A DNA stretch of 64,000 nucleotides, taken from positions 25,159 through 89,158 of the forward strand of contig CAXGUD010000014.1 in NCBI GenBank assembly GCA_964012805.1, written 5' to 3'. The stretch's first letter is position 1, and every line of letters starts with the position of its first letter. This document shows positions 1 to 64,000 of this stretch, piece after piece. The DNA comes from an uncultured Bacteriovoracaceae bacterium. GTDB lineage: Bacteria > Bdellovibrionota > Bacteriovoracia > Bacteriovoracales > Bacteriovoracaceae. A program made the translations under genes and the position numbers. The notes under the pieces were generated by a model. The model saw only the letters and a list, made by a program, of their open reading frames with translations, was not told where the DNA came from and did no database searches.

Positions 1-592
1 GTGTTTCTCGGACCACTTTTTCCATTAGTAGAAATAGCTCTGACTTTAATACTCCTTGAGGAACAGGTCCAAACTCTAAAAGAATTCCTGACTTTGCCTG
101 AGTAAAAAGACAGTAGTTATCTTCAAGCTCCTTGAACTCACAAATAATTTTTAAACTCGGAAACACCTTTTTAAGGTGAGATGCGACAATCAGAGACAGA
201 TCATCTTTATGGGAAAGAATTATTGTGGGACCCATTTGGGAAGTCGTTGTATGAAGGTCAATAATAAAGTCTGCACGCACTTCTTTAAACTTTTTGTCCA
301 AATCTAAAGCGAGCTTCTCCTCGTGTTCAAGGAAATTTTCTCCTTTTTCATCAAACTTTTTTTTAGCAGCTAGAAGAAAATCTTTTGAAAAGCACCGATT
401 CAGATCATGATCAACATATCTTTTGTTTAGCTTAAAAGCCTCTTCATTTCCAAGCTCAAAAAAGGGACTAATATTTTTATAATTTTCTTTCAAACCTAAA
501 GACTTTAACTTTTTAATCAAATAAACTCCGGTAAATTCATTTCCGTGAGTTCCTCCTACAACAAAAACTTGCCTCTTTTTACTTTTAATCAT
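1..592 (-). CDS. Aspartoacylase (ASPA/AstE family), 3'-truncated by window edge; missing from ORF track
   Basis: Manual translation from ATG at 592: MIKSKKRQVFVVGGTHGNEFTGVYLIKK...KRYVDHDLNRCF...DFIIDLHTTTSQMGPTII, giving the GGTHGNE, DLNRxF and DLHTT motifs. Confidence 0.9.
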   Translation of the reverse strand, partial: MIKSKKRQVFVVGGTHGNEFTGVYLIKKLKSLGLKENYKNISPFFELGNEEAFKLNKRYVDHDLNRCFSKDFLLAAKKKFDEKGENFLEHEEKLALDLDKKFKEVRADFIIDLHTTTSQMGPTIILSHKDDLSLIVASHLKKVFPSLKIICEFKELEDNYCLFTQAKSGILLEFGPVPQGVLKSELFLLMEKVVRET

Positions 593-708
593 AACTTTTT
601 CTCTTAGCGTAAGTTTAAAATATTCAGTGAAATTGGCCTGAAAGTATTCCCAAGATTTATTCATTAGTCCAATACTTTTAGCGGATAATGCGGAGTGGGA
701 ACGAAATC

Positions 709-1716
709 ATGTTAAGCATAATAAAAAGGGTTGTCTTTTTCTATGTTGGTAAGCTTTTTATCATTTCATTTGTTTTTCCTGCAAACTTGTCATTGGTCCA
801 TGGTGATACTCTACCCTGCCCTTTGACCAACCAAAAACAAATACTCAAAAATCTTAATAAAGCTATTGGCCCTTATAAATACGATTTAACAGAGTTAAAT
901 CAATGGTTTAGCTCCCAAAGGCCCTACAAAGGAGTCTCCCTTCTTATTCATGGCCTCAACAACAAACCAAGCACTATGAACGCCCTGGCGCTCCACCTTT
1001 CTACGCTAGGCCATGCCACCTTGCGGGGATCACTTAGGGGTCATAGAGGAAGCCTGAAAGAGGGTCAAAATGTAACGGTATCCCAATGGAGGGAAGATGT
1101 TGACCTACTCTATTGCTTAGCTCTCTTAAAAAGCCAATATTTAAAGGTCCCTTTAAATATTAGTTGTTACTCGATGGGCTGCCTATTATTTCTTGACCTC
1201 TTTAAGAGAATAAAAAGCTTACAACAAGATAACATGGTAGAGAGGGCCATTTTTATTTCTCCTGCCATTAAGGTTAAGCCAGAGCTTTCGTGGCTTTCTC
1301 ACCTATTTAAAATGCTCCCATCAGATTGGATGATTCCTAGTTCAAATATAAAGCTTTATAGATCACAAAATGGAACATCCGTTTCCTCTTATAAGGCCTT
1401 TTTTGAGCTCCTCGATGAGAATCATAGTATTGACTTCCTTGGCCCTAAATCATTTGGACTTCCAAAAATACTTACTCTACTAAACCCCAAGGATGAACTT
1501 GTTGACGCAAAAAGCATCATCAAATTATTCAGAAAAATGCCCAAGGAGCAAACATGGGTTAAGCTCATAGAAATTGAAAACAAAAACGCCACCACCATAA
1601 AACATATAAACCACCTCCTATTAGATGAAGATAGCTTAGGGAAACTCAAGTGGCAGGAATGGAAAGAACATATTTCTCTGTTTTTAAAAGAGGGAAAACG
1701 TGCAACTCTTTATTGA
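709..1716 (+). CDS. Probably secreted alpha/beta hydrolase (esterase/lipase-like)
   Basis: N-terminal hydrophobic segment; IHGL oxyanion motif; nucleophile elbow CYSMG; candidate Asp (KDELVD) and His (NHLL). Start could be 688. Confidence 0.75.
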   Translation: MLSIIKRVVFFYVGKLFIISFVFPANLSLVHGDTLPCPLTNQKQILKNLNKAIGPYKYDLTELNQWFSSQRPYKGVSLLIHGLNNKPSTMNALALHLSTLGHATLRGSLRGHRGSLKEGQNVTVSQWREDVDLLYCLALLKSQYLKVPLNISCYSMGCLLFLDLFKRIKSLQQDNMVERAIFISPAIKVKPELSWLSHLFKMLPSDWMIPSSNIKLYRSQNGTSVSSYKAFFELLDENHSIDFLGPKSFGLPKILTLLNPKDELVDAKSIIKLFRKMPKEQTWVKLIEIENKNATTIKHINHLLLDEDSLGKLKWQEWKEHISLFLKEGKRATLY

Positions 1717-1781
1717 GATATTTGGTAAAGTTTGGCATACTGTAGCGACTCCATTACCCCATAGGATAGAGGATTTCGGCA

Positions 1782-1988
1782 ATGAACGAAAAATTTGAAA
1801 AAGCTGTTTCATTATTAAAAAATGCTGTCAAATACTCACATCTAGATAATCAAAAACATATTGATTTCTCCCTTGTAAACGCTCCGCATCTTGATGACTA
1901 TAAGAAAGCCATGGTCACTGTTCAAAAAGCGGTACAAGATGGAGACATCACTCAAGATGACCTTAAAAAGAAGTTAGGGTTAATTTAG
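1782..1988 (+). CDS. Small hypothetical protein (68 aa)
   Basis: ORF with SD-like GAGGA upstream and a plausible helical sequence. Confidence 0.7.
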   Translation: MNEKFEKAVSLLKNAVKYSHLDNQKHIDFSLVNAPHLDDYKKAMVTVQKAVQDGDITQDDLKKKLGLI

Positions 1989-2174
1989 TTACTCGTTTAA
2001 ATCCACAATAGCTTTTTAGATGATCCTTAAGCAAAAAACCAACAAAACCTCTCAAAAAAATAGCGTAGGAATAGCCATTTTTTCCAAACGAAAAAAAGCG
2101 GTTTGCTATTTTGAATTTGTGTTAAAATGAGATGAACTAACAGTCAGGCCCTAAGTTATCTCAGGAGGCAAAAT

Positions 2175-2594
2175 ATGAAAATATTGGTCGTGGATGATGA
2201 AGAAGATGTAAGAGAAATCATCACTGAGTTTATTGTAGAAAACTTCGACATCAGCGTTCTTGAAGCCAGTACTGGAATGGAGGCCATTAATTGCCTCGAA
2301 GGAGAAAAGGATATTGGTCTTATCATAGCTGATTACAATTTTCCTGATCTTGGAGATGGTGGAGTCAATGGTGGAGGAATCTACACCTTTAACCTTGGAA
2401 ACGAAAATATACCATTTTTTCTCTTTTCAGCAGAAAGACCTGAGGATCACCAAGAATTAGACAGTTTCAAATTGGACAATCCTCTTAATACAATTATCGG
2501 AAAACCCTATGATCACACCTTTACAAAAGAAGCGATCAAAAAAGTCATTATTGCCGCCCAAAAAAGAGATAAAGGCTCAAAAACGGTTACCTAA
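2175..2594 (+). CDS. Stand-alone response regulator receiver
   Basis: KILVVDDE, IIADYNFP (phospho-Asp), FSA, KP; SD AGGAGG. Confidence 0.85.
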   Translation: MKILVVDDEEDVREIITEFIVENFDISVLEASTGMEAINCLEGEKDIGLIIADYNFPDLGDGGVNGGGIYTFNLGNENIPFFLFSAERPEDHQELDSFKLDNPLNTIIGKPYDHTFTKEAIKKVIIAAQKRDKGSKTVT

Positions 2595-2639
2595 AGATAA
2601 ACTCTTTTATCTTCTTGTTAAAATTCATAACAATTTAAG

Positions 2640-2666
2640 GGGGCTTAAGATTTAAGCCCCTCTTTT
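2640..2666. terminator. Intrinsic terminator hairpin between convergent genes
   Basis: GGGGCTTAA-GAT-TTAAGCCCC followed by TCTTTT. Confidence 0.7.
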
Positions 2667-2671
2667 ATATT

Positions 2672-4183
2672 CTAGTAAGAGCGCCCAAAAAGAGCTTCTA
2701 TAGTTGCCTCTTTACCTGTAAGAATGCATTTTCCAATTTTTCCATTCTGATCTTCTGGTAAACAACGAATCGACACCTTGAGCTTTTTTAGCTCTTCTTC
2801 CGTCTTAGAGTCACCACACCACTTGGCCCTAACAAACCCAACCTTGCCTTCTTTTTTTTGAAAATAGGACTCAAACTCTTCTTTGGTCTTTAAACCAGTT
2901 TCTATATTACTGTCTCTAAAATTCTTTGCTTGCTGAAAATAATTATTTTGTATTTCTTCTAATAGTTGAGGCACCTTTTCATTCAGTTCCTCAAAAGACA
3001 TTTTGTGCTTATCCTTATGGGCCTTATCTCTTCTGGCCACCATAACATTACCATTTTCAAGATCTCTAGGACCAATTTCCACCCTTAGAGGAATCCCCTT
3101 TTTTATCCATTCCCAGTTTTTTTCTCCGCCACCCTTATCTCTCTTGTCAACGCGTACTCTGATTTCGCGTCCACTGTAAAACTGGCTTTGTAAGTCCTTA
3201 GAGAGTTTTTGAGCACACTCTAAAACGGCCTCATCTTTGGTCGGGTCTTTACCAGGAGTAATAGGAAGAATAACAATATGTTGAGGAGCAACTCTAGGAG
3301 GAACTCTCATCCCATCGTCATCTCCATGAACCATAATCATTCCCCCAATTAGACGAGTGGAAACTCCCCAGCTCGTGGTATACGCATATTCCATATCACC
3401 GTTTTTATTACTAAATTGAATGTTAGAACTTTTAGAAAAATTTTGTCCTAAAAAATGTGATGTCCCTGCCTGTAAAGCCTTCCCATCTTGCATCATCGCT
3501 TCAATCGTAAAGGTATGAGTCGCTCCAGGAAACCTCTCTCCCTCACTTTTTTCCCCCGGAATAACAGGTAAAGCTAATTCATTTTCAGCAAAGTCCTTAT
3601 ATACTTTTAGCATTTTGAGAGTTTCTTCAATAGCTTCCTCTTCTGTACTATGAACGGTATGCCCTTCTTGCCATAAAAACTCAGCAGTTCTCAGAAAAAT
3701 TCTTGGCCTCATTTCCCATCTGACAACATTGGCCCATTGGTTTATGAGAAGGGGTAGGTCACGATAAGAGTTCACCCATTTTGAAAATGACTCACCAATT
3801 ATTGTTTCGGATGTTGGCCTTACAACCAAAGGCTCTTCTAACTCTCCCGTCGGAACCAACTTCCCATCATTTTCTTCTAACCTATGATGAGTAACCACGG
3901 CGCACTCTTTAGCAAAACCCTCAACATGCTTTGCTTCTTTTTCTAAAAAGCTCAATGGAATAAAAAGTGGAAAGTAAGCGTTCTCATGCCCTGTATCTTT
4001 TATCATTTTATCAAGGAGGGACTGAATATTTTCCCAAAGGCCGTATCCCCAAGGCTTAATTACCATACAACCACGCACTGGAGAATTTTCTGCCAAATCA
4101 GAAGCTTTAATAACTTGCTGGTACCAACCAGGAAAATCATTCTCTCGAAGGGGGCTAATAGCAAACATGTTTTTCTTTCCCAA
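2672..4183 (-). CDS. proS: Proline--tRNA ligase, archaeal/eukaryotic (Thermus-like) type
   Basis: RPTSET, QWANVVRWE, FLRTAEFLWQEGHT, QAGTSHFLGQNF, TSWGVSTR; C-terminal RSY; no INS editing domain. Confidence 0.97.
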   Translation of the reverse strand: MGKKNMFAISPLRENDFPGWYQQVIKASDLAENSPVRGCMVIKPWGYGLWENIQSLLDKMIKDTGHENAYFPLFIPLSFLEKEAKHVEGFAKECAVVTHHRLEENDGKLVPTGELEEPLVVRPTSETIIGESFSKWVNSYRDLPLLINQWANVVRWEMRPRIFLRTAEFLWQEGHTVHSTEEEAIEETLKMLKVYKDFAENELALPVIPGEKSEGERFPGATHTFTIEAMMQDGKALQAGTSHFLGQNFSKSSNIQFSNKNGDMEYAYTTSWGVSTRLIGGMIMVHGDDDGMRVPPRVAPQHIVILPITPGKDPTKDEAVLECAQKLSKDLQSQFYSGREIRVRVDKRDKGGGEKNWEWIKKGIPLRVEIGPRDLENGNVMVARRDKAHKDKHKMSFEELNEKVPQLLEEIQNNYFQQAKNFRDSNIETGLKTKEEFESYFQKKEGKVGFVRAKWCGDSKTEEELKKLKVSIRCLPEDQNGKIGKCILTGKEATIEALFGRSY

Positions 4184-4460
4184 AATTTGACACCTTTTTA
4201 AAAAAAACTGGTAAGCCTTCTTACTAATACATCGTGTTAAGTTTTACGGCCCAGAAAACTTAACTTAAATCTTTAGTCTTTACAATCAAAAAAATAAATG
4301 GCCAAATGTTAAGACGAAAGTTTTGGGCTCAATTATATCAAGTGGATGCACCTACCTCAGGGACTTCGAACACTTGGTAAGCGGTTCTTTTATAATAGGG
4401 ATTTCTATGGAGGCTGCCGAAAGGTAAAAATTAAAATTGTTTTTCAAAGTGAGGTTAAGG

Positions 4461-4850
4461 ATGACTGTCATGGAAGATACAGGTTTTATAGTTAGGCAAA
4501 AAGAATACCTTCTTAAGCTTAGGAATGATCTACTCAATGCAATTAAATACAAATCCACAGAAGACCTTCATATTCCTTCAGATGAAATTGTAGAAGACGG
4601 CGACCAAGCTCAGACCTACATTAATCAAAATGTTACTTTTGGGTTAAGAGAAAGAGAGTTAGCAAGGCTAAGAGAAATCGAGTCTGCACTTCTTAGAATA
4701 GAGAATGGGTCTTATGGTTTTTGCGAAGAGACTGATGAGCCAATAGAAAAAAAGAGATTAGAAAAAGTTCCATGGGCAAGGCTCTCAATTGCAGCAGCAG
4801 AGGAAAAGGAGAGGGAGCAAAGCAACCTCAGAAAGCCAAAGTCTGTCTAG
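4461..4850 (+). CDS. dksA: DksA/TraR family RNA polymerase-binding factor, zinc-free type
   Basis: Coiled-coil tip EDGDQA; IESALLRIENGSYGFCEETDEPIEKKRLEKVPWARLS; SD GAGGT before ATG 4461. Confidence 0.88.
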   Translation: MTVMEDTGFIVRQKEYLLKLRNDLLNAIKYKSTEDLHIPSDEIVEDGDQAQTYINQNVTFGLRERELARLREIESALLRIENGSYGFCEETDEPIEKKRLEKVPWARLSIAAAEEKEREQSNLRKPKSV

Positions 4851-4861
4851 CAGGTCCAAAT

Positions 4862-4898
4862 AAAAAGAGGGAAGCACTTTTCAATATCGCTTCCCTCT
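4862..4898 (-). terminator. Intrinsic terminator after rpmG-rpsN (possibly bidirectional)
   Basis: AGAGGGAAGC...GCTTCCCTCT 10-bp stem; upstream A-tract reads as a U-tract on the minus strand. Confidence 0.7.
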
Positions 4899-4938
4899 AA
4901 ATTTATTATTATATAAAAAGTGGCTTATTCTTTAAGAA

Positions 4939-5244
4939 TCACCAGCTTGATTTTGTCACACCAGGAATCATTCCCTGCAACGCAAGCTCTCTAAAAGCGA
5001 TTCTAGAAAGGTTAAATCTTCTGTAATAAGCACGCGGTCTTCCTGTCAAACCACAACGGTTTCTATGACGAACCTCTGCAGAGTTTCTAGGAAGCTTAGA
5101 AAGCTTATAACGGGCTTCAGCTCTTTCCTCATCACTCAAAGTCATGTCTTTAGACTTCTTTCTGAGCTCAATTCTACGATCTTTGTACTTAGCGACAAGT
5201 TTAGCTTTCTTCTCATTAGCAACAACTTTAGATAACCTCGCCAT
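4939..5244 (-). CDS. rpsN: 30S ribosomal protein S14, long 101-aa non-zinc form
   Basis: [45 protein letters not shown]. Confidence 0.98.
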
Positions 5245-5288
5245 TAAAAATATCTCCTTAAAAGTTTTAACCTTGTGTGATAATACCC

Positions 5289-5492
5289 TTACTTAATTTC
5301 TTTATGCAACGTATGACGTCTTAAAAATGGATTGTATTTTTTCATTTCAATACGTTCGGGAGTTGTTTTCTTGTTTTTTGTAGTCGTATATCTAGAAGGT
5401 GAATTTCCTTCTTTTCTCGCTTCAGTACATTCAAGGGTCACAGTCACTCTTGGACCTTTACTTCTTTTCCCTTTTCCTTTTTTCGCCGCCAT
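5289..5492 (-). CDS. rpmG: 50S ribosomal protein L33, non-zinc form
   Basis: TLECTE...[35 protein letters not shown]; start moved to ATG 5492 (MAAKK), SD AAGGA. Confidence 0.95.
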
Positions 5493-5529
5493 CTTAACGC
5501 CCTTCCTTTTTATAATTTTTGAAGGCGCC

Positions 5530-5557
5530 AATATAGCATAAATGAATGGTTATGCAA
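5530..5557 (-). promoter_or_regulatory. Sigma70-type promoter for rpmG-rpsN
   Basis: TTGCAT-16 nt-TATATT with extended -10 TG, read on the minus strand. Confidence 0.55.
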
Positions 5558-5624
5558 GTAACTTTGGCAAAGAACATCTAAAGAAATTCTATCGAGGAAA
5601 AGACTCAAAGCATCTCAATAAACT

Positions 5625-6047
5625 TTATTCATCATGCTTAACAAGCTTTAGCTTTGGCTTTTTAAGCAGTTTCTCAACAGTGCTAATGAGTGTTTTATTA
5701 AACTCTTTAAAGTCATCGTCAGCTTTATCCATTTCTTCTTGACCCAACAAGTCTTTTGTCTTGTCAACCACTATTTTCGCATAGAGACTCTGAGAGAGGA
5801 TATCTCCTTTCATTTGACCTTCAAGATGCGCTATGTCGCATTTGTTTTCATTCAACTTTTCTATAAATTCATCTTTCCCCAAATTTTCCGCCAACCAATC
5901 TTCATTTCCATCTACTTTAAGAGACCATTTATTATTTGGGGCCCAAAAAACCTCAAACTTTTTAACATCGTAGACATCTTTTAAAACCCAATACCGCTTC
6001 TTGTCCATCGAATAAGAGTTTATAAAATCCATAAATTTTTCAATCAT
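5625..6047 (-). CDS. Hypothetical protein
   Basis: 140-aa ORF co-oriented with neighbours; no recognised motif. Confidence 0.7.
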   Translation of the reverse strand: MIEKFMDFINSYSMDKKRYWVLKDVYDVKKFEVFWAPNNKWSLKVDGNEDWLAENLGKDEFIEKLNENKCDIAHLEGQMKGDILSQSLYAKIVVDKTKDLLGQEEMDKADDDFKEFNKTLISTVEKLLKKPKLKLVKHDE

Positions 6048-6220
6048 TGTCTTTTTCCATGATAAGAACGTTTATCTCAAAAAGATCTTTCTCCATGATC
6101 TATCGACAAATAAAAAAAAAAGTATAGTACGGAGTCATTTCATCGGGTATCGGAAGTTGCGCTAAAGCCAACTTCATCTTCCTTCTTCTAATATGAAAAG
6201 TTAAGTCATCTTTTTAAAAA

Positions 6221-6793
6221 TTAGATTTTTCTTAGGTGGGACTCAACAAGTTCAGGATTTATTCTTCCATCTTCTCCAATAAGAGTTTCATCAAGAAGAA
6301 CTTCTTGGATGAGCCCAACTAAGACATAAGAATTTGTCTCTTTAATAGGGATACACTCTTTTTTAAGGAGTCCAATTTTTATAAGAGCTTCCGCTGCATA
6401 TGGGGCCTCGATGCTTCCAGTGTAAAACTCAGTGAAGGCATTGGGATTCACATCAGAAAAGTCATGAGTAAAATAAAGGTGGGGATTTTCCCTTTTTTTG
6501 TATTGGGACTTGTCTACATGGTTTATCGTGAAAGAGTCTTGTTCGATAAGGTTTTTAATAGTTTGAGGCTCTACATGAAGAGGTGAAACCGCTAGACCAA
6601 TGACGGCGGGGTCTGCACCCAAATGAAAGCATGCACTAGTAAGGCCCAAATTAGGTTGGCTCTCAGCATTTATCGTACCAATAAGATTTGAACTTTCAAA
6701 GCCACTCAAAGAATTGATGAAATTAACTTTAAATGCTTCTTTCATCTGCTTAAATTCTTCTAGTGAAAAAAGCTTCATATCATTATCAATCAT
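6221..6793 (-). CDS. Flavin reductase-like FMN-binding protein (divergent)
   Basis: FINSLSGF.SSNLIGT, PNL, HLGADP, FTINHV family motifs; start uncertain (6778, 6793 or 6868). Confidence 0.7.
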   Translation of the reverse strand: MIDNDMKLFSLEEFKQMKEAFKVNFINSLSGFESSNLIGTINAESQPNLGLTSACFHLGADPAVIGLAVSPLHVEPQTIKNLIEQDSFTINHVDKSQYKKRENPHLYFTHDFSDVNPNAFTEFYTGSIEAPYAAEALIKIGLLKKECIPIKETNSYVLVGLIQEVLLDETLIGEDGRINPELVESHLRKI

Positions 6794-6915
6794 ATTTTTT
6801 ACCTTTAACAGGACCCTAAGTAGAGTCTCCCCCAACATCCTATCAATTAACATACTAATGGAAACCACCTCTTAAAGGGAGGCTTGGAAAAAAATACCGG
6901 AAAAAGGCTGGGATT

Positions 6916-7833
6916 CTAGGAAGATATATTATTTATCCTCTCTAGAGCTTTATAAAGGGCCTGTGTCCCCAGTTGACCTCCTCCTTGGTCTTTTAGGGCC
7001 AAATAAAGCTGATGGGCCAAGGAAAGACCAGGAAGGCCCAAATCCATTTTTTTGGCCTCCTCGAGAGCAATCCCCATATCCTTGATAAAGTGATCTACGT
7101 AAAAACCTGGTGTAAAGTCTTTCTTTAAAATCCGCCGCCCCAGTTGAGATAAGCTCCAACTTGCAGCCGCTCCACTTTCCACAGACTCAAGAACCTTCCA
7201 AGGATCCATCCCGACCTTATATGCGTAGAGAAGGGCCTCTGAAACACCAATCATATTTGTTGCAATGAGGGTTTGATTAACCATTTTCGCATGTTGACCC
7301 AGCCCATACGAACCGTGGTAAACAATGGTTTTACCCAAGATTTCCCAAAAATACCTAAGTTTGTGAAAAGCCGCTTCATCTCCTCCAACCATGATTGATA
7401 ATGTTCCATTAACAGCTCCGATATCTCCACCTGAAACAGGTGCATCCAAAGAGAGAGCACCCCTTTGACCAAGCATTCCCCCAACTTTTAAGGCCAAGCT
7501 TGGTGAACTTGTGGTCATATCTACAACGACTTTACCTGACAATTCTTTCTCACTTTGTAGAAACCCGTGTCCACCAAAGATGCAAGAATGAACATCTTCA
7601 GGAAGCCCAACCATCATAAAAACTATATTAACTTTTTCAATGAGGTCACAGGGTCTATCTACCCAAACGGCACCTTCATTTAAGAGATCTCTGGCCTTTT
7701 CCTTAGTTCTATTATGGACGAAGAGGTTTACTCTTTCTTTTTGAAGCCTTTTGGCCATGGAAAGCCCCATAACCCCCGTACCAATCCAACCTACATTTAA
7801 GCCGGAAAGAGTAAGAGCTGAAGATTCTGTCAT
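6916..7833 (-). CDS. NAD(P)-dependent beta-hydroxyacid dehydrogenase (3-hydroxyisobutyrate/tartronate semialdehyde reductase family)
   Basis: GWIGTGVMG, DAPVSGGDIGA, catalytic K in AKMVNQ, PGFYVDHFIKDM. Confidence 0.92.
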   Translation of the reverse strand: MTESSALTLSGLNVGWIGTGVMGLSMAKRLQKERVNLFVHNRTKEKARDLLNEGAVWVDRPCDLIEKVNIVFMMVGLPEDVHSCIFGGHGFLQSEKELSGKVVVDMTTSSPSLALKVGGMLGQRGALSLDAPVSGGDIGAVNGTLSIMVGGDEAAFHKLRYFWEILGKTIVYHGSYGLGQHAKMVNQTLIATNMIGVSEALLYAYKVGMDPWKVLESVESGAAASWSLSQLGRRILKKDFTPGFYVDHFIKDMGIALEEAKKMDLGLPGLSLAHQLYLALKDQGGGQLGTQALYKALERINNISS

Positions 7834-7836
7834 TCC

Positions 7837-8763
7837 TTAACCTCCATTAGGTAGAGGCTCAATCTTCCATTCTATTTTTTCTCTTTGACAAAAACGCTGA
7901 ATCTTTTTAAGCCCATCAGCAACGCGGTCTATGTATTTCGAAGCAGTTTCCTGGTGGTAACCAATAGATAAGTTGATGGTGTCATCCATACACTTCTTGT
8001 CTTTAAAAGTTTCCCAATTTCTTTTAAATGCCCAAAAAATTTCATCACCAGTCATATAGTCGGCAAGACAACCATTGTCTGGAATCTCCCACAGTGGTTG
8101 AATTAATTGATCCTCTCCTTCTCCTAATATGACATAAGGTTGGGTGGTTTCGGTAATATCGGGCCAAATCTGATCCAGCCAATCGTGAAGAATGGGGGAC
8201 TTTCTCTTATCCTTTAATAAAAAAGGAGGAACAGCTGAACTGTCAAAAAGAAAACCCTCTAACTGAATTGCCTTAAGTACATCTTCTGTGGCCATCCACC
8301 CACCCGCCCTAAAGCTTTTAGGGCGGCGTAAGTCGTACCTCTTAAATATGTCGAGACTACACCGCACAACGCTCCTCAATTCTTCAACACTGTAGGCACT
8401 AATTGGGACGTCGTGACCAAAGTCCATACCGGACTCATACTGCTGGTTCATTTTTGCAAGAGGCAGCACCTTATCTTGAACCCAACTTGGTCCAGGTTTA
8501 TAGCTCACCCCAGACTTTTCAAACAAAGTTCGCCATCCGTGAATATGAAGACCGTGCTCATCACCTTTTTTCAAAACAGAAGTTATTTTCTTTTGAACCA
8601 AACCATGATTAACGTTGGCCTTTGTGAAATAAGCAGCATTTAAGAAATGGAGTGTTTTAGCCTCAGGAAATTGATCTCTAAACGTTTTTATGGCCTCAAG
8701 GTTTTTTTCGTCTAATTCACGACCTTCCCAGTCAACACTCAAAATAACTCTTACCTGATTCAT
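7837..8763 (-). CDS. Polysaccharide deacetylase (CE4/NodB-like) family protein
   Basis: LSVDWEG, EHGLHIH, SFRAGGW, FDSS motifs. Confidence 0.75.
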   Translation of the reverse strand: MNQVRVILSVDWEGRELDEKNLEAIKTFRDQFPEAKTLHFLNAAYFTKANVNHGLVQKKITSVLKKGDEHGLHIHGWRTLFEKSGVSYKPGPSWVQDKVLPLAKMNQQYESGMDFGHDVPISAYSVEELRSVVRCSLDIFKRYDLRRPKSFRAGGWMATEDVLKAIQLEGFLFDSSAVPPFLLKDKRKSPILHDWLDQIWPDITETTQPYVILGEGEDQLIQPLWEIPDNGCLADYMTGDEIFWAFKRNWETFKDKKCMDDTINLSIGYHQETASKYIDRVADGLKKIQRFCQREKIEWKIEPLPNGG

Positions 8764-8816
8764 TGGTTCAAATTCCCCTTATTAATCAACAAAAGTATAA
8801 ATAATTTGAAATTGTG

Positions 8817-9125
8817 TCACTGACTCAAATCGACAGAAAACTTTTTGCCAGTTATTCTGCTGGATCCTTTGTCTTCAATTCTAGGCCGATTACTTTCCTT
8901 TTTGTCCATCAGGATTGCCTCAACGATCTCCTCAGGAAAAACGTCCAGCTCCTTACACAGAGAGTTAATCATTTTGGGGTGAATTGAACGGAGACCCTTC
9001 TCAACTTCTCCGATAAAGCCTTCATCACAATTTAACCGCCTAGAAAGTTCAACTTCTGAGACCTGCTTGGGCAAGGACAATCTTTTCTCCTTAACAACCC
9101 GGCCGATATTTTTATGGCTTTCCAT
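8817..9125 (-). CDS. XRE-family helix-turn-helix protein
   Basis: IG..VKEKR...SEVELSRRL....FIGEVEKGLRSI. Confidence 0.7.
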   Translation of the reverse strand: MESHKNIGRVVKEKRLSLPKQVSEVELSRRLNCDEGFIGEVEKGLRSIHPKMINSLCKELDVFPEEIVEAILMDKKESNRPRIEDKGSSRITGKKFSVDLSQ

Positions 9126-9280
9126 CTACTTACTCCCTCAGCAAGGATTTTTTCCCATTCTATTTCTATATCTTTCTAGTGTAAATAAAACTCAAAATCA
9201 AAAAAAAATATCCATAACGCAAAGCTAGAAAACCCTAATTCATGACCGCTCCAAAAAAATGAGTATTGGAATAAATTAGT

Positions 9281-9307
9281 TAAATGGAACAGAAAATATG
9301 CCGAAGA
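9281..9307 (+). promoter_or_regulatory. Sigma28 (FliA)-like promoter upstream of CheY-like gene
   Basis: TAAA-N15-GCCGAAGA versus consensus TAAA-N15-GCCGATAA. Confidence 0.6.
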
Positions 9308-9350
9308 TGAGTTTATCTGGAAATGGATTGAGCTTCAAGGAGTACCCAAA

Positions 9351-9761
9351 ATGGGCGAAGAAGTCAGAAAAGACCTCAAAATCTTAATTGTAGACGACAT
9401 GGTTACAATGAGAAGGATTCTAAAAAAACACCTGATTTCTTTGGGCTTTACCAATTTTAATGAAGCCCATGACGGGCAAAAGGCACTTAACCTTATAAAA
9501 ACGGGGATTGAACTAGGTGTTAACTTTGATCTTATTATATCCGACTGGAATATGCCTGGCATGACAGGCCTAGATCTTCTTAAAGAAATAAGGTCTATGG
9601 AAAATGAAATAAAAGACGTACCGTTTCTTATGATTACAAATGAAACAAAGCAAGGAAATGTTGTGTTGGCGGTTCAAGCTGGCGTCAATGGTTATATTGG
9701 AAAACCGTTTTCTGCACACATTTTATACGATAAAATTAAAAAGCTATGCGAAAATAATTGA
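9351..9761 (+). CDS. cheY: CheY-like receiver
   Basis: ILIVDDMVTMRRI, ISDWNMPGMTG, PFLMIT, AGVNGYIGKPF: the classical CheY signature. Confidence 0.8.
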   Translation: MGEEVRKDLKILIVDDMVTMRRILKKHLISLGFTNFNEAHDGQKALNLIKTGIELGVNFDLIISDWNMPGMTGLDLLKEIRSMENEIKDVPFLMITNETKQGNVVLAVQAGVNGYIGKPFSAHILYDKIKKLCENN

Positions 9762-9952
9762 CCTCTTTGACTAACCGAACAATTCTATTTCACTATTGAA
9801 GTTATAAAGAATCTTTTAGATCACTGCAATTAAAACTAAAAAACCTGAGCCTTTCACCCTTTTTAACTTGATTATATCAAATGAGCAGAGGTACTTTTAG
9901 TTAGATTTAACTAATTTAATTAAAAATGAACTGTTTCTTAGGGGGAATTTCC

Positions 9953-11578
9953 ATGAACGATTATCCAGACATTGGTCTCAACATTAAAGAAAAAGGAATA
10001 AATACCTTTTTAAACTCGGACAATAAAACTTTAATAAATAAAGCAGTTGAGCTAGGTCATGGGATTTTAAGTAAAACAGGTTCTTTAGTTGTCGAAACCG
10101 GTTTTTTTACCGGTCGGGCAGCAAAAGACAAGTACGTTGTTAAAAATAAAGAAACAGAGCATACGATATGGTGGGAAAACTCCCTTAATGAAATGTCAGA
10201 GGAAACCTTTGAATCTTTAAAAATTAAAGCTATCGATTATTTAAACAAGCAAGAAAACCTTTTTATTACCGAGAGAAGTGTTGGAGCACACACCACCCAC
10301 AATATTGGGGCCCGTCTCATCTCAAATAGACCATCTGCTGCCCTTTTTTCAAATCACCTTTTTAGAGAGAAAATGAGAGAGTTTGATCAAAGGGACTTCA
10401 CAATCCTCCACGTTCCTGGTCTTGAAATCGATCCAGAAGACTATTCAGACCTCCGCTCAAAAACGGTTATTACAACATGCTTTGAAAAGAAAATCACTAT
10501 TATCATGGGAACCTACTACGCGGGCGAAATTAAAAAATCTATGTTTTCAGTTTTAAACTATTTACTGCCTGACCAAGGAATTCTCCCAATGCATGCGGGG
10601 GCGAATGAAGGCGAAAAAGAAGGTCCCTCAGTTTTCTTCGGCCTATCCGGAACAGGAAAAACAACACTTTCAACAGATGAAGGAAGACTTCTTATCGGAG
10701 ATGATGAACACGCACTCCATGATGAAGGACTTTTCAACTTTGAAGGTGGTTGCTATGCCAAAACTTTTAAACTTTCTAAAGAAGCGGAGCCAGGAATCTG
10801 GGAAGCATCAAACCGCTTCGGAAATATGCTGGAAAATGTTGTCATAGATAAGAAAACACTGGAGGTTGACTTTGACGATAAAAGCCTTTCAGAAAATGGT
10901 CGGTCGAGCTACCCGTTAAGCTTTATTGAAGGAATAAAGCCTTCATCTCAAGGCCCTCTACCGAAACAAATTTTCTTCCTTTGCGCTGATGCCTTCGGTG
11001 TATTACCACCTGTTTCCAAGCTGACAAAAGAGCAGGCCATGTTCTATTTTGTATTGGGCTATACCGCGAAAGTTGCAGGTACCGAAATTGGAGTCAAAGA
11101 GCCAACCGCAACCTTTTCTCCATGTTTCGGGGCTCCTTTTATGCTTAGGCACCCAAGTGTATATGCTGAGTTACTTGGCAAGTTTATTGAAAAGCACAAC
11201 ATTCAGGTTTGGTTAGTCAACACAGGTTGGACTGGTGGTGTTTACGGAGTTGGTGAAAGGTTTCCAATAAAAGTCACTCGTCAGATCATTAGGGCCATCC
11301 AGAAAGATAATCTTAAAAACACTCCTATGGTTGAGGAAGATATTTTTGGACTCCAAATTCCAAAAAGTTTAAGTGGAGTTCCAGAAAGCCTTCTTAACCC
11401 AAGGAATGTTTGGGAAAACAAGTCTGATTATGATGAAAAAGCAAAAGAACTTGCACTTTCTTTTCACAAAAAAATGAAAAAATTTCCTTCTTTTTATCAA
11501 TCATATAAGGTGGGCTCTCCTACCTATAGAGGAAAAACAGCCTCTTATAGATTCCCTGAAAAAACAACAAGCCCATAA
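9953..11578 (+). CDS. pckA: Phosphoenolpyruvate carboxykinase (ATP)
   Basis: YAGEIKKS, FFGLSGTGKTTLS, LIGDDEH, FNFEGGCYAK, FSPCFGAPF. Confidence 0.97.
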   Translation: MNDYPDIGLNIKEKGINTFLNSDNKTLINKAVELGHGILSKTGSLVVETGFFTGRAAKDKYVVKNKETEHTIWWENSLNEMSEETFESLKIKAIDYLNKQENLFITERSVGAHTTHNIGARLISNRPSAALFSNHLFREKMREFDQRDFTILHVPGLEIDPEDYSDLRSKTVITTCFEKKITIIMGTYYAGEIKKSMFSVLNYLLPDQGILPMHAGANEGEKEGPSVFFGLSGTGKTTLSTDEGRLLIGDDEHALHDEGLFNFEGGCYAKTFKLSKEAEPGIWEASNRFGNMLENVVIDKKTLEVDFDDKSLSENGRSSYPLSFIEGIKPSSQGPLPKQIFFLCADAFGVLPPVSKLTKEQAMFYFVLGYTAKVAGTEIGVKEPTATFSPCFGAPFMLRHPSVYAELLGKFIEKHNIQVWLVNTGWTGGVYGVGERFPIKVTRQIIRAIQKDNLKNTPMVEEDIFGLQIPKSLSGVPESLLNPRNVWENKSDYDEKAKELALSFHKKMKKFPSFYQSYKVGSPTYRGKTASYRFPEKTTSP

Positions 11579-11591
11579 TATTTTGACAAGT

Positions 11592-11633
11592 TTGAAGAGA
11601 GGAACCTTTTACGTTTTTGGTTCCTTTCTTCAA
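11592..11633 (+). terminator. Hairpin downstream of pckA
   Basis: TTGAAGAGAGGAACC...GGTTCCTTTCTTCAA 15-bp stem with one G-U pair. Confidence 0.55.
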
Positions 11634-11665
11634 TAGAATTTAGGTCAATAAAAAAGGGCCCAACT

Positions 11666-12511
11666 TTGATCGTTTATCTTTGTAGGCAAAAAAGAAAATT
11701 CTTCACACCTCTTTTCATACTTTTTTTTAACTTTTCTTTTCCACACGAAAAAGCACTCGCACTCGAAAAAAGCAGGTTAAAAGATCCGCAAAAAATTCTT
11801 TTGGAATTATTCAAAGGTAAGCCAATACATAGGCGTTTTTCAAATTTTATAAAAATAAAAAAACAAGTGCCCTTTCAACTACAAAAACTCGCCAAAGGGA
11901 TGATAACAAAAGATGCTTTTAAAAACCTGACAAAAAACTATAATGATCAAGTTCCAGAAATCATATTGAATTGGGGAAGTGGAAGTCCGAAGGCAAGGTT
12001 TTTTAAAAACCAAGAGGTCACAGATTTTTTTTCAAACCTCTTTTATAAAATAATTGACATCAGTAAACACAATCAACTCTCAATAAGCTTAAATACCACA
12101 GACCTTTTCCATGGACACCTAGTTTATCTTAATCAAAAAAGAGGTGACCTTATTATTGTTTTTCATGCACAAGAATATCCCCATGAATTACCCTTTACCC
12201 GCAGTAAATCCATAGAAGCCGTCGTAACTTATAAATCAATCCTCAAAGGAAAAAAATTTGGATATAAGACAGTTTCTTTTAAAAGAAGAAACTTTATCTG
12301 GAGTTTAAAAGAAAATAAATTATTTAACCTCAATACAGATGACAAGGGACCTTTCTTTTCTTTAATTTTTCCTAAAGGCTGGATCGAAAATAAGGAACTT
12401 AAAAGACTGGCCCTCCTTGGAAACTCAGTTCAAGACAACCTATTAGGAAATGGTCTGGGCAGTCTTAACTTCTTTCCAGATCAGAAAATTCCACTCTACT
12501 GGTCACCCTAA
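11666..12511 (+). CDS. Hypothetical, probably secreted basic protein
   Basis: 281-aa ORF with a signal-peptide-like N-terminus; no known motif. Confidence 0.6.
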   Translation: MIVYLCRQKRKFFTPLFILFFNFSFPHEKALALEKSRLKDPQKILLELFKGKPIHRRFSNFIKIKKQVPFQLQKLAKGMITKDAFKNLTKNYNDQVPEIILNWGSGSPKARFFKNQEVTDFFSNLFYKIIDISKHNQLSISLNTTDLFHGHLVYLNQKRGDLIIVFHAQEYPHELPFTRSKSIEAVVTYKSILKGKKFGYKTVSFKRRNFIWSLKENKLFNLNTDDKGPFFSLIFPKGWIENKELKRLALLGNSVQDNLLGNGLGSLNFFPDQKIPLYWSP

Positions 12512-12583
12512 TAGATATTTGGCGATTAGAAATAAAAAACTATAAAATATCAATTGGAAGTAAAACCAAAAGGAAATTAGATT

Positions 12584-12955
12584 ATGCAAATTTTATTTGT
12601 TGATGATTCTGAGCCCATCATTATAGAAATGAAAAGAATTCTAGAAGAAACAAATCATGAAATGGTTGTAGCAAGGGATGGAGGACAAGGTCTTGCCGAG
12701 TTGGCAATCAAAAATTTTGACATTGTCATTGCGGACCTTAATCTTCCTCGCATGGACGGACTCACTATGATTGAGTTTTACCTTAAGTTAAAAGAAGAAA
12801 AGATTCCTAAAATAATGTTAACTACCGAAATCACTGCTGACTTGAGAGAAAGGGGAGAAAGAATAGGAGTCGACGCGTGGATGCAAAAGCCACTCAAAAA
12901 AGAGGTCATTTTAAAGCTTCTTAGCGATATAGAAAATAGAAAAAAAGTAACCTAA
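12584..12955 (+). CDS. Stand-alone receiver (TTE/W-x2-KP subtype)
   Basis: ILFVDDS, ADLNLPRMDG, MLTTE, AWMQKP. Confidence 0.88.
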   Translation: MQILFVDDSEPIIIEMKRILEETNHEMVVARDGGQGLAELAIKNFDIVIADLNLPRMDGLTMIEFYLKLKEEKIPKIMLTTEITADLRERGERIGVDAWMQKPLKKEVILKLLSDIENRKKVT

Positions 12956-12984
12956 GGCCTATTAAGAGGCCCTAGGAGTTAATC

Positions 12985-13887
12985 CTAATAATGCCAAGGA
13001 TAAGAAGAAAAGTCTCTTTCCCTCTTCTCAACAAATGAGTTACGCCCCTCTTCGGCTTCAGGGGTTCCGTAAGCTAATCTTGTGGCTTCACCAGCAAACA
13101 GCTGCTGACCTACCAATCCATCATCAGTTAAGTTAAAACCATACTTCAGCATCCTCATCGCCGTAGGGCTCTTTGAATTTATTTCCTTTGCCCACTCTAA
13201 GGCTTCCTCTTCTAGCTCTTCATGAGGGACAACCTTATTGACCATTCCCATTTCGAAAGCTTCTTTTGCTGAATAATTTCTTCCAAGAAAAAAAATTTCA
13301 CGGGCCCTTTTTTGCCCGACCATTTTCGCCAAATAAGCTGATCCATATCCACTATCAAAGCTTGCAACATCTGGATCTGTCTGTTTAAAAATAGCATGCT
13401 CACGACTGGCCAGGGTCAAATCACAAACTACATGAAGGCTATGCCCACCTCCAACGGCCCACCCAGGAACAACACATATAACAACTTTAGGCATAAACCT
13501 TATAAGTCTCTGAACTTCCAAAATATGAAGGCGACCTAGCCTTGCTTTATCAACATTTCTACCATCTGCGTTACTTCCTTGGTACTTATAGCCATCCTTA
13601 CCTCGTATTCGTTGGTCACCGCCCGAGCAAAACGACCAACCAGAATCTTTTGGAGAAGGACCATTTCCTGTCAATAAAACACATCCAACATCACTTTGAC
13701 ACCTAGCGTGCTCTAAAGCAGTATAAAGCTCGTCAACGGTCTGTGGTCTAAAAGCATTTCTTACCTCCGGCCTATCTATAGCCACACGCACCGTCCCCTG
13801 ATCAACTGCCTTATGATAAGTGATATCTTGAAAACTGAAACCCTCTACAAGCTTCCATTTTTCAGGTTTGAAAATTGCTGAAACCAC
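12985..13887 (-). CDS. menB: 1,4-dihydroxy-2-naphthoyl-CoA synthase
   Basis: RPEVRNAFRP, FCSGGDQ, GGGHSLHVVCDL, QTDPDVASFD, AGEATRLAY. Confidence 0.96.
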   Translation of the reverse strand: MVSAIFKPEKWKLVEGFSFQDITYHKAVDQGTVRVAIDRPEVRNAFRPQTVDELYTALEHARCQSDVGCVLLTGNGPSPKDSGWSFCSGGDQRIRGKDGYKYQGSNADGRNVDKARLGRLHILEVQRLIRFMPKVVICVVPGWAVGGGHSLHVVCDLTLASREHAIFKQTDPDVASFDSGYGSAYLAKMVGQKRAREIFFLGRNYSAKEAFEMGMVNKVVPHEELEEEALEWAKEINSKSPTAMRMLKYGFNLTDDGLVGQQLFAGEATRLAYGTPEAEEGRNSFVEKRERDFSSYPWHY

Positions 13888-13971
13888 ATCTTTCTCCTTT
13901 GTCCAAACAATTCATTTTTCTTATGATGGCTTTCCAGTCGTGTCAATAATACTTTTTAAGACATTATTTCT

Positions 13972-14310
13972 TCAAACATACATTTCTACATCTGAGCTCC
14001 ACTTAAAATGGTCAACATTTTGTGTCGTCACTTCATAGTCCTCTAAAGACCGTTCTTCTTTGCTTTGAATAATCTTGTCTACTGTCGCATGCCAAGAGTT
14101 AATTACCTTTTTCTGCTCTAGAAAATTAATATAATCCTCTACCAGGTTCTCTTCTCCCTTTAACATGCAAAGAACCTTTCCTTTATTTTCTGGATCATTA
14201 GTGGCCCCACCAGACAAACGCCTTTTAATGGCCCCCCTGATAAAAGTCTGGCGGAACATAACGTTTTGAACTTTTCCATGAACCTCAAAAAATTTGGAAA
14301 CCAAACCCAT
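13972..14310 (-). CDS. Acylphosphatase-family protein
   Basis: VHGKVQNVMFR plus conserved Asn (GATND); SD GAGGAA before ATG 14310. Confidence 0.75.
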   Translation of the reverse strand: MGLVSKFFEVHGKVQNVMFRQTFIRGAIKRRLSGGATNDPENKGKVLCMLKGEENLVEDYINFLEQKKVINSWHATVDKIIQSKEERSLEDYEVTTQNVDHFKWSSDVEMYV

Positions 14311-14417
14311 AGAACTTCCTCTCTTTTTTTTGAAAAACTTTGATAAAGTCATTATCATGATAATGATCTTTTTTGTTATGACCTTTTATCATTTCAAAGA
14401 GCAAGGGACAAACCTGT

Positions 14418-15152
14418 ATGATTTTAACGCCTATCCAAAGCCCCCTCCCCTTAAAAAAAGCTTCTCACTATTTTTGTGTCAACCTTAATTGGCAAGACTT
14501 GGATGAAAGCTTTTTTACATCAAAGGGTATTTTTCTTCCGCAAAATATGAAAGAGGATGTCCCTAAGAAGAAGGCGCACTTTTTAGGAGGGCGCTACTGT
14601 GCTCATCAAGCTTTATCTTTGATGAAAAACAATAGTTCAGAGATTTGTAGTGCTAATGAAAAAGAACAAGCTGAACTTATTCCTATTAAAAAAAATGAGC
14701 AAGGAGCACCTATTTGGCCAGAGGGAGTTATAGGCTCAATTACACATACGGAAAACTTTATCGGCGCTGTTGTTGAAAGTTCTGACAACCTTAGAGGCAT
14801 TGGAATAGATACAGAAAAAATTCTTGGCCCCCAAAGTGTAGTCATGGTTGAATCTCTTGTTGCAACCGATGAAGAAAAAAGGAAAAGTCTTTCATTTGAC
14901 CCTTTTGAGTATTTCACTCTTATTTACTCAGCTAAAGAAAGTATTTTTAAATGCCTTAACCCTATTATCCAAAAGTATATAGAATTTCATGACGTTACCA
15001 TTGAGACAGTATCATTCGACTCCAAAGTATTTACCTTTAGACTCTTAAAGGACCTAAATGAAGAGTTTAAAGAGGGAATGTCTTTTGAAGGATCTTTCCA
15101 TATAAACCAAGACCAAGAGAAGCTTCATACGGCTTTTGAACTTTATCATTAA
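14418..15152 (+). CDS. 4'-phosphopantetheinyl transferase, EntD/Sfp type
   Basis: FLGGRYCA, GAPIWPEGVIGSITH, GIGIDTE, YSAKESIFK. Confidence 0.92.
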   Translation: MILTPIQSPLPLKKASHYFCVNLNWQDLDESFFTSKGIFLPQNMKEDVPKKKAHFLGGRYCAHQALSLMKNNSSEICSANEKEQAELIPIKKNEQGAPIWPEGVIGSITHTENFIGAVVESSDNLRGIGIDTEKILGPQSVVMVESLVATDEEKRKSLSFDPFEYFTLIYSAKESIFKCLNPIIQKYIEFHDVTIETVSFDSKVFTFRLLKDLNEEFKEGMSFEGSFHINQDQEKLHTAFELYH

Positions 15153-15192
15153 GGCCTTAATAAGATTGAAGCTTCTCCAATATAGATCTCTT

Positions 15193-18100
15193 TTAGCTCT
15201 TTGAGAGGTTGTGATGCTCCTTTATTTTTTCACAAATGGCGTCCGTTTCCATTGAAGTTAATTCAGAAGGCTCAATCACATTTGGAAAAACTTTTGGAAG
15301 CTCTTTAATATGTTCAAATAAAAGAAGGTTTTTATTAGCACCAACCTCATCGATTTTCCTGACAGGAGTAAAATGTGGCACTGTTTGAAGGACCTCAGGG
15401 GCTTCATGAAGGATTTTATAAATACTTTTCACAATATCAAAAAACCTGTCCAGCTCTTTCTTCGTAAAGCTTTCCGTCGGCTCAACCATTAGCCCATAAA
15501 CCTCAGGAAAAGCAACTGTTGGAGCATGCATTCCGTAGTCCAAGAAAAGTTTTCCAACTTTAGCAATAGTCTGTGCCTTAGGCGTTCCCTTTTGTTCTAT
15601 TCTTTGAAAATCATCCTCACTCAAAGTAATGATAAATTCATGCATCCTAGGTACGCTTTCGCAGCCGCTAGGCAATGTGGGATAAACCTCTTTTAGCTTT
15701 TTGTATAAGTATTTTGCAGCAAGCACAGAAACCGCTGCCATCTTTCTTATACCTTCAGTTCCCAGAAGCTTCATATAAGTAAAGGCCCTTACCTTATGGG
15801 CAAAGTTTCCATAATGCCGGTGAAAGCTTCCAATAGAGTTCTTTGGTTTCTTTGTTGTAAAAAGGCCATCGACCTTATCAATTTGAACACCTGGAAGAAA
15901 ATCAAGAAGTTTTTCGCTAACTGCAACGATTGCATCTCCTGGGCCGCCGCCACCATGGGGAATCGTCCAAGTTTTATGAAGGTTATTATGGACTGCATCT
16001 ACTCCGAGAGCGTTAAGGTCAACCCAGCCAGCGATGGCATTCATATTGGCGCCATCCATATAGACAAGGCCACCAACCTCATGAATCTTATCTGCCATTT
16101 CTTTAAAATTTGTTTCAAAAATTCCCGCTGTATTGGGGTTTGTCACCATGATCCCAGCAATTCTTTTCCCATATTTCTCAATCATGGAATAAAATTGTTC
16201 CAGGTCTATTTCACCTTTATCATCTGAGTCAATCGTTACGATCCCACATTGAACTCCGTCTTTAATTTTTGTTTCAAAACCTGCCATAGAAGCAGTTGCT
16301 GGATTTGTCCCATGAGCACTTCTAGGAATAAGGATGACGTCTCTTGTCTCACCTTCTCCATTTGAGCGGTGGTAAGCTTGAAACATCTTAATTCCAACTA
16401 ACTCTCCTTGGGCTCCAGCAACAGGTTGAGTTGTTACCCCGGGAAGACCTGTTACTTTTTTAAACATCTCTTGAATCTCATAGAGGACCTCAAGACTTCC
16501 TTGAGACTCACTAAGAGGAACTTGGGGGTGCAAATCTGTAAAGCCAGGTAAAGAAGCTGCATAATCATTGATATAAGGATTGTATTTCATAGTGCATGAC
16601 CCTAAAGGGTAAATGCTGTCATCGGGACTTACATTTTGATTTCCAAGGTCAGTGTAAAATTTTTTCAAATCCTCTAGAGAAAATTGAGGAAGCCCTACTT
16701 CTCCACTCCTCAGAAGATCAGAAGGTATTTCAGGAATTTTAAAAGAAGCATCACCCTTTTTTTCGCTTGGAAATTCTTCAACAAAAAAAGCTTCAAGAGA
16801 TTCTAGGTGAGAGTCTTCATGAATATCTGAAAAGGATAATAAAATTAATTGACGTTGATTATTGATCTGCGGAGTGAGATTCACTCCTAAATCTATTCCC
16901 TTATTTTTAGCGCTTTCAAGAAGTTTAGCGGCTTCAACATTAACCTCAAGAGCAACTTCATTGAAAAAAGGTGTCTCAGGATAAGCTAGAGAAACGCCTT
17001 CTCTCTTTAAAAGGCGGGGTATTATTTGAAGTGCATTTTGCCTTCCTTTTTGACAAGACTCTTTCATTCCCTCTTCGCCTCTAGCAAGCATTCCGGCCCC
17101 TGCTAAAGTGGCGAGAAACGACTGATTTGAACAAATATTAGAGGTCGCTTTCTCACGCCTTATATGTTGCTCCCGAGTCGAAAGGACCATAGCTAAACAC
17201 TCTTTGCCTTCAACATCTTTGGTCTTTCCTACATAGCGACCAGGAGTCGACCGAATACCATTTTTATTTTTTGAATTGTACCTTACTCCAAAAATACCTA
17301 AACCTGGCCCTCCATAGTTTGGACCAATGGCCAAATGCTGACCTTCTCCGACAATAATATCGACTCCCTGGCCTTCAGAGCCAAATCTCGATGGGGGCTT
17401 TAAACCACCCGTGGCCAATAACATTGGGTCAAAAATAGCTACAGAGGGTACTTTTAAAGAGGCTGCAAGATCTGTAAGGACATCAACACTCTCTAAAAGC
17501 CCTAGAGAGTTTACTTGAGGAAAAATAATTCCTGCCAACAATTTATCGTTAGATAGACGTTCTGCTTTTCCCTTAAGATCTTCAATGGATGTTAGACCTG
17601 TTTTGTTATCAACTGGAACCCATTCCACCAGAACGCCCGTCTCCTTAATAAGAGTTTCCACAACTTCCTTATCTCCGGGAAAGATGCTTTCAGAAACAAG
17701 AACAGTCGTTCCTTTTCGGTGGAGCCTTAAACAGACGTTCAAAGACTCCGCCAAACAAGTGGACCTCTCATAAAGGGAGGCATTAATGGCTTCAAACCCG
17801 GTCAATTGACTTAAACAGGAGGAGTAAACCCAGAGCGTTTGCAATGTTCCCTGACTCCTTTCTGGCTGATAAGGCGTATATGCTGTTGTCAGACCTCTGA
17901 TAGAGCTCACGTAGGGAATAAGTTCATGAACTCTGTATTGGGCCAGCCCTTGACCTAAAAATGAAGTGTTGATCTTGTTATTATTTGCAAGTAACTCCAC
18001 TTGCTTCAACGCCTCTTCGTAGCTCAGACTACGACACACAGAATAAGTCGATTTGTCGAATTTAACTTCATCAGGAATATGGGAGAAAAGGTCTTCCAAT

Positions 18101-18225
18101 TTTGAAAGCCCAAGCTCACTTAACATCGCCCCTATTTCCTCATCATCCGCTGAGATAAAGTATGGTTTTAACTCCCTTTCTAGTTTTTCAGGATCATAAG
18201 GTAGCTTTTCAAACCGAGAGGTCAT
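15193..18225 (-). CDS. gcvP: Glycine dehydrogenase (glycine cleavage P protein), single chain of GcvPA+GcvPB type
   Basis: TAYTPYQPE.SQG.LQ, REQHIRREKATSNICSNQ, YPLGSCTMKYNP, PLP Lys in NLHKTWTIPHGGGGPG; SD AAGGA before ATG 18225. Confidence 0.95.
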   Translation of the reverse strand: MTSRFEKLPYDPEKLERELKPYFISADDEEIGAMLSELGLSKLEDLFSHIPDEVKFDKSTYSVCRSLSYEEALKQVELLANNNKINTSFLGQGLAQYRVHELIPYVSSIRGLTTAYTPYQPERSQGTLQTLWVYSSCLSQLTGFEAINASLYERSTCLAESLNVCLRLHRKGTTVLVSESIFPGDKEVVETLIKETGVLVEWVPVDNKTGLTSIEDLKGKAERLSNDKLLAGIIFPQVNSLGLLESVDVLTDLAASLKVPSVAIFDPMLLATGGLKPPSRFGSEGQGVDIIVGEGQHLAIGPNYGGPGLGIFGVRYNSKNKNGIRSTPGRYVGKTKDVEGKECLAMVLSTREQHIRREKATSNICSNQSFLATLAGAGMLARGEEGMKESCQKGRQNALQIIPRLLKREGVSLAYPETPFFNEVALEVNVEAAKLLESAKNKGIDLGVNLTPQINNQRQLILLSFSDIHEDSHLESLEAFFVEEFPSEKKGDASFKIPEIPSDLLRSGEVGLPQFSLEDLKKFYTDLGNQNVSPDDSIYPLGSCTMKYNPYINDYAASLPGFTDLHPQVPLSESQGSLEVLYEIQEMFKKVTGLPGVTTQPVAGAQGELVGIKMFQAYHRSNGEGETRDVILIPRSAHGTNPATASMAGFETKIKDGVQCGIVTIDSDDKGEIDLEQFYSMIEKYGKRIAGIMVTNPNTAGIFETNFKEMADKIHEVGGLVYMDGANMNAIAGWVDLNALGVDAVHNNLHKTWTIPHGGGGPGDAIVAVSEKLLDFLPGVQIDKVDGLFTTKKPKNSIGSFHRHYGNFAHKVRAFTYMKLLGTEGIRKMAAVSVLAAKYLYKKLKEVYPTLPSGCESVPRMHEFIITLSEDDFQRIEQKGTPKAQTIAKVGKLFLDYGMHAPTVAFPEVYGLMVEPTESFTKKELDRFFDIVKSIYKILHEAPEVLQTVPHFTPVRKIDEVGANKNLLLFEHIKELPKVFPNVIEPSELTSMETDAICEKIKEHHNLSKS

Positions 18226-18358
18226 AGACTGTTCCTTTTTCAAAGGTTATAAGGAGTTTTGTCCCTAATGGGTCATAAGTTACTTATTAAAAACTTATGT
18301 TATTCATTTTAAAACAATTAACTACCACGATTAACGGGCTGTATCTACAAGTTTTAAT

Positions 18359-19201
18359 ATGCTTTTAATTTCTAACCAAAATATTGAGCCAAGTCTAAAA
18401 AAATCTTTTACCGAAACTTTTTCCTTAAAAATTTCGGAAGACAAAGTACCAAGAAACTCACCTTACTTCACTTTCAGCGGTGATAAGCTCTCACTACACC
18501 TTAACAATATAATGGACTCAAGTGAAGAAAAGAAGCCTTCTAAGATGCCATCTCCCTCACCCCTTTCGTTTGACTTTATTGATACATGGAAAAGAATTAA
18601 ACCAGGCCCTAAAAACCAGAGAAAAAAAGACCCCCTTTTGAAGGCCCTAACCATTAAAAAAAATAACGATGAAGGCCCAATAAGGTTAATCGATGCCACT
18701 TGCGGCACGGGAAAAGACTCGTTATTTTTTATCAAACAAGGCATTAAAACCCTTGCCTACGAGAGGTCTCCCTACCTGGCCCCTCTTTTATGGGATGCAA
18801 AAAGAAGAGCATCGGCTGATCCAGAGCTAGGTCCGTTGATTCAAGACAACTTCCTTTTTTCTTTTTCTGATGCCGTAAAACACCAAGAATCTCTCAAATC
18901 CGAACCTCTTGCTTCCCTACCTAACTCTAGTAAATTTAAAACTCCTGATATCATTTTCCTAGACCCCATGTTTCCGCCTAAGAGAAAAAAGGCCTTACCA
19001 AAAAAAGAAATGGTTATCTTTTCGGAGCTTGTTGGCCCTGACCACGACCAAGAAACGCTTTTAAGATGGGCCTTAGACTTAAGGCCACAAAGAGTCATTG
19101 TTAAAAGACCTATTTGGGCCGACCCACCCGAAAACCTTGTCCCTGACACAAGTTATCAGGGAAAAACTGTAAAGTTTGATACTTACTTTCCCAATTTATA
19201 A
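18359..19201 (+). CDS. rsmJ: 16S rRNA m2G1516 methyltransferase RsmJ-like
   Basis: DATCGTGKDS, YERS, FLDPMFP, ALPKKEM, RVIVKRP, GKTVKFD. Confidence 0.85.
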   Translation: MLLISNQNIEPSLKKSFTETFSLKISEDKVPRNSPYFTFSGDKLSLHLNNIMDSSEEKKPSKMPSPSPLSFDFIDTWKRIKPGPKNQRKKDPLLKALTIKKNNDEGPIRLIDATCGTGKDSLFFIKQGIKTLAYERSPYLAPLLWDAKRRASADPELGPLIQDNFLFSFSDAVKHQESLKSEPLASLPNSSKFKTPDIIFLDPMFPPKRKKALPKKEMVIFSELVGPDHDQETLLRWALDLRPQRVIVKRPIWADPPENLVPDTSYQGKTVKFDTYFPNL

Positions 19202-19251
19202 AAGATAAAATATTGAAAGATCATTTACCAAATTCAATGGGCCTTCTTTTT

Positions 19252-19584
19252 TTAGCCATTTTTCCTTTTGGCCATCTTTAAAAACGATTTCATTTTCCTT
19301 TTTTCCCACCAACTTTCGTAAATAAAATGGGCCAGCTTAGGCACTTTCCAATCAAAGTTTTCAGATTCCGCAAGCTTAGCCTTAAGAGTTATGTTTAGGT
19401 TATCTAAACTCATATTTATATGGAAATGCTCGTTCGGTAAATTGTTACTTTCAAAATGAATTGTCGCTGCTTGAATGGAAATTACCGAAACAGTACAATC
19501 AACCAACTCATCAGGACTGTCCCAATAAAGAGTACAATGCCTGTCCAGAATAGCATACCCGTCCTTAGGTAAAGTGATTTCCAT
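19252..19584 (-). CDS. Hypothetical protein (possibly a degenerate PilZ-like beta barrel)
   Basis: 110-aa beta-rich ORF with SD TAAGGA; lacks RxxxR and DxSxxG. Confidence 0.55.
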   Translation of the reverse strand: MEITLPKDGYAILDRHCTLYWDSPDELVDCTVSVISIQAATIHFESNNLPNEHFHINMSLDNLNITLKAKLAESENFDWKVPKLAHFIYESWWEKRKMKSFLKMAKRKNG

Positions 19585-19715
19585 ATAATTTAAATCCTTA
19601 TGTCTGTTTTGGGCTTACTCCCTTGTCTTCATTTATTAAGAAGTAAGCCACCTATAAAAACAGCCTGCACCTAAGGAATTATTTTATCAGCTTTCAAAAG
19701 GAGAACAAGGGACGC

Positions 19716-19747
19716 AAAAGAAAGTCCGGAAAGCTTCCCAGACTTCC
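19716..19747 (-). terminator. Intrinsic terminator after 19790..20140
   Basis: Minus strand GGAAGTCTGGGA-AGCT-TTCCGGACTTTC followed by TTTT; the G-U pairs only form on the minus strand. Confidence 0.65.
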
Positions 19748-19789
19748 TTCTTATTAGCTCATCGGAATACCTAAAATGGAAAATTTTTC

Positions 19790-20140
19790 CTACTCAACTG
19801 CACGAGGGAAAATGAAGCATGAAATGCTAACTTCATCGCCGCTAGGAAGAACAATTGAGACATTGTCACCACCATTTGAAACGGCTTTTAGGCCTGTTTC
19901 TCCGTGCTTAATGGCCAAATAATGCATCTGCTGGTACTTGAGTTCGGCCCTAAAATGAAACTCGGTTTTATCAGAAAAAATGACCTTCTTGTCTAAATAA
20001 GAAGAACCACTTCTATTGGTACGCCCTTTTATTGTCTCACTCTCACCTTGATTTTTACTTGTTGTGCAGTAGTACTCATTTGCAAAACCCACATTAAACA
20101 TCATAAAAAAACTTACGAATAACGATGCCAATTTGAACAT
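19790..20140 (-). CDS. Small secreted hypothetical protein with a Cys near each end
   Basis: Signal peptide ending VGFA; two Cys; SD GAGGAGG. Confidence 0.7.
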   Translation of the reverse strand: MFKLASLFVSFFMMFNVGFANEYYCTTSKNQGESETIKGRTNRSGSSYLDKKVIFSDKTEFHFRAELKYQQMHYLAIKHGETGLKAVSNGGDNVSIVLPSGDEVSISCFIFPRAVE

Positions 20141-20388
20141 AAAACGATCCTCCTCATCACTTCAACTGCCTCAAATAGAATAAGCGGTTAATATAAAAGC
20201 AATTTATGATAGGCGTCTTTTTTTAGTTTGCCAAGGAAAGGAGTTATTAATTTTATCAGAACCGGAATATAAATAACCATCTCTAAAATTTTTGAAACGA
20301 ATATTTTGTTTAAGAGGAGAAGAACTCTACGCATTAAAGTTGGTCTGAGTTACTTTAAAAGTTATTCTCGTTACGCTAGAATAAATCG

Positions 20389-20865
20389 ATGAAAATTTTA
20401 AAGAAAAGCACCTTATTGATTTTTCTAATTACACCCTTTTTCTCTATCTTGTACACAATTACACTTCATGGAGCCTGCACTAAAACCATTAAAACAACCC
20501 TTCGAAAAGGACCTGGTGAACAGTTTGAAAAACTGTGGGATATTACACTTTTTTCCCCAGTTAAAGTAAAAAAATACAAAGACCAATGGGCAAAGATAGA
20601 GGACTCAGAGGGCATTCCTGCCTGGATTCTACAAAGTGATATTACCAAAGAATATTTTTGTGGCAGCATAAAGTATGAAAAGGTGGTAATTAAGCACCTA
20701 ACTAAAAATAAAGATGATCTTAAGAGTAAAAAACCTTCAGAGAGAGGATTAGCATTTTATGATCAAAACTTTAAAATTTTAAACTTCAAGAAGGGACAAG
20801 TAGCGGCATTATCTCCACTAGGAAATCAAGTCCTTGTGCCTAGAAAAAGCCTTTGGGTTCAATAA
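20389..20865 (+). CDS. Secreted bacterial SH3 (SH3b) domain protein
   Basis: Signal peptide; LRKGPG, WAKIED.EG..AWI. Confidence 0.75.
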   Translation: MKILKKSTLLIFLITPFFSILYTITLHGACTKTIKTTLRKGPGEQFEKLWDITLFSPVKVKKYKDQWAKIEDSEGIPAWILQSDITKEYFCGSIKYEKVVIKHLTKNKDDLKSKKPSERGLAFYDQNFKILNFKKGQVAALSPLGNQVLVPRKSLWVQ

Positions 20866-21408
20866 AAACTTTTTTAAATCTAACCTCTGCCTTTTCCTTT
20901 TGCTTCTTCCCTCTCCACAAGGAGGAATATGAATAAAAAGGTCTTTGATGGCCTGTTCACACCTCTCGTGGCCTTCTATTGAATGCCTCGGGAATTGCCT
21001 TTTTATTTCTTTAGTAAATATCAACCTATCAGAGGAAGGCCTGGCATAATCACTTTTTGTAACAAAGAAGGTAAGTTTCATTAGGCAACTTTTTATCAAT
21101 CCCCGACCCACCATTTTTTTTTCTAACTGAAGGTAAAGCTCATCGACTCCAATTCTTGAGTTTTCAGGCATCTTTCTCAAAGCGAACTTTCGATACTTGA
21201 GTTTTTCCTTAAGAACATCAAGGTAAGAGCTTCTAAGGTCTTTAGTTGTCTTAGTCAAACGGATTCTACAGTGGGGGTACTCAAGGTAAAAAGAGTTCTT
21301 TTTTGCAAAAGCACTCTGAGCAAATATTGTTCCTAAAAAGATTGTAGAGACTATTTTTCTCAAAAGAGACCTAGGAAAGGCTTCCTTATCCATTGGGGAT
21401 TCCTCCAT
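20818..21408 (-). CDS. Secreted hypothetical protein
   Basis: Signal peptide ending SAFA; four Cys; 3' end overlaps the convergent SH3 gene by 48 nt. Confidence 0.65.
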   Translation of the reverse strand: MEESPMDKEAFPRSLLRKIVSTIFLGTIFAQSAFAKKNSFYLEYPHCRIRLTKTTKDLRSSYLDVLKEKLKYRKFALRKMPENSRIGVDELYLQLEKKMVGRGLIKSCLMKLTFFVTKSDYARPSSDRLIFTKEIKRQFPRHSIEGHERCEQAIKDLFIHIPPCGEGRSKRKRQRLDLKKFLLNPKAFSRHKDLIS

Positions 21409-21464
21409 AAAGTCTTACACTTGGTCTAAAAAGCAAGTGCTTCCCCATATAATTCTAACTGGTC

Positions 21465-22799
21465 CTATAAAAAGTCTCTATAATTTTTTTGGCAGGCTTC
21501 TTCTACCGCCTCTATTTCTTTAGGTACATCATCGGTTAACACTTCATGACCATTTTTAGTGATAAGAACATCATCCTCTATTCTTATACCAATACCTCTC
21601 AATTCTTGAGGCACTTTTTGATCATCTAGTGGCAAATAAAGCCCTGGCTCTATTGTAAAGACCATCCCTTCTTCGAAGGCGATATCACTCTTTTCTTCGT
21701 TGATATAGGGACTGTTGTCATGAACATCAAGGCCTAGCCAATGTCCTGTACCGTGCGGCCAATAGTCTTTAAAGGACTGTTTTTCAAGGTGCTCCTGAAA
21801 ACTGCCCTCAAGTACATTCAAATCCATTAGTCCCTGCACTAAAACTTTAGTTGCAGCGTCGTGATTATGAGTTAAAGTGTTTCCAACTTTTGACTCTTCC
21901 ATTGCCTTTTTTTGTGCTTCAAGAACAATTTGATAGACATCTTTCTGGGCCCTCGAAAAAGAGCCATTAACAGGAAAAGTTCTTGTTATGTCAGATGCAT
22001 AAAGTCCAAATTCGCAGCCAGCATCAATAAGGAGCAAGTCCTCCTTATTTAAAACTTCATTATTGTTAATGTAGTGGAGTATATTGGCGTTATTCCCACC
22101 AGCAACAATAGACTGGTAAGCAGACCCTTGAGCACCTTCCTTTTTAAAGATATATTCCATCAAAGCCTGAACTTCATATTCATTCTTTCCTGGACTCGTA
22201 AAGGCCATGGCCGCTTTATGGGCCTTGGAAGATATTGCGCTTGCCTTTCGAATCAAAGAAATTTCTTCAGCATCTTTCTTCAACCTCATCATTCCAATAA
22301 TAGGAGGTAAGTTAACCATTTTTTGAGGGCTTGCGATTTTACTTTTTTTCCTTCCAGATAGGCTTCTCAAATGTTCCAGAGATTTATCCACAAGGGGTTT
22401 ATTTGAAAAAAGGTCTAAAAACACCTTTGAGTGATTTTGTAATAATTCAGGTAGTTTCTTATCAAGGTCATGAATTGAAAAGACAAGGTCAACTCCCAAA
22501 GCTTCTTTTGCCTTATCTAAACCTAGCCGTCTTCCTTCCCACATCTCAGCGACCTTATCCTTAGGTCTAAGAAAGAGGGTCGTCCTCCCTTCTTTATTGT
22601 TTGGACATAAAACAAGAAGGCTTTCAGGTTCATCAAAGCCAGTTAGGTAGTTAAAATTACTGTCTTGTCTAAAAGGGTAACCTGTATCAAAAGACTTTAT
22701 CTTCTCTTCGCCTGAAGGTATTAAAGCGACACCGTCCCCTAGAAGAGAAAATAATTCTTCCCTTCTTCTTAAATAAACTGAATTATTTAAAGTACTCAC
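21465..22799 (-). CDS. pepP: Xaa-Pro aminopeptidase
   Basis: FRQDSNFNYLTG, LIDAGCE, YASDITRT, HGTGHWLGLDVHD, TIEPGLY, GIRIEDD. Confidence 0.95.
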   Translation of the reverse strand: MSTLNNSVYLRRREELFSLLGDGVALIPSGEEKIKSFDTGYPFRQDSNFNYLTGFDEPESLLVLCPNNKEGRTTLFLRPKDKVAEMWEGRRLGLDKAKEALGVDLVFSIHDLDKKLPELLQNHSKVFLDLFSNKPLVDKSLEHLRSLSGRKKSKIASPQKMVNLPPIIGMMRLKKDAEEISLIRKASAISSKAHKAAMAFTSPGKNEYEVQALMEYIFKKEGAQGSAYQSIVAGGNNANILHYINNNEVLNKEDLLLIDAGCEFGLYASDITRTFPVNGSFSRAQKDVYQIVLEAQKKAMEESKVGNTLTHNHDAATKVLVQGLMDLNVLEGSFQEHLEKQSFKDYWPHGTGHWLGLDVHDNSPYINEEKSDIAFEEGMVFTIEPGLYLPLDDQKVPQELRGIGIRIEDDVLITKNGHEVLTDDVPKEIEAVEEACQKNYRDFL

Positions 22800-22822
22800 A
22801 AGATTTTTCTCCTCTAAATCTA

Positions 22823-24430
22823 TTATAAAATATCACCAAGAAGTGACCCTATTTTTTCCTTTCCAATAATCCTCATAAAGCCAGCTAGTTTAGGACCTTT
22901 CTCTTTGGAAATGAGTATTCCATAGAGAAGGGTAAAGGCATCTGAAGGTTGGAGCTCCACTTTGTGGATCATTTCGTAGAGCTTTTCATGAAGCTCTTTA
23001 TCATTTGTAATATCATCCCAGCCTTGTCCTAGAAATGCCTGAAGCTCTTTCAAAAAGCCTCTTTGAAGCTCATTCATTTCTACTTTGGGGGCTTTTTCAT
23101 TTATTTTAAACTTAAAATCCTCAGGAGCGTAATGATTTATCCAAAATAAGGCCCTTTCAGAGCGTTCCCGAAGCCTTCTTTCGTCTCTTTCATTTTTCAT
23201 CTCATTTTTGTAAGCTTCCCGTACTTTTTCAAGGTTTCCGTTATGGATTTGAAGGATGTTACAAAGGTGCCTGAAGGCAGGCTGAAAAGGCATCTCTTTA
23301 GGAACTTCACCAATAGAGGAAATTTCATAAACTCTCTTGGCCATGGCCACTTTCTTTTGGTTGCCTTGATCCACACCAAAAGCAAGTCGTTCCTGCCTAT
23401 CAAAATCTTCATAAGTTTTAATAACATCCAAATCAAAGCTGACAGAAAACTCAGCATTAGATTTATAACTTGCAAAAATCCACCTCACCATTTCTGGCTC
23501 ATAAATATCGAGGACATCTTTAAGCGTAATAACATTTCCTGATGAGGAACTCATTTTACCACCAGCACCTTTAATACTTACAAATTCGTATTGAAGATAA
23601 ATTGGTGGCTTGCCTCCATAAACTGGCCCAACAATCTCTTTGGCTGTGGTAAAACTCCCTCCCTCACTTGAATGGTCTTTTCCACCTGGCTCAAAGTCGA
23701 CACTTTCATAGGCCCACCTCATAGGCCAATCCATTCGCCACGGAAGCTTGGCCCTGGAAGTTTCATCTAATTTTAATGAACCTTTATGGCCACAAAGTTC
23801 ACAAGTGTAATGGACGGTATTTTCCCCATCATAACTCATAGTCGCTATCTTATCTCTGTTACATTCTTCGCAATAAATTGAAAGCGGAAGCCAGTCATCT
23901 CCAAGAGGCTGCTTTCTATGGGCATCTAAAACAGTTTTAATATTTTTAGTGTTGGCAAGAGTCTTCTTAATTTCTTCCTTATAGTCGCCTTTCTTATATT
24001 TTTTTGCTTGATAGATAGCTTCAACATCCACGCCAACCCGACTCAACTGAGCTTCGTAATTCTTCTCGTGATGCGAAGCATAACTCTCTGTTTTTCCATA
24101 AGGGTCAGGAGTATCAACTATAGGTTGAAACATGTAAGTCTTCAGCTCTTCCTGCTTAGGCATATTCGCTGGAACTTTTCTAAAAGTGTCATAGTCGTCC
24201 CAACTAAAAATAAAGCGGACCTTCTTCCCTCTGTCCCTTAAGGCCCTTGCCACAAAGTCGACAGTTATTGTCTCTCGAAAGTTTCCAAAGTGAACAACGC
24301 CTGATGGTGTAATTCCACTGGCCACAGTATAGCTTTCTTTATCACCACACTGCCTTATAATTCTATCAGCAGTAGCATCCGCCCAATGAATCGCTTTAAA
24401 TGATCCTGACTTTTCTTCCTTCTTACCCAT
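22823..24430 (-). CDS. lysS: Lysine--tRNA ligase, class I
   Basis: HWAD, SGITPSGVVHFGN (HIGH-like), KLPWRMDWPMRW, FEPGGKDH, KMSSSSGN (KMSKS-like); SD GAGG before ATG 24430. Confidence 0.96.
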   Translation of the reverse strand: MGKKEEKSGSFKAIHWADATADRIIRQCGDKESYTVASGITPSGVVHFGNFRETITVDFVARALRDRGKKVRFIFSWDDYDTFRKVPANMPKQEELKTYMFQPIVDTPDPYGKTESYASHHEKNYEAQLSRVGVDVEAIYQAKKYKKGDYKEEIKKTLANTKNIKTVLDAHRKQPLGDDWLPLSIYCEECNRDKIATMSYDGENTVHYTCELCGHKGSLKLDETSRAKLPWRMDWPMRWAYESVDFEPGGKDHSSEGGSFTTAKEIVGPVYGGKPPIYLQYEFVSIKGAGGKMSSSSGNVITLKDVLDIYEPEMVRWIFASYKSNAEFSVSFDLDVIKTYEDFDRQERLAFGVDQGNQKKVAMAKRVYEISSIGEVPKEMPFQPAFRHLCNILQIHNGNLEKVREAYKNEMKNERDERRLRERSERALFWINHYAPEDFKFKINEKAPKVEMNELQRGFLKELQAFLGQGWDDITNDKELHEKLYEMIHKVELQPSDAFTLLYGILISKEKGPKLAGFMRIIGKEKIGSLLGDIL

Positions 24431-24541
24431 ATTGACCTCAAAATAAAAAAATGACATCTTGCCCTTTACAACCTTGGTTTTAATATCATTTTGTGACCAT
24501 ATGTCCAATTCAAAACTTTGAAATAATAAGAGGCAAACCCA

Positions 24542-24814
24542 ATGATTTTAGGATTTTTGTTTAAACTTTTTCTTTTTTATATACTGTTTCTCTTTATACG
24601 AGGCCTTTACAAAGCCTATAAAACCCTCCAAGTCTTTAAAGGCGCCCAGGAACAGTTTAAAGATCAATGGAAACATTCAAATTCCCAGCATTACAGAGGC
24701 GCTCCCAACTCATCCTCACAAAATGAAAACACTTCCCAAAATAACACCATTGAGGCAGAATACCGTGTTCTAGACGAATCTAATGAGGGAAATCAAAAAT
24801 CCTCTAAACCATAA
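24542..24814 (+). CDS. Small single-TM hypothetical protein
   Basis: N-terminal TM helix, polar tail, IEAEYRV C-terminal motif. Confidence 0.7.
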   Translation: MILGFLFKLFLFYILFLFIRGLYKAYKTLQVFKGAQEQFKDQWKHSNSQHYRGAPNSSSQNENTSQNNTIEAEYRVLDESNEGNQKSSKP

Positions 24815-24873
24815 AACCGAACGCCTTAAAATGAACAAGGCTTATTTAGGTCTTTTTTCGCAGGGAGTGGATT

Positions 24874-25536
24874 ATGAGTAAAAAAATTGGAGTCTTACTT
24901 TCAGGATGTGGTTACCTTGACGGCGCGGAAATTAGAGAAGCTGTTTTAACGCTTCTTGCCTTAGATAAAGAAGGGGTAGAGGTTTCTATCTTTGCTCCAA
25001 ATGAAAGACAACACCATGTTGTTAATCATTTGAAAGCCGATGAATCAAAAAGCGAGCAAAGAAATATTTTTATAGAAGCCGCACGTATCGCAAGAGGTCA
25101 AATAACTCCTCTCGAAAATGTAAAAAGTGACGACCTTGACGGACTTGTTATACCTGGCGGATATGGTGTGGCCAAAAACCTATGTGAATTTGCTTTTAAA
25201 GGACACCAGGCTTCTACAAATGATAAAGTTAAAAACCTCATACTCGACCTGTACAAAGCAAAAAAGCCTATTGGCGCTCTTTGTATAGCTCCGGCCCTCA
25301 TAGGACTTGTTCTTGGAGAGCATGGGGTCCAAGTCACCATTGGTGATGATAAAGAAATGGCTCAAGAAATTGAAAAAACTGGAGCTAAACATATCAATAA
25401 AGAAGCCAATGAAGCCCATGCAGATGAGACACATAAAATCGTATCAACACCTGCCTATATGTATGGTGAGGCCCGCTTATCAGACATTAATCAAGGCATT
25501 ACAAAGTGTGTCGATCAAGTCTTGAACTGGGTATAA
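24874..25536 (+). CDS. elbB: ElbB/ES1 glyoxalase (DJ-1/PfpI family)
   Basis: LSGCGYLDGAEIRE, EAARIARG, PGGYGVAKNL, CIAP, STPAYM. Confidence 0.93.
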   Translation: MSKKIGVLLSGCGYLDGAEIREAVLTLLALDKEGVEVSIFAPNERQHHVVNHLKADESKSEQRNIFIEAARIARGQITPLENVKSDDLDGLVIPGGYGVAKNLCEFAFKGHQASTNDKVKNLILDLYKAKKPIGALCIAPALIGLVLGEHGVQVTIGDDKEMAQEIEKTGAKHINKEANEAHADETHKIVSTPAYMYGEARLSDINQGITKCVDQVLNWV

Positions 25537-25551
25537 AAAAGTAAGTTATTC

Positions 25552-25770
25552 TTACTTTTTAAAAATATTAAAGAGAAGGCTCAAAACAACGCTCAAGATA
25601 ATACAAGTTACCAGGGGAAAGTGAAAACTAAAGTTTCCTTTTTTGAAGGAGATGTCCCCTGGAAGCTTTCCAAATGGAAAGTTTTTAAATCCAAAGTGCC
25701 ACAAGAGCCCAACGATAATAAAAGCAACACCTAAAGCAACAAACAATTTTGGTCCATTCCCCATTTTCAC
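25552..25770 (-). CDS. DUF2905-like membrane protein
   Basis: Two TM helices with GKLPGDI...NFSFHFPLVTCI. Confidence 0.88.
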   Translation of the reverse strand: MKMGNGPKLFVALGVAFIIVGLLWHFGFKNFPFGKLPGDISFKKGNFSFHFPLVTCIILSVVLSLLFNIFKK

Positions 25771-25942
25771 CTTCGATTTTTAACTATGGCCTTTTGGCAT
25801 TTGTCTAGACCCTATCAAAACCGTCAAAACTACTGGGACTTTATTCCCTCTACCAACGACTTAAAAACTTCTCCTATAATTATCATAGGATCTCATGAGT
25901 TGAAAAACTCCTTTTAAAACCTTTAAAATAAGGTAAAAAACC

Positions 25943-26716
25943 ATGATCGAAATGGAAATCAAGAGAGATATTGAAAGAGAAGACAAGAAGGAAAAAGAAA
26001 AAAGACCTTACCCTCATTCTTCACAACAATACTTTAATAAATTACCTGTTCAATCCATTCCACAAAATGTTGTCCTCTATGAAGATCCTCTTCTTTCAAA
26101 GCGGATAGAAGTAATTGAATCTGGGCACTTAAGAATCGAAAGAAATCAGGAAGAAATGAGGCAAGCTTTTAAAAAAATGGAAAAAGATATTGATTGTCTA
26201 GAAAAGCTGGCCTCAGAAAACCTCCGGCTTTTTAAAGAAAGCAAAGTTAAAGATGAAAACTACTGGAAGACTTTGACCGATGCAAAAGAAGATTCTTCAA
26301 AAAAGGCCATAACAATTGGCATGGGAATACTTCTATCTATTGCAGTGGGTATCCTGCTCCCCTATTTTAAATCTCAAAAATTGGCTTTTGTAGATGATCC
26401 GGAAGAGATCGTTAGCCTCTTAAAGCTCCATCAGAACGAAAATGAGAAGACCCCATCAGCACAAGGTTTTTCATCAGAAAAAAACTCATTCACGGCTCCA
26501 AAGCAAAAACCACATAACTTTTTAGTCTCAATGAAGTTCGTCAATATCAGAAAAGAACCAAGCCTAAACTCTAAAACAATCCTAACAATCCCTCCTAATC
26601 AAAGAGTCAAACTTTTAAAAAAATATGGTGGATGGCGCTTCATCTCATTTTTTGACCATGTTAAAAGTCAAAAAGTAGAAGGGTGGGCCTATTACGAGTT
26701 TTTTACTTCCAACTAA
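25943..26716 (+). CDS. Coiled-coil, single-TM protein with C-terminal SH3b domain
   Basis: TM ITIGMGILLSIAVGILL; VNIRKEPSLNS...GW...EGWAY. Confidence 0.75.
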   Translation: MIEMEIKRDIEREDKKEKEKRPYPHSSQQYFNKLPVQSIPQNVVLYEDPLLSKRIEVIESGHLRIERNQEEMRQAFKKMEKDIDCLEKLASENLRLFKESKVKDENYWKTLTDAKEDSSKKAITIGMGILLSIAVGILLPYFKSQKLAFVDDPEEIVSLLKLHQNENEKTPSAQGFSSEKNSFTAPKQKPHNFLVSMKFVNIRKEPSLNSKTILTIPPNQRVKLLKKYGGWRFISFFDHVKSQKVEGWAYYEFFTSN

Positions 26717-26884
26717 ATTTTATCTTTATTAATTTCCTTCAACCAAAAAAAATTGGTTCATTAATAATGAATTTTAGAAGCATTAACCCTTGGAAATTAG
26801 CTAGAATATGGGCATACTAGTGCCAAAATTTTTAGATTAAATCACCTAAACATTTTTCCACCTTCAACCTTTAACAAGGACATA

Positions 26885-28216
26885 ATGGTTATGGCTTCTG
26901 AAACGACCACACCTAATAACGGAATTAATAATTCAGACGTTCCTGTCATCATAGATGGAGTGAGAACTCCTTTTTTAAGAAGCAATGGGGCTTTTTCTAA
27001 CTTTATGGCCTACGACCTAGGGCGCTTGGCCATCTCAGGACTTATGGGAAAAACCGGGCTTAGTCCAAAAGAAGTTGATCAAGTTATTTACGGAATTGTC
27101 GTTCCAGACCCGTCAACCCCCAACATTGCTAGGGAATGTATGCTTGGAGCTGGCCTCAGTGATTCAACACCTGCCCACACGGTATCAATGGCCTGCATAA
27201 CCTCAAATATGGCCGCAACGACTGCCGCTGATCAAATCAGACTTGGAAAATGTAAAACTGCCGTCATAGGTGGAGTGGATCATATGTCTGACCCTCCCAT
27301 AAGAGTTTCTAGAAACCTCCGACAGGCGCTTATTCGATTACAAAAAGCAAAATCTCCTGCCCAAGTTTTTGGCCAGATTAGAAAGTTATCTTTTAAAGAC
27401 CTTATGCCTCAGGTCCCTTCCATTACAGAGTTTTCAAACGGTCTTACCATGGGGCAAGGCTGTGAAAGAATGGCCATGGCGATGGGGGCCACAAGAGCAG
27501 AAAGCGATGAATTCGCTGCAAGAAGCCACCAACTAGCTTTTAAGGCCCAAAAAGAAGGTGTCTACGAAGGGGATATTATCCCTATAAAAGTTCCCCCCAA
27601 ATTTGCTCTCGTGGACCAGGACAATGGTCCTAGAGGAGACACAACTGTAGAAAGCCTTTCCAAACTACGGCCTGCCTTTGATAAAAAGTTTGGTATTGTT
27701 ACTGCTGGTAGTGCCTCATTTCTTACTGACGGGGCTTCAGCTGTCCTCATGATGGGGAAAAAACATGCCGAAAAATTAAATTACCAGCCACTTGCCATCT
27801 TAAAGGATTACGTCTTTAAAGCAGGTGACCCTAAAGATGAAATGCTACTTGGGCCTGCTTTGGCGATTCCGGACCTACTTGCCCAAAACAACCTAACAAC
27901 AGCAGACATTGATGTATGGGAGATACATGAAGCTTTTGCCGCTCAAGTCGTCTGTTTTTTTAAAGCTTTTCAAGATAAAAACTTTATGAAAAACCGTCTT
28001 GGTCACGACCAAACATTTGGAGAACTTCCTCTTGAAAAAATCAATATCTACGGCGGCTCCTTAAGCCTCGGACACCCTTTTGCAGCCACCGGTGGAAGGC
28101 TTTTAACAACTGCTTCAAAAAGGCTCCAAAAAGAGAACGCTAAATATGCTGTCGTCGCTGGCTGCGCAGCTGGAGGTCATGGAAGTGCTATCCTTCTTGA
28201 AAACCCAAACCTATAA
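26885..28216 (+). CDS. fadI: 3-ketoacyl-CoA thiolase, FadI/trifunctional enzyme beta type
   Basis: SMACITS, HEAFAAQ, GGSLSLGHPFAATG, CAAGG. Confidence 0.92.
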   Translation: MVMASETTTPNNGINNSDVPVIIDGVRTPFLRSNGAFSNFMAYDLGRLAISGLMGKTGLSPKEVDQVIYGIVVPDPSTPNIARECMLGAGLSDSTPAHTVSMACITSNMAATTAADQIRLGKCKTAVIGGVDHMSDPPIRVSRNLRQALIRLQKAKSPAQVFGQIRKLSFKDLMPQVPSITEFSNGLTMGQGCERMAMAMGATRAESDEFAARSHQLAFKAQKEGVYEGDIIPIKVPPKFALVDQDNGPRGDTTVESLSKLRPAFDKKFGIVTAGSASFLTDGASAVLMMGKKHAEKLNYQPLAILKDYVFKAGDPKDEMLLGPALAIPDLLAQNNLTTADIDVWEIHEAFAAQVVCFFKAFQDKNFMKNRLGHDQTFGELPLEKINIYGGSLSLGHPFAATGGRLLTTASKRLQKENAKYAVVAGCAAGGHGSAILLENPNL

Positions 28217-28307
28217 AAAGGTTGAAAGTGCTTTAAGAAAAGGAAAATCTTCATTTGAAAAAATGAAAACAAATGAAAAAACAAAAAAAGAACACAAAGG
28301 ATAAGGC

Positions 28308-30488
28308 ATGAGTTTACCAAATTTAAAATATTTTAACCTCTCCGTAAAAGATAACGTTCTTATTATTGCTTTTGACGACCCTGAGGAAAAGGTCAATACA
28401 TTAAATCTTAAAATGACTAGTGAATTCCATCAGATCATGGATATCATTGATAATGATGACAATATAAAGGCCACCGTTTTTACTTCTGGTAAAGCTGATA
28501 ATTTTATAGTTGGTGCCGATATAAAAATGATCAAAGAGTTTAAAACAAAAGAAGACGTCGTTAAAACATCTAAGGAAGGGCATGAACTTTTTAAAAGAAT
28601 TGAAAAACACAAAAAACCTTCCGTAGCTGCCATTAATGGTCCCTGTTTAGGTGGTGGCCTAGAAGTTGCTCTTTCCTGCCATTATCGACTTGCCTCAGAC
28701 AGCTCAAAAACAATTCTGGGTTTGCCGGAAGTTATGCTGGGTCTTCTTCCTGGTGGAGGTGGAACCCAGAGACTCCCGAAACTCATAGGCATTCAAAAGG
28801 CTCTCGACATGATGTTAACAGGGAAAAATATAAAACCTGCAAAAGCAAAAAAGATGGGTCTTGTTGATGATGTGGTTTGTCCGGAAAGCCTTGAAAAAAT
28901 TGCTGTCCAGGTTGCCCAAAAACTTGCTTCAGGAACGATGAAAATAAAAAGATGGAAAGCCAAAGGAAAAGACAAAGTTCTTGAAGATAATTTTGCTGGG
29001 AGGGCCTTAGTCTTTAACCAAGCCAAGAGCATGGTTTTGAAAAAAACAGGTGGTCTCTATCCTGCCCCTCTAAAAATTCTAGAAGCTGTCAAAGCTGGTG
29101 TTAATTCTGGAGCTAAAAAAGGATATGAAGCAGAGGCAGACCTCTTCGGAGACTTGGCCATGACAAGAGAATCAAAGTCTCTCATTTCGCTTTTTGAGGG
29201 CCAGACAAGCCTTAAAAAGAACCGCTATGGAAGCCCAGAAAATAAGCCTGATTGGATAGGAGTCATTGGTGGAGGCCTTATGGGCTCTGGTATCTCTCTT
29301 GTTAATATACAAAAAGGAATCAAGACGAGGCTCAAAGACCTTAGTCAAGAGTCGTTAGGAAAAAGTGAAAAATATGTTTGGGGTGCTCTTAATAAAAGAG
29401 TTAAAAGAAGGGCCATGAGTTCATTTGAAAGAGACAAAGTTTTCTCATCTCTGACAACCCAAACAGACTGGTCTGTTTTTGAAAAGTGCCCTCTTGTTAT
29501 TGAGGCAGTCTTTGAAGACCTTAGCCTGAAACAACATATTCTTGAAGAGTTTGAAAAAATAGCACCAGAGGACTGTGTTTTTGCAAGTAATACATCGGCC
29601 CTTCCCATTAAACAAATTGCCGCTGTTTCAAAGAGACCAGAAAATGTTCTAGGTATGCATTACTTCTCCCCTGTTGAAAAGATGCCACTTTTAGAAATTA
29701 TTGTCACTGATAAAACATCTGACCGCGCTGCCAGTCTTGCTGTTGAAATGGGAATGAAACAAGGAAAAACAGTTATTGTTGTCAATGATGGGCCAGGTTT
29801 TTATACAACGCGAATTCTTGCTCCACTTACTGATGAAGCTGCCATCATTGCCCTTGAAGGCACTGATCTTCATCACATCAATAATATTATGAAAGACTTT
29901 GGTTTTCCTGTAGGCCCTATTACACTCTGTGATGAAGTTGGACTTGATGTGGCCATGCATATTGCTAAGGACTTAAAAAAGGCTTTAGGTGAAAGAATCT
30001 GCTCTGCCCCTTCAGAGCTTATTGATGACCTCGTTAAAAATAATATGAATGGAAGAAAGAGTGGGAAAGGCTTTTTTCTCTACAATGAGACAAAATCATC
30101 GAACCCATTGACTAAAATTTTCAAAGGTTCAGGAAAAGAAATAAACCCTGCTGCATTGAAAATCGTTAGAGAAAATAGAATTGAGCTCAAAGGTCCACAA
30201 TGCTCAGATGAGGAATTACAAAAAAGAATCGCTTATCGTATGATTAACGAAAGTGCTCTTTGCCTTCAGGAGAAGATTATTAAAAACCCAGTTGATGGTG
30301 ACATTGGCGCTGTCTTTGGTCTTGGTTTTCCGCCAACTTTTGGAGGGCCTTTCCGCTACCTAGATTTAATAGGTGCCCAAAGTTTTCTAAATGACATGAA
30401 AAAATTTGAAGATAGATATGGAGAACGCTTTAAAGTCGCTAAAATAATTGAAGATTACGCTAAAGAAAATAAGAAATTTCACGACTAA
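28308..30488 (+). CDS. fadJ: Fatty acid oxidation complex alpha subunit (enoyl-CoA hydratase/3-hydroxyacyl-CoA dehydrogenase)
   Basis: GGGLE, PEVMLGLLPGGGGTQRL, GGGLMGSGI, IEAVFE, SNTSALPI, GMHYFSP. Confidence 0.94.
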   Translation: MSLPNLKYFNLSVKDNVLIIAFDDPEEKVNTLNLKMTSEFHQIMDIIDNDDNIKATVFTSGKADNFIVGADIKMIKEFKTKEDVVKTSKEGHELFKRIEKHKKPSVAAINGPCLGGGLEVALSCHYRLASDSSKTILGLPEVMLGLLPGGGGTQRLPKLIGIQKALDMMLTGKNIKPAKAKKMGLVDDVVCPESLEKIAVQVAQKLASGTMKIKRWKAKGKDKVLEDNFAGRALVFNQAKSMVLKKTGGLYPAPLKILEAVKAGVNSGAKKGYEAEADLFGDLAMTRESKSLISLFEGQTSLKKNRYGSPENKPDWIGVIGGGLMGSGISLVNIQKGIKTRLKDLSQESLGKSEKYVWGALNKRVKRRAMSSFERDKVFSSLTTQTDWSVFEKCPLVIEAVFEDLSLKQHILEEFEKIAPEDCVFASNTSALPIKQIAAVSKRPENVLGMHYFSPVEKMPLLEIIVTDKTSDRAASLAVEMGMKQGKTVIVVNDGPGFYTTRILAPLTDEAAIIALEGTDLHHINNIMKDFGFPVGPITLCDEVGLDVAMHIAKDLKKALGERICSAPSELIDDLVKNNMNGRKSGKGFFLYNETKSSNPLTKIFKGSGKEINPAALKIVRENRIELKGPQCSDEELQKRIAYRMINESALCLQEKIIKNPVDGDIGAVFGLGFPPTFGGPFRYLDLIGAQSFLNDMKKFEDRYGERFKVAKIIEDYAKENKKFHD

Positions 30489-30498
30489 AAACTAAACT

Positions 30499-31746
30499 TT
30501 AAGATTCTTCTTCCTTTTTTTCCTGAAAGGGAAGAAGGATCTTAAAGCAGGTTTGAGGACCATCCACAAGCTTAAGGCTCCCATTATGATTTTCAATAAT
30601 ACTTTGGGAAATACTTAAACCTAAGCCTGTCTTCTTGGGAATTTCTGTTGAAAAAAAAGGCTCAAATATTTTCTCCCTTATAGACTCAGGGATTTCTTTT
30701 CCAGAGTCTGAAAATAGTACTTCAATTTCTTTATTTGATTTTTTTGATACCACAATTTTTATCCAAGACTTATCTTCACCTCGTCCATATTCAAAGCTAT
30801 TTATAACTAGATTTGAGAAAGCCTGCTGCAATTCAACTTTTCTTGCATGAACGGTAAGGCCACCTTCACACTGAACATTGATTTCATAAGAGTAATTTTT
30901 AAGTTTCTCCAAATAAAGCTCAAAAGAGTTTAAGATTATTGGTTTCAAATCAATAGTTTCAAAAGGATCATGAGAACCATCTTTTGCAAAATTTCTCAAC
31001 TCTTTTATTATCTTTGTTATTCGATTCGAGTTATCTTTTAATTTGTCAGCAACATCAATCAAAGAATCTTCGACTTCCTTTGCTACCTCATTTTTTTTTA
31101 GAATTTTCTTTAGGGTATAAATTTGTCCTACGATAATTGTAAGGGGGTTGTTTATTTCATGAGATACGCCTCCGGCCATCTCACTCAGTGTCGCCATTTT
31201 TGAGGCATTAAAAGACATCATAACTTTTGAATCCGGAAAAATATCCGGTGTACTTTTTTTTAAACCCTTTAAATTAATTAAAGTTAAGCATGGACCTACA
31301 AAGAAAAAAACTTTATAAATTACTTCCCACTCCCTTTTAGATAAAAGGGCCTCAGTATACGAAGAAACATCACCACCACTCTCAAACACTATAAAATAAA
31401 AAGATGTAATTAAAAGAGGTAAGAATACTAGGTAAAAGTGTCTTATCCCTTTTAAAAAGGCACTAAAAAAAGGTAATAAAAATGCGAAGAAAAGGTATGG
31501 AGAATTTAATTTTCCAGTATTCCAAAGACAAATTATCCAAAAAACCAACGATGAAATGATCCAAGTTTGATAGATGGCCTCTGTTTCTTTTTTAGATTTC
31601 CATGTCCATAGTCCGCTTGCAAGTAATAAAACAACATAAAAAAAAGATAATGTACTCAGATTAGGTTGAAGAGATAAAAGATTTAAGCCGACCAGAATGC
31701 CCAAAAAACCGTAGTAGATGAGGATTCCAAAAAAGAACTTTCCCAT
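30499..31746 (-). CDS. Membrane sensor histidine kinase (class I)
   Basis: About 5-6 TM segments; GGVSHEINNPL H-box; NLVINS, DSG, FEPFFST, TGLGLSIS. Confidence 0.92.
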   Translation of the reverse strand: MGKFFFGILIYYGFLGILVGLNLLSLQPNLSTLSFFYVVLLLASGLWTWKSKKETEAIYQTWIISSLVFWIICLWNTGKLNSPYLFFAFLLPFFSAFLKGIRHFYLVFLPLLITSFYFIVFESGGDVSSYTEALLSKREWEVIYKVFFFVGPCLTLINLKGLKKSTPDIFPDSKVMMSFNASKMATLSEMAGGVSHEINNPLTIIVGQIYTLKKILKKNEVAKEVEDSLIDVADKLKDNSNRITKIIKELRNFAKDGSHDPFETIDLKPIILNSFELYLEKLKNYSYEINVQCEGGLTVHARKVELQQAFSNLVINSFEYGRGEDKSWIKIVVSKKSNKEIEVLFSDSGKEIPESIREKIFEPFFSTEIPKKTGLGLSISQSIIENHNGSLKLVDGPQTCFKILLPFQEKKEEES

Positions 31747-31762
31747 CTCAAGTCACTTCTCC

Positions 31763-34700
31763 TTAAGCTACATTAGTCGACTTAATTGTCAAAACAAACT
31801 CAGTTCCTTTACCAAGAGTCGTCCTTACAGATACACCACCACCTAGTTTTTCAAGGTTCTTTTTGACAATATCCATTCCAACGCCTCGTCCTGAAAGTTC
31901 ATCAACACTATCTTTCTGGCTAAAGCTTGGAAGGAAGATGATATCCATAGCTTCCTCATCACTCATATTACTCAATTGATCCTGGTTATAAATACCTTTC
32001 TCAAAAGCTTTTTTCTTTAAAATATCCACATCAATTCCAGCACCGTCGTCTTTGATCTTTATTTCTACATAGCTGATATCAGGTTCATTACAAGTTACTT
32101 CGATTTTACCTTGCGGTTTTTTACCTTTTTCTCTTCTTGCATCCTGTTCTTCAATACCATGATCGATAGAGTTTCTAAGAAGGTGGACAAAAGCATCTTG
32201 CAACACATTTAGGGATTCTCTATTAAGAGTTATTTCATTTCCTTGAATAATGAAGTCCACATCTTTATTCAACTTCGTAGAAATGTCCATAACCATCGAC
32301 TTAAATTTTTGAAGAGAAGGTATAACTGGTATATCTGTCAACCTTTCAGCTGCAATCCTTATCTCTCCAATATTTCCGTCAATAACAGTTTGATTAAGCC
32401 TCTTTAGATTTCTAAGGACAACAGGAACCATCTCAACTTTACTAATCTCTTGATCTTCATCATCATCGTCTTTTTTCTCTTGATAAAACCCATTAAGGAG
32501 TTGAGAGAAATCGATAAGCTTTAAATAAAGATAGTCTGAGTTCTCTTCAAAAAACTTTATAAGAAGACTAGCAACTGGATCACCGTCTTCAATCAAGGCC
32601 CTTGTCTTGTCTGGTAAATCATTCACTATTCTAGTTGTTCTAAAGTCTGCCAATATCATCTTAATCTTAGGTAAGGTGCTTTCATCTGGGCAAATGAAGT
32701 AGTTGAAAAAGTTGCTTTCACCATCATCGACCAAATATTTTCCAGCTTCCTTAAAAAGATCGCCTGGATCCTCTTTTGAGCTATTGATCCTTTTCAAAGT
32801 TTTAACGAGTATTGAATTAGAACTTACACCTTTAATTTTCTCTTGAATTTTATGTATATCCTGGGCCAAGTCATTCATTTCATTAAAAAACCGCTTATCG
32901 CTATCTGACTTTCTAACATTGTCATAATCGAGGCGGCAAGTAAGGGCAAAGTAAAGCCAAAGCTCTCTTACTTGAAAACGAATTCTCTCTTTATTTTCCA
33001 AAAATTTCTTTGGGCCGGATTTGATTATTCCAAAGATATCACTGAAAACCCTGCTTAAAAAATGAAAGTTAAGCCTTCTACATTCAGAAAGAATTCTTTC
33101 CAGCTTTATAACCGAATCTTCCATTTCAAAGATATGATCAATTCCTCTAGAAAAGTCATAGAAATTTTTAAAAATTTCTGACCAATCATCACATTGTTTT
33201 GTATAAGGCATATTCATGTCTGATTGTTGATAAATAGACCTTACAATATCTTTAATCTCAACATAGTTTCCAATAAAATCCTTACTAAACTCTTCAAGAT
33301 CAGAATTTCTGAGATCTTCAAGGTTATTGAAAGACCCTTCAAATTGGTGAACCATTTCTGAAACATCCAATCGATTCATGGATCTTAAAGATCCTTTTAG
33401 AGAGTGAGTGTTTCGTTTTAGAACTGAAATAATATCATCTTTAATATCTTTTTCCTGAACTTCAACAAAAACTTTCTTCCTTGTTTTACCTGGTTGATTA
33501 GCATCAAAAAGATGCTCTTTTCTCGTAATGTTTTTTGAGATCAACTGGTCGAGGTTAACTGTGAAGTTTTGTATTTCTCCAACAAGTTTTTTCTCAAACT
33601 CATTTTCAATTCTAAAGACTTTCTTTGCCAAGCTCCCATAATCGTTAATTTCAGAATTAATTTCATAAAGTTTTGAAATAATCGGATTGAAATCTTCTCT
33701 TGATATAGCTTTTCCCTCAGAAACTGATTTTCTTATTTCGGTCACATGACTTTCGGCGATATGTGTAATACTTGATATTGAGAAGAAGTTGAATGCTCTT
33801 GAATTTCCTTTAAGAGTATGGAGGTAACGAAACATTTCTGTCAAAACATTCGAGTCCGTAGGTGCAGCTTTGGCCAAAACCATCGTATCCTCAACAAGCT
33901 TTGGTGCACTTTGAAGAAATTGAGAAATATCTTCAATATCCAAGTTTGCCATTTCTGTAATAATTGAGATGTTTTTCTGGTTGGCCTTCTTCTCTTTTTC
34001 AACTTTAGCAGCAAGTTTCTCTCTCTCAGTTATATCTTCAACGATAAACATAAGGTTTTCTAAATTTTCATCTTCATCCCATAGTGGTGTGTAAGAAATT
34101 GAAAAGACGCGATCCTCTTCCTTCTCATCAACGATTTTTATATATTCCATTCTAGGAGCCAAGTGCTCCTCCATTAATAGGTATTGGAGCTCATTTTCCC
34201 CAAAGATAGCAAAAAGAGCACTTTTTATATTAGAGAACTGTTCTGACTGTCTATTTACATCTTTATATAGTGTTTCAAGAATATTTTCCCCAATTACTTC
34301 CTGCCCAAATACTTCATTAGTATAGGCAGAAACAGGACCAATAATTTCAAGACTTTCATTCACTGAAAAAACAGCTTGCTGCATATTATTAAGGAGGTTT
34401 GAAACTTTTTCTTTCTCTTCTTCAATTTCTTTTGTAGCTTCTTTGACTTTATCTTCCAGGTTTTCTGCATAATCTTTTAACTTTTCGTGAGAAACTTTCA
34501 GTTTATCTTTCATACCATTAAATGAGATGACAACTTCCTCTAGCTCATCTTTTGTATTTGATTGTTTCCTTTTAAGTATAAGACCTTCACCACTTAAGTC
34601 ATCAAGGTCAAGAGCTGAAGCATAGCCAGCCATATGCGAAAGATGCCTAGAAACTAGACTCCTAAACACAAAGAAAAGAAGAAATGTTGTTGCAACTACC

Positions 34701-35248
34701 TGAGATACTTGAATAATCAATTGGGTAATCATCTGTTTAACGAGGGTGTCCCTGGCCACTTTAGTACTTGCCGAAATAACAAGGAGTCCAACCTTTTCCG
34801 CTTCCGCATCTTCACCAGCATCAGGGTCTTTATACATAACATTAATTTTGCTTTCCTGTAGATCTGCACCCCAATCTTCTTTTTTTAAGTCCGTAGTCTC
34901 TTTTACGTAATTTGGTTTTGGTTTTTTTCCTTCTTCAAGCTCTTCTACACCATCCATATCATAGAGTTTGGCCTGAACATTAACTCTATCTACGATACCT
35001 TCTAGGCCCTTATTTGTTTGGTCCTCATCCTCTGTGTAGAGAGAAGTTCCAAGCGTGGCACCAACAGACCTTTCTATCCTTTCAAAGCCTTTTTTAATTG
35101 CCTCCAAGTTCTCTTGCCAAGCCTGTTGAAGATTGTACCCTGAAATTACAGCCGCAATAGAAAAGTTGCCCAAGACAACGAATATAATGAGTTTGTTCGC
35201 TATCGAAGTACTTCTTCTATTATCTATTTTTTCTTCTTGGTCACTCAT
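31763..35248 (-). CDS. Membrane-anchored CheA-like histidine kinase: 2 TM-HAMP-PAS-Hpt-Hpt-HATPase, no CheW domain
   Basis: Two TM helices; HAMP DELEEVVISFNGM; Hpt FRYLHTLKG and RNTHSLKG; CheA-type HLLRNSIDHGIE, DDGAGID, SGRGVGMD; protein ends directly after the ATPase domain. Confidence 0.88.
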   Translation of the reverse strand: MSDQEEKIDNRRSTSIANKLIIFVVLGNFSIAAVISGYNLQQAWQENLEAIKKGFERIERSVGATLGTSLYTEDEDQTNKGLEGIVDRVNVQAKLYDMDGVEELEEGKKPKPNYVKETTDLKKEDWGADLQESKINVMYKDPDAGEDAEAEKVGLLVISASTKVARDTLVKQMITQLIIQVSQVVATTFLLFFVFRSLVSRHLSHMAGYASALDLDDLSGEGLILKRKQSNTKDELEEVVISFNGMKDKLKVSHEKLKDYAENLEDKVKEATKEIEEEKEKVSNLLNNMQQAVFSVNESLEIIGPVSAYTNEVFGQEVIGENILETLYKDVNRQSEQFSNIKSALFAIFGENELQYLLMEEHLAPRMEYIKIVDEKEEDRVFSISYTPLWDEDENLENLMFIVEDITEREKLAAKVEKEKKANQKNISIITEMANLDIEDISQFLQSAPKLVEDTMVLAKAAPTDSNVLTEMFRYLHTLKGNSRAFNFFSISSITHIAESHVTEIRKSVSEGKAISREDFNPIISKLYEINSEINDYGSLAKKVFRIENEFEKKLVGEIQNFTVNLDQLISKNITRKEHLFDANQPGKTRKKVFVEVQEKDIKDDIISVLKRNTHSLKGSLRSMNRLDVSEMVHQFEGSFNNLEDLRNSDLEEFSKDFIGNYVEIKDIVRSIYQQSDMNMPYTKQCDDWSEIFKNFYDFSRGIDHIFEMEDSVIKLERILSECRRLNFHFLSRVFSDIFGIIKSGPKKFLENKERIRFQVRELWLYFALTCRLDYDNVRKSDSDKRFFNEMNDLAQDIHKIQEKIKGVSSNSILVKTLKRINSSKEDPGDLFKEAGKYLVDDGESNFFNYFICPDESTLPKIKMILADFRTTRIVNDLPDKTRALIEDGDPVASLLIKFFEENSDYLYLKLIDFSQLLNGFYQEKKDDDDEDQEISKVEMVPVVLRNLKRLNQTVIDGNIGEIRIAAERLTDIPVIPSLQKFKSMVMDISTKLNKDVDFIIQGNEITLNRESLNVLQDAFVHLLRNSIDHGIEEQDARREKGKKPQGKIEVTCNEPDISYVEIKIKDDGAGIDVDILKKKAFEKGIYNQDQLSNMSDEEAMDIIFLPSFSQKDSVDELSGRGVGMDIVKKNLEKLGGGVSVRTTLGKGTEFVLTIKSTNVA

Positions 35249-35287
35249 AAGTTACCCCAAAAACCTTACGTTATTTAAAGCCTCTTA

Positions 35288-35641
35288 TTAGCTTAATAGC
35301 GTCTCAACGACTTTAAGAAATTTTGGTTCGGAGATTGGTTTTACAATCCAAAATGAAACTCCGACCTCTTTTCCTTTTCTCTTTAACTCAGGATCAAACT
35401 CCGTTGTCACCATCATTATTGGAGGTGCTTCCAGCCCTTCCTCTCTTATTTTTTGAAGCATTGAAAGACCATCCAAATTGGGCATATTTAGATCTGTTAT
35501 GACAAGATCAAAGGTTTCATCTCTAATTAATTGAAGCCCTTCCAGTCCATCAGTCGCTTCCCTGATGTCATAATCTTCCTCTAAAAGGTTTTTTAGCTTT
35601 TTTCGAAAATCCTTTGAATCTTCTACAAGCAGAACTTTCAT
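35288..35641 (-). CDS. Stand-alone receiver (TTE/W-x2-KP subtype)
   Basis: VLLVEDS, TDLNMPNLDG, MVTTE, FWIVKP; SD AAGGAG before ATG 35641. Confidence 0.9.
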   Translation of the reverse strand: MKVLLVEDSKDFRKKLKNLLEEDYDIREATDGLEGLQLIRDETFDLVITDLNMPNLDGLSMLQKIREEGLEAPPIMMVTTEFDPELKRKGKEVGVSFWIVKPISEPKFLKVVETLLS

Positions 35642-35667
35642 CTTTTGCTCCTTGGTTTGCCACCAAC

Positions 35668-35694
35668 TATACGGCAATCAGAAAAAAAAACTTA
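35668..35694 (-). promoter_or_regulatory. Sigma28-like promoter for receiver-kinase-kinase operon
   Basis: TAAG-N15-GCCGTATA on the minus strand. Confidence 0.5.
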
Positions 35695-35826
35695 ATCACT
35701 TTTGTAAAAGGTTTTCTCTTTTTAGATTGGTAATTAATTCTTATTTGATGAAATTAAATAATTTAAATATAATTTAAGAGTGCGTTTGTCTGATTTTTTT
35801 AAATTATTCTGGAATCAAAGGGAATC

Positions 35827-36225
35827 ATGGCCGCAATATTAATTGTTGATGACTCTTCATCTACAAGGATACAACTCAAGAATTTTTTAGAGCCTCATAA
35901 GCACACTTGCACTGAAGCAGTTAATGGTTTAGATGCCTTAGAAAAATTAAATAATGGACCTATTGACCTTATTATTTGTGATCTTAATATGCCTGAAATG
36001 GACGGGATCGAGTTTATAACCAGGCAATCTAAAAACGAAAAGTTTAAAGACATCCCAACGATTATGTGTACAACTGAAACAATCAATAAGAAAACCGATG
36101 AGGGCAAAGCTCTTTATGAAAAAGTAAAAACTTCAGGTGTTGTCAAGGCCTGGATTGTTAAGCCTATTACCCCCAAAAAAGTGAGCCTAATACTGAATTT
36201 TCTTGAGAAACTAAGCCTCAGTTAG
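35827..36225 (+). CDS. Stand-alone receiver (TTE/W-x2-KP subtype)
   Basis: ILIVDDS, CDLNMPEMDG, MCTTE, AWIVKP. Confidence 0.9.
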   Translation: MAAILIVDDSSSTRIQLKNFLEPHKHTCTEAVNGLDALEKLNNGPIDLIICDLNMPEMDGIEFITRQSKNEKFKDIPTIMCTTETINKKTDEGKALYEKVKTSGVVKAWIVKPITPKKVSLILNFLEKLSLS

Positions 36226-36240
36226 AGAGAACTTCTGCTG

Positions 36241-37728
36241 TTACCTTGATTTTAGTTCATTTCCATCAAATACGTAAACGGTTTCATTACCATCATAATG
36301 AGTTGATAAGTTTACTGGTCTTTTCCACAAGGCAAAAATATTTCTCATAGTATCGGCGCCTAGACCCATATCGAGGTCCACCCCCTGGTGGACATGTCTG
36401 AGAAGGATTTCTCCCCTATTACCGTAGTTGGATGTTTCAATTTCTATAACAGGACTTCCAAAATTGGTTAGTTGGGCCAGTAACTTTTCCTTTATTTTTG
36501 CAAATTCCACGGAGTTTATTTCATTCCGTCCAGTTCTTGGGTTAAACCGATAAGTGAATAAACTTTGCCTCTCACAAAAATCTTGAGTGAAGTATTGATC
36601 AATAAAGGTTATATCGTTATGACTTTTACGAACCTCAAATATCTTTTCTTTTCCTAAATTTAATTCCTTATCCCATCTGTTCTTTTCAACCATATCTTTG
36701 CAATCTTCAAACTCTTTCCCAAAACGACCAGTATCCCACCTAAATTCAATATCTCTAAAAAGCTCAATCCCTATTTTGTAAGGGTTAATCTGACGTTTAC
36801 TCATCGCCATGACACCAGCGTGTTGATCTGCAAAGTCAATTACTTCGCTTGATTTCAATGCTTTTTGGGTCATAATCTTTGAGTGCCAATAACTGGCCCA
36901 CCCTTCATTCATAATTTTTGTCAGACGCTGAGGAAGAAAATAATAAGCTTCTTCCCTCAAGATCCCTACAATATCACTTTCCCACTCCTCTAGCGGGGCA
37001 TAATCCATAATAAACCTCATGATATCACGCGTGGGTAACTTAGAAGCTCCATGGCCTAACTTATCGTTCTTTTCTTTTTTCTTATTCTTCTTCCTGCCTT
37101 TTTTAAAAAGTTTTGAGTCCATGAATGACTTTAAGGCCTGACTCCTTTCATCCTGGAGATCACCCCCTTCCAAACCTTCATAATCATCGTCATCATCCTC
37201 ATTAATTTGCTTTTCAAACAATACATTTGTATCGAGAAGATTTTCTAAAGACAAGACGCTATCAATGAAAGCTTCAACTCTGTCCTGTCCAAACTTTTCC
37301 ATATACCTTCTTATTTTAGTTCCATGATTGGCCATCACATCCATCATATTTTTATTTGTGTGGTGAAACCAATAATTATTTTTAAAAAAGTCTGCATGCC
37401 CATAAACATGGGCCATAACAAGCTTTTGATCAACTATATTATTAACGTTCAATAGATAGGCGTAACAAGGGTTTGTATTAATAACCATCTCATAAATTTT
37501 TGACAATCCATAAGCATAATTTTTTGAGAGCTGATCATACTCCATACCAAAGCGCCAATGAGGGTAGCGGTTCGGAAATCCTCCCTGAGCAGCAAGAATA
37601 TTAACTGTATCATAATCGCAAACTTCAAAACATACATCATAGAAATCAAGGCCGTAACCTAAAGCATAGCCTAGGATTTCCTCTTTTAACCTCAGAAGCT
37701 CTCCTGAAATAGGCTTTGTTCGGTTCAT
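36241..37728 (-). CDS. spoVR: SpoVR/YcgB family protein
   Basis: RYPHWRFG, KIYEMVIN, AHVYGHADFFKNN, TKIMNEGWASYWH, NPYKIG. Confidence 0.95.
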   Translation of the reverse strand: MNRTKPISGELLRLKEEILGYALGYGLDFYDVCFEVCDYDTVNILAAQGGFPNRYPHWRFGMEYDQLSKNYAYGLSKIYEMVINTNPCYAYLLNVNNIVDQKLVMAHVYGHADFFKNNYWFHHTNKNMMDVMANHGTKIRRYMEKFGQDRVEAFIDSVLSLENLLDTNVLFEKQINEDDDDDYEGLEGGDLQDERSQALKSFMDSKLFKKGRKKNKKKEKNDKLGHGASKLPTRDIMRFIMDYAPLEEWESDIVGILREEAYYFLPQRLTKIMNEGWASYWHSKIMTQKALKSSEVIDFADQHAGVMAMSKRQINPYKIGIELFRDIEFRWDTGRFGKEFEDCKDMVEKNRWDKELNLGKEKIFEVRKSHNDITFIDQYFTQDFCERQSLFTYRFNPRTGRNEINSVEFAKIKEKLLAQLTNFGSPVIEIETSNYGNRGEILLRHVHQGVDLDMGLGADTMRNIFALWKRPVNLSTHYDGNETVYVFDGNELKSR

Positions 37729-37730
37729 AT

Positions 37731-38840
37731 TTATTTACCTTTCCCTAAAAAGTCTTTTATCGAGTCTAAAATGGCGGACTTATTCTTTATTTTACTTAAG
37801 ATAACAGAGTCTGATTCCTCTCCGTATTTGTTAAAAAGGTCCTTATAAAACTGACCTGAACCATAGCGGCTTTCAACCTGCCCATAACAAAAAACGTTTG
37901 AATCAGGAATAATATCTTTATCTAAGAGGTCCAAACAAAGCTTTGTATCATCTGTAGACCAATTATCACCGTCAGAAAAGTGAAAGGGGTATATATTCCA
38001 TTCATTAGGATCGTAATCTTCCTTCATGATATCTTTGCATAGTTTCAAGGCAGACGAAATTAATGTTCCCCCACTTTCTCTAGTCCTAAAAAATGTTTTC
38101 TCGTCAACTTCTTTTGCCGTCGCATCGTGAATAATATAGCGGATATCAATCGATTTATACTGGCTCTTTAGCCATAGGTTAATCCAAAAGCTCTCTGTTC
38201 GAACAATTTCTTTTTGCTCATCGCCCATAGAACCAGACACATCCATCATATAAATAACAACTGCGGAATTTTCGAATTCTTCTTTTGAACTAAAAGACCT
38301 GTATCTAAAATCTGGTCTGGTGGGAACAATAATTGGGTTATTAGGATCATAACTACCTGTTGTTATTTGACGCTTTAAAGCTTCTCGATAACTTCTCTTA
38401 AAATGTTTGAGGGAGTCTGGCCCGACCATACCAATACTATTGTATCGGTCAACTGTCGTTTGGATGGTCTTCTTTCCTTTAGGCTCAATATTTGGAAGCT
38501 CTAATTCTTCTCCAAGAATACTCGCTAGTTCCTCTAAAGTTAGCTCTATATCAAGCTCTTTCTTTCCTTCCCCTTCACCAGCTTCTCCTTGACCTGGCTG
38601 ACCTTCCTCTCCCTCTACAGGATCGCCAGGTTTTCCTTCGCCCTGACCAAGGCCACCTTGCTGTCTTTCACCAAATTTAAATCTAGGAGTTTCAATATGG
38701 GGCATGGGGATTTTGTAAGCACCATTTCCCTTAGGATGAGGCATTTCTCCGCTTGAGACATATTTCCTGAGATTATCCCTAACTTTTCCTTTAACGACTT
38801 TTCTGAACCGAGCATGATCTCTTTTAATTGGGTGACCCAT
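37731..38840 (-). CDS. yeaH: YeaH/YhbH (DUF444) vWA-like protein
   Basis: Gly-rich linker, [15 protein letters not shown] (MIDAS), [19 protein letters not shown]. Confidence 0.93.
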
Positions 38841-38869
38841 TCATTCCCCTGGGTTTAATCTTAATCTAC

Positions 38870-40924
38870 TCAAGCCTTAGCAGAATCACCTTTAGCAAAA
38901 ATAGAGGCCACAAAGTTAAGTGCATCTGTGGCGCAAATTTCACAGTAACCGTGATTTTTCATGAGCCTCGCTTTAACTACGTCTATTTTTTCTTGAGTTT
39001 CCTTATCAACGACTCTTGAAACAATTGTCGTTAATTTTATTGAATCTTTTTGATCTTCAAAAAGCTTAAGCTCTAATGCTCGGTGAAGCCTTTCGTTCAT
39101 CTTAAAGTCAAAGGTTTTTCCTTCGATTGCCAAAGCCCCAATATAATTCATTATTTCACGACGGAAATCATCTTTTCTCGACTCAGGTATATCTATTTTT
39201 TCTTCGATAGACCTCATGAATCTTTCATCAGCATCCTCTAATCTATTTGAGTATTTATTTCTAATTTTTTCCTTTTGGGTGTGGGCCTTAACATTATCAA
39301 TATAGTTGGCACAAAGAGTTTGTATAGCTGTCTCATCTACACTAATGGCCTTCTGAACATCATTTTTAATAATGTCCTCGTATTCTTGTCTCGTTATGGC
39401 GAGCATTTCTTTATATAAATCGTATTGTTCTTGACTTGTTATAAGACTGTGGTGCTTTAAACCTGCTTCTAACTCGTTAAAAACCATAAAAGGGTTTAAA
39501 CAACCAAGGTGTCCATTTTTAACAAGTGCATTCGATACTTTATCTTGAATGTATCTAGGACTAATTCCCTCGAGTCCTTCTCTAATAGCTTCCTTACGAA
39601 GCTCCTTTACATTATCTTCATTGTAACCAGGTAAGGTTTTACCATTATAAAGCTTTAACTTTTGAAGCTTTGTTAAGTCGGCTTTTTTAGGGTCTTCAAG
39701 CCTCGTCATAATGGCCCAGGTAGAAGCCATCTCCAATGTGTGAGGAGCGATGTGAATGTGAGGAATTTTATCTGAGTTAAAATCTTTTTTATAAATTTTT
39801 ACTTCGTTTTCCAGCCTTGTAATATATGGGACATCTATCTTAACAGTCCTGTCCCTCAAAGCCTCCATAAACTCATTATTTTGCAGCTTTTTGAATTCTG
39901 GCTCATTTGTATGGCCCAAAATAACTTCGTCTATATCCGTTTGGGAAAACTTCTTAGGTTTAATTGACTGTTCCTGACTCGCTCCCAAAAGGTCATAAAG
40001 AAAGGCCACGTCCAATTTAAGCATTTCTATAAATTCAACAATCCCTCTGTTAGCAATATTAAACTCGCCATCAAAGTTAAAGGCCCTAGGATCTGAATCT
40101 GAACCGTAGTGAGCTATTTTTCTATAATTTATATCACCTGTTAACTCTGTTGAATCCTGATTCTTTTCATCTTTTGGCTGAAAAGTGCCTATTCCGACTC
40201 TATCCTTTTCGGAAAGGATAAGTCTTTTAACTCTTACGTGATTGAGGACTTTTTTCCAATCACCATCATACTTTTTCATATATTCTGTATAAATATATCG
40301 ACTTGCTGGATCCAGCTCACCTTTTATAGAAATCTTAAACCCATCAAGACCCTTATTAATCTCTTTGACAAAATCACCCCTCACACTTTTGGGAATAAGT
40401 TTCAGAGGTTCATCATGCATAGGTGAAGGAAAAACCTTCTCTCCTCCAAGAATTTCACTTCTTTCTTCATCAAACCATTCGTATGTGTAAAGGGCCCCAT
40501 CATCAGTCTTCGAATAATGCTCAAGTCCCTTTTTTAAAAGACGCGAAATTGATGACTTTGCAGAACCAACAGGTCCATGAAGTAGTAAAACCCTCTTTTC
40601 TGTCCCATACCCAGCTGCTGCGGACATGAAGAAATTGACTAACTTCATCAGGTGGACATCGATACCATAAACGGCATCCGCCCCTTTTTCAAAAGGGTCA
40701 TTAAAAAAGTGGTACCTAGTAATTTCTTTTTTGTATTCTATATATTTGCTTGTCCCATAGGATTGAATCATGTCATTGATTCTTTGGAAGCAATTCCTTG
40801 TAACTCTTGGATTTTCAGCAACAATATCGAGGTACTCTTGAAAAGTCCCCTCCCAGTGCAAGTGAGCGAAATCTTCTAGTTTGTAATTTTTGTCCATAAA
40901 ATCAGTTATTTTTAACTTGGCCAT
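38870..40924 (-). CDS. prkA: PrkA/YeaG AAA+ ATPase / serine protein kinase
   Basis: [59 protein letters not shown]. Confidence 0.95.
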
Positions 40925-41132
40925 TGGAAGAGTACCCCTTGAGATGAGACTACAATAAACCACACTCCTCTCATTATAACCCATTCCAGAATAGAACATA
41001 GGGTAAAACTTTTCAGGGTTGTTCGCTAAATTTCTGATGGGGAAGCAGACTAATTCTATCCACTTGACAAGAATTTTGTAGGACCGGAAAATGAATATGC
41101 TAAGGCTTTTCTATCCAAAGCGAGATTATTTT

Positions 41133-41876
41133 ATGGGTCTTCTATCGGCAAGCCTAACAGATATAGGCTTAAAAAGAAGCAAAAACCAAGATTCTATTTA
41201 TTCCAGTAACGAGGAAGGACTCTTTATTGTAGCTGATGGAATGGGTGGACATGCAGGTGGGGAAACGGCTTCAAGCCTCGCAGTTAAAACAATCCCTAAA
41301 TACATAGATGAAAACAAAAACCAAACTCCAAACGAAGCAAGCTCAGATTCAGTAAAAAAAGCAAACCAAGTCATTCTTGAGTTGGGAAATAAAATGCCTG
41401 AGCTTAAGGGAATGGGTACAACGGTAGTTCAGGTTTATTTCAAAGGTCCTTTTGCCTATGTATCAAACCTTGGGGACTCGAGGGGATACCTAATAAATAA
41501 AAACCAAGTCTACCAAATTACAAGGGATCACTCGCTCATCCAAGAGAAGATGAACCTTAATATTTATACGAGAGAGCAAGCCGCCGCTGATCCAAATAAG
41601 AATGTCCTCGTAAGAACTTGTGGCCTAGAAGAAAATGTTGATGTTGACGTCTTCACCTATAAGGTAAGAAAAAATGATATCTTTGTCTTGTGTTCAGATG
41701 GGCTTCACAGCAAAGTCTCAGATTCAGACATACTCCATATCATTAACAAATTTATCCCTGATCCTAAATTAGCAGATGAGAAAACTCTCCACCAAACTGT
41801 AGCTTCCCTAGTCGCACAGGCCAATGCAAACGGAGGAAATGATAATATTTCAGTCATTTTAGTTGTGGCCCAATGA
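41133..41876 (+). CDS. PP2C/Stp1-type Ser/Thr protein phosphatase
   Basis: TDIG.KR..NQD, VADGMGGH, GMGTT, GDSRGY, LCSDGL, GGNDNIS. Confidence 0.94.
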   Translation: MGLLSASLTDIGLKRSKNQDSIYSSNEEGLFIVADGMGGHAGGETASSLAVKTIPKYIDENKNQTPNEASSDSVKKANQVILELGNKMPELKGMGTTVVQVYFKGPFAYVSNLGDSRGYLINKNQVYQITRDHSLIQEKMNLNIYTREQAAADPNKNVLVRTCGLEENVDVDVFTYKVRKNDIFVLCSDGLHSKVSDSDILHIINKFIPDPKLADEKTLHQTVASLVAQANANGGNDNISVILVVAQ

Positions 41877-41993
41877 GACATTTTAATTAAAAAAGTCTTT
41901 TAAATTGCTCTCCCTTTTCAACTTTTATATAGTAAAGTCTTAAGTGAATCCTTCCAATAACTTACCTGGGACCTCTATTAGGGAGACAATGTT

Positions 41994-43154
41994 TTGGACA
42001 AGTATTTTACCATTATGATTATACCGGAAAGAGAAAAAGGCGTTAAATCCTTTCGAATCCCTAAAGTCATGTTTAGGGCCATCGTTTTTTTTTCTGTTAT
42101 AACCATCGTTATTATTGGAATCCTCGCTTATGACTACTCAAAGCTTATTAACCAAGTTTACAAAAATAAGCACCTCACTATAGAAAATAGACAGCTCAAG
42201 GAACAAATTGAACTCTTTGACAGAAAACTTAATTCATTAACAGAGGACATAAGAAGAATTCATATTTTTGAAAGGAAACTTCGAGTCATTACAGGTTTAG
42301 AAGAACAAGAATTTCAGCAAATGAAATCAAAAGTTCAGCTAAAAGAATCTCTTCGAAAAGACTCTGAGAAACCAAGGCTTGACAATGATATCCTCCAGGT
42401 GGAAGAAAAAGGCAATCCTGTAAGACTAAAAGAAACATCCTACTCAAAGAACCCCTCTGAAAGATTCTTTCCAAAACTTGATCAACTTCTAGACCTTCCT
42501 AATCAAGACAAAACAACTAACACAAAGAACTTCATAAAGTTAAAAACGCTCTATGAAAAAAAGATCGCTGCATCATTTGGACTTCATACCGGCTACCGCT
42601 ACACAAAAGAATGGTCTCAGCTTACTAAGAGTAGCTTCTCTCTTGCTTCTCAATTTGCCCGCTTTGATCACAGCTTTAATGTTATGAAAAACTTCATTAA
42701 AGATATGGAGGTTAAGGTGCACCAACTTGACCAGCACCTTCTCGACCAAGATAGCTTTCTCAAATCTACTCCTACATTGCTCCCCACCAAAGGTTGGATA
42801 ACAAGCTACTACGGACCTAGAAAAAGTCATTACTCTGGGCGTATAAAAATGCATGAAGGCCTTGATATAGGTGCCAAACCAGGTACTCAAATAATAGCCC
42901 CGGCTGATGGAATCGTAACTTTTTCAGGGAAAAAGCCAGGCTTTGGCTACATTGTCCAAATAGACCATGGGTATGGAGTCGAAACAATCTACGCACACGC
43001 AAGTAAGTTAGAGGTTAAAAAAAGCCAGCCTGTTAAAAGAGGCATGATAATTGCAAGAGTTGGTAATACAGGACTTTCTACTGGTCCTCATGTGCACTAT
43101 GAGGTAAGAGTCAATGGTACACCGGTAGACCCCCTTTATTACGTATTGGATTAA
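41994..43154 (+). CDS. M23 family metallopeptidase (TM + coiled coil + LytM domain)
   Basis: [18 protein letters not shown]. Confidence 0.93.
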
Positions 43155-43171
43155 TTGAGGAGAAAAAAGCA

Positions 43172-45721
43172 ATGCTCAACACCATAAAAAGGATCTTTGG
43201 GACGCGTAATGACCGAGAGCTCAAGCAAATGAAGCCCATCTTAGAGGCCATCAATAAGCTTGAGCCCCATATGAAGAAATTATCTGATGATGAACTTCGT
43301 GCACAAACTACAAAATTTAGGGAAATGATCAAAAATGGCTCTTCTCTTGAATCTATTCTTCCTGAAGCTTTTGCAACAGTAAGAGAAGCTTCAGTCAGGA
43401 CGCTCGAAATGAGGCACTTTGACGTCCAACTCATGGGTGGGGTCGCCCTTTTCAGAGGGAATATTGCAGAAATGAAAACAGGTGAGGGAAAAACTCTTAC
43501 CGCTACATTAGCACTCTACCTAAGGGCCCTTACTGGAAAGGGGGCTCACTTGGTAACGGTTAACGACTACCTTGCTAAAAGGGATGCCGAGTGGATGGGT
43601 GCCATTTACACCTTTCTTGGACTCACCGTAGGGTGCATTTTGACCGATATGGAAGAAGATGACCGGAAAGCTGCTTATCAAGCTGACATAACCTATGGCA
43701 CAAATAATGAGTTTGCTTTTGATTATTTAAGAGACAACATGAAGTTTAGCTTGGAGGATTATGTCCAAAGAGAGCATAATTTTTGTATTGTCGATGAGGT
43801 CGACTCAATTCTTATTGATGAAGCCAGGACTCCTCTCCTCATATCGGGTCCGAGTGAAGGTGACACAGGGCTGTATCATGTCGCCAATAAAGTTATTCCT
43901 AATCTAGAAAAAGACAAAGATTTTAAGATTGATGAAAAAGCTAGAAGTGCTATTTTCACTGATGAGGGAATCAATAAAATTCAATCCAAACTTAAGATAG
44001 ACGACCTCTTTAATATCAAAAATACTGAACTTCTTCACCACCTCAACCAATCTCTTAAGGCACACACTCTTTTCACAAAGGATGTGGACTACGTAGTAAA
44101 AGACGGACAGGTTGTGATTGTTGATGAATTTACTGGTAGGCTGAAAGAAGGCTCTCGCTGGTCAGATGGTCTTCACCAATCAGTTGAAGCAAAAGAAGGT
44201 GTCGAGATTAAGTCCGAAAATCAGACCCTTGCCTCTATTACCTTTCAAAACTACTTTAGGCTTTATAATAAGTTAGCAGGTATGACTGGTACAGCGGATA
44301 CTGAAGCGGAAGAGTTTGGGAAGATTTATAACCTAAAAGTTACGGTTATTCCTACAAATGTTCCTGTTGCAAGGTTTGATGAAGCAGATGTTATTTATAA
44401 AAACTCTGAAGCGAAATTTAAGGCAGTCTCCGATCTTATTGAGAAACTTCATCAAAAAGGGCAACCTGTTTTAGTAGGGACAATTTCGATTGATAACTCT
44501 GAAAAGATTTCTCAAGTGCTAAAAAAGAAGAAAATACCTCATGAAGTTTTAAATGCTAAAGCGCATGAAAGAGAAGCCTCAATTATCGAAAATGCTGGTG
44601 CTAAAGGCTCTGTCACAATTGCAACCAATATGGCAGGCCGTGGGACGGATATTAAACTGAGCGATGAAACTAAAGAGCTGGGCGGACTTTTCATTCTAGG
44701 AACAGAAAGACATGAGTCCAGAAGAATCGACAATCAGTTAAGAGGGCGTTCAGGAAGGCAAGGTGATCCCGGCCAATCTAAGTTTTTCTTGTCCCTAGAG
44801 GACGACCTTATGAGAATCTTTGCTTCAAGCAAAATCTCAAAAGTGATGGACACCCTAGGCATGGAGGATGACGAGCCAATTGAACATAAAATGGTCACAA
44901 ACGCTATCGCTAAGGCCCAAAAGAAAGTTGAAGGACACAACTTTGAAATAAGAAAACACCTTCTCGAATATGATAATGTTATGAATGACCAAAGAAGAGT
45001 TATTTACAAACTAAGGCGTGATATTCTTGGCGACAATGATAATATGGGCTTTGTAAAAGAGATGGTTGAAGACGTCGCCCTCTTTTTAGTAGAAACGTAC
45101 AGACCAGAAAAGAAAGTGCCTCTTGATCAATGGCCATGGGATGACGTTGTCAATAGCTTCCAAACAACTTTCAATTCGAAAGAAGTCTTAGATCTTGAAG
45201 AGTGTTACCAAAAACATGACGGAGAGCTTGCCACTTACATCCACGAAAAAGCAAAAGGCTTACTTGATCAAAAATTTTCCGCCTACGAAGAAGACCAAGT
45301 CAAAATGGCTTTGAGGGAAATACTTCTCTCAATTTTTGATCAATTCTGGAAAGATCATTTATTATCGATGGATCACATCAAAGAAGGGGTTAATTTAAGG
45401 GCCTATGCTCAAAAAGATCCTTTAACAGAATATAAAAGAGAATCCTTCAACCTCTTTGAGAATATGAGGTCAGAGGTAAAAAAATCGATTGTTGAAAATA
45501 TTTTCACAGTTCAGCTCTATAGCCAAGATGAAATGCAAGAACTGAAGAGGCAGCAACAGGCCCAACTTGAAGCCCAGCTTGAGGCCCACAAAGCTGAGCA
45601 AAAAGCCCAAGAAGAAATGGCCGAAGGAAAAAGACAACCTGTAAGGCGTAAAAATAAAGTTGGCAGAAATGATCCTTGCCCATGTGGCTCAGGCAAAAAA
45701 TTCAAACAGTGTCATGGATAA
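43172..45721 (+). CDS. secA: Preprotein translocase SecA
   Basis: [69 protein letters not shown]. Confidence 0.99.
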
Positions 45722-45768
45722 TGAAGCTTTTATAAGGCGCTTCTAGCACTGGAAGAAACCTCTTCAAT

Positions 45769-45797
45769 TTGCCTCTTTTTTTGCGTGTTGTTATAAT
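45769..45797 (+). promoter_or_regulatory. Sigma70-type promoter
   Basis: TTGCCT-17 nt-TATAAT with extended -10 TG, 35 nt upstream of GTG 45833. Confidence 0.6.
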
Positions 45798-45832
45798 TTG
45801 GGGGTGTAACTACCCCAAAGAGGAATCAGCAC

Positions 45833-47248
<1,416 letters not shown>

Positions 47249-47252
47249 TCCC

Positions 47253-48722
47253 ATGAATAAACTTCCCTCTCCTATTCATTCTCTTAAAGATCATTATGAC
47301 GTTGTCGTCGTTGGCGGCGGTATTGTCGGAGCAGGTATTTTTAGAGACCTTTCGCTTCATGGCCTTCATTGCCTTTTAATTGATAAAAAAGACTTCACCT
47401 CTCAAACGAGTCAGAGTAGTTCAAAAATGCTTCATGGAGGCATCCGCTACCTGGAAAAACTTGATTTCAGCCTCGTATGGGAAGCACTTCACGAAAAAAA
47501 CCTCTGGTTGGAACTTGCTCCACACCTCTGCTACGAGAGCTCTTTCCACTTTCCTATTTATAAAGGATTTAATAAACCTTTGTGGATGGTAAAAATTGGA
47601 CTAAGCCTTTACGACTTTTTATCCAGTTACAAAAACACTCCACATAAAATCCTATCTAAAAAAGAAGTCCTCAACTCTATCCCTTCACTTAATAACGAAA
47701 ACCTTACTGGTGCAGGTCTTTATTACGATGCAATCGTAGATGACGCGAAATTAACTCTTGAAGTTATTTATGATTCCTTAAAAGAGGCATCGGGAAGCCA
47801 AGCGTTTTCTCATATAGAACTTGAAAAGCTGGAAGTACAAGGCATAAAGAATAACCTTCAATTAAAAGATTCTCTCAACTCCGAAGTGACGAAAACAATT
47901 TCGGCGGATGATGTTATTTTTTCAGTAGGGCCTTTTACAGACAATCTTTTAAGTAAATTTAAAGACTTAAAGTGGGATCCTGTTCTATCGCCTTCAAAAG
48001 GAAGTCATATATGGCTTCGAGCAGACGCCCTCGATATAAAAGGTCCTCTCTTACTAAGAACTAAAGACAATAGGGTTTTCTTTGTTATTCCTTGGCCAAA
48101 TGCAATCTTAGTTGGTACCACCGAGACAAAAGTAGAAGGCAACTTTTTTAACTTATCCCCAACCCCTGACGAAGTTCACTATCTAATTGATAATATTAAA
48201 AAATATTTCCCCAAAATCATGCTCTCCGAAAAAGATATAATTTCAAGCTTTTCAGGAGTGAGACCCCTCATCAAAGACAGCAATAGTTCAGAATTAGGCG
48301 AAGTAAAAAGAGAGCATAAAGTTTATCAACCCAAACACAACATTCACGTTATTGCGGGAGGTAAATACACCACCTTCCGCACCATGGGCCAGGAAATATC
48401 AAGAAAAATAGTCCTTAAAAAAGAGCTCTCCTATAACTCAAACATGACCAAACAAAAATTAAGACAAAAATCCTGCATCCTTCCCTTCAAAGAAGATGAA
48501 ATAACAGCGGACACAATTTTTAACATTATTGAAAAAGAGAATGTAAGAACTTTTGACGACCTTCTAAAAAGAAGAATCGGATGTCCTAGCCCTAGACACT
48601 GGAACAAAAAAACTTCACTAGTCGATTTATTTAAACCCATTTACCCCGAACTAAAAAACGTTCTTTATTTCTCTGATGAAGATAAAAAGCTTCTGGAGGT
48701 TGAAAGTGATGTTAATCATTGA
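47253..48722 (+). CDS. glpD: FAD-dependent glycerol-3-phosphate dehydrogenase
   Basis: VVGGGIVG, TSQSSSKMLHGGIRYLE, KGSHI, LVGTTE, SGVRPL, GGKYTTFR. Confidence 0.9.
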   Translation: MNKLPSPIHSLKDHYDVVVVGGGIVGAGIFRDLSLHGLHCLLIDKKDFTSQTSQSSSKMLHGGIRYLEKLDFSLVWEALHEKNLWLELAPHLCYESSFHFPIYKGFNKPLWMVKIGLSLYDFLSSYKNTPHKILSKKEVLNSIPSLNNENLTGAGLYYDAIVDDAKLTLEVIYDSLKEASGSQAFSHIELEKLEVQGIKNNLQLKDSLNSEVTKTISADDVIFSVGPFTDNLLSKFKDLKWDPVLSPSKGSHIWLRADALDIKGPLLLRTKDNRVFFVIPWPNAILVGTTETKVEGNFFNLSPTPDEVHYLIDNIKKYFPKIMLSEKDIISSFSGVRPLIKDSNSSELGEVKREHKVYQPKHNIHVIAGGKYTTFRTMGQEISRKIVLKKELSYNSNMTKQKLRQKSCILPFKEDEITADTIFNIIEKENVRTFDDLLKRRIGCPSPRHWNKKTSLVDLFKPIYPELKNVLYFSDEDKKLLEVESDVNH

Positions 48723-49080
48723 GAATTTTTTTTAGGGCCAAAATGAGAAGTTTTTTTGAAATTGGCTTAGTCATCCATGCACGGATGCCAAGTTGCTTTA
48801 TATCATCCCTTACAGACTCAAAGTTCTCTGTCGTACACATAACAAGAGGAATATCTTTAAGACCATCTTCATCTTTAAGTGCAAAAGCAAATGTTATCCC
48901 GTCCATAACAGGCATATTTACATCACATAAAATAAGAGAAACATCTTTGTTATTTCTTAAAACGCTTAAACCGTCTTCACCGTCTCTCCCCTCTAAAACA
49001 GTGTAGCCTGCCTCCTCAAGAAACATCCTCATTTTAGCTCGTGTTGGCTGGGCATCATCAATAACTATAATCTTCGCCAA
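48712..49080 (-). CDS. Stand-alone receiver (TTE/W-x2-KP subtype)
   Basis: IIVIDDA, CDVNMPVMDG, MCTTE, AWMTKP. Confidence 0.9.
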   Translation of the reverse strand: MAKIIVIDDAQPTRAKMRMFLEEAGYTVLEGRDGEDGLSVLRNNKDVSLILCDVNMPVMDGITFAFALKDEDGLKDIPLVMCTTENFESVRDDIKQLGIRAWMTKPISKKLLILALKKILND

Positions 49081-49128
49081 AATCGGCTCCTTTTAAAAGT
49101 ACAACCAAGAGAAAGTTAATATGGGGGG

Positions 49129-50463
49129 CTATCCTTTTTTAAATCTAAGTATAAAAGTTGCGCCCTTCATATCTTCTTCATTTTTAAGAATCAACCCACC
49201 TTCCATCTCTATCATGAAGTTAAATGCTTGATGCAGCCCTATTCCTAAATGACCTGGCTTTGAAGAGAATCCGCAATTAAAAATTTTCCCTTTCACATCT
49301 TGGTCAATTCCACCGCCATTATCATTTATTTCGACTTCTATAAAGTTATCATCCTCTTTCGAAATAATTGTAATTGTAGGCGATTCCTTGTCTTTAAGGG
49401 CTTCAACAGAATTTAAAATAACTTGTTTAAAAGCATATGTTGCTTTTGACTCATTCAGATTCACTTTTATAGAAGTATCTATTTTATTTAAAATTGTGAC
49501 CTTATGTTCAGCTATTTTTTCTTTTAACTCATTTAAAGAAACTTCAATGGCCTTTGCAACAAGCTGCTCAGCTTTTTTAATTTTTACATTTGAGAACTGC
49601 TCCTGCTCACTTAGAAATCGTCCGAGAAAATCAACTTTCGTCCCAATAAAATCTGCATTGGAAATAAGGTCGTTATCCCGGTTAAGGTTCGCATTTGATA
49701 TCTTTTTGAGAAGCTCTGAAAGCTTCATAACATCTTTCTTAAAGCGCTCGCCATCATGGTCTTTTTCAAAGTCGGCAATTTTTTCCCCTAAAGTTTCATA
49801 TATTTTCTCCATATATTTATGGATTTCATTAGAGCTGAGGTCATTTCGCATTTCCCCCAGCGAGTAATTAATTGGTCCCAACATATTACCCATCAAGTGG
49901 AGTACATTAGACACAATTTCTGCTTTCCCCGATTTATTTGCCAAATCCAACATTTTCTCTTGACTGGCCTTCAGCTGAGCGGTCCTCTCCTCAACGATTT
50001 CTTCAAGGTTCGTGCTGTAAGTTTCCAACTGTTTTTGTCTATGAACAATTTCCGTTACATCTTTTCCAATAACTAGATAAAGATCTCCGAGCTCAGGTCT
50101 CTTGAGATAAACATATACGTCCCATAAGTAAACAGAAGGTATTTTATAGGCTTTTGAAATAGTTTTTATTTCCAACTTCACCTGGCTGGTAAAATTGCTA
50201 TCAACTCTACCAGCATTCTTTAAAAATTTAGAAAGAAAAGCCCATTTACTATCTTCAAAAAGCAATTTGAAATTCGTATATATTAGTTTTTCTTTGTCAA
50301 CTTTGAGAACTCTTGCCAGAGTGTCATTCCCTCTAAAAATAGTCCCATCGGCCCTTAAAATAGCTATTATAAGAGGCAATGAATCAAATATCTGCTCAAC
50401 ACTTTTCTTTGAGTCTTCAAGGATTTTTATTAAGTTCGAGGTTGCTCTAAGTTCTTTGCTCAT
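49129..50463 (-). CDS. Cytoplasmic PAS-domain histidine kinase
   Basis: PAS-like N-terminus, coiled coil LEEIVEERT, H-box NVLHLMGN, QVILNS, DNGGGI, GFSSK, GIGLH. Confidence 0.85.
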   Translation of the reverse strand: MSKELRATSNLIKILEDSKKSVEQIFDSLPLIIAILRADGTIFRGNDTLARVLKVDKEKLIYTNFKLLFEDSKWAFLSKFLKNAGRVDSNFTSQVKLEIKTISKAYKIPSVYLWDVYVYLKRPELGDLYLVIGKDVTEIVHRQKQLETYSTNLEEIVEERTAQLKASQEKMLDLANKSGKAEIVSNVLHLMGNMLGPINYSLGEMRNDLSSNEIHKYMEKIYETLGEKIADFEKDHDGERFKKDVMKLSELLKKISNANLNRDNDLISNADFIGTKVDFLGRFLSEQEQFSNVKIKKAEQLVAKAIEVSLNELKEKIAEHKVTILNKIDTSIKVNLNESKATYAFKQVILNSVEALKDKESPTITIISKEDDNFIEVEINDNGGGIDQDVKGKIFNCGFSSKPGHLGIGLHQAFNFMIEMEGGLILKNEEDMKGATFILRFKKG

Positions 50464-50476
50464 AGGATATAAATTC

Positions 50477-50503
50477 TAAAGAATATAATTTTTTTTCCGA
50501 TTA
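50477..50503 (+). promoter_or_regulatory. Sigma28-like promoter for receiver-cheX
   Basis: TAAA-N15-TCCGATTA. Confidence 0.55.
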
Positions 50504-50552
50504 ATAGACTGATGATAACACGGTCGAGAAAGATTTAAACTAGAGGCAAGTA

Positions 50553-51041
50553 ATGAAAAAAAAGATACTTATTGTTGATGATGACCATGACATACATCCA
50601 TTAATTGTAAAGATTATTGAAAAGGTCAATAAACAAGGTGGCAATAAGTTCGGAGAGATAGATAATTTGCTTGCAGACTTGAAAGGTCAGGAAAGTAAAG
50701 ATTCAAATACAAGTGATGATGCCAATGTTGAATTCACTTTTGATCATGCTTTCCAAGGAGAAGAAGCGTTAAAATTTATAGAACAGGCAAACAGTAACCC
50801 TTACGATGTTGTTTTCATGGATGTGAGAATGCCACCAGGAATTGATGGTATTCAAACCATTAAAGAAGTAAGGAAACAAAAACCTGAGTATCCTTTCATA
50901 ATTTGCACTGCTTACATGGACTACACATGGGAAGAAGTCGTCAAGATTTTAGGCTCAGAAAGCAATATAGCTTTGATGAAAAAACCTTTTACCAAACAAA
51001 AAATTCTTGAAAATCTTAAAACCCTTTTTAAAGAAGGGTAA
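50553..51041 (+). CDS. Stand-alone receiver with insertion after helix 1
   Basis: ILIVDDD, AFQGEEA, FMDVRMPPGIDG, ICTAY, KKPF. Confidence 0.9.
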   Translation: MKKKILIVDDDHDIHPLIVKIIEKVNKQGGNKFGEIDNLLADLKGQESKDSNTSDDANVEFTFDHAFQGEEALKFIEQANSNPYDVVFMDVRMPPGIDGIQTIKEVRKQKPEYPFIICTAYMDYTWEEVVKILGSESNIALMKKPFTKQKILENLKTLFKEG

Positions 51042-51054
51042 AAAAAGTTGGCCT

Positions 51055-51630
51055 ATGGGCGTTGAAAAAGAAAACTTTGAATCCCTTATCGAGGTATTTC
51101 AATCGTCAATTAAGAGGAACTTTGAAGCCTATTTTGCTGATGAAGAATTTCAAATGGAAAGGGTCAAAGACAGAAAGTTAGGTGAAGTAATCTCCTACAA
51201 TAACCTGGCAATGATCACTTTGACCGGAAGGGGTGTGAACGTAAATTTCAAGACCTATTTCGAGCAATCTTTCTGCAGAGAATTAATTAAAAAAGTTTAT
51301 AAAGAAGAAAAATATTGGAATGACCCCAATTTTGTAGAGGATTATATTAAAGAATTTTGTAACTTAGTTGGGGGCAGCATTTCTAGTTTGGCAAAGAAGG
51401 AACAAAATGAGCTTGGAAAAAGTATTCCTATGGTGCTCACCGGTTTTGATGAAATTTACTTCCCCGTAAACAAAATACTATCCGAAATGGTGTACGAGTG
51501 GGAATTTACCAAAGGCCATATAAAGTTTATGACTCGTATGGAAATATCATCCCTTAATATAGAAGAAGTTTTCAAACTTTTCGAAGGTGCTCAGGATGCT
51601 GAAGAAGTCCAGGACCTTACATTCCTGTAA
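51055..51630 (+). CDS. CheX-like phosphatase
   Basis: DYIKEFCNLVGG (E-x2-N catalytic motif), SIPMVLTG. Confidence 0.7.
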   Translation: MGVEKENFESLIEVFQSSIKRNFEAYFADEEFQMERVKDRKLGEVISYNNLAMITLTGRGVNVNFKTYFEQSFCRELIKKVYKEEKYWNDPNFVEDYIKEFCNLVGGSISSLAKKEQNELGKSIPMVLTGFDEIYFPVNKILSEMVYEWEFTKGHIKFMTRMEISSLNIEEVFKLFEGAQDAEEVQDLTFL

Positions 51631-51887
51631 ATTATTAATTCCTTAAGAATGGATCTATTTAGATCAATAAAATTTGTTTATCTATAAAACCCAGAAATTT
51701 TGTCTAGTTATTAAAATCTTCTTCCCTATGTAGAAAGACTAAAGTAAAAATTATAGGTAAAAATTTTTAAACCCAAAAACGTTGAAATAGTAGAGTTTAA
51801 AGACTCTTCAATTTCTAGTTTTTGATTAAGTTAAGGATCTTAAATCCTTAACTTAATTAACCCCACCCAAATTAAAGAGGAGTTGAG

Positions 51888-53555
51888 ATGACTGGTCACC
51901 AGAATTATAAAACCCCCCTTGAGATGTTCTACCAATGGGAAAAGGCAATGCCTCATAACCCACTTTTTAAATGGCCACAAGATGGAAGTTGGCATGAATT
52001 GAACTGGAAAGAAGCAGGGGATCAAGTTAGAAGAGTGGCCCAAGCCATAAAAAGCCTCAACCTCCCTAAAGGGAGCCATATAGGGATTTTATCAAAAAAT
52101 TGCCCTTATTGGATCATGGCCGATTACGCGATCTGGTTAGCAGGTCACGTTTCAGTGCCTTTATATCCTAACCTCCAAGCTGAAACCATTAACACTATCT
52201 TAACTCATAGCCAAACAAAGGTTCTTTTTGTAGGGAAACTCGATGGCTGGGAAGATATGAAGCCAGGCATCCCGGAAGATGTGACCTGCTTCTCTTTTCC
52301 ATACGATGATAAAGGCTACGTAGATTGGAAAGATTTGTTGGCAAAAAATGAACCACTCATGGAAAACCCTGTTCCTAATCAAGAAGATATTGCGACAATT
52401 ATCTACACCTCAGGAACAACTGGAGTGCCAAAGGGTGTTGTTCACAACTTTCTTAGCTTCTCATGTGCTGGCACCAACGGTGTTAAAATTGCAAAATTAA
52501 CTCAAGAAGACCGCTTTTTTTCATACCTCCCACTTTCTCATGTTGCAGAAAGGTTATTAGTAGAAACGGCGGCCTTATACTGTGGCGGTATTATCAACTT
52601 TGCCGAGTCTCTCGACACTTTTGTTGAAAACCTCCAAACAGCAAAGCCGACGGTCTTTCTATCTGTTCCAAGACTATGGACAAAGTTTCAAATGGGAGTC
52701 CTTAAAAAGCTTCCTCAAAAGAAACTTGAAAAACTTCTAAGGATCCCAATCATTAGAGGACTTATAAAGAAAAAAATTCTTAAAGGCCTAGGGCTTGAAA
52801 AGGTCAGAATAGCAGCAACAGGAGCAGCTCCGATCTCTTTACCTCTTCTTAAGTGGTGGGAAAGCTTAGGACTCACGCTTCTTGAAGGTTATGGCATGAC
52901 CGAAAACTTTGCTTATTCACACCTTAACCTACCTGGCCAAGAAAAATTTGGTTATGTTGGCCAGGCAATGCCAAGGGTTGATGTAAGGTTGAGCGATGAA
53001 GGTGAAATTCAAATCAAAAATGACTGTCTAATGAACGGTTACTATAAGGAGCCTGAGTTAACTGCAGAAACCTTCACAGATGGTTATTTAAGAACTGGAG
53101 ACCAGGGCTCAATTGATGAGAACGGATACCTTAAAATAACTGGAAGAGTTAAAGACCTTTTCAAAACTGGAAAAGGCAAGTATGTAGTTCCTTCTCCAAT
53201 TGAATTAAAAATTTCTAAAAGTCAGCTTATTGAGCAAGTTTGCGTTACTGGGAATGGACTTCCTCAACCTATAGCCCTGATTAATCTTTCTGAGGACGGT
53301 AAGAAGATGCCTCAAAAAGAGGTTGAAAAGTCTTTGAATGGTCTCCTTAAAGAGATTAATAAGACTATTGATAAACACGAACAACCAGAAAAATTAATTG
53401 TGTTGAAGGAAGATTGGACAGTTGAAAATAACGTCTTAACTCCCACAATGAAAATTAAAAGAAATGTTGTTGAAAAAGCGTATCAGGAAAAATATGAGTC
53501 TTGGTATGAAAGTTCATCTAAGGTTGTTTGGTCTGAAAGTTCTTATTTAAATTAA
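51888..53555 (+). CDS. Long-chain fatty acid--CoA ligase (AMP-binding)
   Basis: YTSGTTGVPKG, SYLPLSHVAER, EGYGMTE, LRTGD, ITGRVKD, TPTMKIKR. Confidence 0.93.
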   Translation: MTGHQNYKTPLEMFYQWEKAMPHNPLFKWPQDGSWHELNWKEAGDQVRRVAQAIKSLNLPKGSHIGILSKNCPYWIMADYAIWLAGHVSVPLYPNLQAETINTILTHSQTKVLFVGKLDGWEDMKPGIPEDVTCFSFPYDDKGYVDWKDLLAKNEPLMENPVPNQEDIATIIYTSGTTGVPKGVVHNFLSFSCAGTNGVKIAKLTQEDRFFSYLPLSHVAERLLVETAALYCGGIINFAESLDTFVENLQTAKPTVFLSVPRLWTKFQMGVLKKLPQKKLEKLLRIPIIRGLIKKKILKGLGLEKVRIAATGAAPISLPLLKWWESLGLTLLEGYGMTENFAYSHLNLPGQEKFGYVGQAMPRVDVRLSDEGEIQIKNDCLMNGYYKEPELTAETFTDGYLRTGDQGSIDENGYLKITGRVKDLFKTGKGKYVVPSPIELKISKSQLIEQVCVTGNGLPQPIALINLSEDGKKMPQKEVEKSLNGLLKEINKTIDKHEQPEKLIVLKEDWTVENNVLTPTMKIKRNVVEKAYQEKYESWYESSSKVVWSESSYLN

Positions 53556-53571
53556 AAAAAGAAAAAAATTA

Positions 53572-53622
53572 AAAGGAATAAAAAAAGGCCTGGTAATAAA
53601 CCAGGCCTTTTTTTATTCCTTT
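53572..53622. terminator. Bidirectional intrinsic terminator, perfect 23-bp inverted repeat
   Basis: AAAGGAATAAAAAAAGGCCTGGT-AATAA-ACCAGGCCTTTTTTTATTCCTTT between convergent genes. Confidence 0.9.
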
Positions 53623-53633
53623 ATGAGATTTGT

Positions 53634-55514
53634 CTAATTGCATTTCATTTTACGGGGATCACAATCATTGGACTTACATTGCTTGCTCTTTGTGCAATAA
53701 TCTCCTGATAAACCTCTTCCCTTTTTATAAACACAAGTTTTGGAGGATTTTTTTAAAATTTTGCTGTCGCATTTTCCAGAATCACATTGAGAGTGATACC
53801 GGCATGCCTCCCCAACATCAAACTTGCGCCCCCACCTTTGTCCCCTTATAAAATCAGTTTTAAATGTTTTCCGGCACCAGGCCTTTGCCACCTCATGACT
53901 ATCAACGATTATATTCGCCTCTCTTGAGTTAAACCATGACTGTTCATCAATATTGGCAGACCCCACAAGACTGACCTGATTATCGGCGCTAAGGTACTTT
54001 GTGTGGTTTTGGTTATAAAACTTCTCTCTAATCCTTGTGCTGTAGCGATAAAACTTTCCTTTATCCTTTCCACTTACATTTCCACCACGGGTCACAAACC
54101 ATGTTAGATTAAAGTCCCCTATCCTCTTTCTTTTAAACTGGGATTTTCCTGCTTCTTTCTTTAACAATTGTTTTTGAGTCTCTGCAAGGAAGTTCACGCT
54201 TGTTTTTGGAGTGTTAGGATCAAGCTTTAACCACTTTTTACGTATCCAATTAACAGCATCATTATTTGTTCCAGCTTCTTGATAGAGCTTATTATAATCC
54301 TGATAGTTTTTTGAAAGAAGAAAGTTAACATCAACTCCTCTTTTTAGTGTTTCAATAATGAGCTCCATAAAAGACCAAGAGTTTAAAGATGGTGAGACAA
54401 TATTGACGTGGCTTTTTGCATTTCTCATGATGGCCTTAAAAGCCGCATTTTGAGGATTGATAGCAGAGTCCTTATTTCTCCTCCTACCGTCAGCATGACG
54501 TCCAACGTTTCCAACCAAGACTGGGCCTAAAACCCTGTTACCCTTTAAAGCTTCAACGGCAGTATTCATTTTAAAGGGTGAAAAAGGCTTTCTATCCCAT
54601 TTTAAGTATTTGTCCGCTACAACATTTCCATTATATTGTGACGAAAAGCCCAACATTTTCCCTTTATTTTTAAACCAAAGGTTGTAAAAATCATCGGCCA
54701 AGCCTAATGCTGGTTCACCGTGAACGATAAAACCATGGTCTACCATTAAATCAGTTCCCATAGGTGTATCTTCTTCGCTTGTATGGTGGTAGCCAATAAA
54801 GTTGGCCCCCATAACCATTGAAACTTTTCTGTCCACAACGATCGTTTTACTATGAGTAACGGCTATAAAATTACCATGCCTATGTCCTTTAATTTCAAAA
54901 CGAACATACTTGGGATCGAGTTTTTTTGGAAATTCAATTTGGTAATTTTCATTGTCTTTTAAGGTTGTTTTTCTTCCTCCAAAAACGGACCAAGTCATAA
55001 GCTCAAAAACATTGGCCCCCTTTCTACTCCCCATTATATCAAATAGAAAGCGCACAACCACAGGTTCCTTGGCCTTCATCTTTTTTCTCTTTTTCTCTAA
55101 CTTAACAATAGCATCGTAAACCATCGTTGCCGAGGGTGAATTCATATCAAAAATGAAGGTTTGAATAAGAACTTCTTTTTCTGCGCTTTCTATCATTTTG
55201 GCCATTTTACCAAAAATTTCATCTCCACCACGGTAAACACCAAGGTCTGCGTAGCCTTTGGTAAAGATAAATTCAGGCCTAACAGTTGCCCTCTTTTTAA
55301 CTTTATTAACGGCCTTGATCACCTTTTTCATAAGAGGGCTTGTTCCTCCTTTGACTTTATAGATGTCCTCTTCACAAAGAGGTAATACATTTTCTTTTAA
55401 AACCCTTCCTTCCACAACCTCTTTCCAACTTTTAGCGTTGATCTGGAAGCATAAACATAATCCAATCATGACAAATGGCCACTTTGTTTTAAAAAAGGTG
55501 TTTAATAAAGTCAT
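53634..55514 (-). CDS. Secreted phospholipase D-superfamily protein with C-terminal Cys-rich repeats
   Basis: Signal peptide; two HKD motifs HSKTIVVD and HTKYLSAD...GSAN; C-terminal G-x2-C-x5-C-x-S-x2-C twice. Confidence 0.88.
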   Translation of the reverse strand: MTLLNTFFKTKWPFVMIGLCLCFQINAKSWKEVVEGRVLKENVLPLCEEDIYKVKGGTSPLMKKVIKAVNKVKKRATVRPEFIFTKGYADLGVYRGGDEIFGKMAKMIESAEKEVLIQTFIFDMNSPSATMVYDAIVKLEKKRKKMKAKEPVVVRFLFDIMGSRKGANVFELMTWSVFGGRKTTLKDNENYQIEFPKKLDPKYVRFEIKGHRHGNFIAVTHSKTIVVDRKVSMVMGANFIGYHHTSEEDTPMGTDLMVDHGFIVHGEPALGLADDFYNLWFKNKGKMLGFSSQYNGNVVADKYLKWDRKPFSPFKMNTAVEALKGNRVLGPVLVGNVGRHADGRRRNKDSAINPQNAAFKAIMRNAKSHVNIVSPSLNSWSFMELIIETLKRGVDVNFLLSKNYQDYNKLYQEAGTNNDAVNWIRKKWLKLDPNTPKTSVNFLAETQKQLLKKEAGKSQFKRKRIGDFNLTWFVTRGGNVSGKDKGKFYRYSTRIREKFYNQNHTKYLSADNQVSLVGSANIDEQSWFNSREANIIVDSHEVAKAWCRKTFKTDFIRGQRWGRKFDVGEACRYHSQCDSGKCDSKILKKSSKTCVYKKGRGLSGDYCTKSKQCKSNDCDPRKMKCN

Positions 55515-55586
55515 TTTTGTCCCTCAACAGATAATTTTTTTTATTTTACAGAATTTTTATATTAGTTTTTTTAATTTTCAGCTTCC

Positions 55587-55614
55587 AGTTCGGATAAAGC
55601 ACCTGAAATCTTTA
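55587..55614 (-). promoter_or_regulatory. Possible sigma28-like promoter for the PLD gene
   Basis: TAAAG-N15-TCCGAACT on the minus strand; one nt longer than canonical spacing. Confidence 0.35.
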
Positions 55615-55722
55615 GATTACAACATTTTTTGTTGAAAAAATTCCACATTTTATTTATATAAAAAAAATAAAAAACTTACTGAAATTAAAAGGTAAAAACC
55701 AAATCTGTGGTATAAATCTCCT

Positions 55723-56766
55723 ATGAAAAGATTAAATTTTCGGATGCACAATAAACAACGGTTAACTTTGATTATCTTTGCCATTGTCTTAATGTTTATT
55801 CATTCAAACTTAAAAGCTTCTGAAACTGACAATTATCTTTCCTGGGATAAAGAAATTAAAGATTCCACAGAGGAAATTAACAGGTATTACAATGAGCTTA
55901 TGAGGAGTGCCCTTAGAAAAGTAAAAAGACGCCCCTTTATGAGAAAAAAATGTGAAAGGGTCGCTACTTGGATTGGTAAAGGAATTGTCAAAATTGATCA
56001 AAAGTATACTGATCACTGGGTTAAGAAAAATAAAAAGATTGACCGGTTTCCGAAGTATGGAACAAAAAAGTGGGATTATCTGGAAAAAACAATTTATAAA
56101 AAAGTTCTTAAACTCGGTGTCAATATGAGTCCTACAATAAATATTAATGGCATCCACATGGGTAGCGATAAAATTTCTCATTTTTTTGGAATGGGCTTAG
56201 TCTATTATGGCTACTACTTAAAGAAGTTAAAAACGCTTAAGATTAAAAAAAGTTCTTTGCAAAAAGATCAAAAACAATTAGAGGCCGTTAAACATGCTTT
56301 AGACTTGGGTATCTTAACGGAAAGGGTTTTCCTTGGTGAGAGTGCGATGGCATCAGGGGTTTTCTCCTACGGTGATATGGAGTCGAATTATCAAGGTTTA
56401 AAGTTTTTCCGCAGTCTTTGTGAGGGAAAAAACCCTCGAATTAAAAAAGTCGCTAAACATACATGGAAACTTGTAAGACCCCTTAATATAAAAGATTATG
56501 CTAATCCAAAGTGGGATGAGACTTTCTATTCAAACCATTATCAAAAGTCGAGATGGAAACACGTCAAACCTTACCTAAAGAAGTATTGCAATGACAGGTT
56601 CAAACCAATTGTAAAAGAAAGGTTTGAATATTATAAATCCATAGACTATGAAAGTTTCTCAAGTCGTTACCTTAAACAAAAAGCTAGAGAAGGTAAGCTG
56701 CCCGACCCTCTTGAGCACTCCCTAGATCGGCTTTGCCAAAGCCAGCACCAACAAAGCAAACCTTAA
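55723..56766 (+). CDS. Secreted hypothetical protein, possible metal-dependent hydrolase
   Basis: Signal peptide; DKISHFF, TE, GVFSYGD.ESNYQG. Confidence 0.7.
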   Translation: MKRLNFRMHNKQRLTLIIFAIVLMFIHSNLKASETDNYLSWDKEIKDSTEEINRYYNELMRSALRKVKRRPFMRKKCERVATWIGKGIVKIDQKYTDHWVKKNKKIDRFPKYGTKKWDYLEKTIYKKVLKLGVNMSPTININGIHMGSDKISHFFGMGLVYYGYYLKKLKTLKIKKSSLQKDQKQLEAVKHALDLGILTERVFLGESAMASGVFSYGDMESNYQGLKFFRSLCEGKNPRIKKVAKHTWKLVRPLNIKDYANPKWDETFYSNHYQKSRWKHVKPYLKKYCNDRFKPIVKERFEYYKSIDYESFSSRYLKQKAREGKLPDPLEHSLDRLCQSQHQQSKP

Positions 56767-57503
56767 TTTAAAATCCTTACAAAAGAGGGACGTCCGCAAG
56801 TTGAAAGAGAAAGAAGTCCACCTGCTTCAGGTTTTTCTATATTCTTTCTTTTCACCAATCCACAAAGTCCTATTTCACCCTCTTCAGATAGAATCTCATT
56901 TCTTGAGGAATCCAACTTTAAAGAAAAAGAAACTTCACCATCGGAATTAATATCAGTGTTAGAAACTGGTGCTGATTGAAGGGTTCTTAACTCATTGTCC
57001 TTTAACACAAAGTAAAGCTCACTCTCACCTTTTGGTAATGAATTCTTTTCAATTTCTAAATGATTGTCGACCCCAACTTCTACAATTCTTGGTGGTATTT
57101 TAAATGTTGGTTCTCCTAAAAGAGTAAAGCTATTTTCAAAAACCTCTCCATCATTATTCTGGTAAGTGAGAACCACCTCTTCTTGAATATCTTCTAACTT
57201 AAACCGACCTGAATACTCCAAAGAAATATTTTTATCGATGACTCCGTCCAATTTAAGTTTTTTTCCGTTGAAGCTTACAAAACTCTCCCCACTTAATTTA
57301 ACCCTTGTTAGGCCAGAAATTTTTTCACAAGAACAATTTTTTGCGATAAAAGTGGCCCTTGCAACAACTTCATCATTTTTCACATCATATAATACTTTAT
57401 AATCTGTAAATATTTCCTTTTGAGAAATATCCTCTGAATTAATTTTTGAGCAGCTAATCGTTAAGAAAATAACTAATAGAGGAAGAAGAAAATATGATTT
57501 CAT
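56763..57503 (-). CDS. Lipoprotein of unknown function
   Basis: Lipobox-like LTISC; SD AAGGAG before ATG 57503. Confidence 0.75.
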   Translation of the reverse strand: MKSYFLLPLLVIFLTISCSKINSEDISQKEIFTDYKVLYDVKNDEVVARATFIAKNCSCEKISGLTRVKLSGESFVSFNGKKLKLDGVIDKNISLEYSGRFKLEDIQEEVVLTYQNNDGEVFENSFTLLGEPTFKIPPRIVEVGVDNHLEIEKNSLPKGESELYFVLKDNELRTLQSAPVSNTDINSDGEVSFSLKLDSSRNEILSEEGEIGLCGLVKRKNIEKPEAGGLLSLSTCGRPSFVRILN

Positions 57504-57623
57504 AAAAACTCCTTTTTTTATCAAATTCAGTTCAATTCTAAAATTTTCTCCACTACTAGAATACTTTCCTAAAAGTCATTAAGAAAGACCCATTCTTCCA
57601 GTTTTAATAAGTTTTATCTTTAA

Positions 57624-57656
57624 ATAAAAAAGGGCCACTTATGGGCCCTTTTTTAT
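57624..57656 (-). terminator. Intrinsic terminator after valS
   Basis: ATAAAAAAGGGCC-ACTTATG-GGCCCTTTTTTAT. Confidence 0.85.
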
Positions 57657-57686
57657 ACAAGCTCTATGTTCTCTTTTAAAAAATAA

Positions 57687-60326
57687 CTAATCAGCATGTT
57701 CAGATAAGGTGACAGAAAACTCAAAGTAACGTCCATCGAACCCACTTTCATTGTCTTCAAGCGGTTTATACTGGATTTCCTTTTTCAGGTTAGAAGAAAA
57801 GGCAATATCTTTTTCTATCTCTTTAAAATAGTCTAAATCCTTCACCTGGCCCTTAAGCACTAATTCCTCAATTGGCCAACGAAGACTTTTTTGTGCTGTC
57901 GTCTTCTCTCCCCTCAGAACATTAAGGGCCTCCTTGGCCATGTCGATAAGAGGCCCCTCAAATTTGTCCTCATTTAAAGAAATCACTTGTGGCCATTCAC
58001 TTTTATGAACAGAGGGGGCATCTTCTTTTTCAGCAAAATGCCACGACCAAACCTCTTCCGTTATATAAGGTAAAAAAGGCGCCATAAGTTTAATAAAGTT
58101 TTTCCAAGTCCAGGCAAGACATGCAAGAGCAGACCTGCCCTCCGAACTATCCTTAAGTTTGTAGGCCCTGGTTTTTACTAACTCTAGATAAATATCACAA
58201 AACTCCCAAAAAGCAGCTTCAACAGATGAAAGCGCAGTTGCATAGTGAAAGTTTTCAAAAGCCTGTGTACTCTCTTCAATGACTTTATTCATCTTAGAGG
58301 CCCAAACTTTGTCTACAGGCTCGGTTATATTTTCCATGCCAAGATATTGATCTTCCACATTTTCTATTTGAAGGAAAACAAACTTACTTGCATTAAAAAC
58401 TTTTGTGGCCAACCTTTGACCTACTTTAAAGACATTTTCATCATAGATTGTATCGGAACCTAACTTTGCCTTCGAAGCCCAGTATCTAAGAGCATCTGCG
58501 GAATATTGATCAATAAGCGACTCGGGAGTCACAACATTGCCCTTAGATTTACTCATCTTCTTTTTATGGGGGTCAACAACCCAACCACTAATCGCAATAT
58601 TTTTCCAGGGAACCTCTTTCCCATGCATCCATGATTTTGTAATTGTGTAAAAGGCCCAGGTTCTGATAATTTCATGGGCCTGAGGCCTTAAATCTGCTGG
58701 AAAAAGCTTGCTATGCCTTTCATCATCGGTTCCCCAGTGGCTAGAGATTTGTGGAGTCATAGAGGAAGTTGCCCAAGTATCCATGACATCAGGGTCACCC
58801 ATAAAACCGTTTGCTTTGCCCCTTTGGTCTTCACGATATCCTGAAGGCACTTCTGCAAGAGGGTCTACAGGAAGTTGTTCCTTGGTAGCATAAAGAGGGT
58901 TTTCAAAGTCTGGGCGGCAATTTCCATCAAGGGGATACCAGACTGGAAAAGGAACTCCAAAAAACCTTTGCCTAGAAATACACCAATCCTGATTAAGACC
59001 GTCAACCCATTGCTCATAACGTTTAAACATTGTTTCTGGGTGCCATTTAATCTTTCTTCCCTGTTCAATAAGCTCTTTTTTGTAATCAAGAATTTTTACA
59101 AACCACTGCCTGGTAGAAATGTACTCTAGAGGGTGATCACCCTTTTCGTAGTGTTTAGCAAATTGCTGAGTCGGTTTAGGTTCACCAACAAGAGCGGCTC
59201 CCTTTCCAGCAGCGCAAGAACCTTCTTCACTAAGAAGCTCTACAACTTTTTTTCTGGCCTGCTTAACGTAGAGGCCTGCCAATTGTTTTGAAACATCATT
59301 GGCCTTTTCAGGCTTTTCACTAGGAAATTTAGCCGACCCATACTCTATAGGCCCCAGTGTTCCTTCTTTTTCTATAATCTGCCTTAAAGGAAGACCCTCG
59401 GCTTTCCAAAATTCAACATCATGGATGTCCCCAAAAGTACAAACCATTAAAATCCCAGAGCCTTTTTCTTTATCAGCATGCTCCGCTGGCATAATGGGAA
59501 CACGTACGTTGAATAGAGGAGTCAAAGCGGTTTTTCCAAAAAGGTGCTTATAGCGCTCATCCTCTGGGTGAGCCACAACAGCAACACAGGCCCCTAATAA
59601 CTCTGGTCGGGTTGTAGAAATAACAAAGTCACTTCCATCCTCAACAGCAAAGCGGATATCATAGAAGTGACCACCTTTTTCGCGCTCCTCGACTTCAGCT
59701 TGGGCCACAGCAGTTTGAAAAGTTGTATCCCACATCGTTGGTGACTCTTTAGTCGTTACTAAATTCTTCTGTTGAAGGTCGAGAAAAGAGAGCTGACTTA
59801 CTTTTCTACAATGGTCATTGATCGTTTCATAAGCTTGGTTCCAATCGAGGGAAAGTCCTAAATGACGCCATAACTTTTCATATTTTTTTTCATCTTCAGC
59901 AGTCTGCTTTTGACAAACTTCTAAAAAGTTCTTTCTTGAGATTTCCTCTTCTTCTTTTTTCTTTTTGCTAGATATTTTACCTTCCCAATTCTCATTGTAA
60001 GGAAGGTTTGGGTTGCACCGAACTCCATAAAGCCCTTGAACCCTTCTTTCCGTAGGAAGTCCATTGTCGTCCCAGCCCATGGGGTAAAAAATATTCTTTC
60101 CTCTCATCCTTTGGAATCGTGTCAATACATCTGTCTGGGTATAGCTAAATACATGGCCAACATGAAGAGAACCAGAAACTGTTGGTGGAGGAGTGTCTAC
60201 GACAAAAGTTTTTTCTCTAGAAACCATCGGATCATACTTGTGCACCCCGTTACTTTCCCAAAATTCTCCCCACTTCATTTCAGCTTCATTAGATTTATAC
60301 TTTTTCGGCAGCTCTTTTGACTTCAT
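57687..60326 (-). CDS. valS: Valine--tRNA ligase (archaeal-like type)
   Basis: DTPPPTVSGSLHVGH, GWDDNGLPTE, DWCISRQRFFG, MDTWATSS, PQAHEIIRTW, KMSKSKGN; no C-terminal coiled-coil arm. Confidence 0.97.
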   Translation of the reverse strand: MKSKELPKKYKSNEAEMKWGEFWESNGVHKYDPMVSREKTFVVDTPPPTVSGSLHVGHVFSYTQTDVLTRFQRMRGKNIFYPMGWDDNGLPTERRVQGLYGVRCNPNLPYNENWEGKISSKKKKEEEEISRKNFLEVCQKQTAEDEKKYEKLWRHLGLSLDWNQAYETINDHCRKVSQLSFLDLQQKNLVTTKESPTMWDTTFQTAVAQAEVEEREKGGHFYDIRFAVEDGSDFVISTTRPELLGACVAVVAHPEDERYKHLFGKTALTPLFNVRVPIMPAEHADKEKGSGILMVCTFGDIHDVEFWKAEGLPLRQIIEKEGTLGPIEYGSAKFPSEKPEKANDVSKQLAGLYVKQARKKVVELLSEEGSCAAGKGAALVGEPKPTQQFAKHYEKGDHPLEYISTRQWFVKILDYKKELIEQGRKIKWHPETMFKRYEQWVDGLNQDWCISRQRFFGVPFPVWYPLDGNCRPDFENPLYATKEQLPVDPLAEVPSGYREDQRGKANGFMGDPDVMDTWATSSMTPQISSHWGTDDERHSKLFPADLRPQAHEIIRTWAFYTITKSWMHGKEVPWKNIAISGWVVDPHKKKMSKSKGNVVTPESLIDQYSADALRYWASKAKLGSDTIYDENVFKVGQRLATKVFNASKFVFLQIENVEDQYLGMENITEPVDKVWASKMNKVIEESTQAFENFHYATALSSVEAAFWEFCDIYLELVKTRAYKLKDSSEGRSALACLAWTWKNFIKLMAPFLPYITEEVWSWHFAEKEDAPSVHKSEWPQVISLNEDKFEGPLIDMAKEALNVLRGEKTTAQKSLRWPIEELVLKGQVKDLDYFKEIEKDIAFSSNLKKEIQYKPLEDNESGFDGRYFEFSVTLSEHAD

Positions 60327-60499
60327 GCGAAATACCCTTCCTGTTTTGGCAACTATTTTCCTGACTCGTTAAATCAACATTAGCAGCGTACTATAGCAAA
60401 ATCATGTTAAAAACCCCAGTTTAAAGAAAGAAAAAGTCCTCTCTTTTTCAAAAGACCGACTCTTTTTCGGCCCTACAATTTCCTTCGCGCCTTTTAACC

Positions 60500-60527
60500 T
60501 AAATGTAATCAGTAAAAATACCGATTA
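60500..60527 (+). promoter_or_regulatory. Sigma28-like promoter upstream of the edge kinase
   Basis: TAAA-N16-ACCGATTA. Confidence 0.45.
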
Positions 60528-60588
60528 AGTACCTAGGAAAAAAGGCTATTTTATTAAAATTTTAACTATTTTTTAGAGATTGTTTTTG

Positions 60589-63500
60589 ATGAACCATAAA
60601 CAAGGTTTTTTGAAAAAAAACTTAAAAAAAGTGAGAAAGGCAAAAGCTTTGCCATTAATAGCATATATCGCTATTTCTATCATCATTACGCCAACTGCCT
60701 TTGCCCAAGTTAAAACAGCTTTTCTTAGCTCCCCTATAAAGATCGAAAATCCAGTTATCCTTATCACAATCAGCCTTTTTGTCTTAGGTTTAATTAATTG
60801 TCTTTTCCAAGTTTTTTATAAAAAGCAAAAAGAAGACCTATTCACCTTGTTGGCCCTAATATCTGCCGTATGTTGGTCGCTTGCAGGACCTATATTCATC
60901 CCTATTCTTATCTTCGCTATTTTTAAAAGGGCCCAATCAACACTTGAATGGGAATCTTTCTTTCCTCAAACAAAAAGGACCCACAAAACCTTTACTCTTA
61001 TAGCGCTTTTTCCTCTTATAGGTTTTTTAGGATTACTCTCTTCAAACTCATTAGTCACTAAGGCCATCATATGGCTCCCATCCCTCATCATGTCTGGCTT
61101 TACATTTTTTTGGGTTCTTAAGAAGAGGCTAAAGTTAAATGCTAAATCAACTCCCTTTGCCCTTTTTACGGCTTTCATCCCCCTTGGTTTTTTCCAAACA
61201 AATAAAGAGGGAGCACTTGTTTTTACGTTGATTATCATCATTATTGAACTTTATGAAATAGCAAGAGACCTAAATGACAAAACTATAAATGAGAAAAGGC
61301 TAAGTAACGTCCAGGATGAAATGGCCACACAGTTAATGATTGAGGGAATCAATCTATCCACATCAATAAACCAACTAAATTATATTCTGGATAATATGAG
61401 GCAATCGTTTTTTATTGTCGACGAAGGAATGATCATCAATAACCCAATTTCTCAATTTTCAGAAGAGCTCTTTGGACAAAAAATAATTGGAAAAAATATT
61501 TTTGAGACCATTTTTCAAGAAATTAAGGAAGGCTCAGAAGAGCATGCACTCATTTCATTTTGTTGGGAAACTATCTTTGATGCAGATGAAACACAGTGGA
61601 TTATGATTAACAACCAATTCCCTTCAAAAGTAAATATTTCTTCAAAAGCTGGCTCAGGAAAAAAGATTCTAAAAATTGCCTATTACCCAATTTGGAATGA
61701 GCAAAACTTATTATCAAATATGATGATGGTTATTGATGACATTACAGAAATGGAATTTCTTGAAAATAAAATGAGGCAAGAGAAAGAAATATCAAATAGG
61801 CGTATAACAATCCTTCATGAGTTGACATCAAATAAAAGGAGTACCTTAAAACCTTTTTTCCATCAACTTGATGAGAACCTCAAAGAGGCTCTCAAATGGT
61901 CAAAGTTAATGAGGGAAGATATTAAGAGAAAAAAGAATAATTTGCAAAGTATGGAAGCCCTTTTTAAATTTCTCCACATTATCAAAGGGTCTTCAAGACA
62001 ATTTAGCTTCACATTCATATCAAGAAAGACCCATGATATTGAAACTATCCTCTCTCAAATTAATGAGTTAATTAAAAAAAGTGAACTGGATGACGATGAA
62101 AGGTATAAAAATACTTCCATTAAAACTGATTATCTTTTAAAGGAAATGGACCAGCTTGTTGGAATTATTAATGGATATATTAAAATAGGAAAAACACTTC
62201 TTAATCTTGATTTTCCCGAGGATTCTGAAACGATCAGACATATACACGAAAATCTGAAGAACTTTGATGTTTTCATTTTCAAATTATTCCAAGGTCAAAA
62301 ATTCAGCCTCTCTACTAATGAAGAGATTATTGAAGCAATTAAGATTAAGAGAAAAAATCCAGCAAAATTGAAAAACTCTATTTTAAGGCTTCAAAACTCC
62401 TGTTCGCTCATTGAAAGTTACTCCATAGTTTTAAACGAAGAGGATATTTCAAAGTCTGCACACAAAATAAATTACTTTTTAGAGACCTTTTCTTTAAATC
62501 CCGATACACCGGAAATAGAAAGTGAAAGAGAAAATCAAAATATTATACAAAACTTTATTGAACCGCTAAACCAATTAAGAATTGAAGGCATAAAGCTTTA
62601 TTCTTCATCTAAAACATTCCACAAAGAAACATTTAAAATATCTTCAAAAGACATATGGGCCAAAGCAATTTTATATGTTTATTATGAAACAAAAAATATA
62701 ATGAAAAAGGATAAGGTTCACCTGCCTTCCCTCTCAAAAAATATTACAAGAATTAAGGCCCTATTTAAGGCCAACCACTTCGAATATGCCACTGGAGTAA
62801 TAAAAATAATTGAATCACTGCTTATCGAAGGAGACTCCAAACATAGTTTTAAAGAAATGAAGTTTTCTCTTATAAAATTATGGAAGTTTTTTGCGCTTTT
62901 ATTTAGATTCGACCTAGATCACTCAGTTTGGGACGAGGAAAACGATGAGTTTTTTGACTCTAAACGATTTCTTCGAAATGAATACCATACCGACTATTCT
63001 TTATTTCAAATTTTTCTTCTCAATATAGATGATGATAAGCAAATAGCTTATGATATTTTTAAAACAACAATGAAATCTCTTATGGGCCTTGATGAAAAAG
63101 AGGTTAATGACCTCTTTTTACCCGATAAAAGCTTCCTCGATTATTACGTTGAACTAGGGAAGAAGTTAACAGATAGGTTCAATTCAACGTCTCTCCAGAA
63201 TTTCAAAAGTGATTTTTTAATTAAAAGAGATTTTTCTATCTTTCAACAGCTGGAGGACCACTTATCAAACCAAAAGTTTTCCTGGATTAATTACCACCAA
63301 AGCTTAGATATATACAAGTTGTTTCGCGCTTATTTCAATATTTCAAAAGTAAGAGAAAAGTTTAGAAGACCTGATACTTTAGATGTCTTATCAAAAAATT
63401 TTGAAGAATCTAAAAAGTATCTTAAAAGGACCTTTCAGGATCTTCCGGAAGAACAAAGAGCAACAATTGACATTGCTTTTGAAAAGCTTTTAGGTCTTCC

Positions 63501-64000
63501 AGTAAAGTTCTCCCTATCAAAGTTTTACAATCTAGTTAGTGATATATCACAGAGCCTCAATAAAAAAATCCAATTAAAGATCAGCGGAGATGAAGGTTCT
63601 TTATTACCTGATGATTTTAACCAACTCCAAGACGCTCTCATCCATATATTAAGAAATTCAATGGATCATGGTATAGAAAGTCCCTCTGAAAGGCTTGAAC
63701 GGGGAAAAAAAGAGATGGGTACCATTGAGATTTCTTGCGAGGAATCTAAAACAGGGTCCCTAAGGATTGTGGTTAAAGATGACGGAGGTGGAATTAACCT
63801 CAAAAAAGTCGAAGAACGGGCCATAAGGAATAATATTTGCACCCAAAAAGAGCTCGATATAATGTCTCAAAAAGAAAAGATCGATCTCATTTTTCTTCCA
63901 AACTTTTCAACCAAAGATACGGTCAGTGAAATTTCCGGAAGAGGTTTTGGAATGGATGTTGTAAAATCAACCCTTGAAAAAATTGGTGCTAATCTTGACG
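60589..64000 (+). CDS. Membrane-bound CheA-like kinase (multi-TM-PAS-Hpt-HATPase), paralog of 31763..35248; 3'-truncated by window edge; missing from ORF track
   Basis: Manual translation, same frame from ATG 60589 to the window end: hydrophobic N-terminus; ILDNMRQSFFIVDE..IINNPISQFSEELFGQ; Hpt LFKFLHIIKGSSR; DALIHILRNSMDHGIE; KDDGGGI; SGRGFGMDVVK. Confidence 0.9.
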   Translation, partial: MNHKQGFLKKNLKKVRKAKALPLIAYIAISIIITPTAFAQVKTAFLSSPIKIENPVILITISLFVLGLINCLFQVFYKKQKEDLFTLLALISAVCWSLAGPIFIPILIFAIFKRAQSTLEWESFFPQTKRTHKTFTLIALFPLIGFLGLLSSNSLVTKAIIWLPSLIMSGFTFFWVLKKRLKLNAKSTPFALFTAFIPLGFFQTNKEGALVFTLIIIIIELYEIARDLNDKTINEKRLSNVQDEMATQLMIEGINLSTSINQLNYILDNMRQSFFIVDEGMIINNPISQFSEELFGQKIIGKNIFETIFQEIKEGSEEHALISFCWETIFDADETQWIMINNQFPSKVNISSKAGSGKKILKIAYYPIWNEQNLLSNMMMVIDDITEMEFLENKMRQEKEISNRRITILHELTSNKRSTLKPFFHQLDENLKEALKWSKLMREDIKRKKNNLQSMEALFKFLHIIKGSSRQFSFTFISRKTHDIETILSQINELIKKSELDDDERYKNTSIKTDYLLKEMDQLVGIINGYIKIGKTLLNLDFPEDSETIRHIHENLKNFDVFIFKLFQGQKFSLSTNEEIIEAIKIKRKNPAKLKNSILRLQNSCSLIESYSIVLNEEDISKSAHKINYFLETFSLNPDTPEIESERENQNIIQNFIEPLNQLRIEGIKLYSSSKTFHKETFKISSKDIWAKAILYVYYETKNIMKKDKVHLPSLSKNITRIKALFKANHFEYATGVIKIIESLLIEGDSKHSFKEMKFSLIKLWKFFALLFRFDLDHSVWDEENDEFFDSKRFLRNEYHTDYSLFQIFLLNIDDDKQIAYDIFKTTMKSLMGLDEKEVNDLFLPDKSFLDYYVELGKKLTDRFNSTSLQNFKSDFLIKRDFSIFQQLEDHLSNQKFSWINYHQSLDIYKLFRAYFNISKVREKFRRPDTLDVLSKNFEESKKYLKRTFQDLPEEQRATIDIAFEKLLGLPVKFSLSKFYNLVSDISQSLNKKIQLKISGDEGSLLPDDFNQLQDALIHILRNSMDHGIESPSERLERGKKEMGTIEISCEESKTGSLRIVVKDDGGGINLKKVEERAIRNNICTQKELDIMSQKEKIDLIFLPNFSTKDTVSEISGRGFGMDVVKSTLEKIGANLD

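Follow-up and report, generated by a model that had tools for sequence, protein, structure and literature searches.

The 1161-residue protein described here, encoded in a 64,000-nucleotide stretch of DNA from an uncultured Bacteriovoracaceae bacterium (the window), is probably a membrane sensor built on the P1 and ATPase domains of CheA without a CheW domain, a predicted dimer that likely labels its own two Hpt histidines and passes phosphate to the CheY-like receiver encoded just upstream. A CHASE5-like sensor with two TM helices is followed by HAMP, a weak PAS region, and a pair of Hpt bundles of the CheA-P1 type; a helical insert then leads to a CheA-type ATPase placed last (Table 1). This layout fits the class III histidine kinase design, which is known but little studied; kinases without CheW are not rare in themselves, with 70 full-length copies in the genome, and what is unusual about this kinase is its doubled P1 and the expansion of its family. 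The class III label and the view of the protein as its own receptor, both proposed in an earlier note on this DNA, agree with the fused sensor, the lack of a P5 domain, and the lack of an MCP in the genome.

Table 1. Features of the kinase gene and its neighbours, with window coordinates and the basis or details of each assignment.
Feature	Position	Strand	Details
Class III-type sensor histidine kinase, long (multi-Hpt) form	31763..35248	(-)	1161 aa
TM1 (about aa 20-38)	35135..35191	(-)	Hydropathy
Periplasmic CHASE5-like sensor (about aa 39-172)	34733..35134	(-)	Pfam CHASE5 E 0.0014, weak, below cut-off
TM2 (about aa 176-198)	34655..34723	(-)	Hydropathy
HAMP (about aa 196-250)	34499..34663	(-)	Assigned through aligned paralogues
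PAS-like domain (about aa 282-410)	34019..34405	(-)	PAS_4/PAS_9 E 0.005-0.008, weak, below cut-off
Hpt1, CheA-P1 type (aa 436-545)	33614..33943	(-)	H477 (33818-33820), K480, H496, E499
Hpt2, CheA-P1 type with insertion (aa 549-675)	33224..33604	(-)	H615 (33404-33406), K618, H634, E637
His-less third four-helix bundle (aa 682-781), a possible decayed Hpt	32906..33205	(-)	AF2 model, four helices
Helical domain (aa 782-929), then low-confidence acidic linker	32462..32905	(-)	AF2 model; no Pfam match
Half-size P3-like dimerisation element (about aa 936-977)	32318..32443	(-)	Predicted homodimer interface
CheA-type (P4) ATPase, N/G1/G2 boxes intact	31778..32326	(-)	Terminal domain
Stand-alone receiver, TTE/W..KP type	35288..35641	(-)	117 aa; 40 bp upstream of kinase, same strand; likely cognate substrate
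Divergent stand-alone receiver, TTE/W..KP type	35827..36225	(+)	Synteny shared with G151 and G152
Downstream class I membrane kinase (HisKA + HATPase)	30499..31746	(-)	Conserved neighbour

Pfam places HATPase_c at residues 1018–1157 (E 1e-16) and Hpt in two stretches (E 5e-13), with no CheW, HisKA, or H-kinase_dim match in the kinase at E<=0.01 and none of the 38 HisKA matches in the genome lying inside its ORF. The CheA-type ATPase ending the protein without CheW, read earlier from the motifs RNSIDHGIE (residues 1025–1033) and SGRGVGMD (residues 1119–1126), is thereby confirmed, and Pfam detects no class I DHp; the only two CheW matches in the genome both lie on another contig. The best Foldseek matches of the ATPase are to T. 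maritima CheA P4 (rmsd about 2 Å). The AF2 model of the kinase has a pLDDT of 85, a single-sequence AF2 model of the full protein (pLDDT 34) having been discarded. Each of the six cytoplasmic parts shows purifying selection (dN/dS 0.045–0.13 in four orthologue pairs), with the calculation restricted to pairs with genome G151 because dS to genome G152 was saturated. RNA libraries of two studies contain contigs for the kinase and for part of the upstream receiver, which fits transcription, although such contigs may include DNA and cannot show one transcript; the downstream kinase and divergent receiver are uncovered, which proves nothing.

Both TM helices listed earlier correspond to hydrophobic segments. 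Of the HAMP and PAS-like region, HAMP stands only by way of paralogues, having no Pfam call in the kinase and being called in two close paralogues (E 1.7e-4 and 3.6e-5), and PAS stays weak, with PAS_9 matched in two paralogues (E 3e-5). CHASE5 exceeds its cut-off in four close paralogues, with E values of 2e-9 to 1e-13. Class I CHASE5-HAMP sensor kinases, such as that at L022:4188-5642 in genome G002, share this type of periplasmic input module, however they use a HisKA/DHp phospho-site, which the kinase lacks.

The two Hpt motifs, FRYLHTLKG (residues 473–481, window 33806–33832) and RNTHSLKG (residues 612–619, window 33392–33415), are intact and located where first reported, and each belongs to a four-helix bundle in the AF2 model; neither is a chance match. 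The H/K/H/E set of CheA is complete in 42 of 42 aligned relatives for Hpt1 and in 34 of 42 for Hpt2, with Hpt2 matching a profile built from 85 canonical CheA P1 domains at an hhalign probability of 96.8% (E 2e-10). Both bundles and the ATPase most resemble CheA, and H477, K480, H496, and E499 of Hpt1 align with T. maritima P1 His45 and Glu67. The Lys and the second His are counted in the P1 set with the roles that we presume for them in CheA. Glu67 of T. maritima CheA is described in PMC3904827 as the residue enhancing the nucleophilicity of His45, and its equivalent in Hpt2 is present in 39 of 42 rows. With a dN/dS of 0.045, Hpt2 is supported as a real P1-type Hpt under purifying selection, and the doubled phosphorylation domain likely gives the kinase two phosphate sites. 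Among 32 distant long-form representatives, however, the full Hpt2 set is found in only 11 and its His in 15, being absent in 17, and Hpt2 is therefore not a family-wide requirement.

The region of roughly 250 residues left unassigned in the earlier note is indeed helical, but its third four-helix bundle and the half-size P3-like element had been missed. The third bundle is possibly a decayed Hpt. Comparison with Hpt1 by hhalign gives probabilities of 17.7% and 7.1%, in register but weak, with a reversed profile reaching the same score (18.8 vs 18.6), and comparison with canonical P1 scores 15.7, against at most 13.6 for 30 column shuffles. A His occupies the expected column in one suspicious record (P0152) among 57 relatives with the bundle or the next domain (by eye), and the bundle has no conserved surface residue; Atlas matches to Hpt clusters at 0.87 serve as leads only. 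Fold searches were dominated by the ATPase, with residues 682–929 barely covered. The P3-like element spans ~33 residues, compared with 59 in a canonical CheA, and the structural alignment to CheA 1b3q begins at 1b3q residue 298. The homodimer predicted through this element scores 0.49, compared with 0.00 for the best of three controls, with runs agreeing in at least 50% of contacts and a partner pLDDT of at least 75; 20 of 30 solved pairs pass the mark applied, as does 1 of 23 single chains, and the pass of the kinase may reflect likeness to solved CheA dimers. The half-size P3 remnant is thus predicted to dimerise the kinase.

Class III histidine kinases (HKIII) reportedly combine sensor domains, Hpt, and a CheA-type ATPase without CheW, with a single-domain receiver in the locus, and are said to occur with CheX-like genes and pilT in the genome and to lack a dimerisation domain. 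The kinase shares with them its N-terminal sensor, Hpt and CheA-type ATPase in one chain, the absence of CheW/P5, a single-domain receiver next to the gene, and pilT in a genome where CheX-like genes also occur. It differs in its two intact P1 bundles, third His-less bundle, and 150-residue helical domain, in its predicted dimer formed by a P3 remnant, in having no adjacent CheX and no chemoreceptor found, and in its ~70 copies in one genome. With canonical (class II) CheA (T. maritima 1b3q/1tqg) the kinase shares a P1 with the His45/Glu67-type set, the P4 fold, and a strand-plus-hairpin dimer element ahead of P4. In contrast to canonical CheA, whose core is given in PMC10782961 as P1-P3-P4-P5, it lacks P2 and P5/CheW, carries its own membrane sensor, and has a P3 of about half size. 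Tandem Hpt bundles, some His-less, also occur in the multi-Hpt CheAs of the Tfp and ACF classes (P. aeruginosa ChpA) and in R. sphaeroides CheA3, however these keep CheW, depend on receptors, and in over 90% of multi-Hpt cases bear a C-terminal receiver (PMC10782961), whereas the kinase has none of these. Literature searches found no biochemistry for the kinase or any relative and no experimental study of class III kinases, and a search at the level of titles (class III kinases, multi-Hpt forms, chemotaxis in the family) found no description of the multi-Hpt variant or the expansion; Adebali 2017, Wuichet and Zhulin 2010, and Gumerov 2021, or their supplements, may list multi-Hpt or Bdellovibrionota members.

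The window holds seven receiver ORFs, as counted before. The upstream receiver occupies the same place in G152 (94% identical) and G151 (100% identical), with the receiver-kinase order conserved in both. Genome-wide, a stand-alone receiver lies within 600 bp of 14 of 74 CheA-type kinases, compared with 17 of 391 other long ORFs. One TTE-type clade takes in 13 of the 15 adjacent receivers; as the remaining 60 of 74 kinases have no such receiver within 600 bp, pairing by neighbourhood is the exception. The receivers adjoining kinases fall outside the clade that contains the conserved CheY (G000:C3:10892-11290) from the CheY-Hpt-CheX locus, and a connection to the flagellar motor is therefore only a candidate. 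The nearest CheX-like gene is 16 kb from the kinase gene; none is adjacent, with some found beside other paralogues.

We suggest that a periplasmic ligand at the CHASE5-like domain would move a TM-HAMP-PAS coiled coil that runs straight into Hpt1, setting how often a P1 bundle reaches the ATPase and so standing in for the receptor array and CheW. The P3 remnant would keep the two ATPase domains together, and the third bundle, helical domain, and acidic linker may form a spacer arm that brings both bundles within range of the ATPase, which would act on them probably in trans, as CheA does. H477 would be the obligatory site, whereas the same ATPase likely uses H615 as an optional additional substrate, giving the kinase either twice the phosphate capacity or a further outlet. 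Phosphate would likely pass to TTE-type single-domain receivers and be removed by CheX-like phosphatases encoded elsewhere. Together, the ~70 paralogues, which differ in their sensors, likely make up a sensing network that works without arrays, for which motility behaviour (pili or flagellum) would be the most probable candidate output.

That the kinase is merely a broken or mis-assembled ordinary CheA, its CheW domain lost, might be suspected from the fragmented assembly, but is exceedingly improbable and was ruled out by the conserved C-terminus. The chain stops four residues past the ATPase, and this end is natural because relatives, including orthologues in two other genomes (95% and 80% identity) and dozens of paralogues, stop at the same place; furthermore, DNA run X5 yields contigs that differ from the region by no more than one letter per listed piece, and purifying selection acts throughout. 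It is rather unlikely that H477 is the only site used, with Hpt2 decaying and retained for structural reasons in the manner of the His-less third bundle, as a duplicate. Whilst the His of Hpt2 is lost in the distant long forms noted above and in 2 of the genome's 22 long paralogues, Hpt2 carries an insertion and is less conserved (core 0.48 vs 0.62), and His-less extra Hpts occur in CheA3 and ChpA (PMC10782961), the H/K/H/E set together with G619 is kept in 34 of 42 rows though mean column identity is only 34%, and Hpt2 is 100% identical to its G151 orthologue at a pS of 0.71. The third bundle, without a conserved surface residue, exemplifies what a purely structural bundle looks like. That Hpt2 routes phosphate to a different receiver or acts as a sink, as proposed earlier, is only a candidate role, its H/K/H/E set fitting a second direct ATPase substrate equally well. 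In its relay form, with the ATPase labelling H477 and H615 filled only by back-transfer from a receiver before draining or handing phosphate to a second receiver, we regard it as similarly improbable. Phosphate flow in multi-Hpt CheAs such as ChpA is general background to such a relay, and two related receivers flank the kinase gene in three genomes. Multi-Hpt CheAs such as ChpA use their Hpts unequally, however over 90% carry a fused receiver for such relays (both from PMC10782961), which the kinase lacks, and the widely kept Glu67 equivalent of Hpt2 is tied to ATP-dependent labelling.

The source genome (4.5 Mb, 130 contigs, 100% complete), that of a flagellated marine bacterium, encodes 74 CheA-type ATPases, one with CheW, along with 87 stand-alone receivers, 19 CheX-like ORFs (18 at E<=4e-29), and pilT (TIGR01420 over cut-off, G000:C22). 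Two congeners have 47 and 64 CheA-type kinases and 150 other relatives 0–19, and this genus-wide expansion is unusual. One reading, to which we give a low probability, is that the flagellar CheY receives phosphate from the ~70 kinases, either directly or via small receivers, as an array-free form of chemotaxis. It is consistent with the lack of any MCP in the complete genome and in G151 (72% complete), with FliM bearing an N-terminal LSQDEVDALL, nine Flagellin_N matches, and six CheY-type receivers, with diverse sensors among 71 scanned kinases (35 7TMR-DISM, 8 CHASE5), and with the closest paralogue lying ~4 kb from the CheY-Hpt-CheX locus. Additionally, orthologous counterparts exist for most genes flanking the CheA-CheW-MCP cluster of G002 but not for the cluster itself. 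However, 17 of 19 other MCP-less genomes of the family keep FliM with only 0–1 CheA-type kinases, MCP loss thus being common without expansion, and G152 combines 64 kinases with one MCP ORF in a che cluster; moreover, no adaptation mechanism is evident and the kinase-adjacent receivers differ from the conserved CheY. Also of low probability is the broader idea that the genus rebuilt environmental sensing on ~70 self-sensing CheA-derived kinases, ~40 small TTE-type receivers, and ~18 CheX-like phosphatases, steering flagellum or pili without chemoreceptor arrays, with the second catalytic P1 of the long form splitting or storing phosphate.

Class III kinases raise the question of how a coiled coil, in place of a receptor lattice, can switch a CheA core, for which this kinase, with two intact P1 sites, a conserved adjacent receiver, and a confident model, is a clean test object. 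More surprising than the kinase itself is the genome of a flagellated bacterium that has no MCP and in which CheA-type kinases outnumber HisKA matches about two to one. Should these kinases reach the motor, they would provide directed motility without arrays; if not, nature would still offer in them an extensive panel for asking how P1 domains that are nearly identical, and number in the dozens, keep their receivers apart. A search of the phylum gave at least 4 of 401, five candidates being scored per genome, and a related-locus search of genome contigs returned, among the matches listed, mostly ordinary CheAs. The ATPase tree (FastTree, midpoint root), which kept 25 of 73 CheW-bearing database rows and from which no donor or event order is claimed, has low deep support and groups the long forms together.

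The kinase at window positions 31763-35248 is a real feature, with its architecture and the conservation of its catalytic residues, and likewise selection, synteny, and gene counts, established directly. The four sequence motifs reported in an earlier note all lie where that note placed them, and its two transmembrane helices correspond to two hydrophobic segments. Pfam bears out the proposed pair of Hpt domains and CheA-type ATPase, returning HATPase_c and two Hpt stretches together with weak CHASE5 and PAS matches, and no match to CheW, HisKA, or H-kinase_dim. A HAMP domain is recognised in two of the close paralogues, and the protein ends directly after the ATPase, as do its relatives.

The putative dimerisation element is short, with ~33 residues between the strand at aa 938 and the DIP motif, compared with 59 in canonical CheA. 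Predicted pairing of two copies of aa 894-1161 through aa 936-977 scores 0.49, against 0.00 for the best of three controls. It thereby passes a mark that 20 of 30 solved pairs attain, as does 1 of 23 single chains. Runs of this prediction share at least 50% of contacts, with partner pLDDT of at least 75. The pass may stem from likeness to solved CheA dimers, and both fold and dimer are predicted.

The kinase fits the features of class III histidine kinases (a sensor fused to Hpt and a CheA-type ATPase without CheW), with an ambiguous match on two points, its dimerisation remnant and non-adjacent CheX. In its basic design it is an ordinary member of that class; notable for specialists are the doubled P1 (Hpt), the half-size P3 (dimerisation), and most of all that a flagellated bacterium without MCPs shows a genus-wide expansion of such kinases. 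The kinase appears to work like CheA, yet is not a CheA, because P5, the CheW domain, is described in passages of PMC10782961 as a core domain found in all CheAs, and CheA as lacking a sensor. The same passages put multi-Hpt proteins at 18% of CheAs, which, in contrast to this kinase, retain CheW and usually a receiver (PMC10782961). Passages of MiST 3.0 (PMC6943060), PMC8396549, and PMC12654446 contain nothing on class III kinases.

Features of the window and of related loci (G000, genome holding the window; G152, congener)
Position	Strand	Feature	Remarks
Window 31763-35248	-	Kinase	1161 aa
	-	Stand-alone receiver, 117 aa	40 bp upstream of kinase; own ribosome-binding site
		Second receiver	Divergent
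		Class I kinase	Downstream of kinase
Window 36241-40999	-	PrkA/DUF444/SpoVR operon	Adjoins receivers; kept in both congeners
Window 48712-51630	-, -, +, +	Receiver, kinase-like ORF, receiver, CheX-like gene	ORF 49129-50463: HATPase, no HisKA match; CheX-like 51007-51630: ExxNxxxG
Window 60580-64000	+	Second long-form class III kinase	Truncated by contig end; several TM segments, Hpt1 intact, Hpt2 His lost
Window 15193-18243		Glycine cleavage P protein	Single fused ORF, 1016 aa
G000:C58:12277-15306 (L002, L003)		Only CheA with CheW (REC-Hpt-dimer-ATPase-CheW), plus CheW-domain partner	Neighbourhood without MCP and without stand-alone CheR or CheB
G000:C3:9827-11290 (L004); L022:10631-12055		Conserved trio: CheY, stand-alone Hpt-like protein, CheX	Hpt-like protein looks His-less (IIDRVMGS in place of His motif)
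G000:C3:20223-27645 (L004)		Tandem pairs, CheX-like gene/soluble class III kinase	Kinases end in 230-aa tail without Pfam match
G000:C3:97634-99576		CheX-like genes	Three in tandem
G000:C4:109624-113682; C32:8663-12403		Single-chain hybrids	Class I kinase, receiver(s), class III core
G000:C4:86260-87759; G152:C57:7939-9437; C90:580-1172		Arrays of 130-200 aa ORFs	Partial MotA/ExbB matches

The gene order, from the divergent receiver through the upstream receiver and the kinase to the class I kinase, is kept in both congeners, G151 and G152, with identities to G152 of 94% for the upstream receiver and 80% for the kinase, and a same-strand receiver lies upstream of 5 of 6 long CHASE5-clade paralogues. 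RNA-library contigs from two studies span the kinase, in one study reaching into the receiver gene, which is compatible with transcription of the kinase; a single transcript with the receiver is not provable from them. Beyond window position 61241 no complete ORF of at least 90 aa is listed, since the kinase in that stretch continues past the contig end.

G000 (4.47 Mb, 100% complete, 1.8% contamination) yields 74 matches to the CheA-type ATPase when every one of 109 candidates is scored. Apart from one match that carries CheW and three fragments, these are full-length kinases without CheW, 70 in number, 68 with a His-bearing Hpt. Inputs among 71 scanned kinases include 7TMR-DISM in 35 and CHASE5 in 8, weak matches counted. 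The genome also holds 38 HisKA matches, 154 receiver matches (87 stand-alone, 39 of these with the xTE motif), and ~18 CheX-like genes. A ligand would control the kinase through the coiled coil, with ATP-dependent labelling of H477 in Hpt1, and likely also of H615 in Hpt2, phosphate passing to the upstream stand-alone receiver, reset by CheX, and an output probably related to motility. Alternatively, a single phospho-site may be in use, or Hpt2 may serve as a relay or sink. Among the 22 of 70 kinases sharing the long, multi-Hpt form (in this kinase Hpt1 and Hpt2, followed by a third, His-less four-helix bundle and a helical domain), 20 keep the Hpt2 His.

A broader alternative is that class III-type kinases fully replace chemoreceptor arrays. 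G000 gives no MCPsignal match, no tblastn match to four MCP queries, and no hairpin-tip motifs, its CheR and CheB matches above cut-off fall only within ORFs of at least 600 aa, and FliM, flagellins, export genes, and pilT are all present. Compared with the che region of G002, a relative with a CheA-CheW-MCP cluster, the two MCPs are unmatched in G000 and CheA and CheW are matched only distantly, with most flanking genes present. The congeners G151 (72% complete) and G152 (68% complete) carry 47 and 64 CheA-type ATPase matches; G151 has no MCP, and G152 a single MCP ORF. Such ATPases occur in 126 of 150 other genomes of the order, with top counts of 19 and 10 and the rest at most 7 (21 candidates scored per genome; four genomes recounted with all candidates gave the same numbers), and MCPs in 119 of 151. 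However, of the 31 other genomes without an MCP, 19 were tested, and 17 of these keep FliM with 0-1 CheA-type kinases, which speaks against simple replacement of receptors by kinases.

Many near-complete genomes of the family, G006, G009, G011, G020, G027, and G028 among them, keep FliM and have no MCP and no CheA-type kinase. Named full-length relatives of the kinase come from Bacteriovoracales/Halobacteriovoraceae assemblies, and the labelled sequencing runs containing window DNA come from marine or seawater metagenomes. Long-form kinases are rare, in at least 4 of 401 phylum genomes, and when the 144 best new representatives were examined, 57 had the third bundle or helical domain. Ten long-form representatives were looked up and five were named, four from Bdellovibrionota/Oligoflexia and one with a functional name only. 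Residues 440-570 of the long-form relative P0152 contain 13 near-identical 10-residue copies of the Hpt2 His motif, an array that is probably an assembly artefact.
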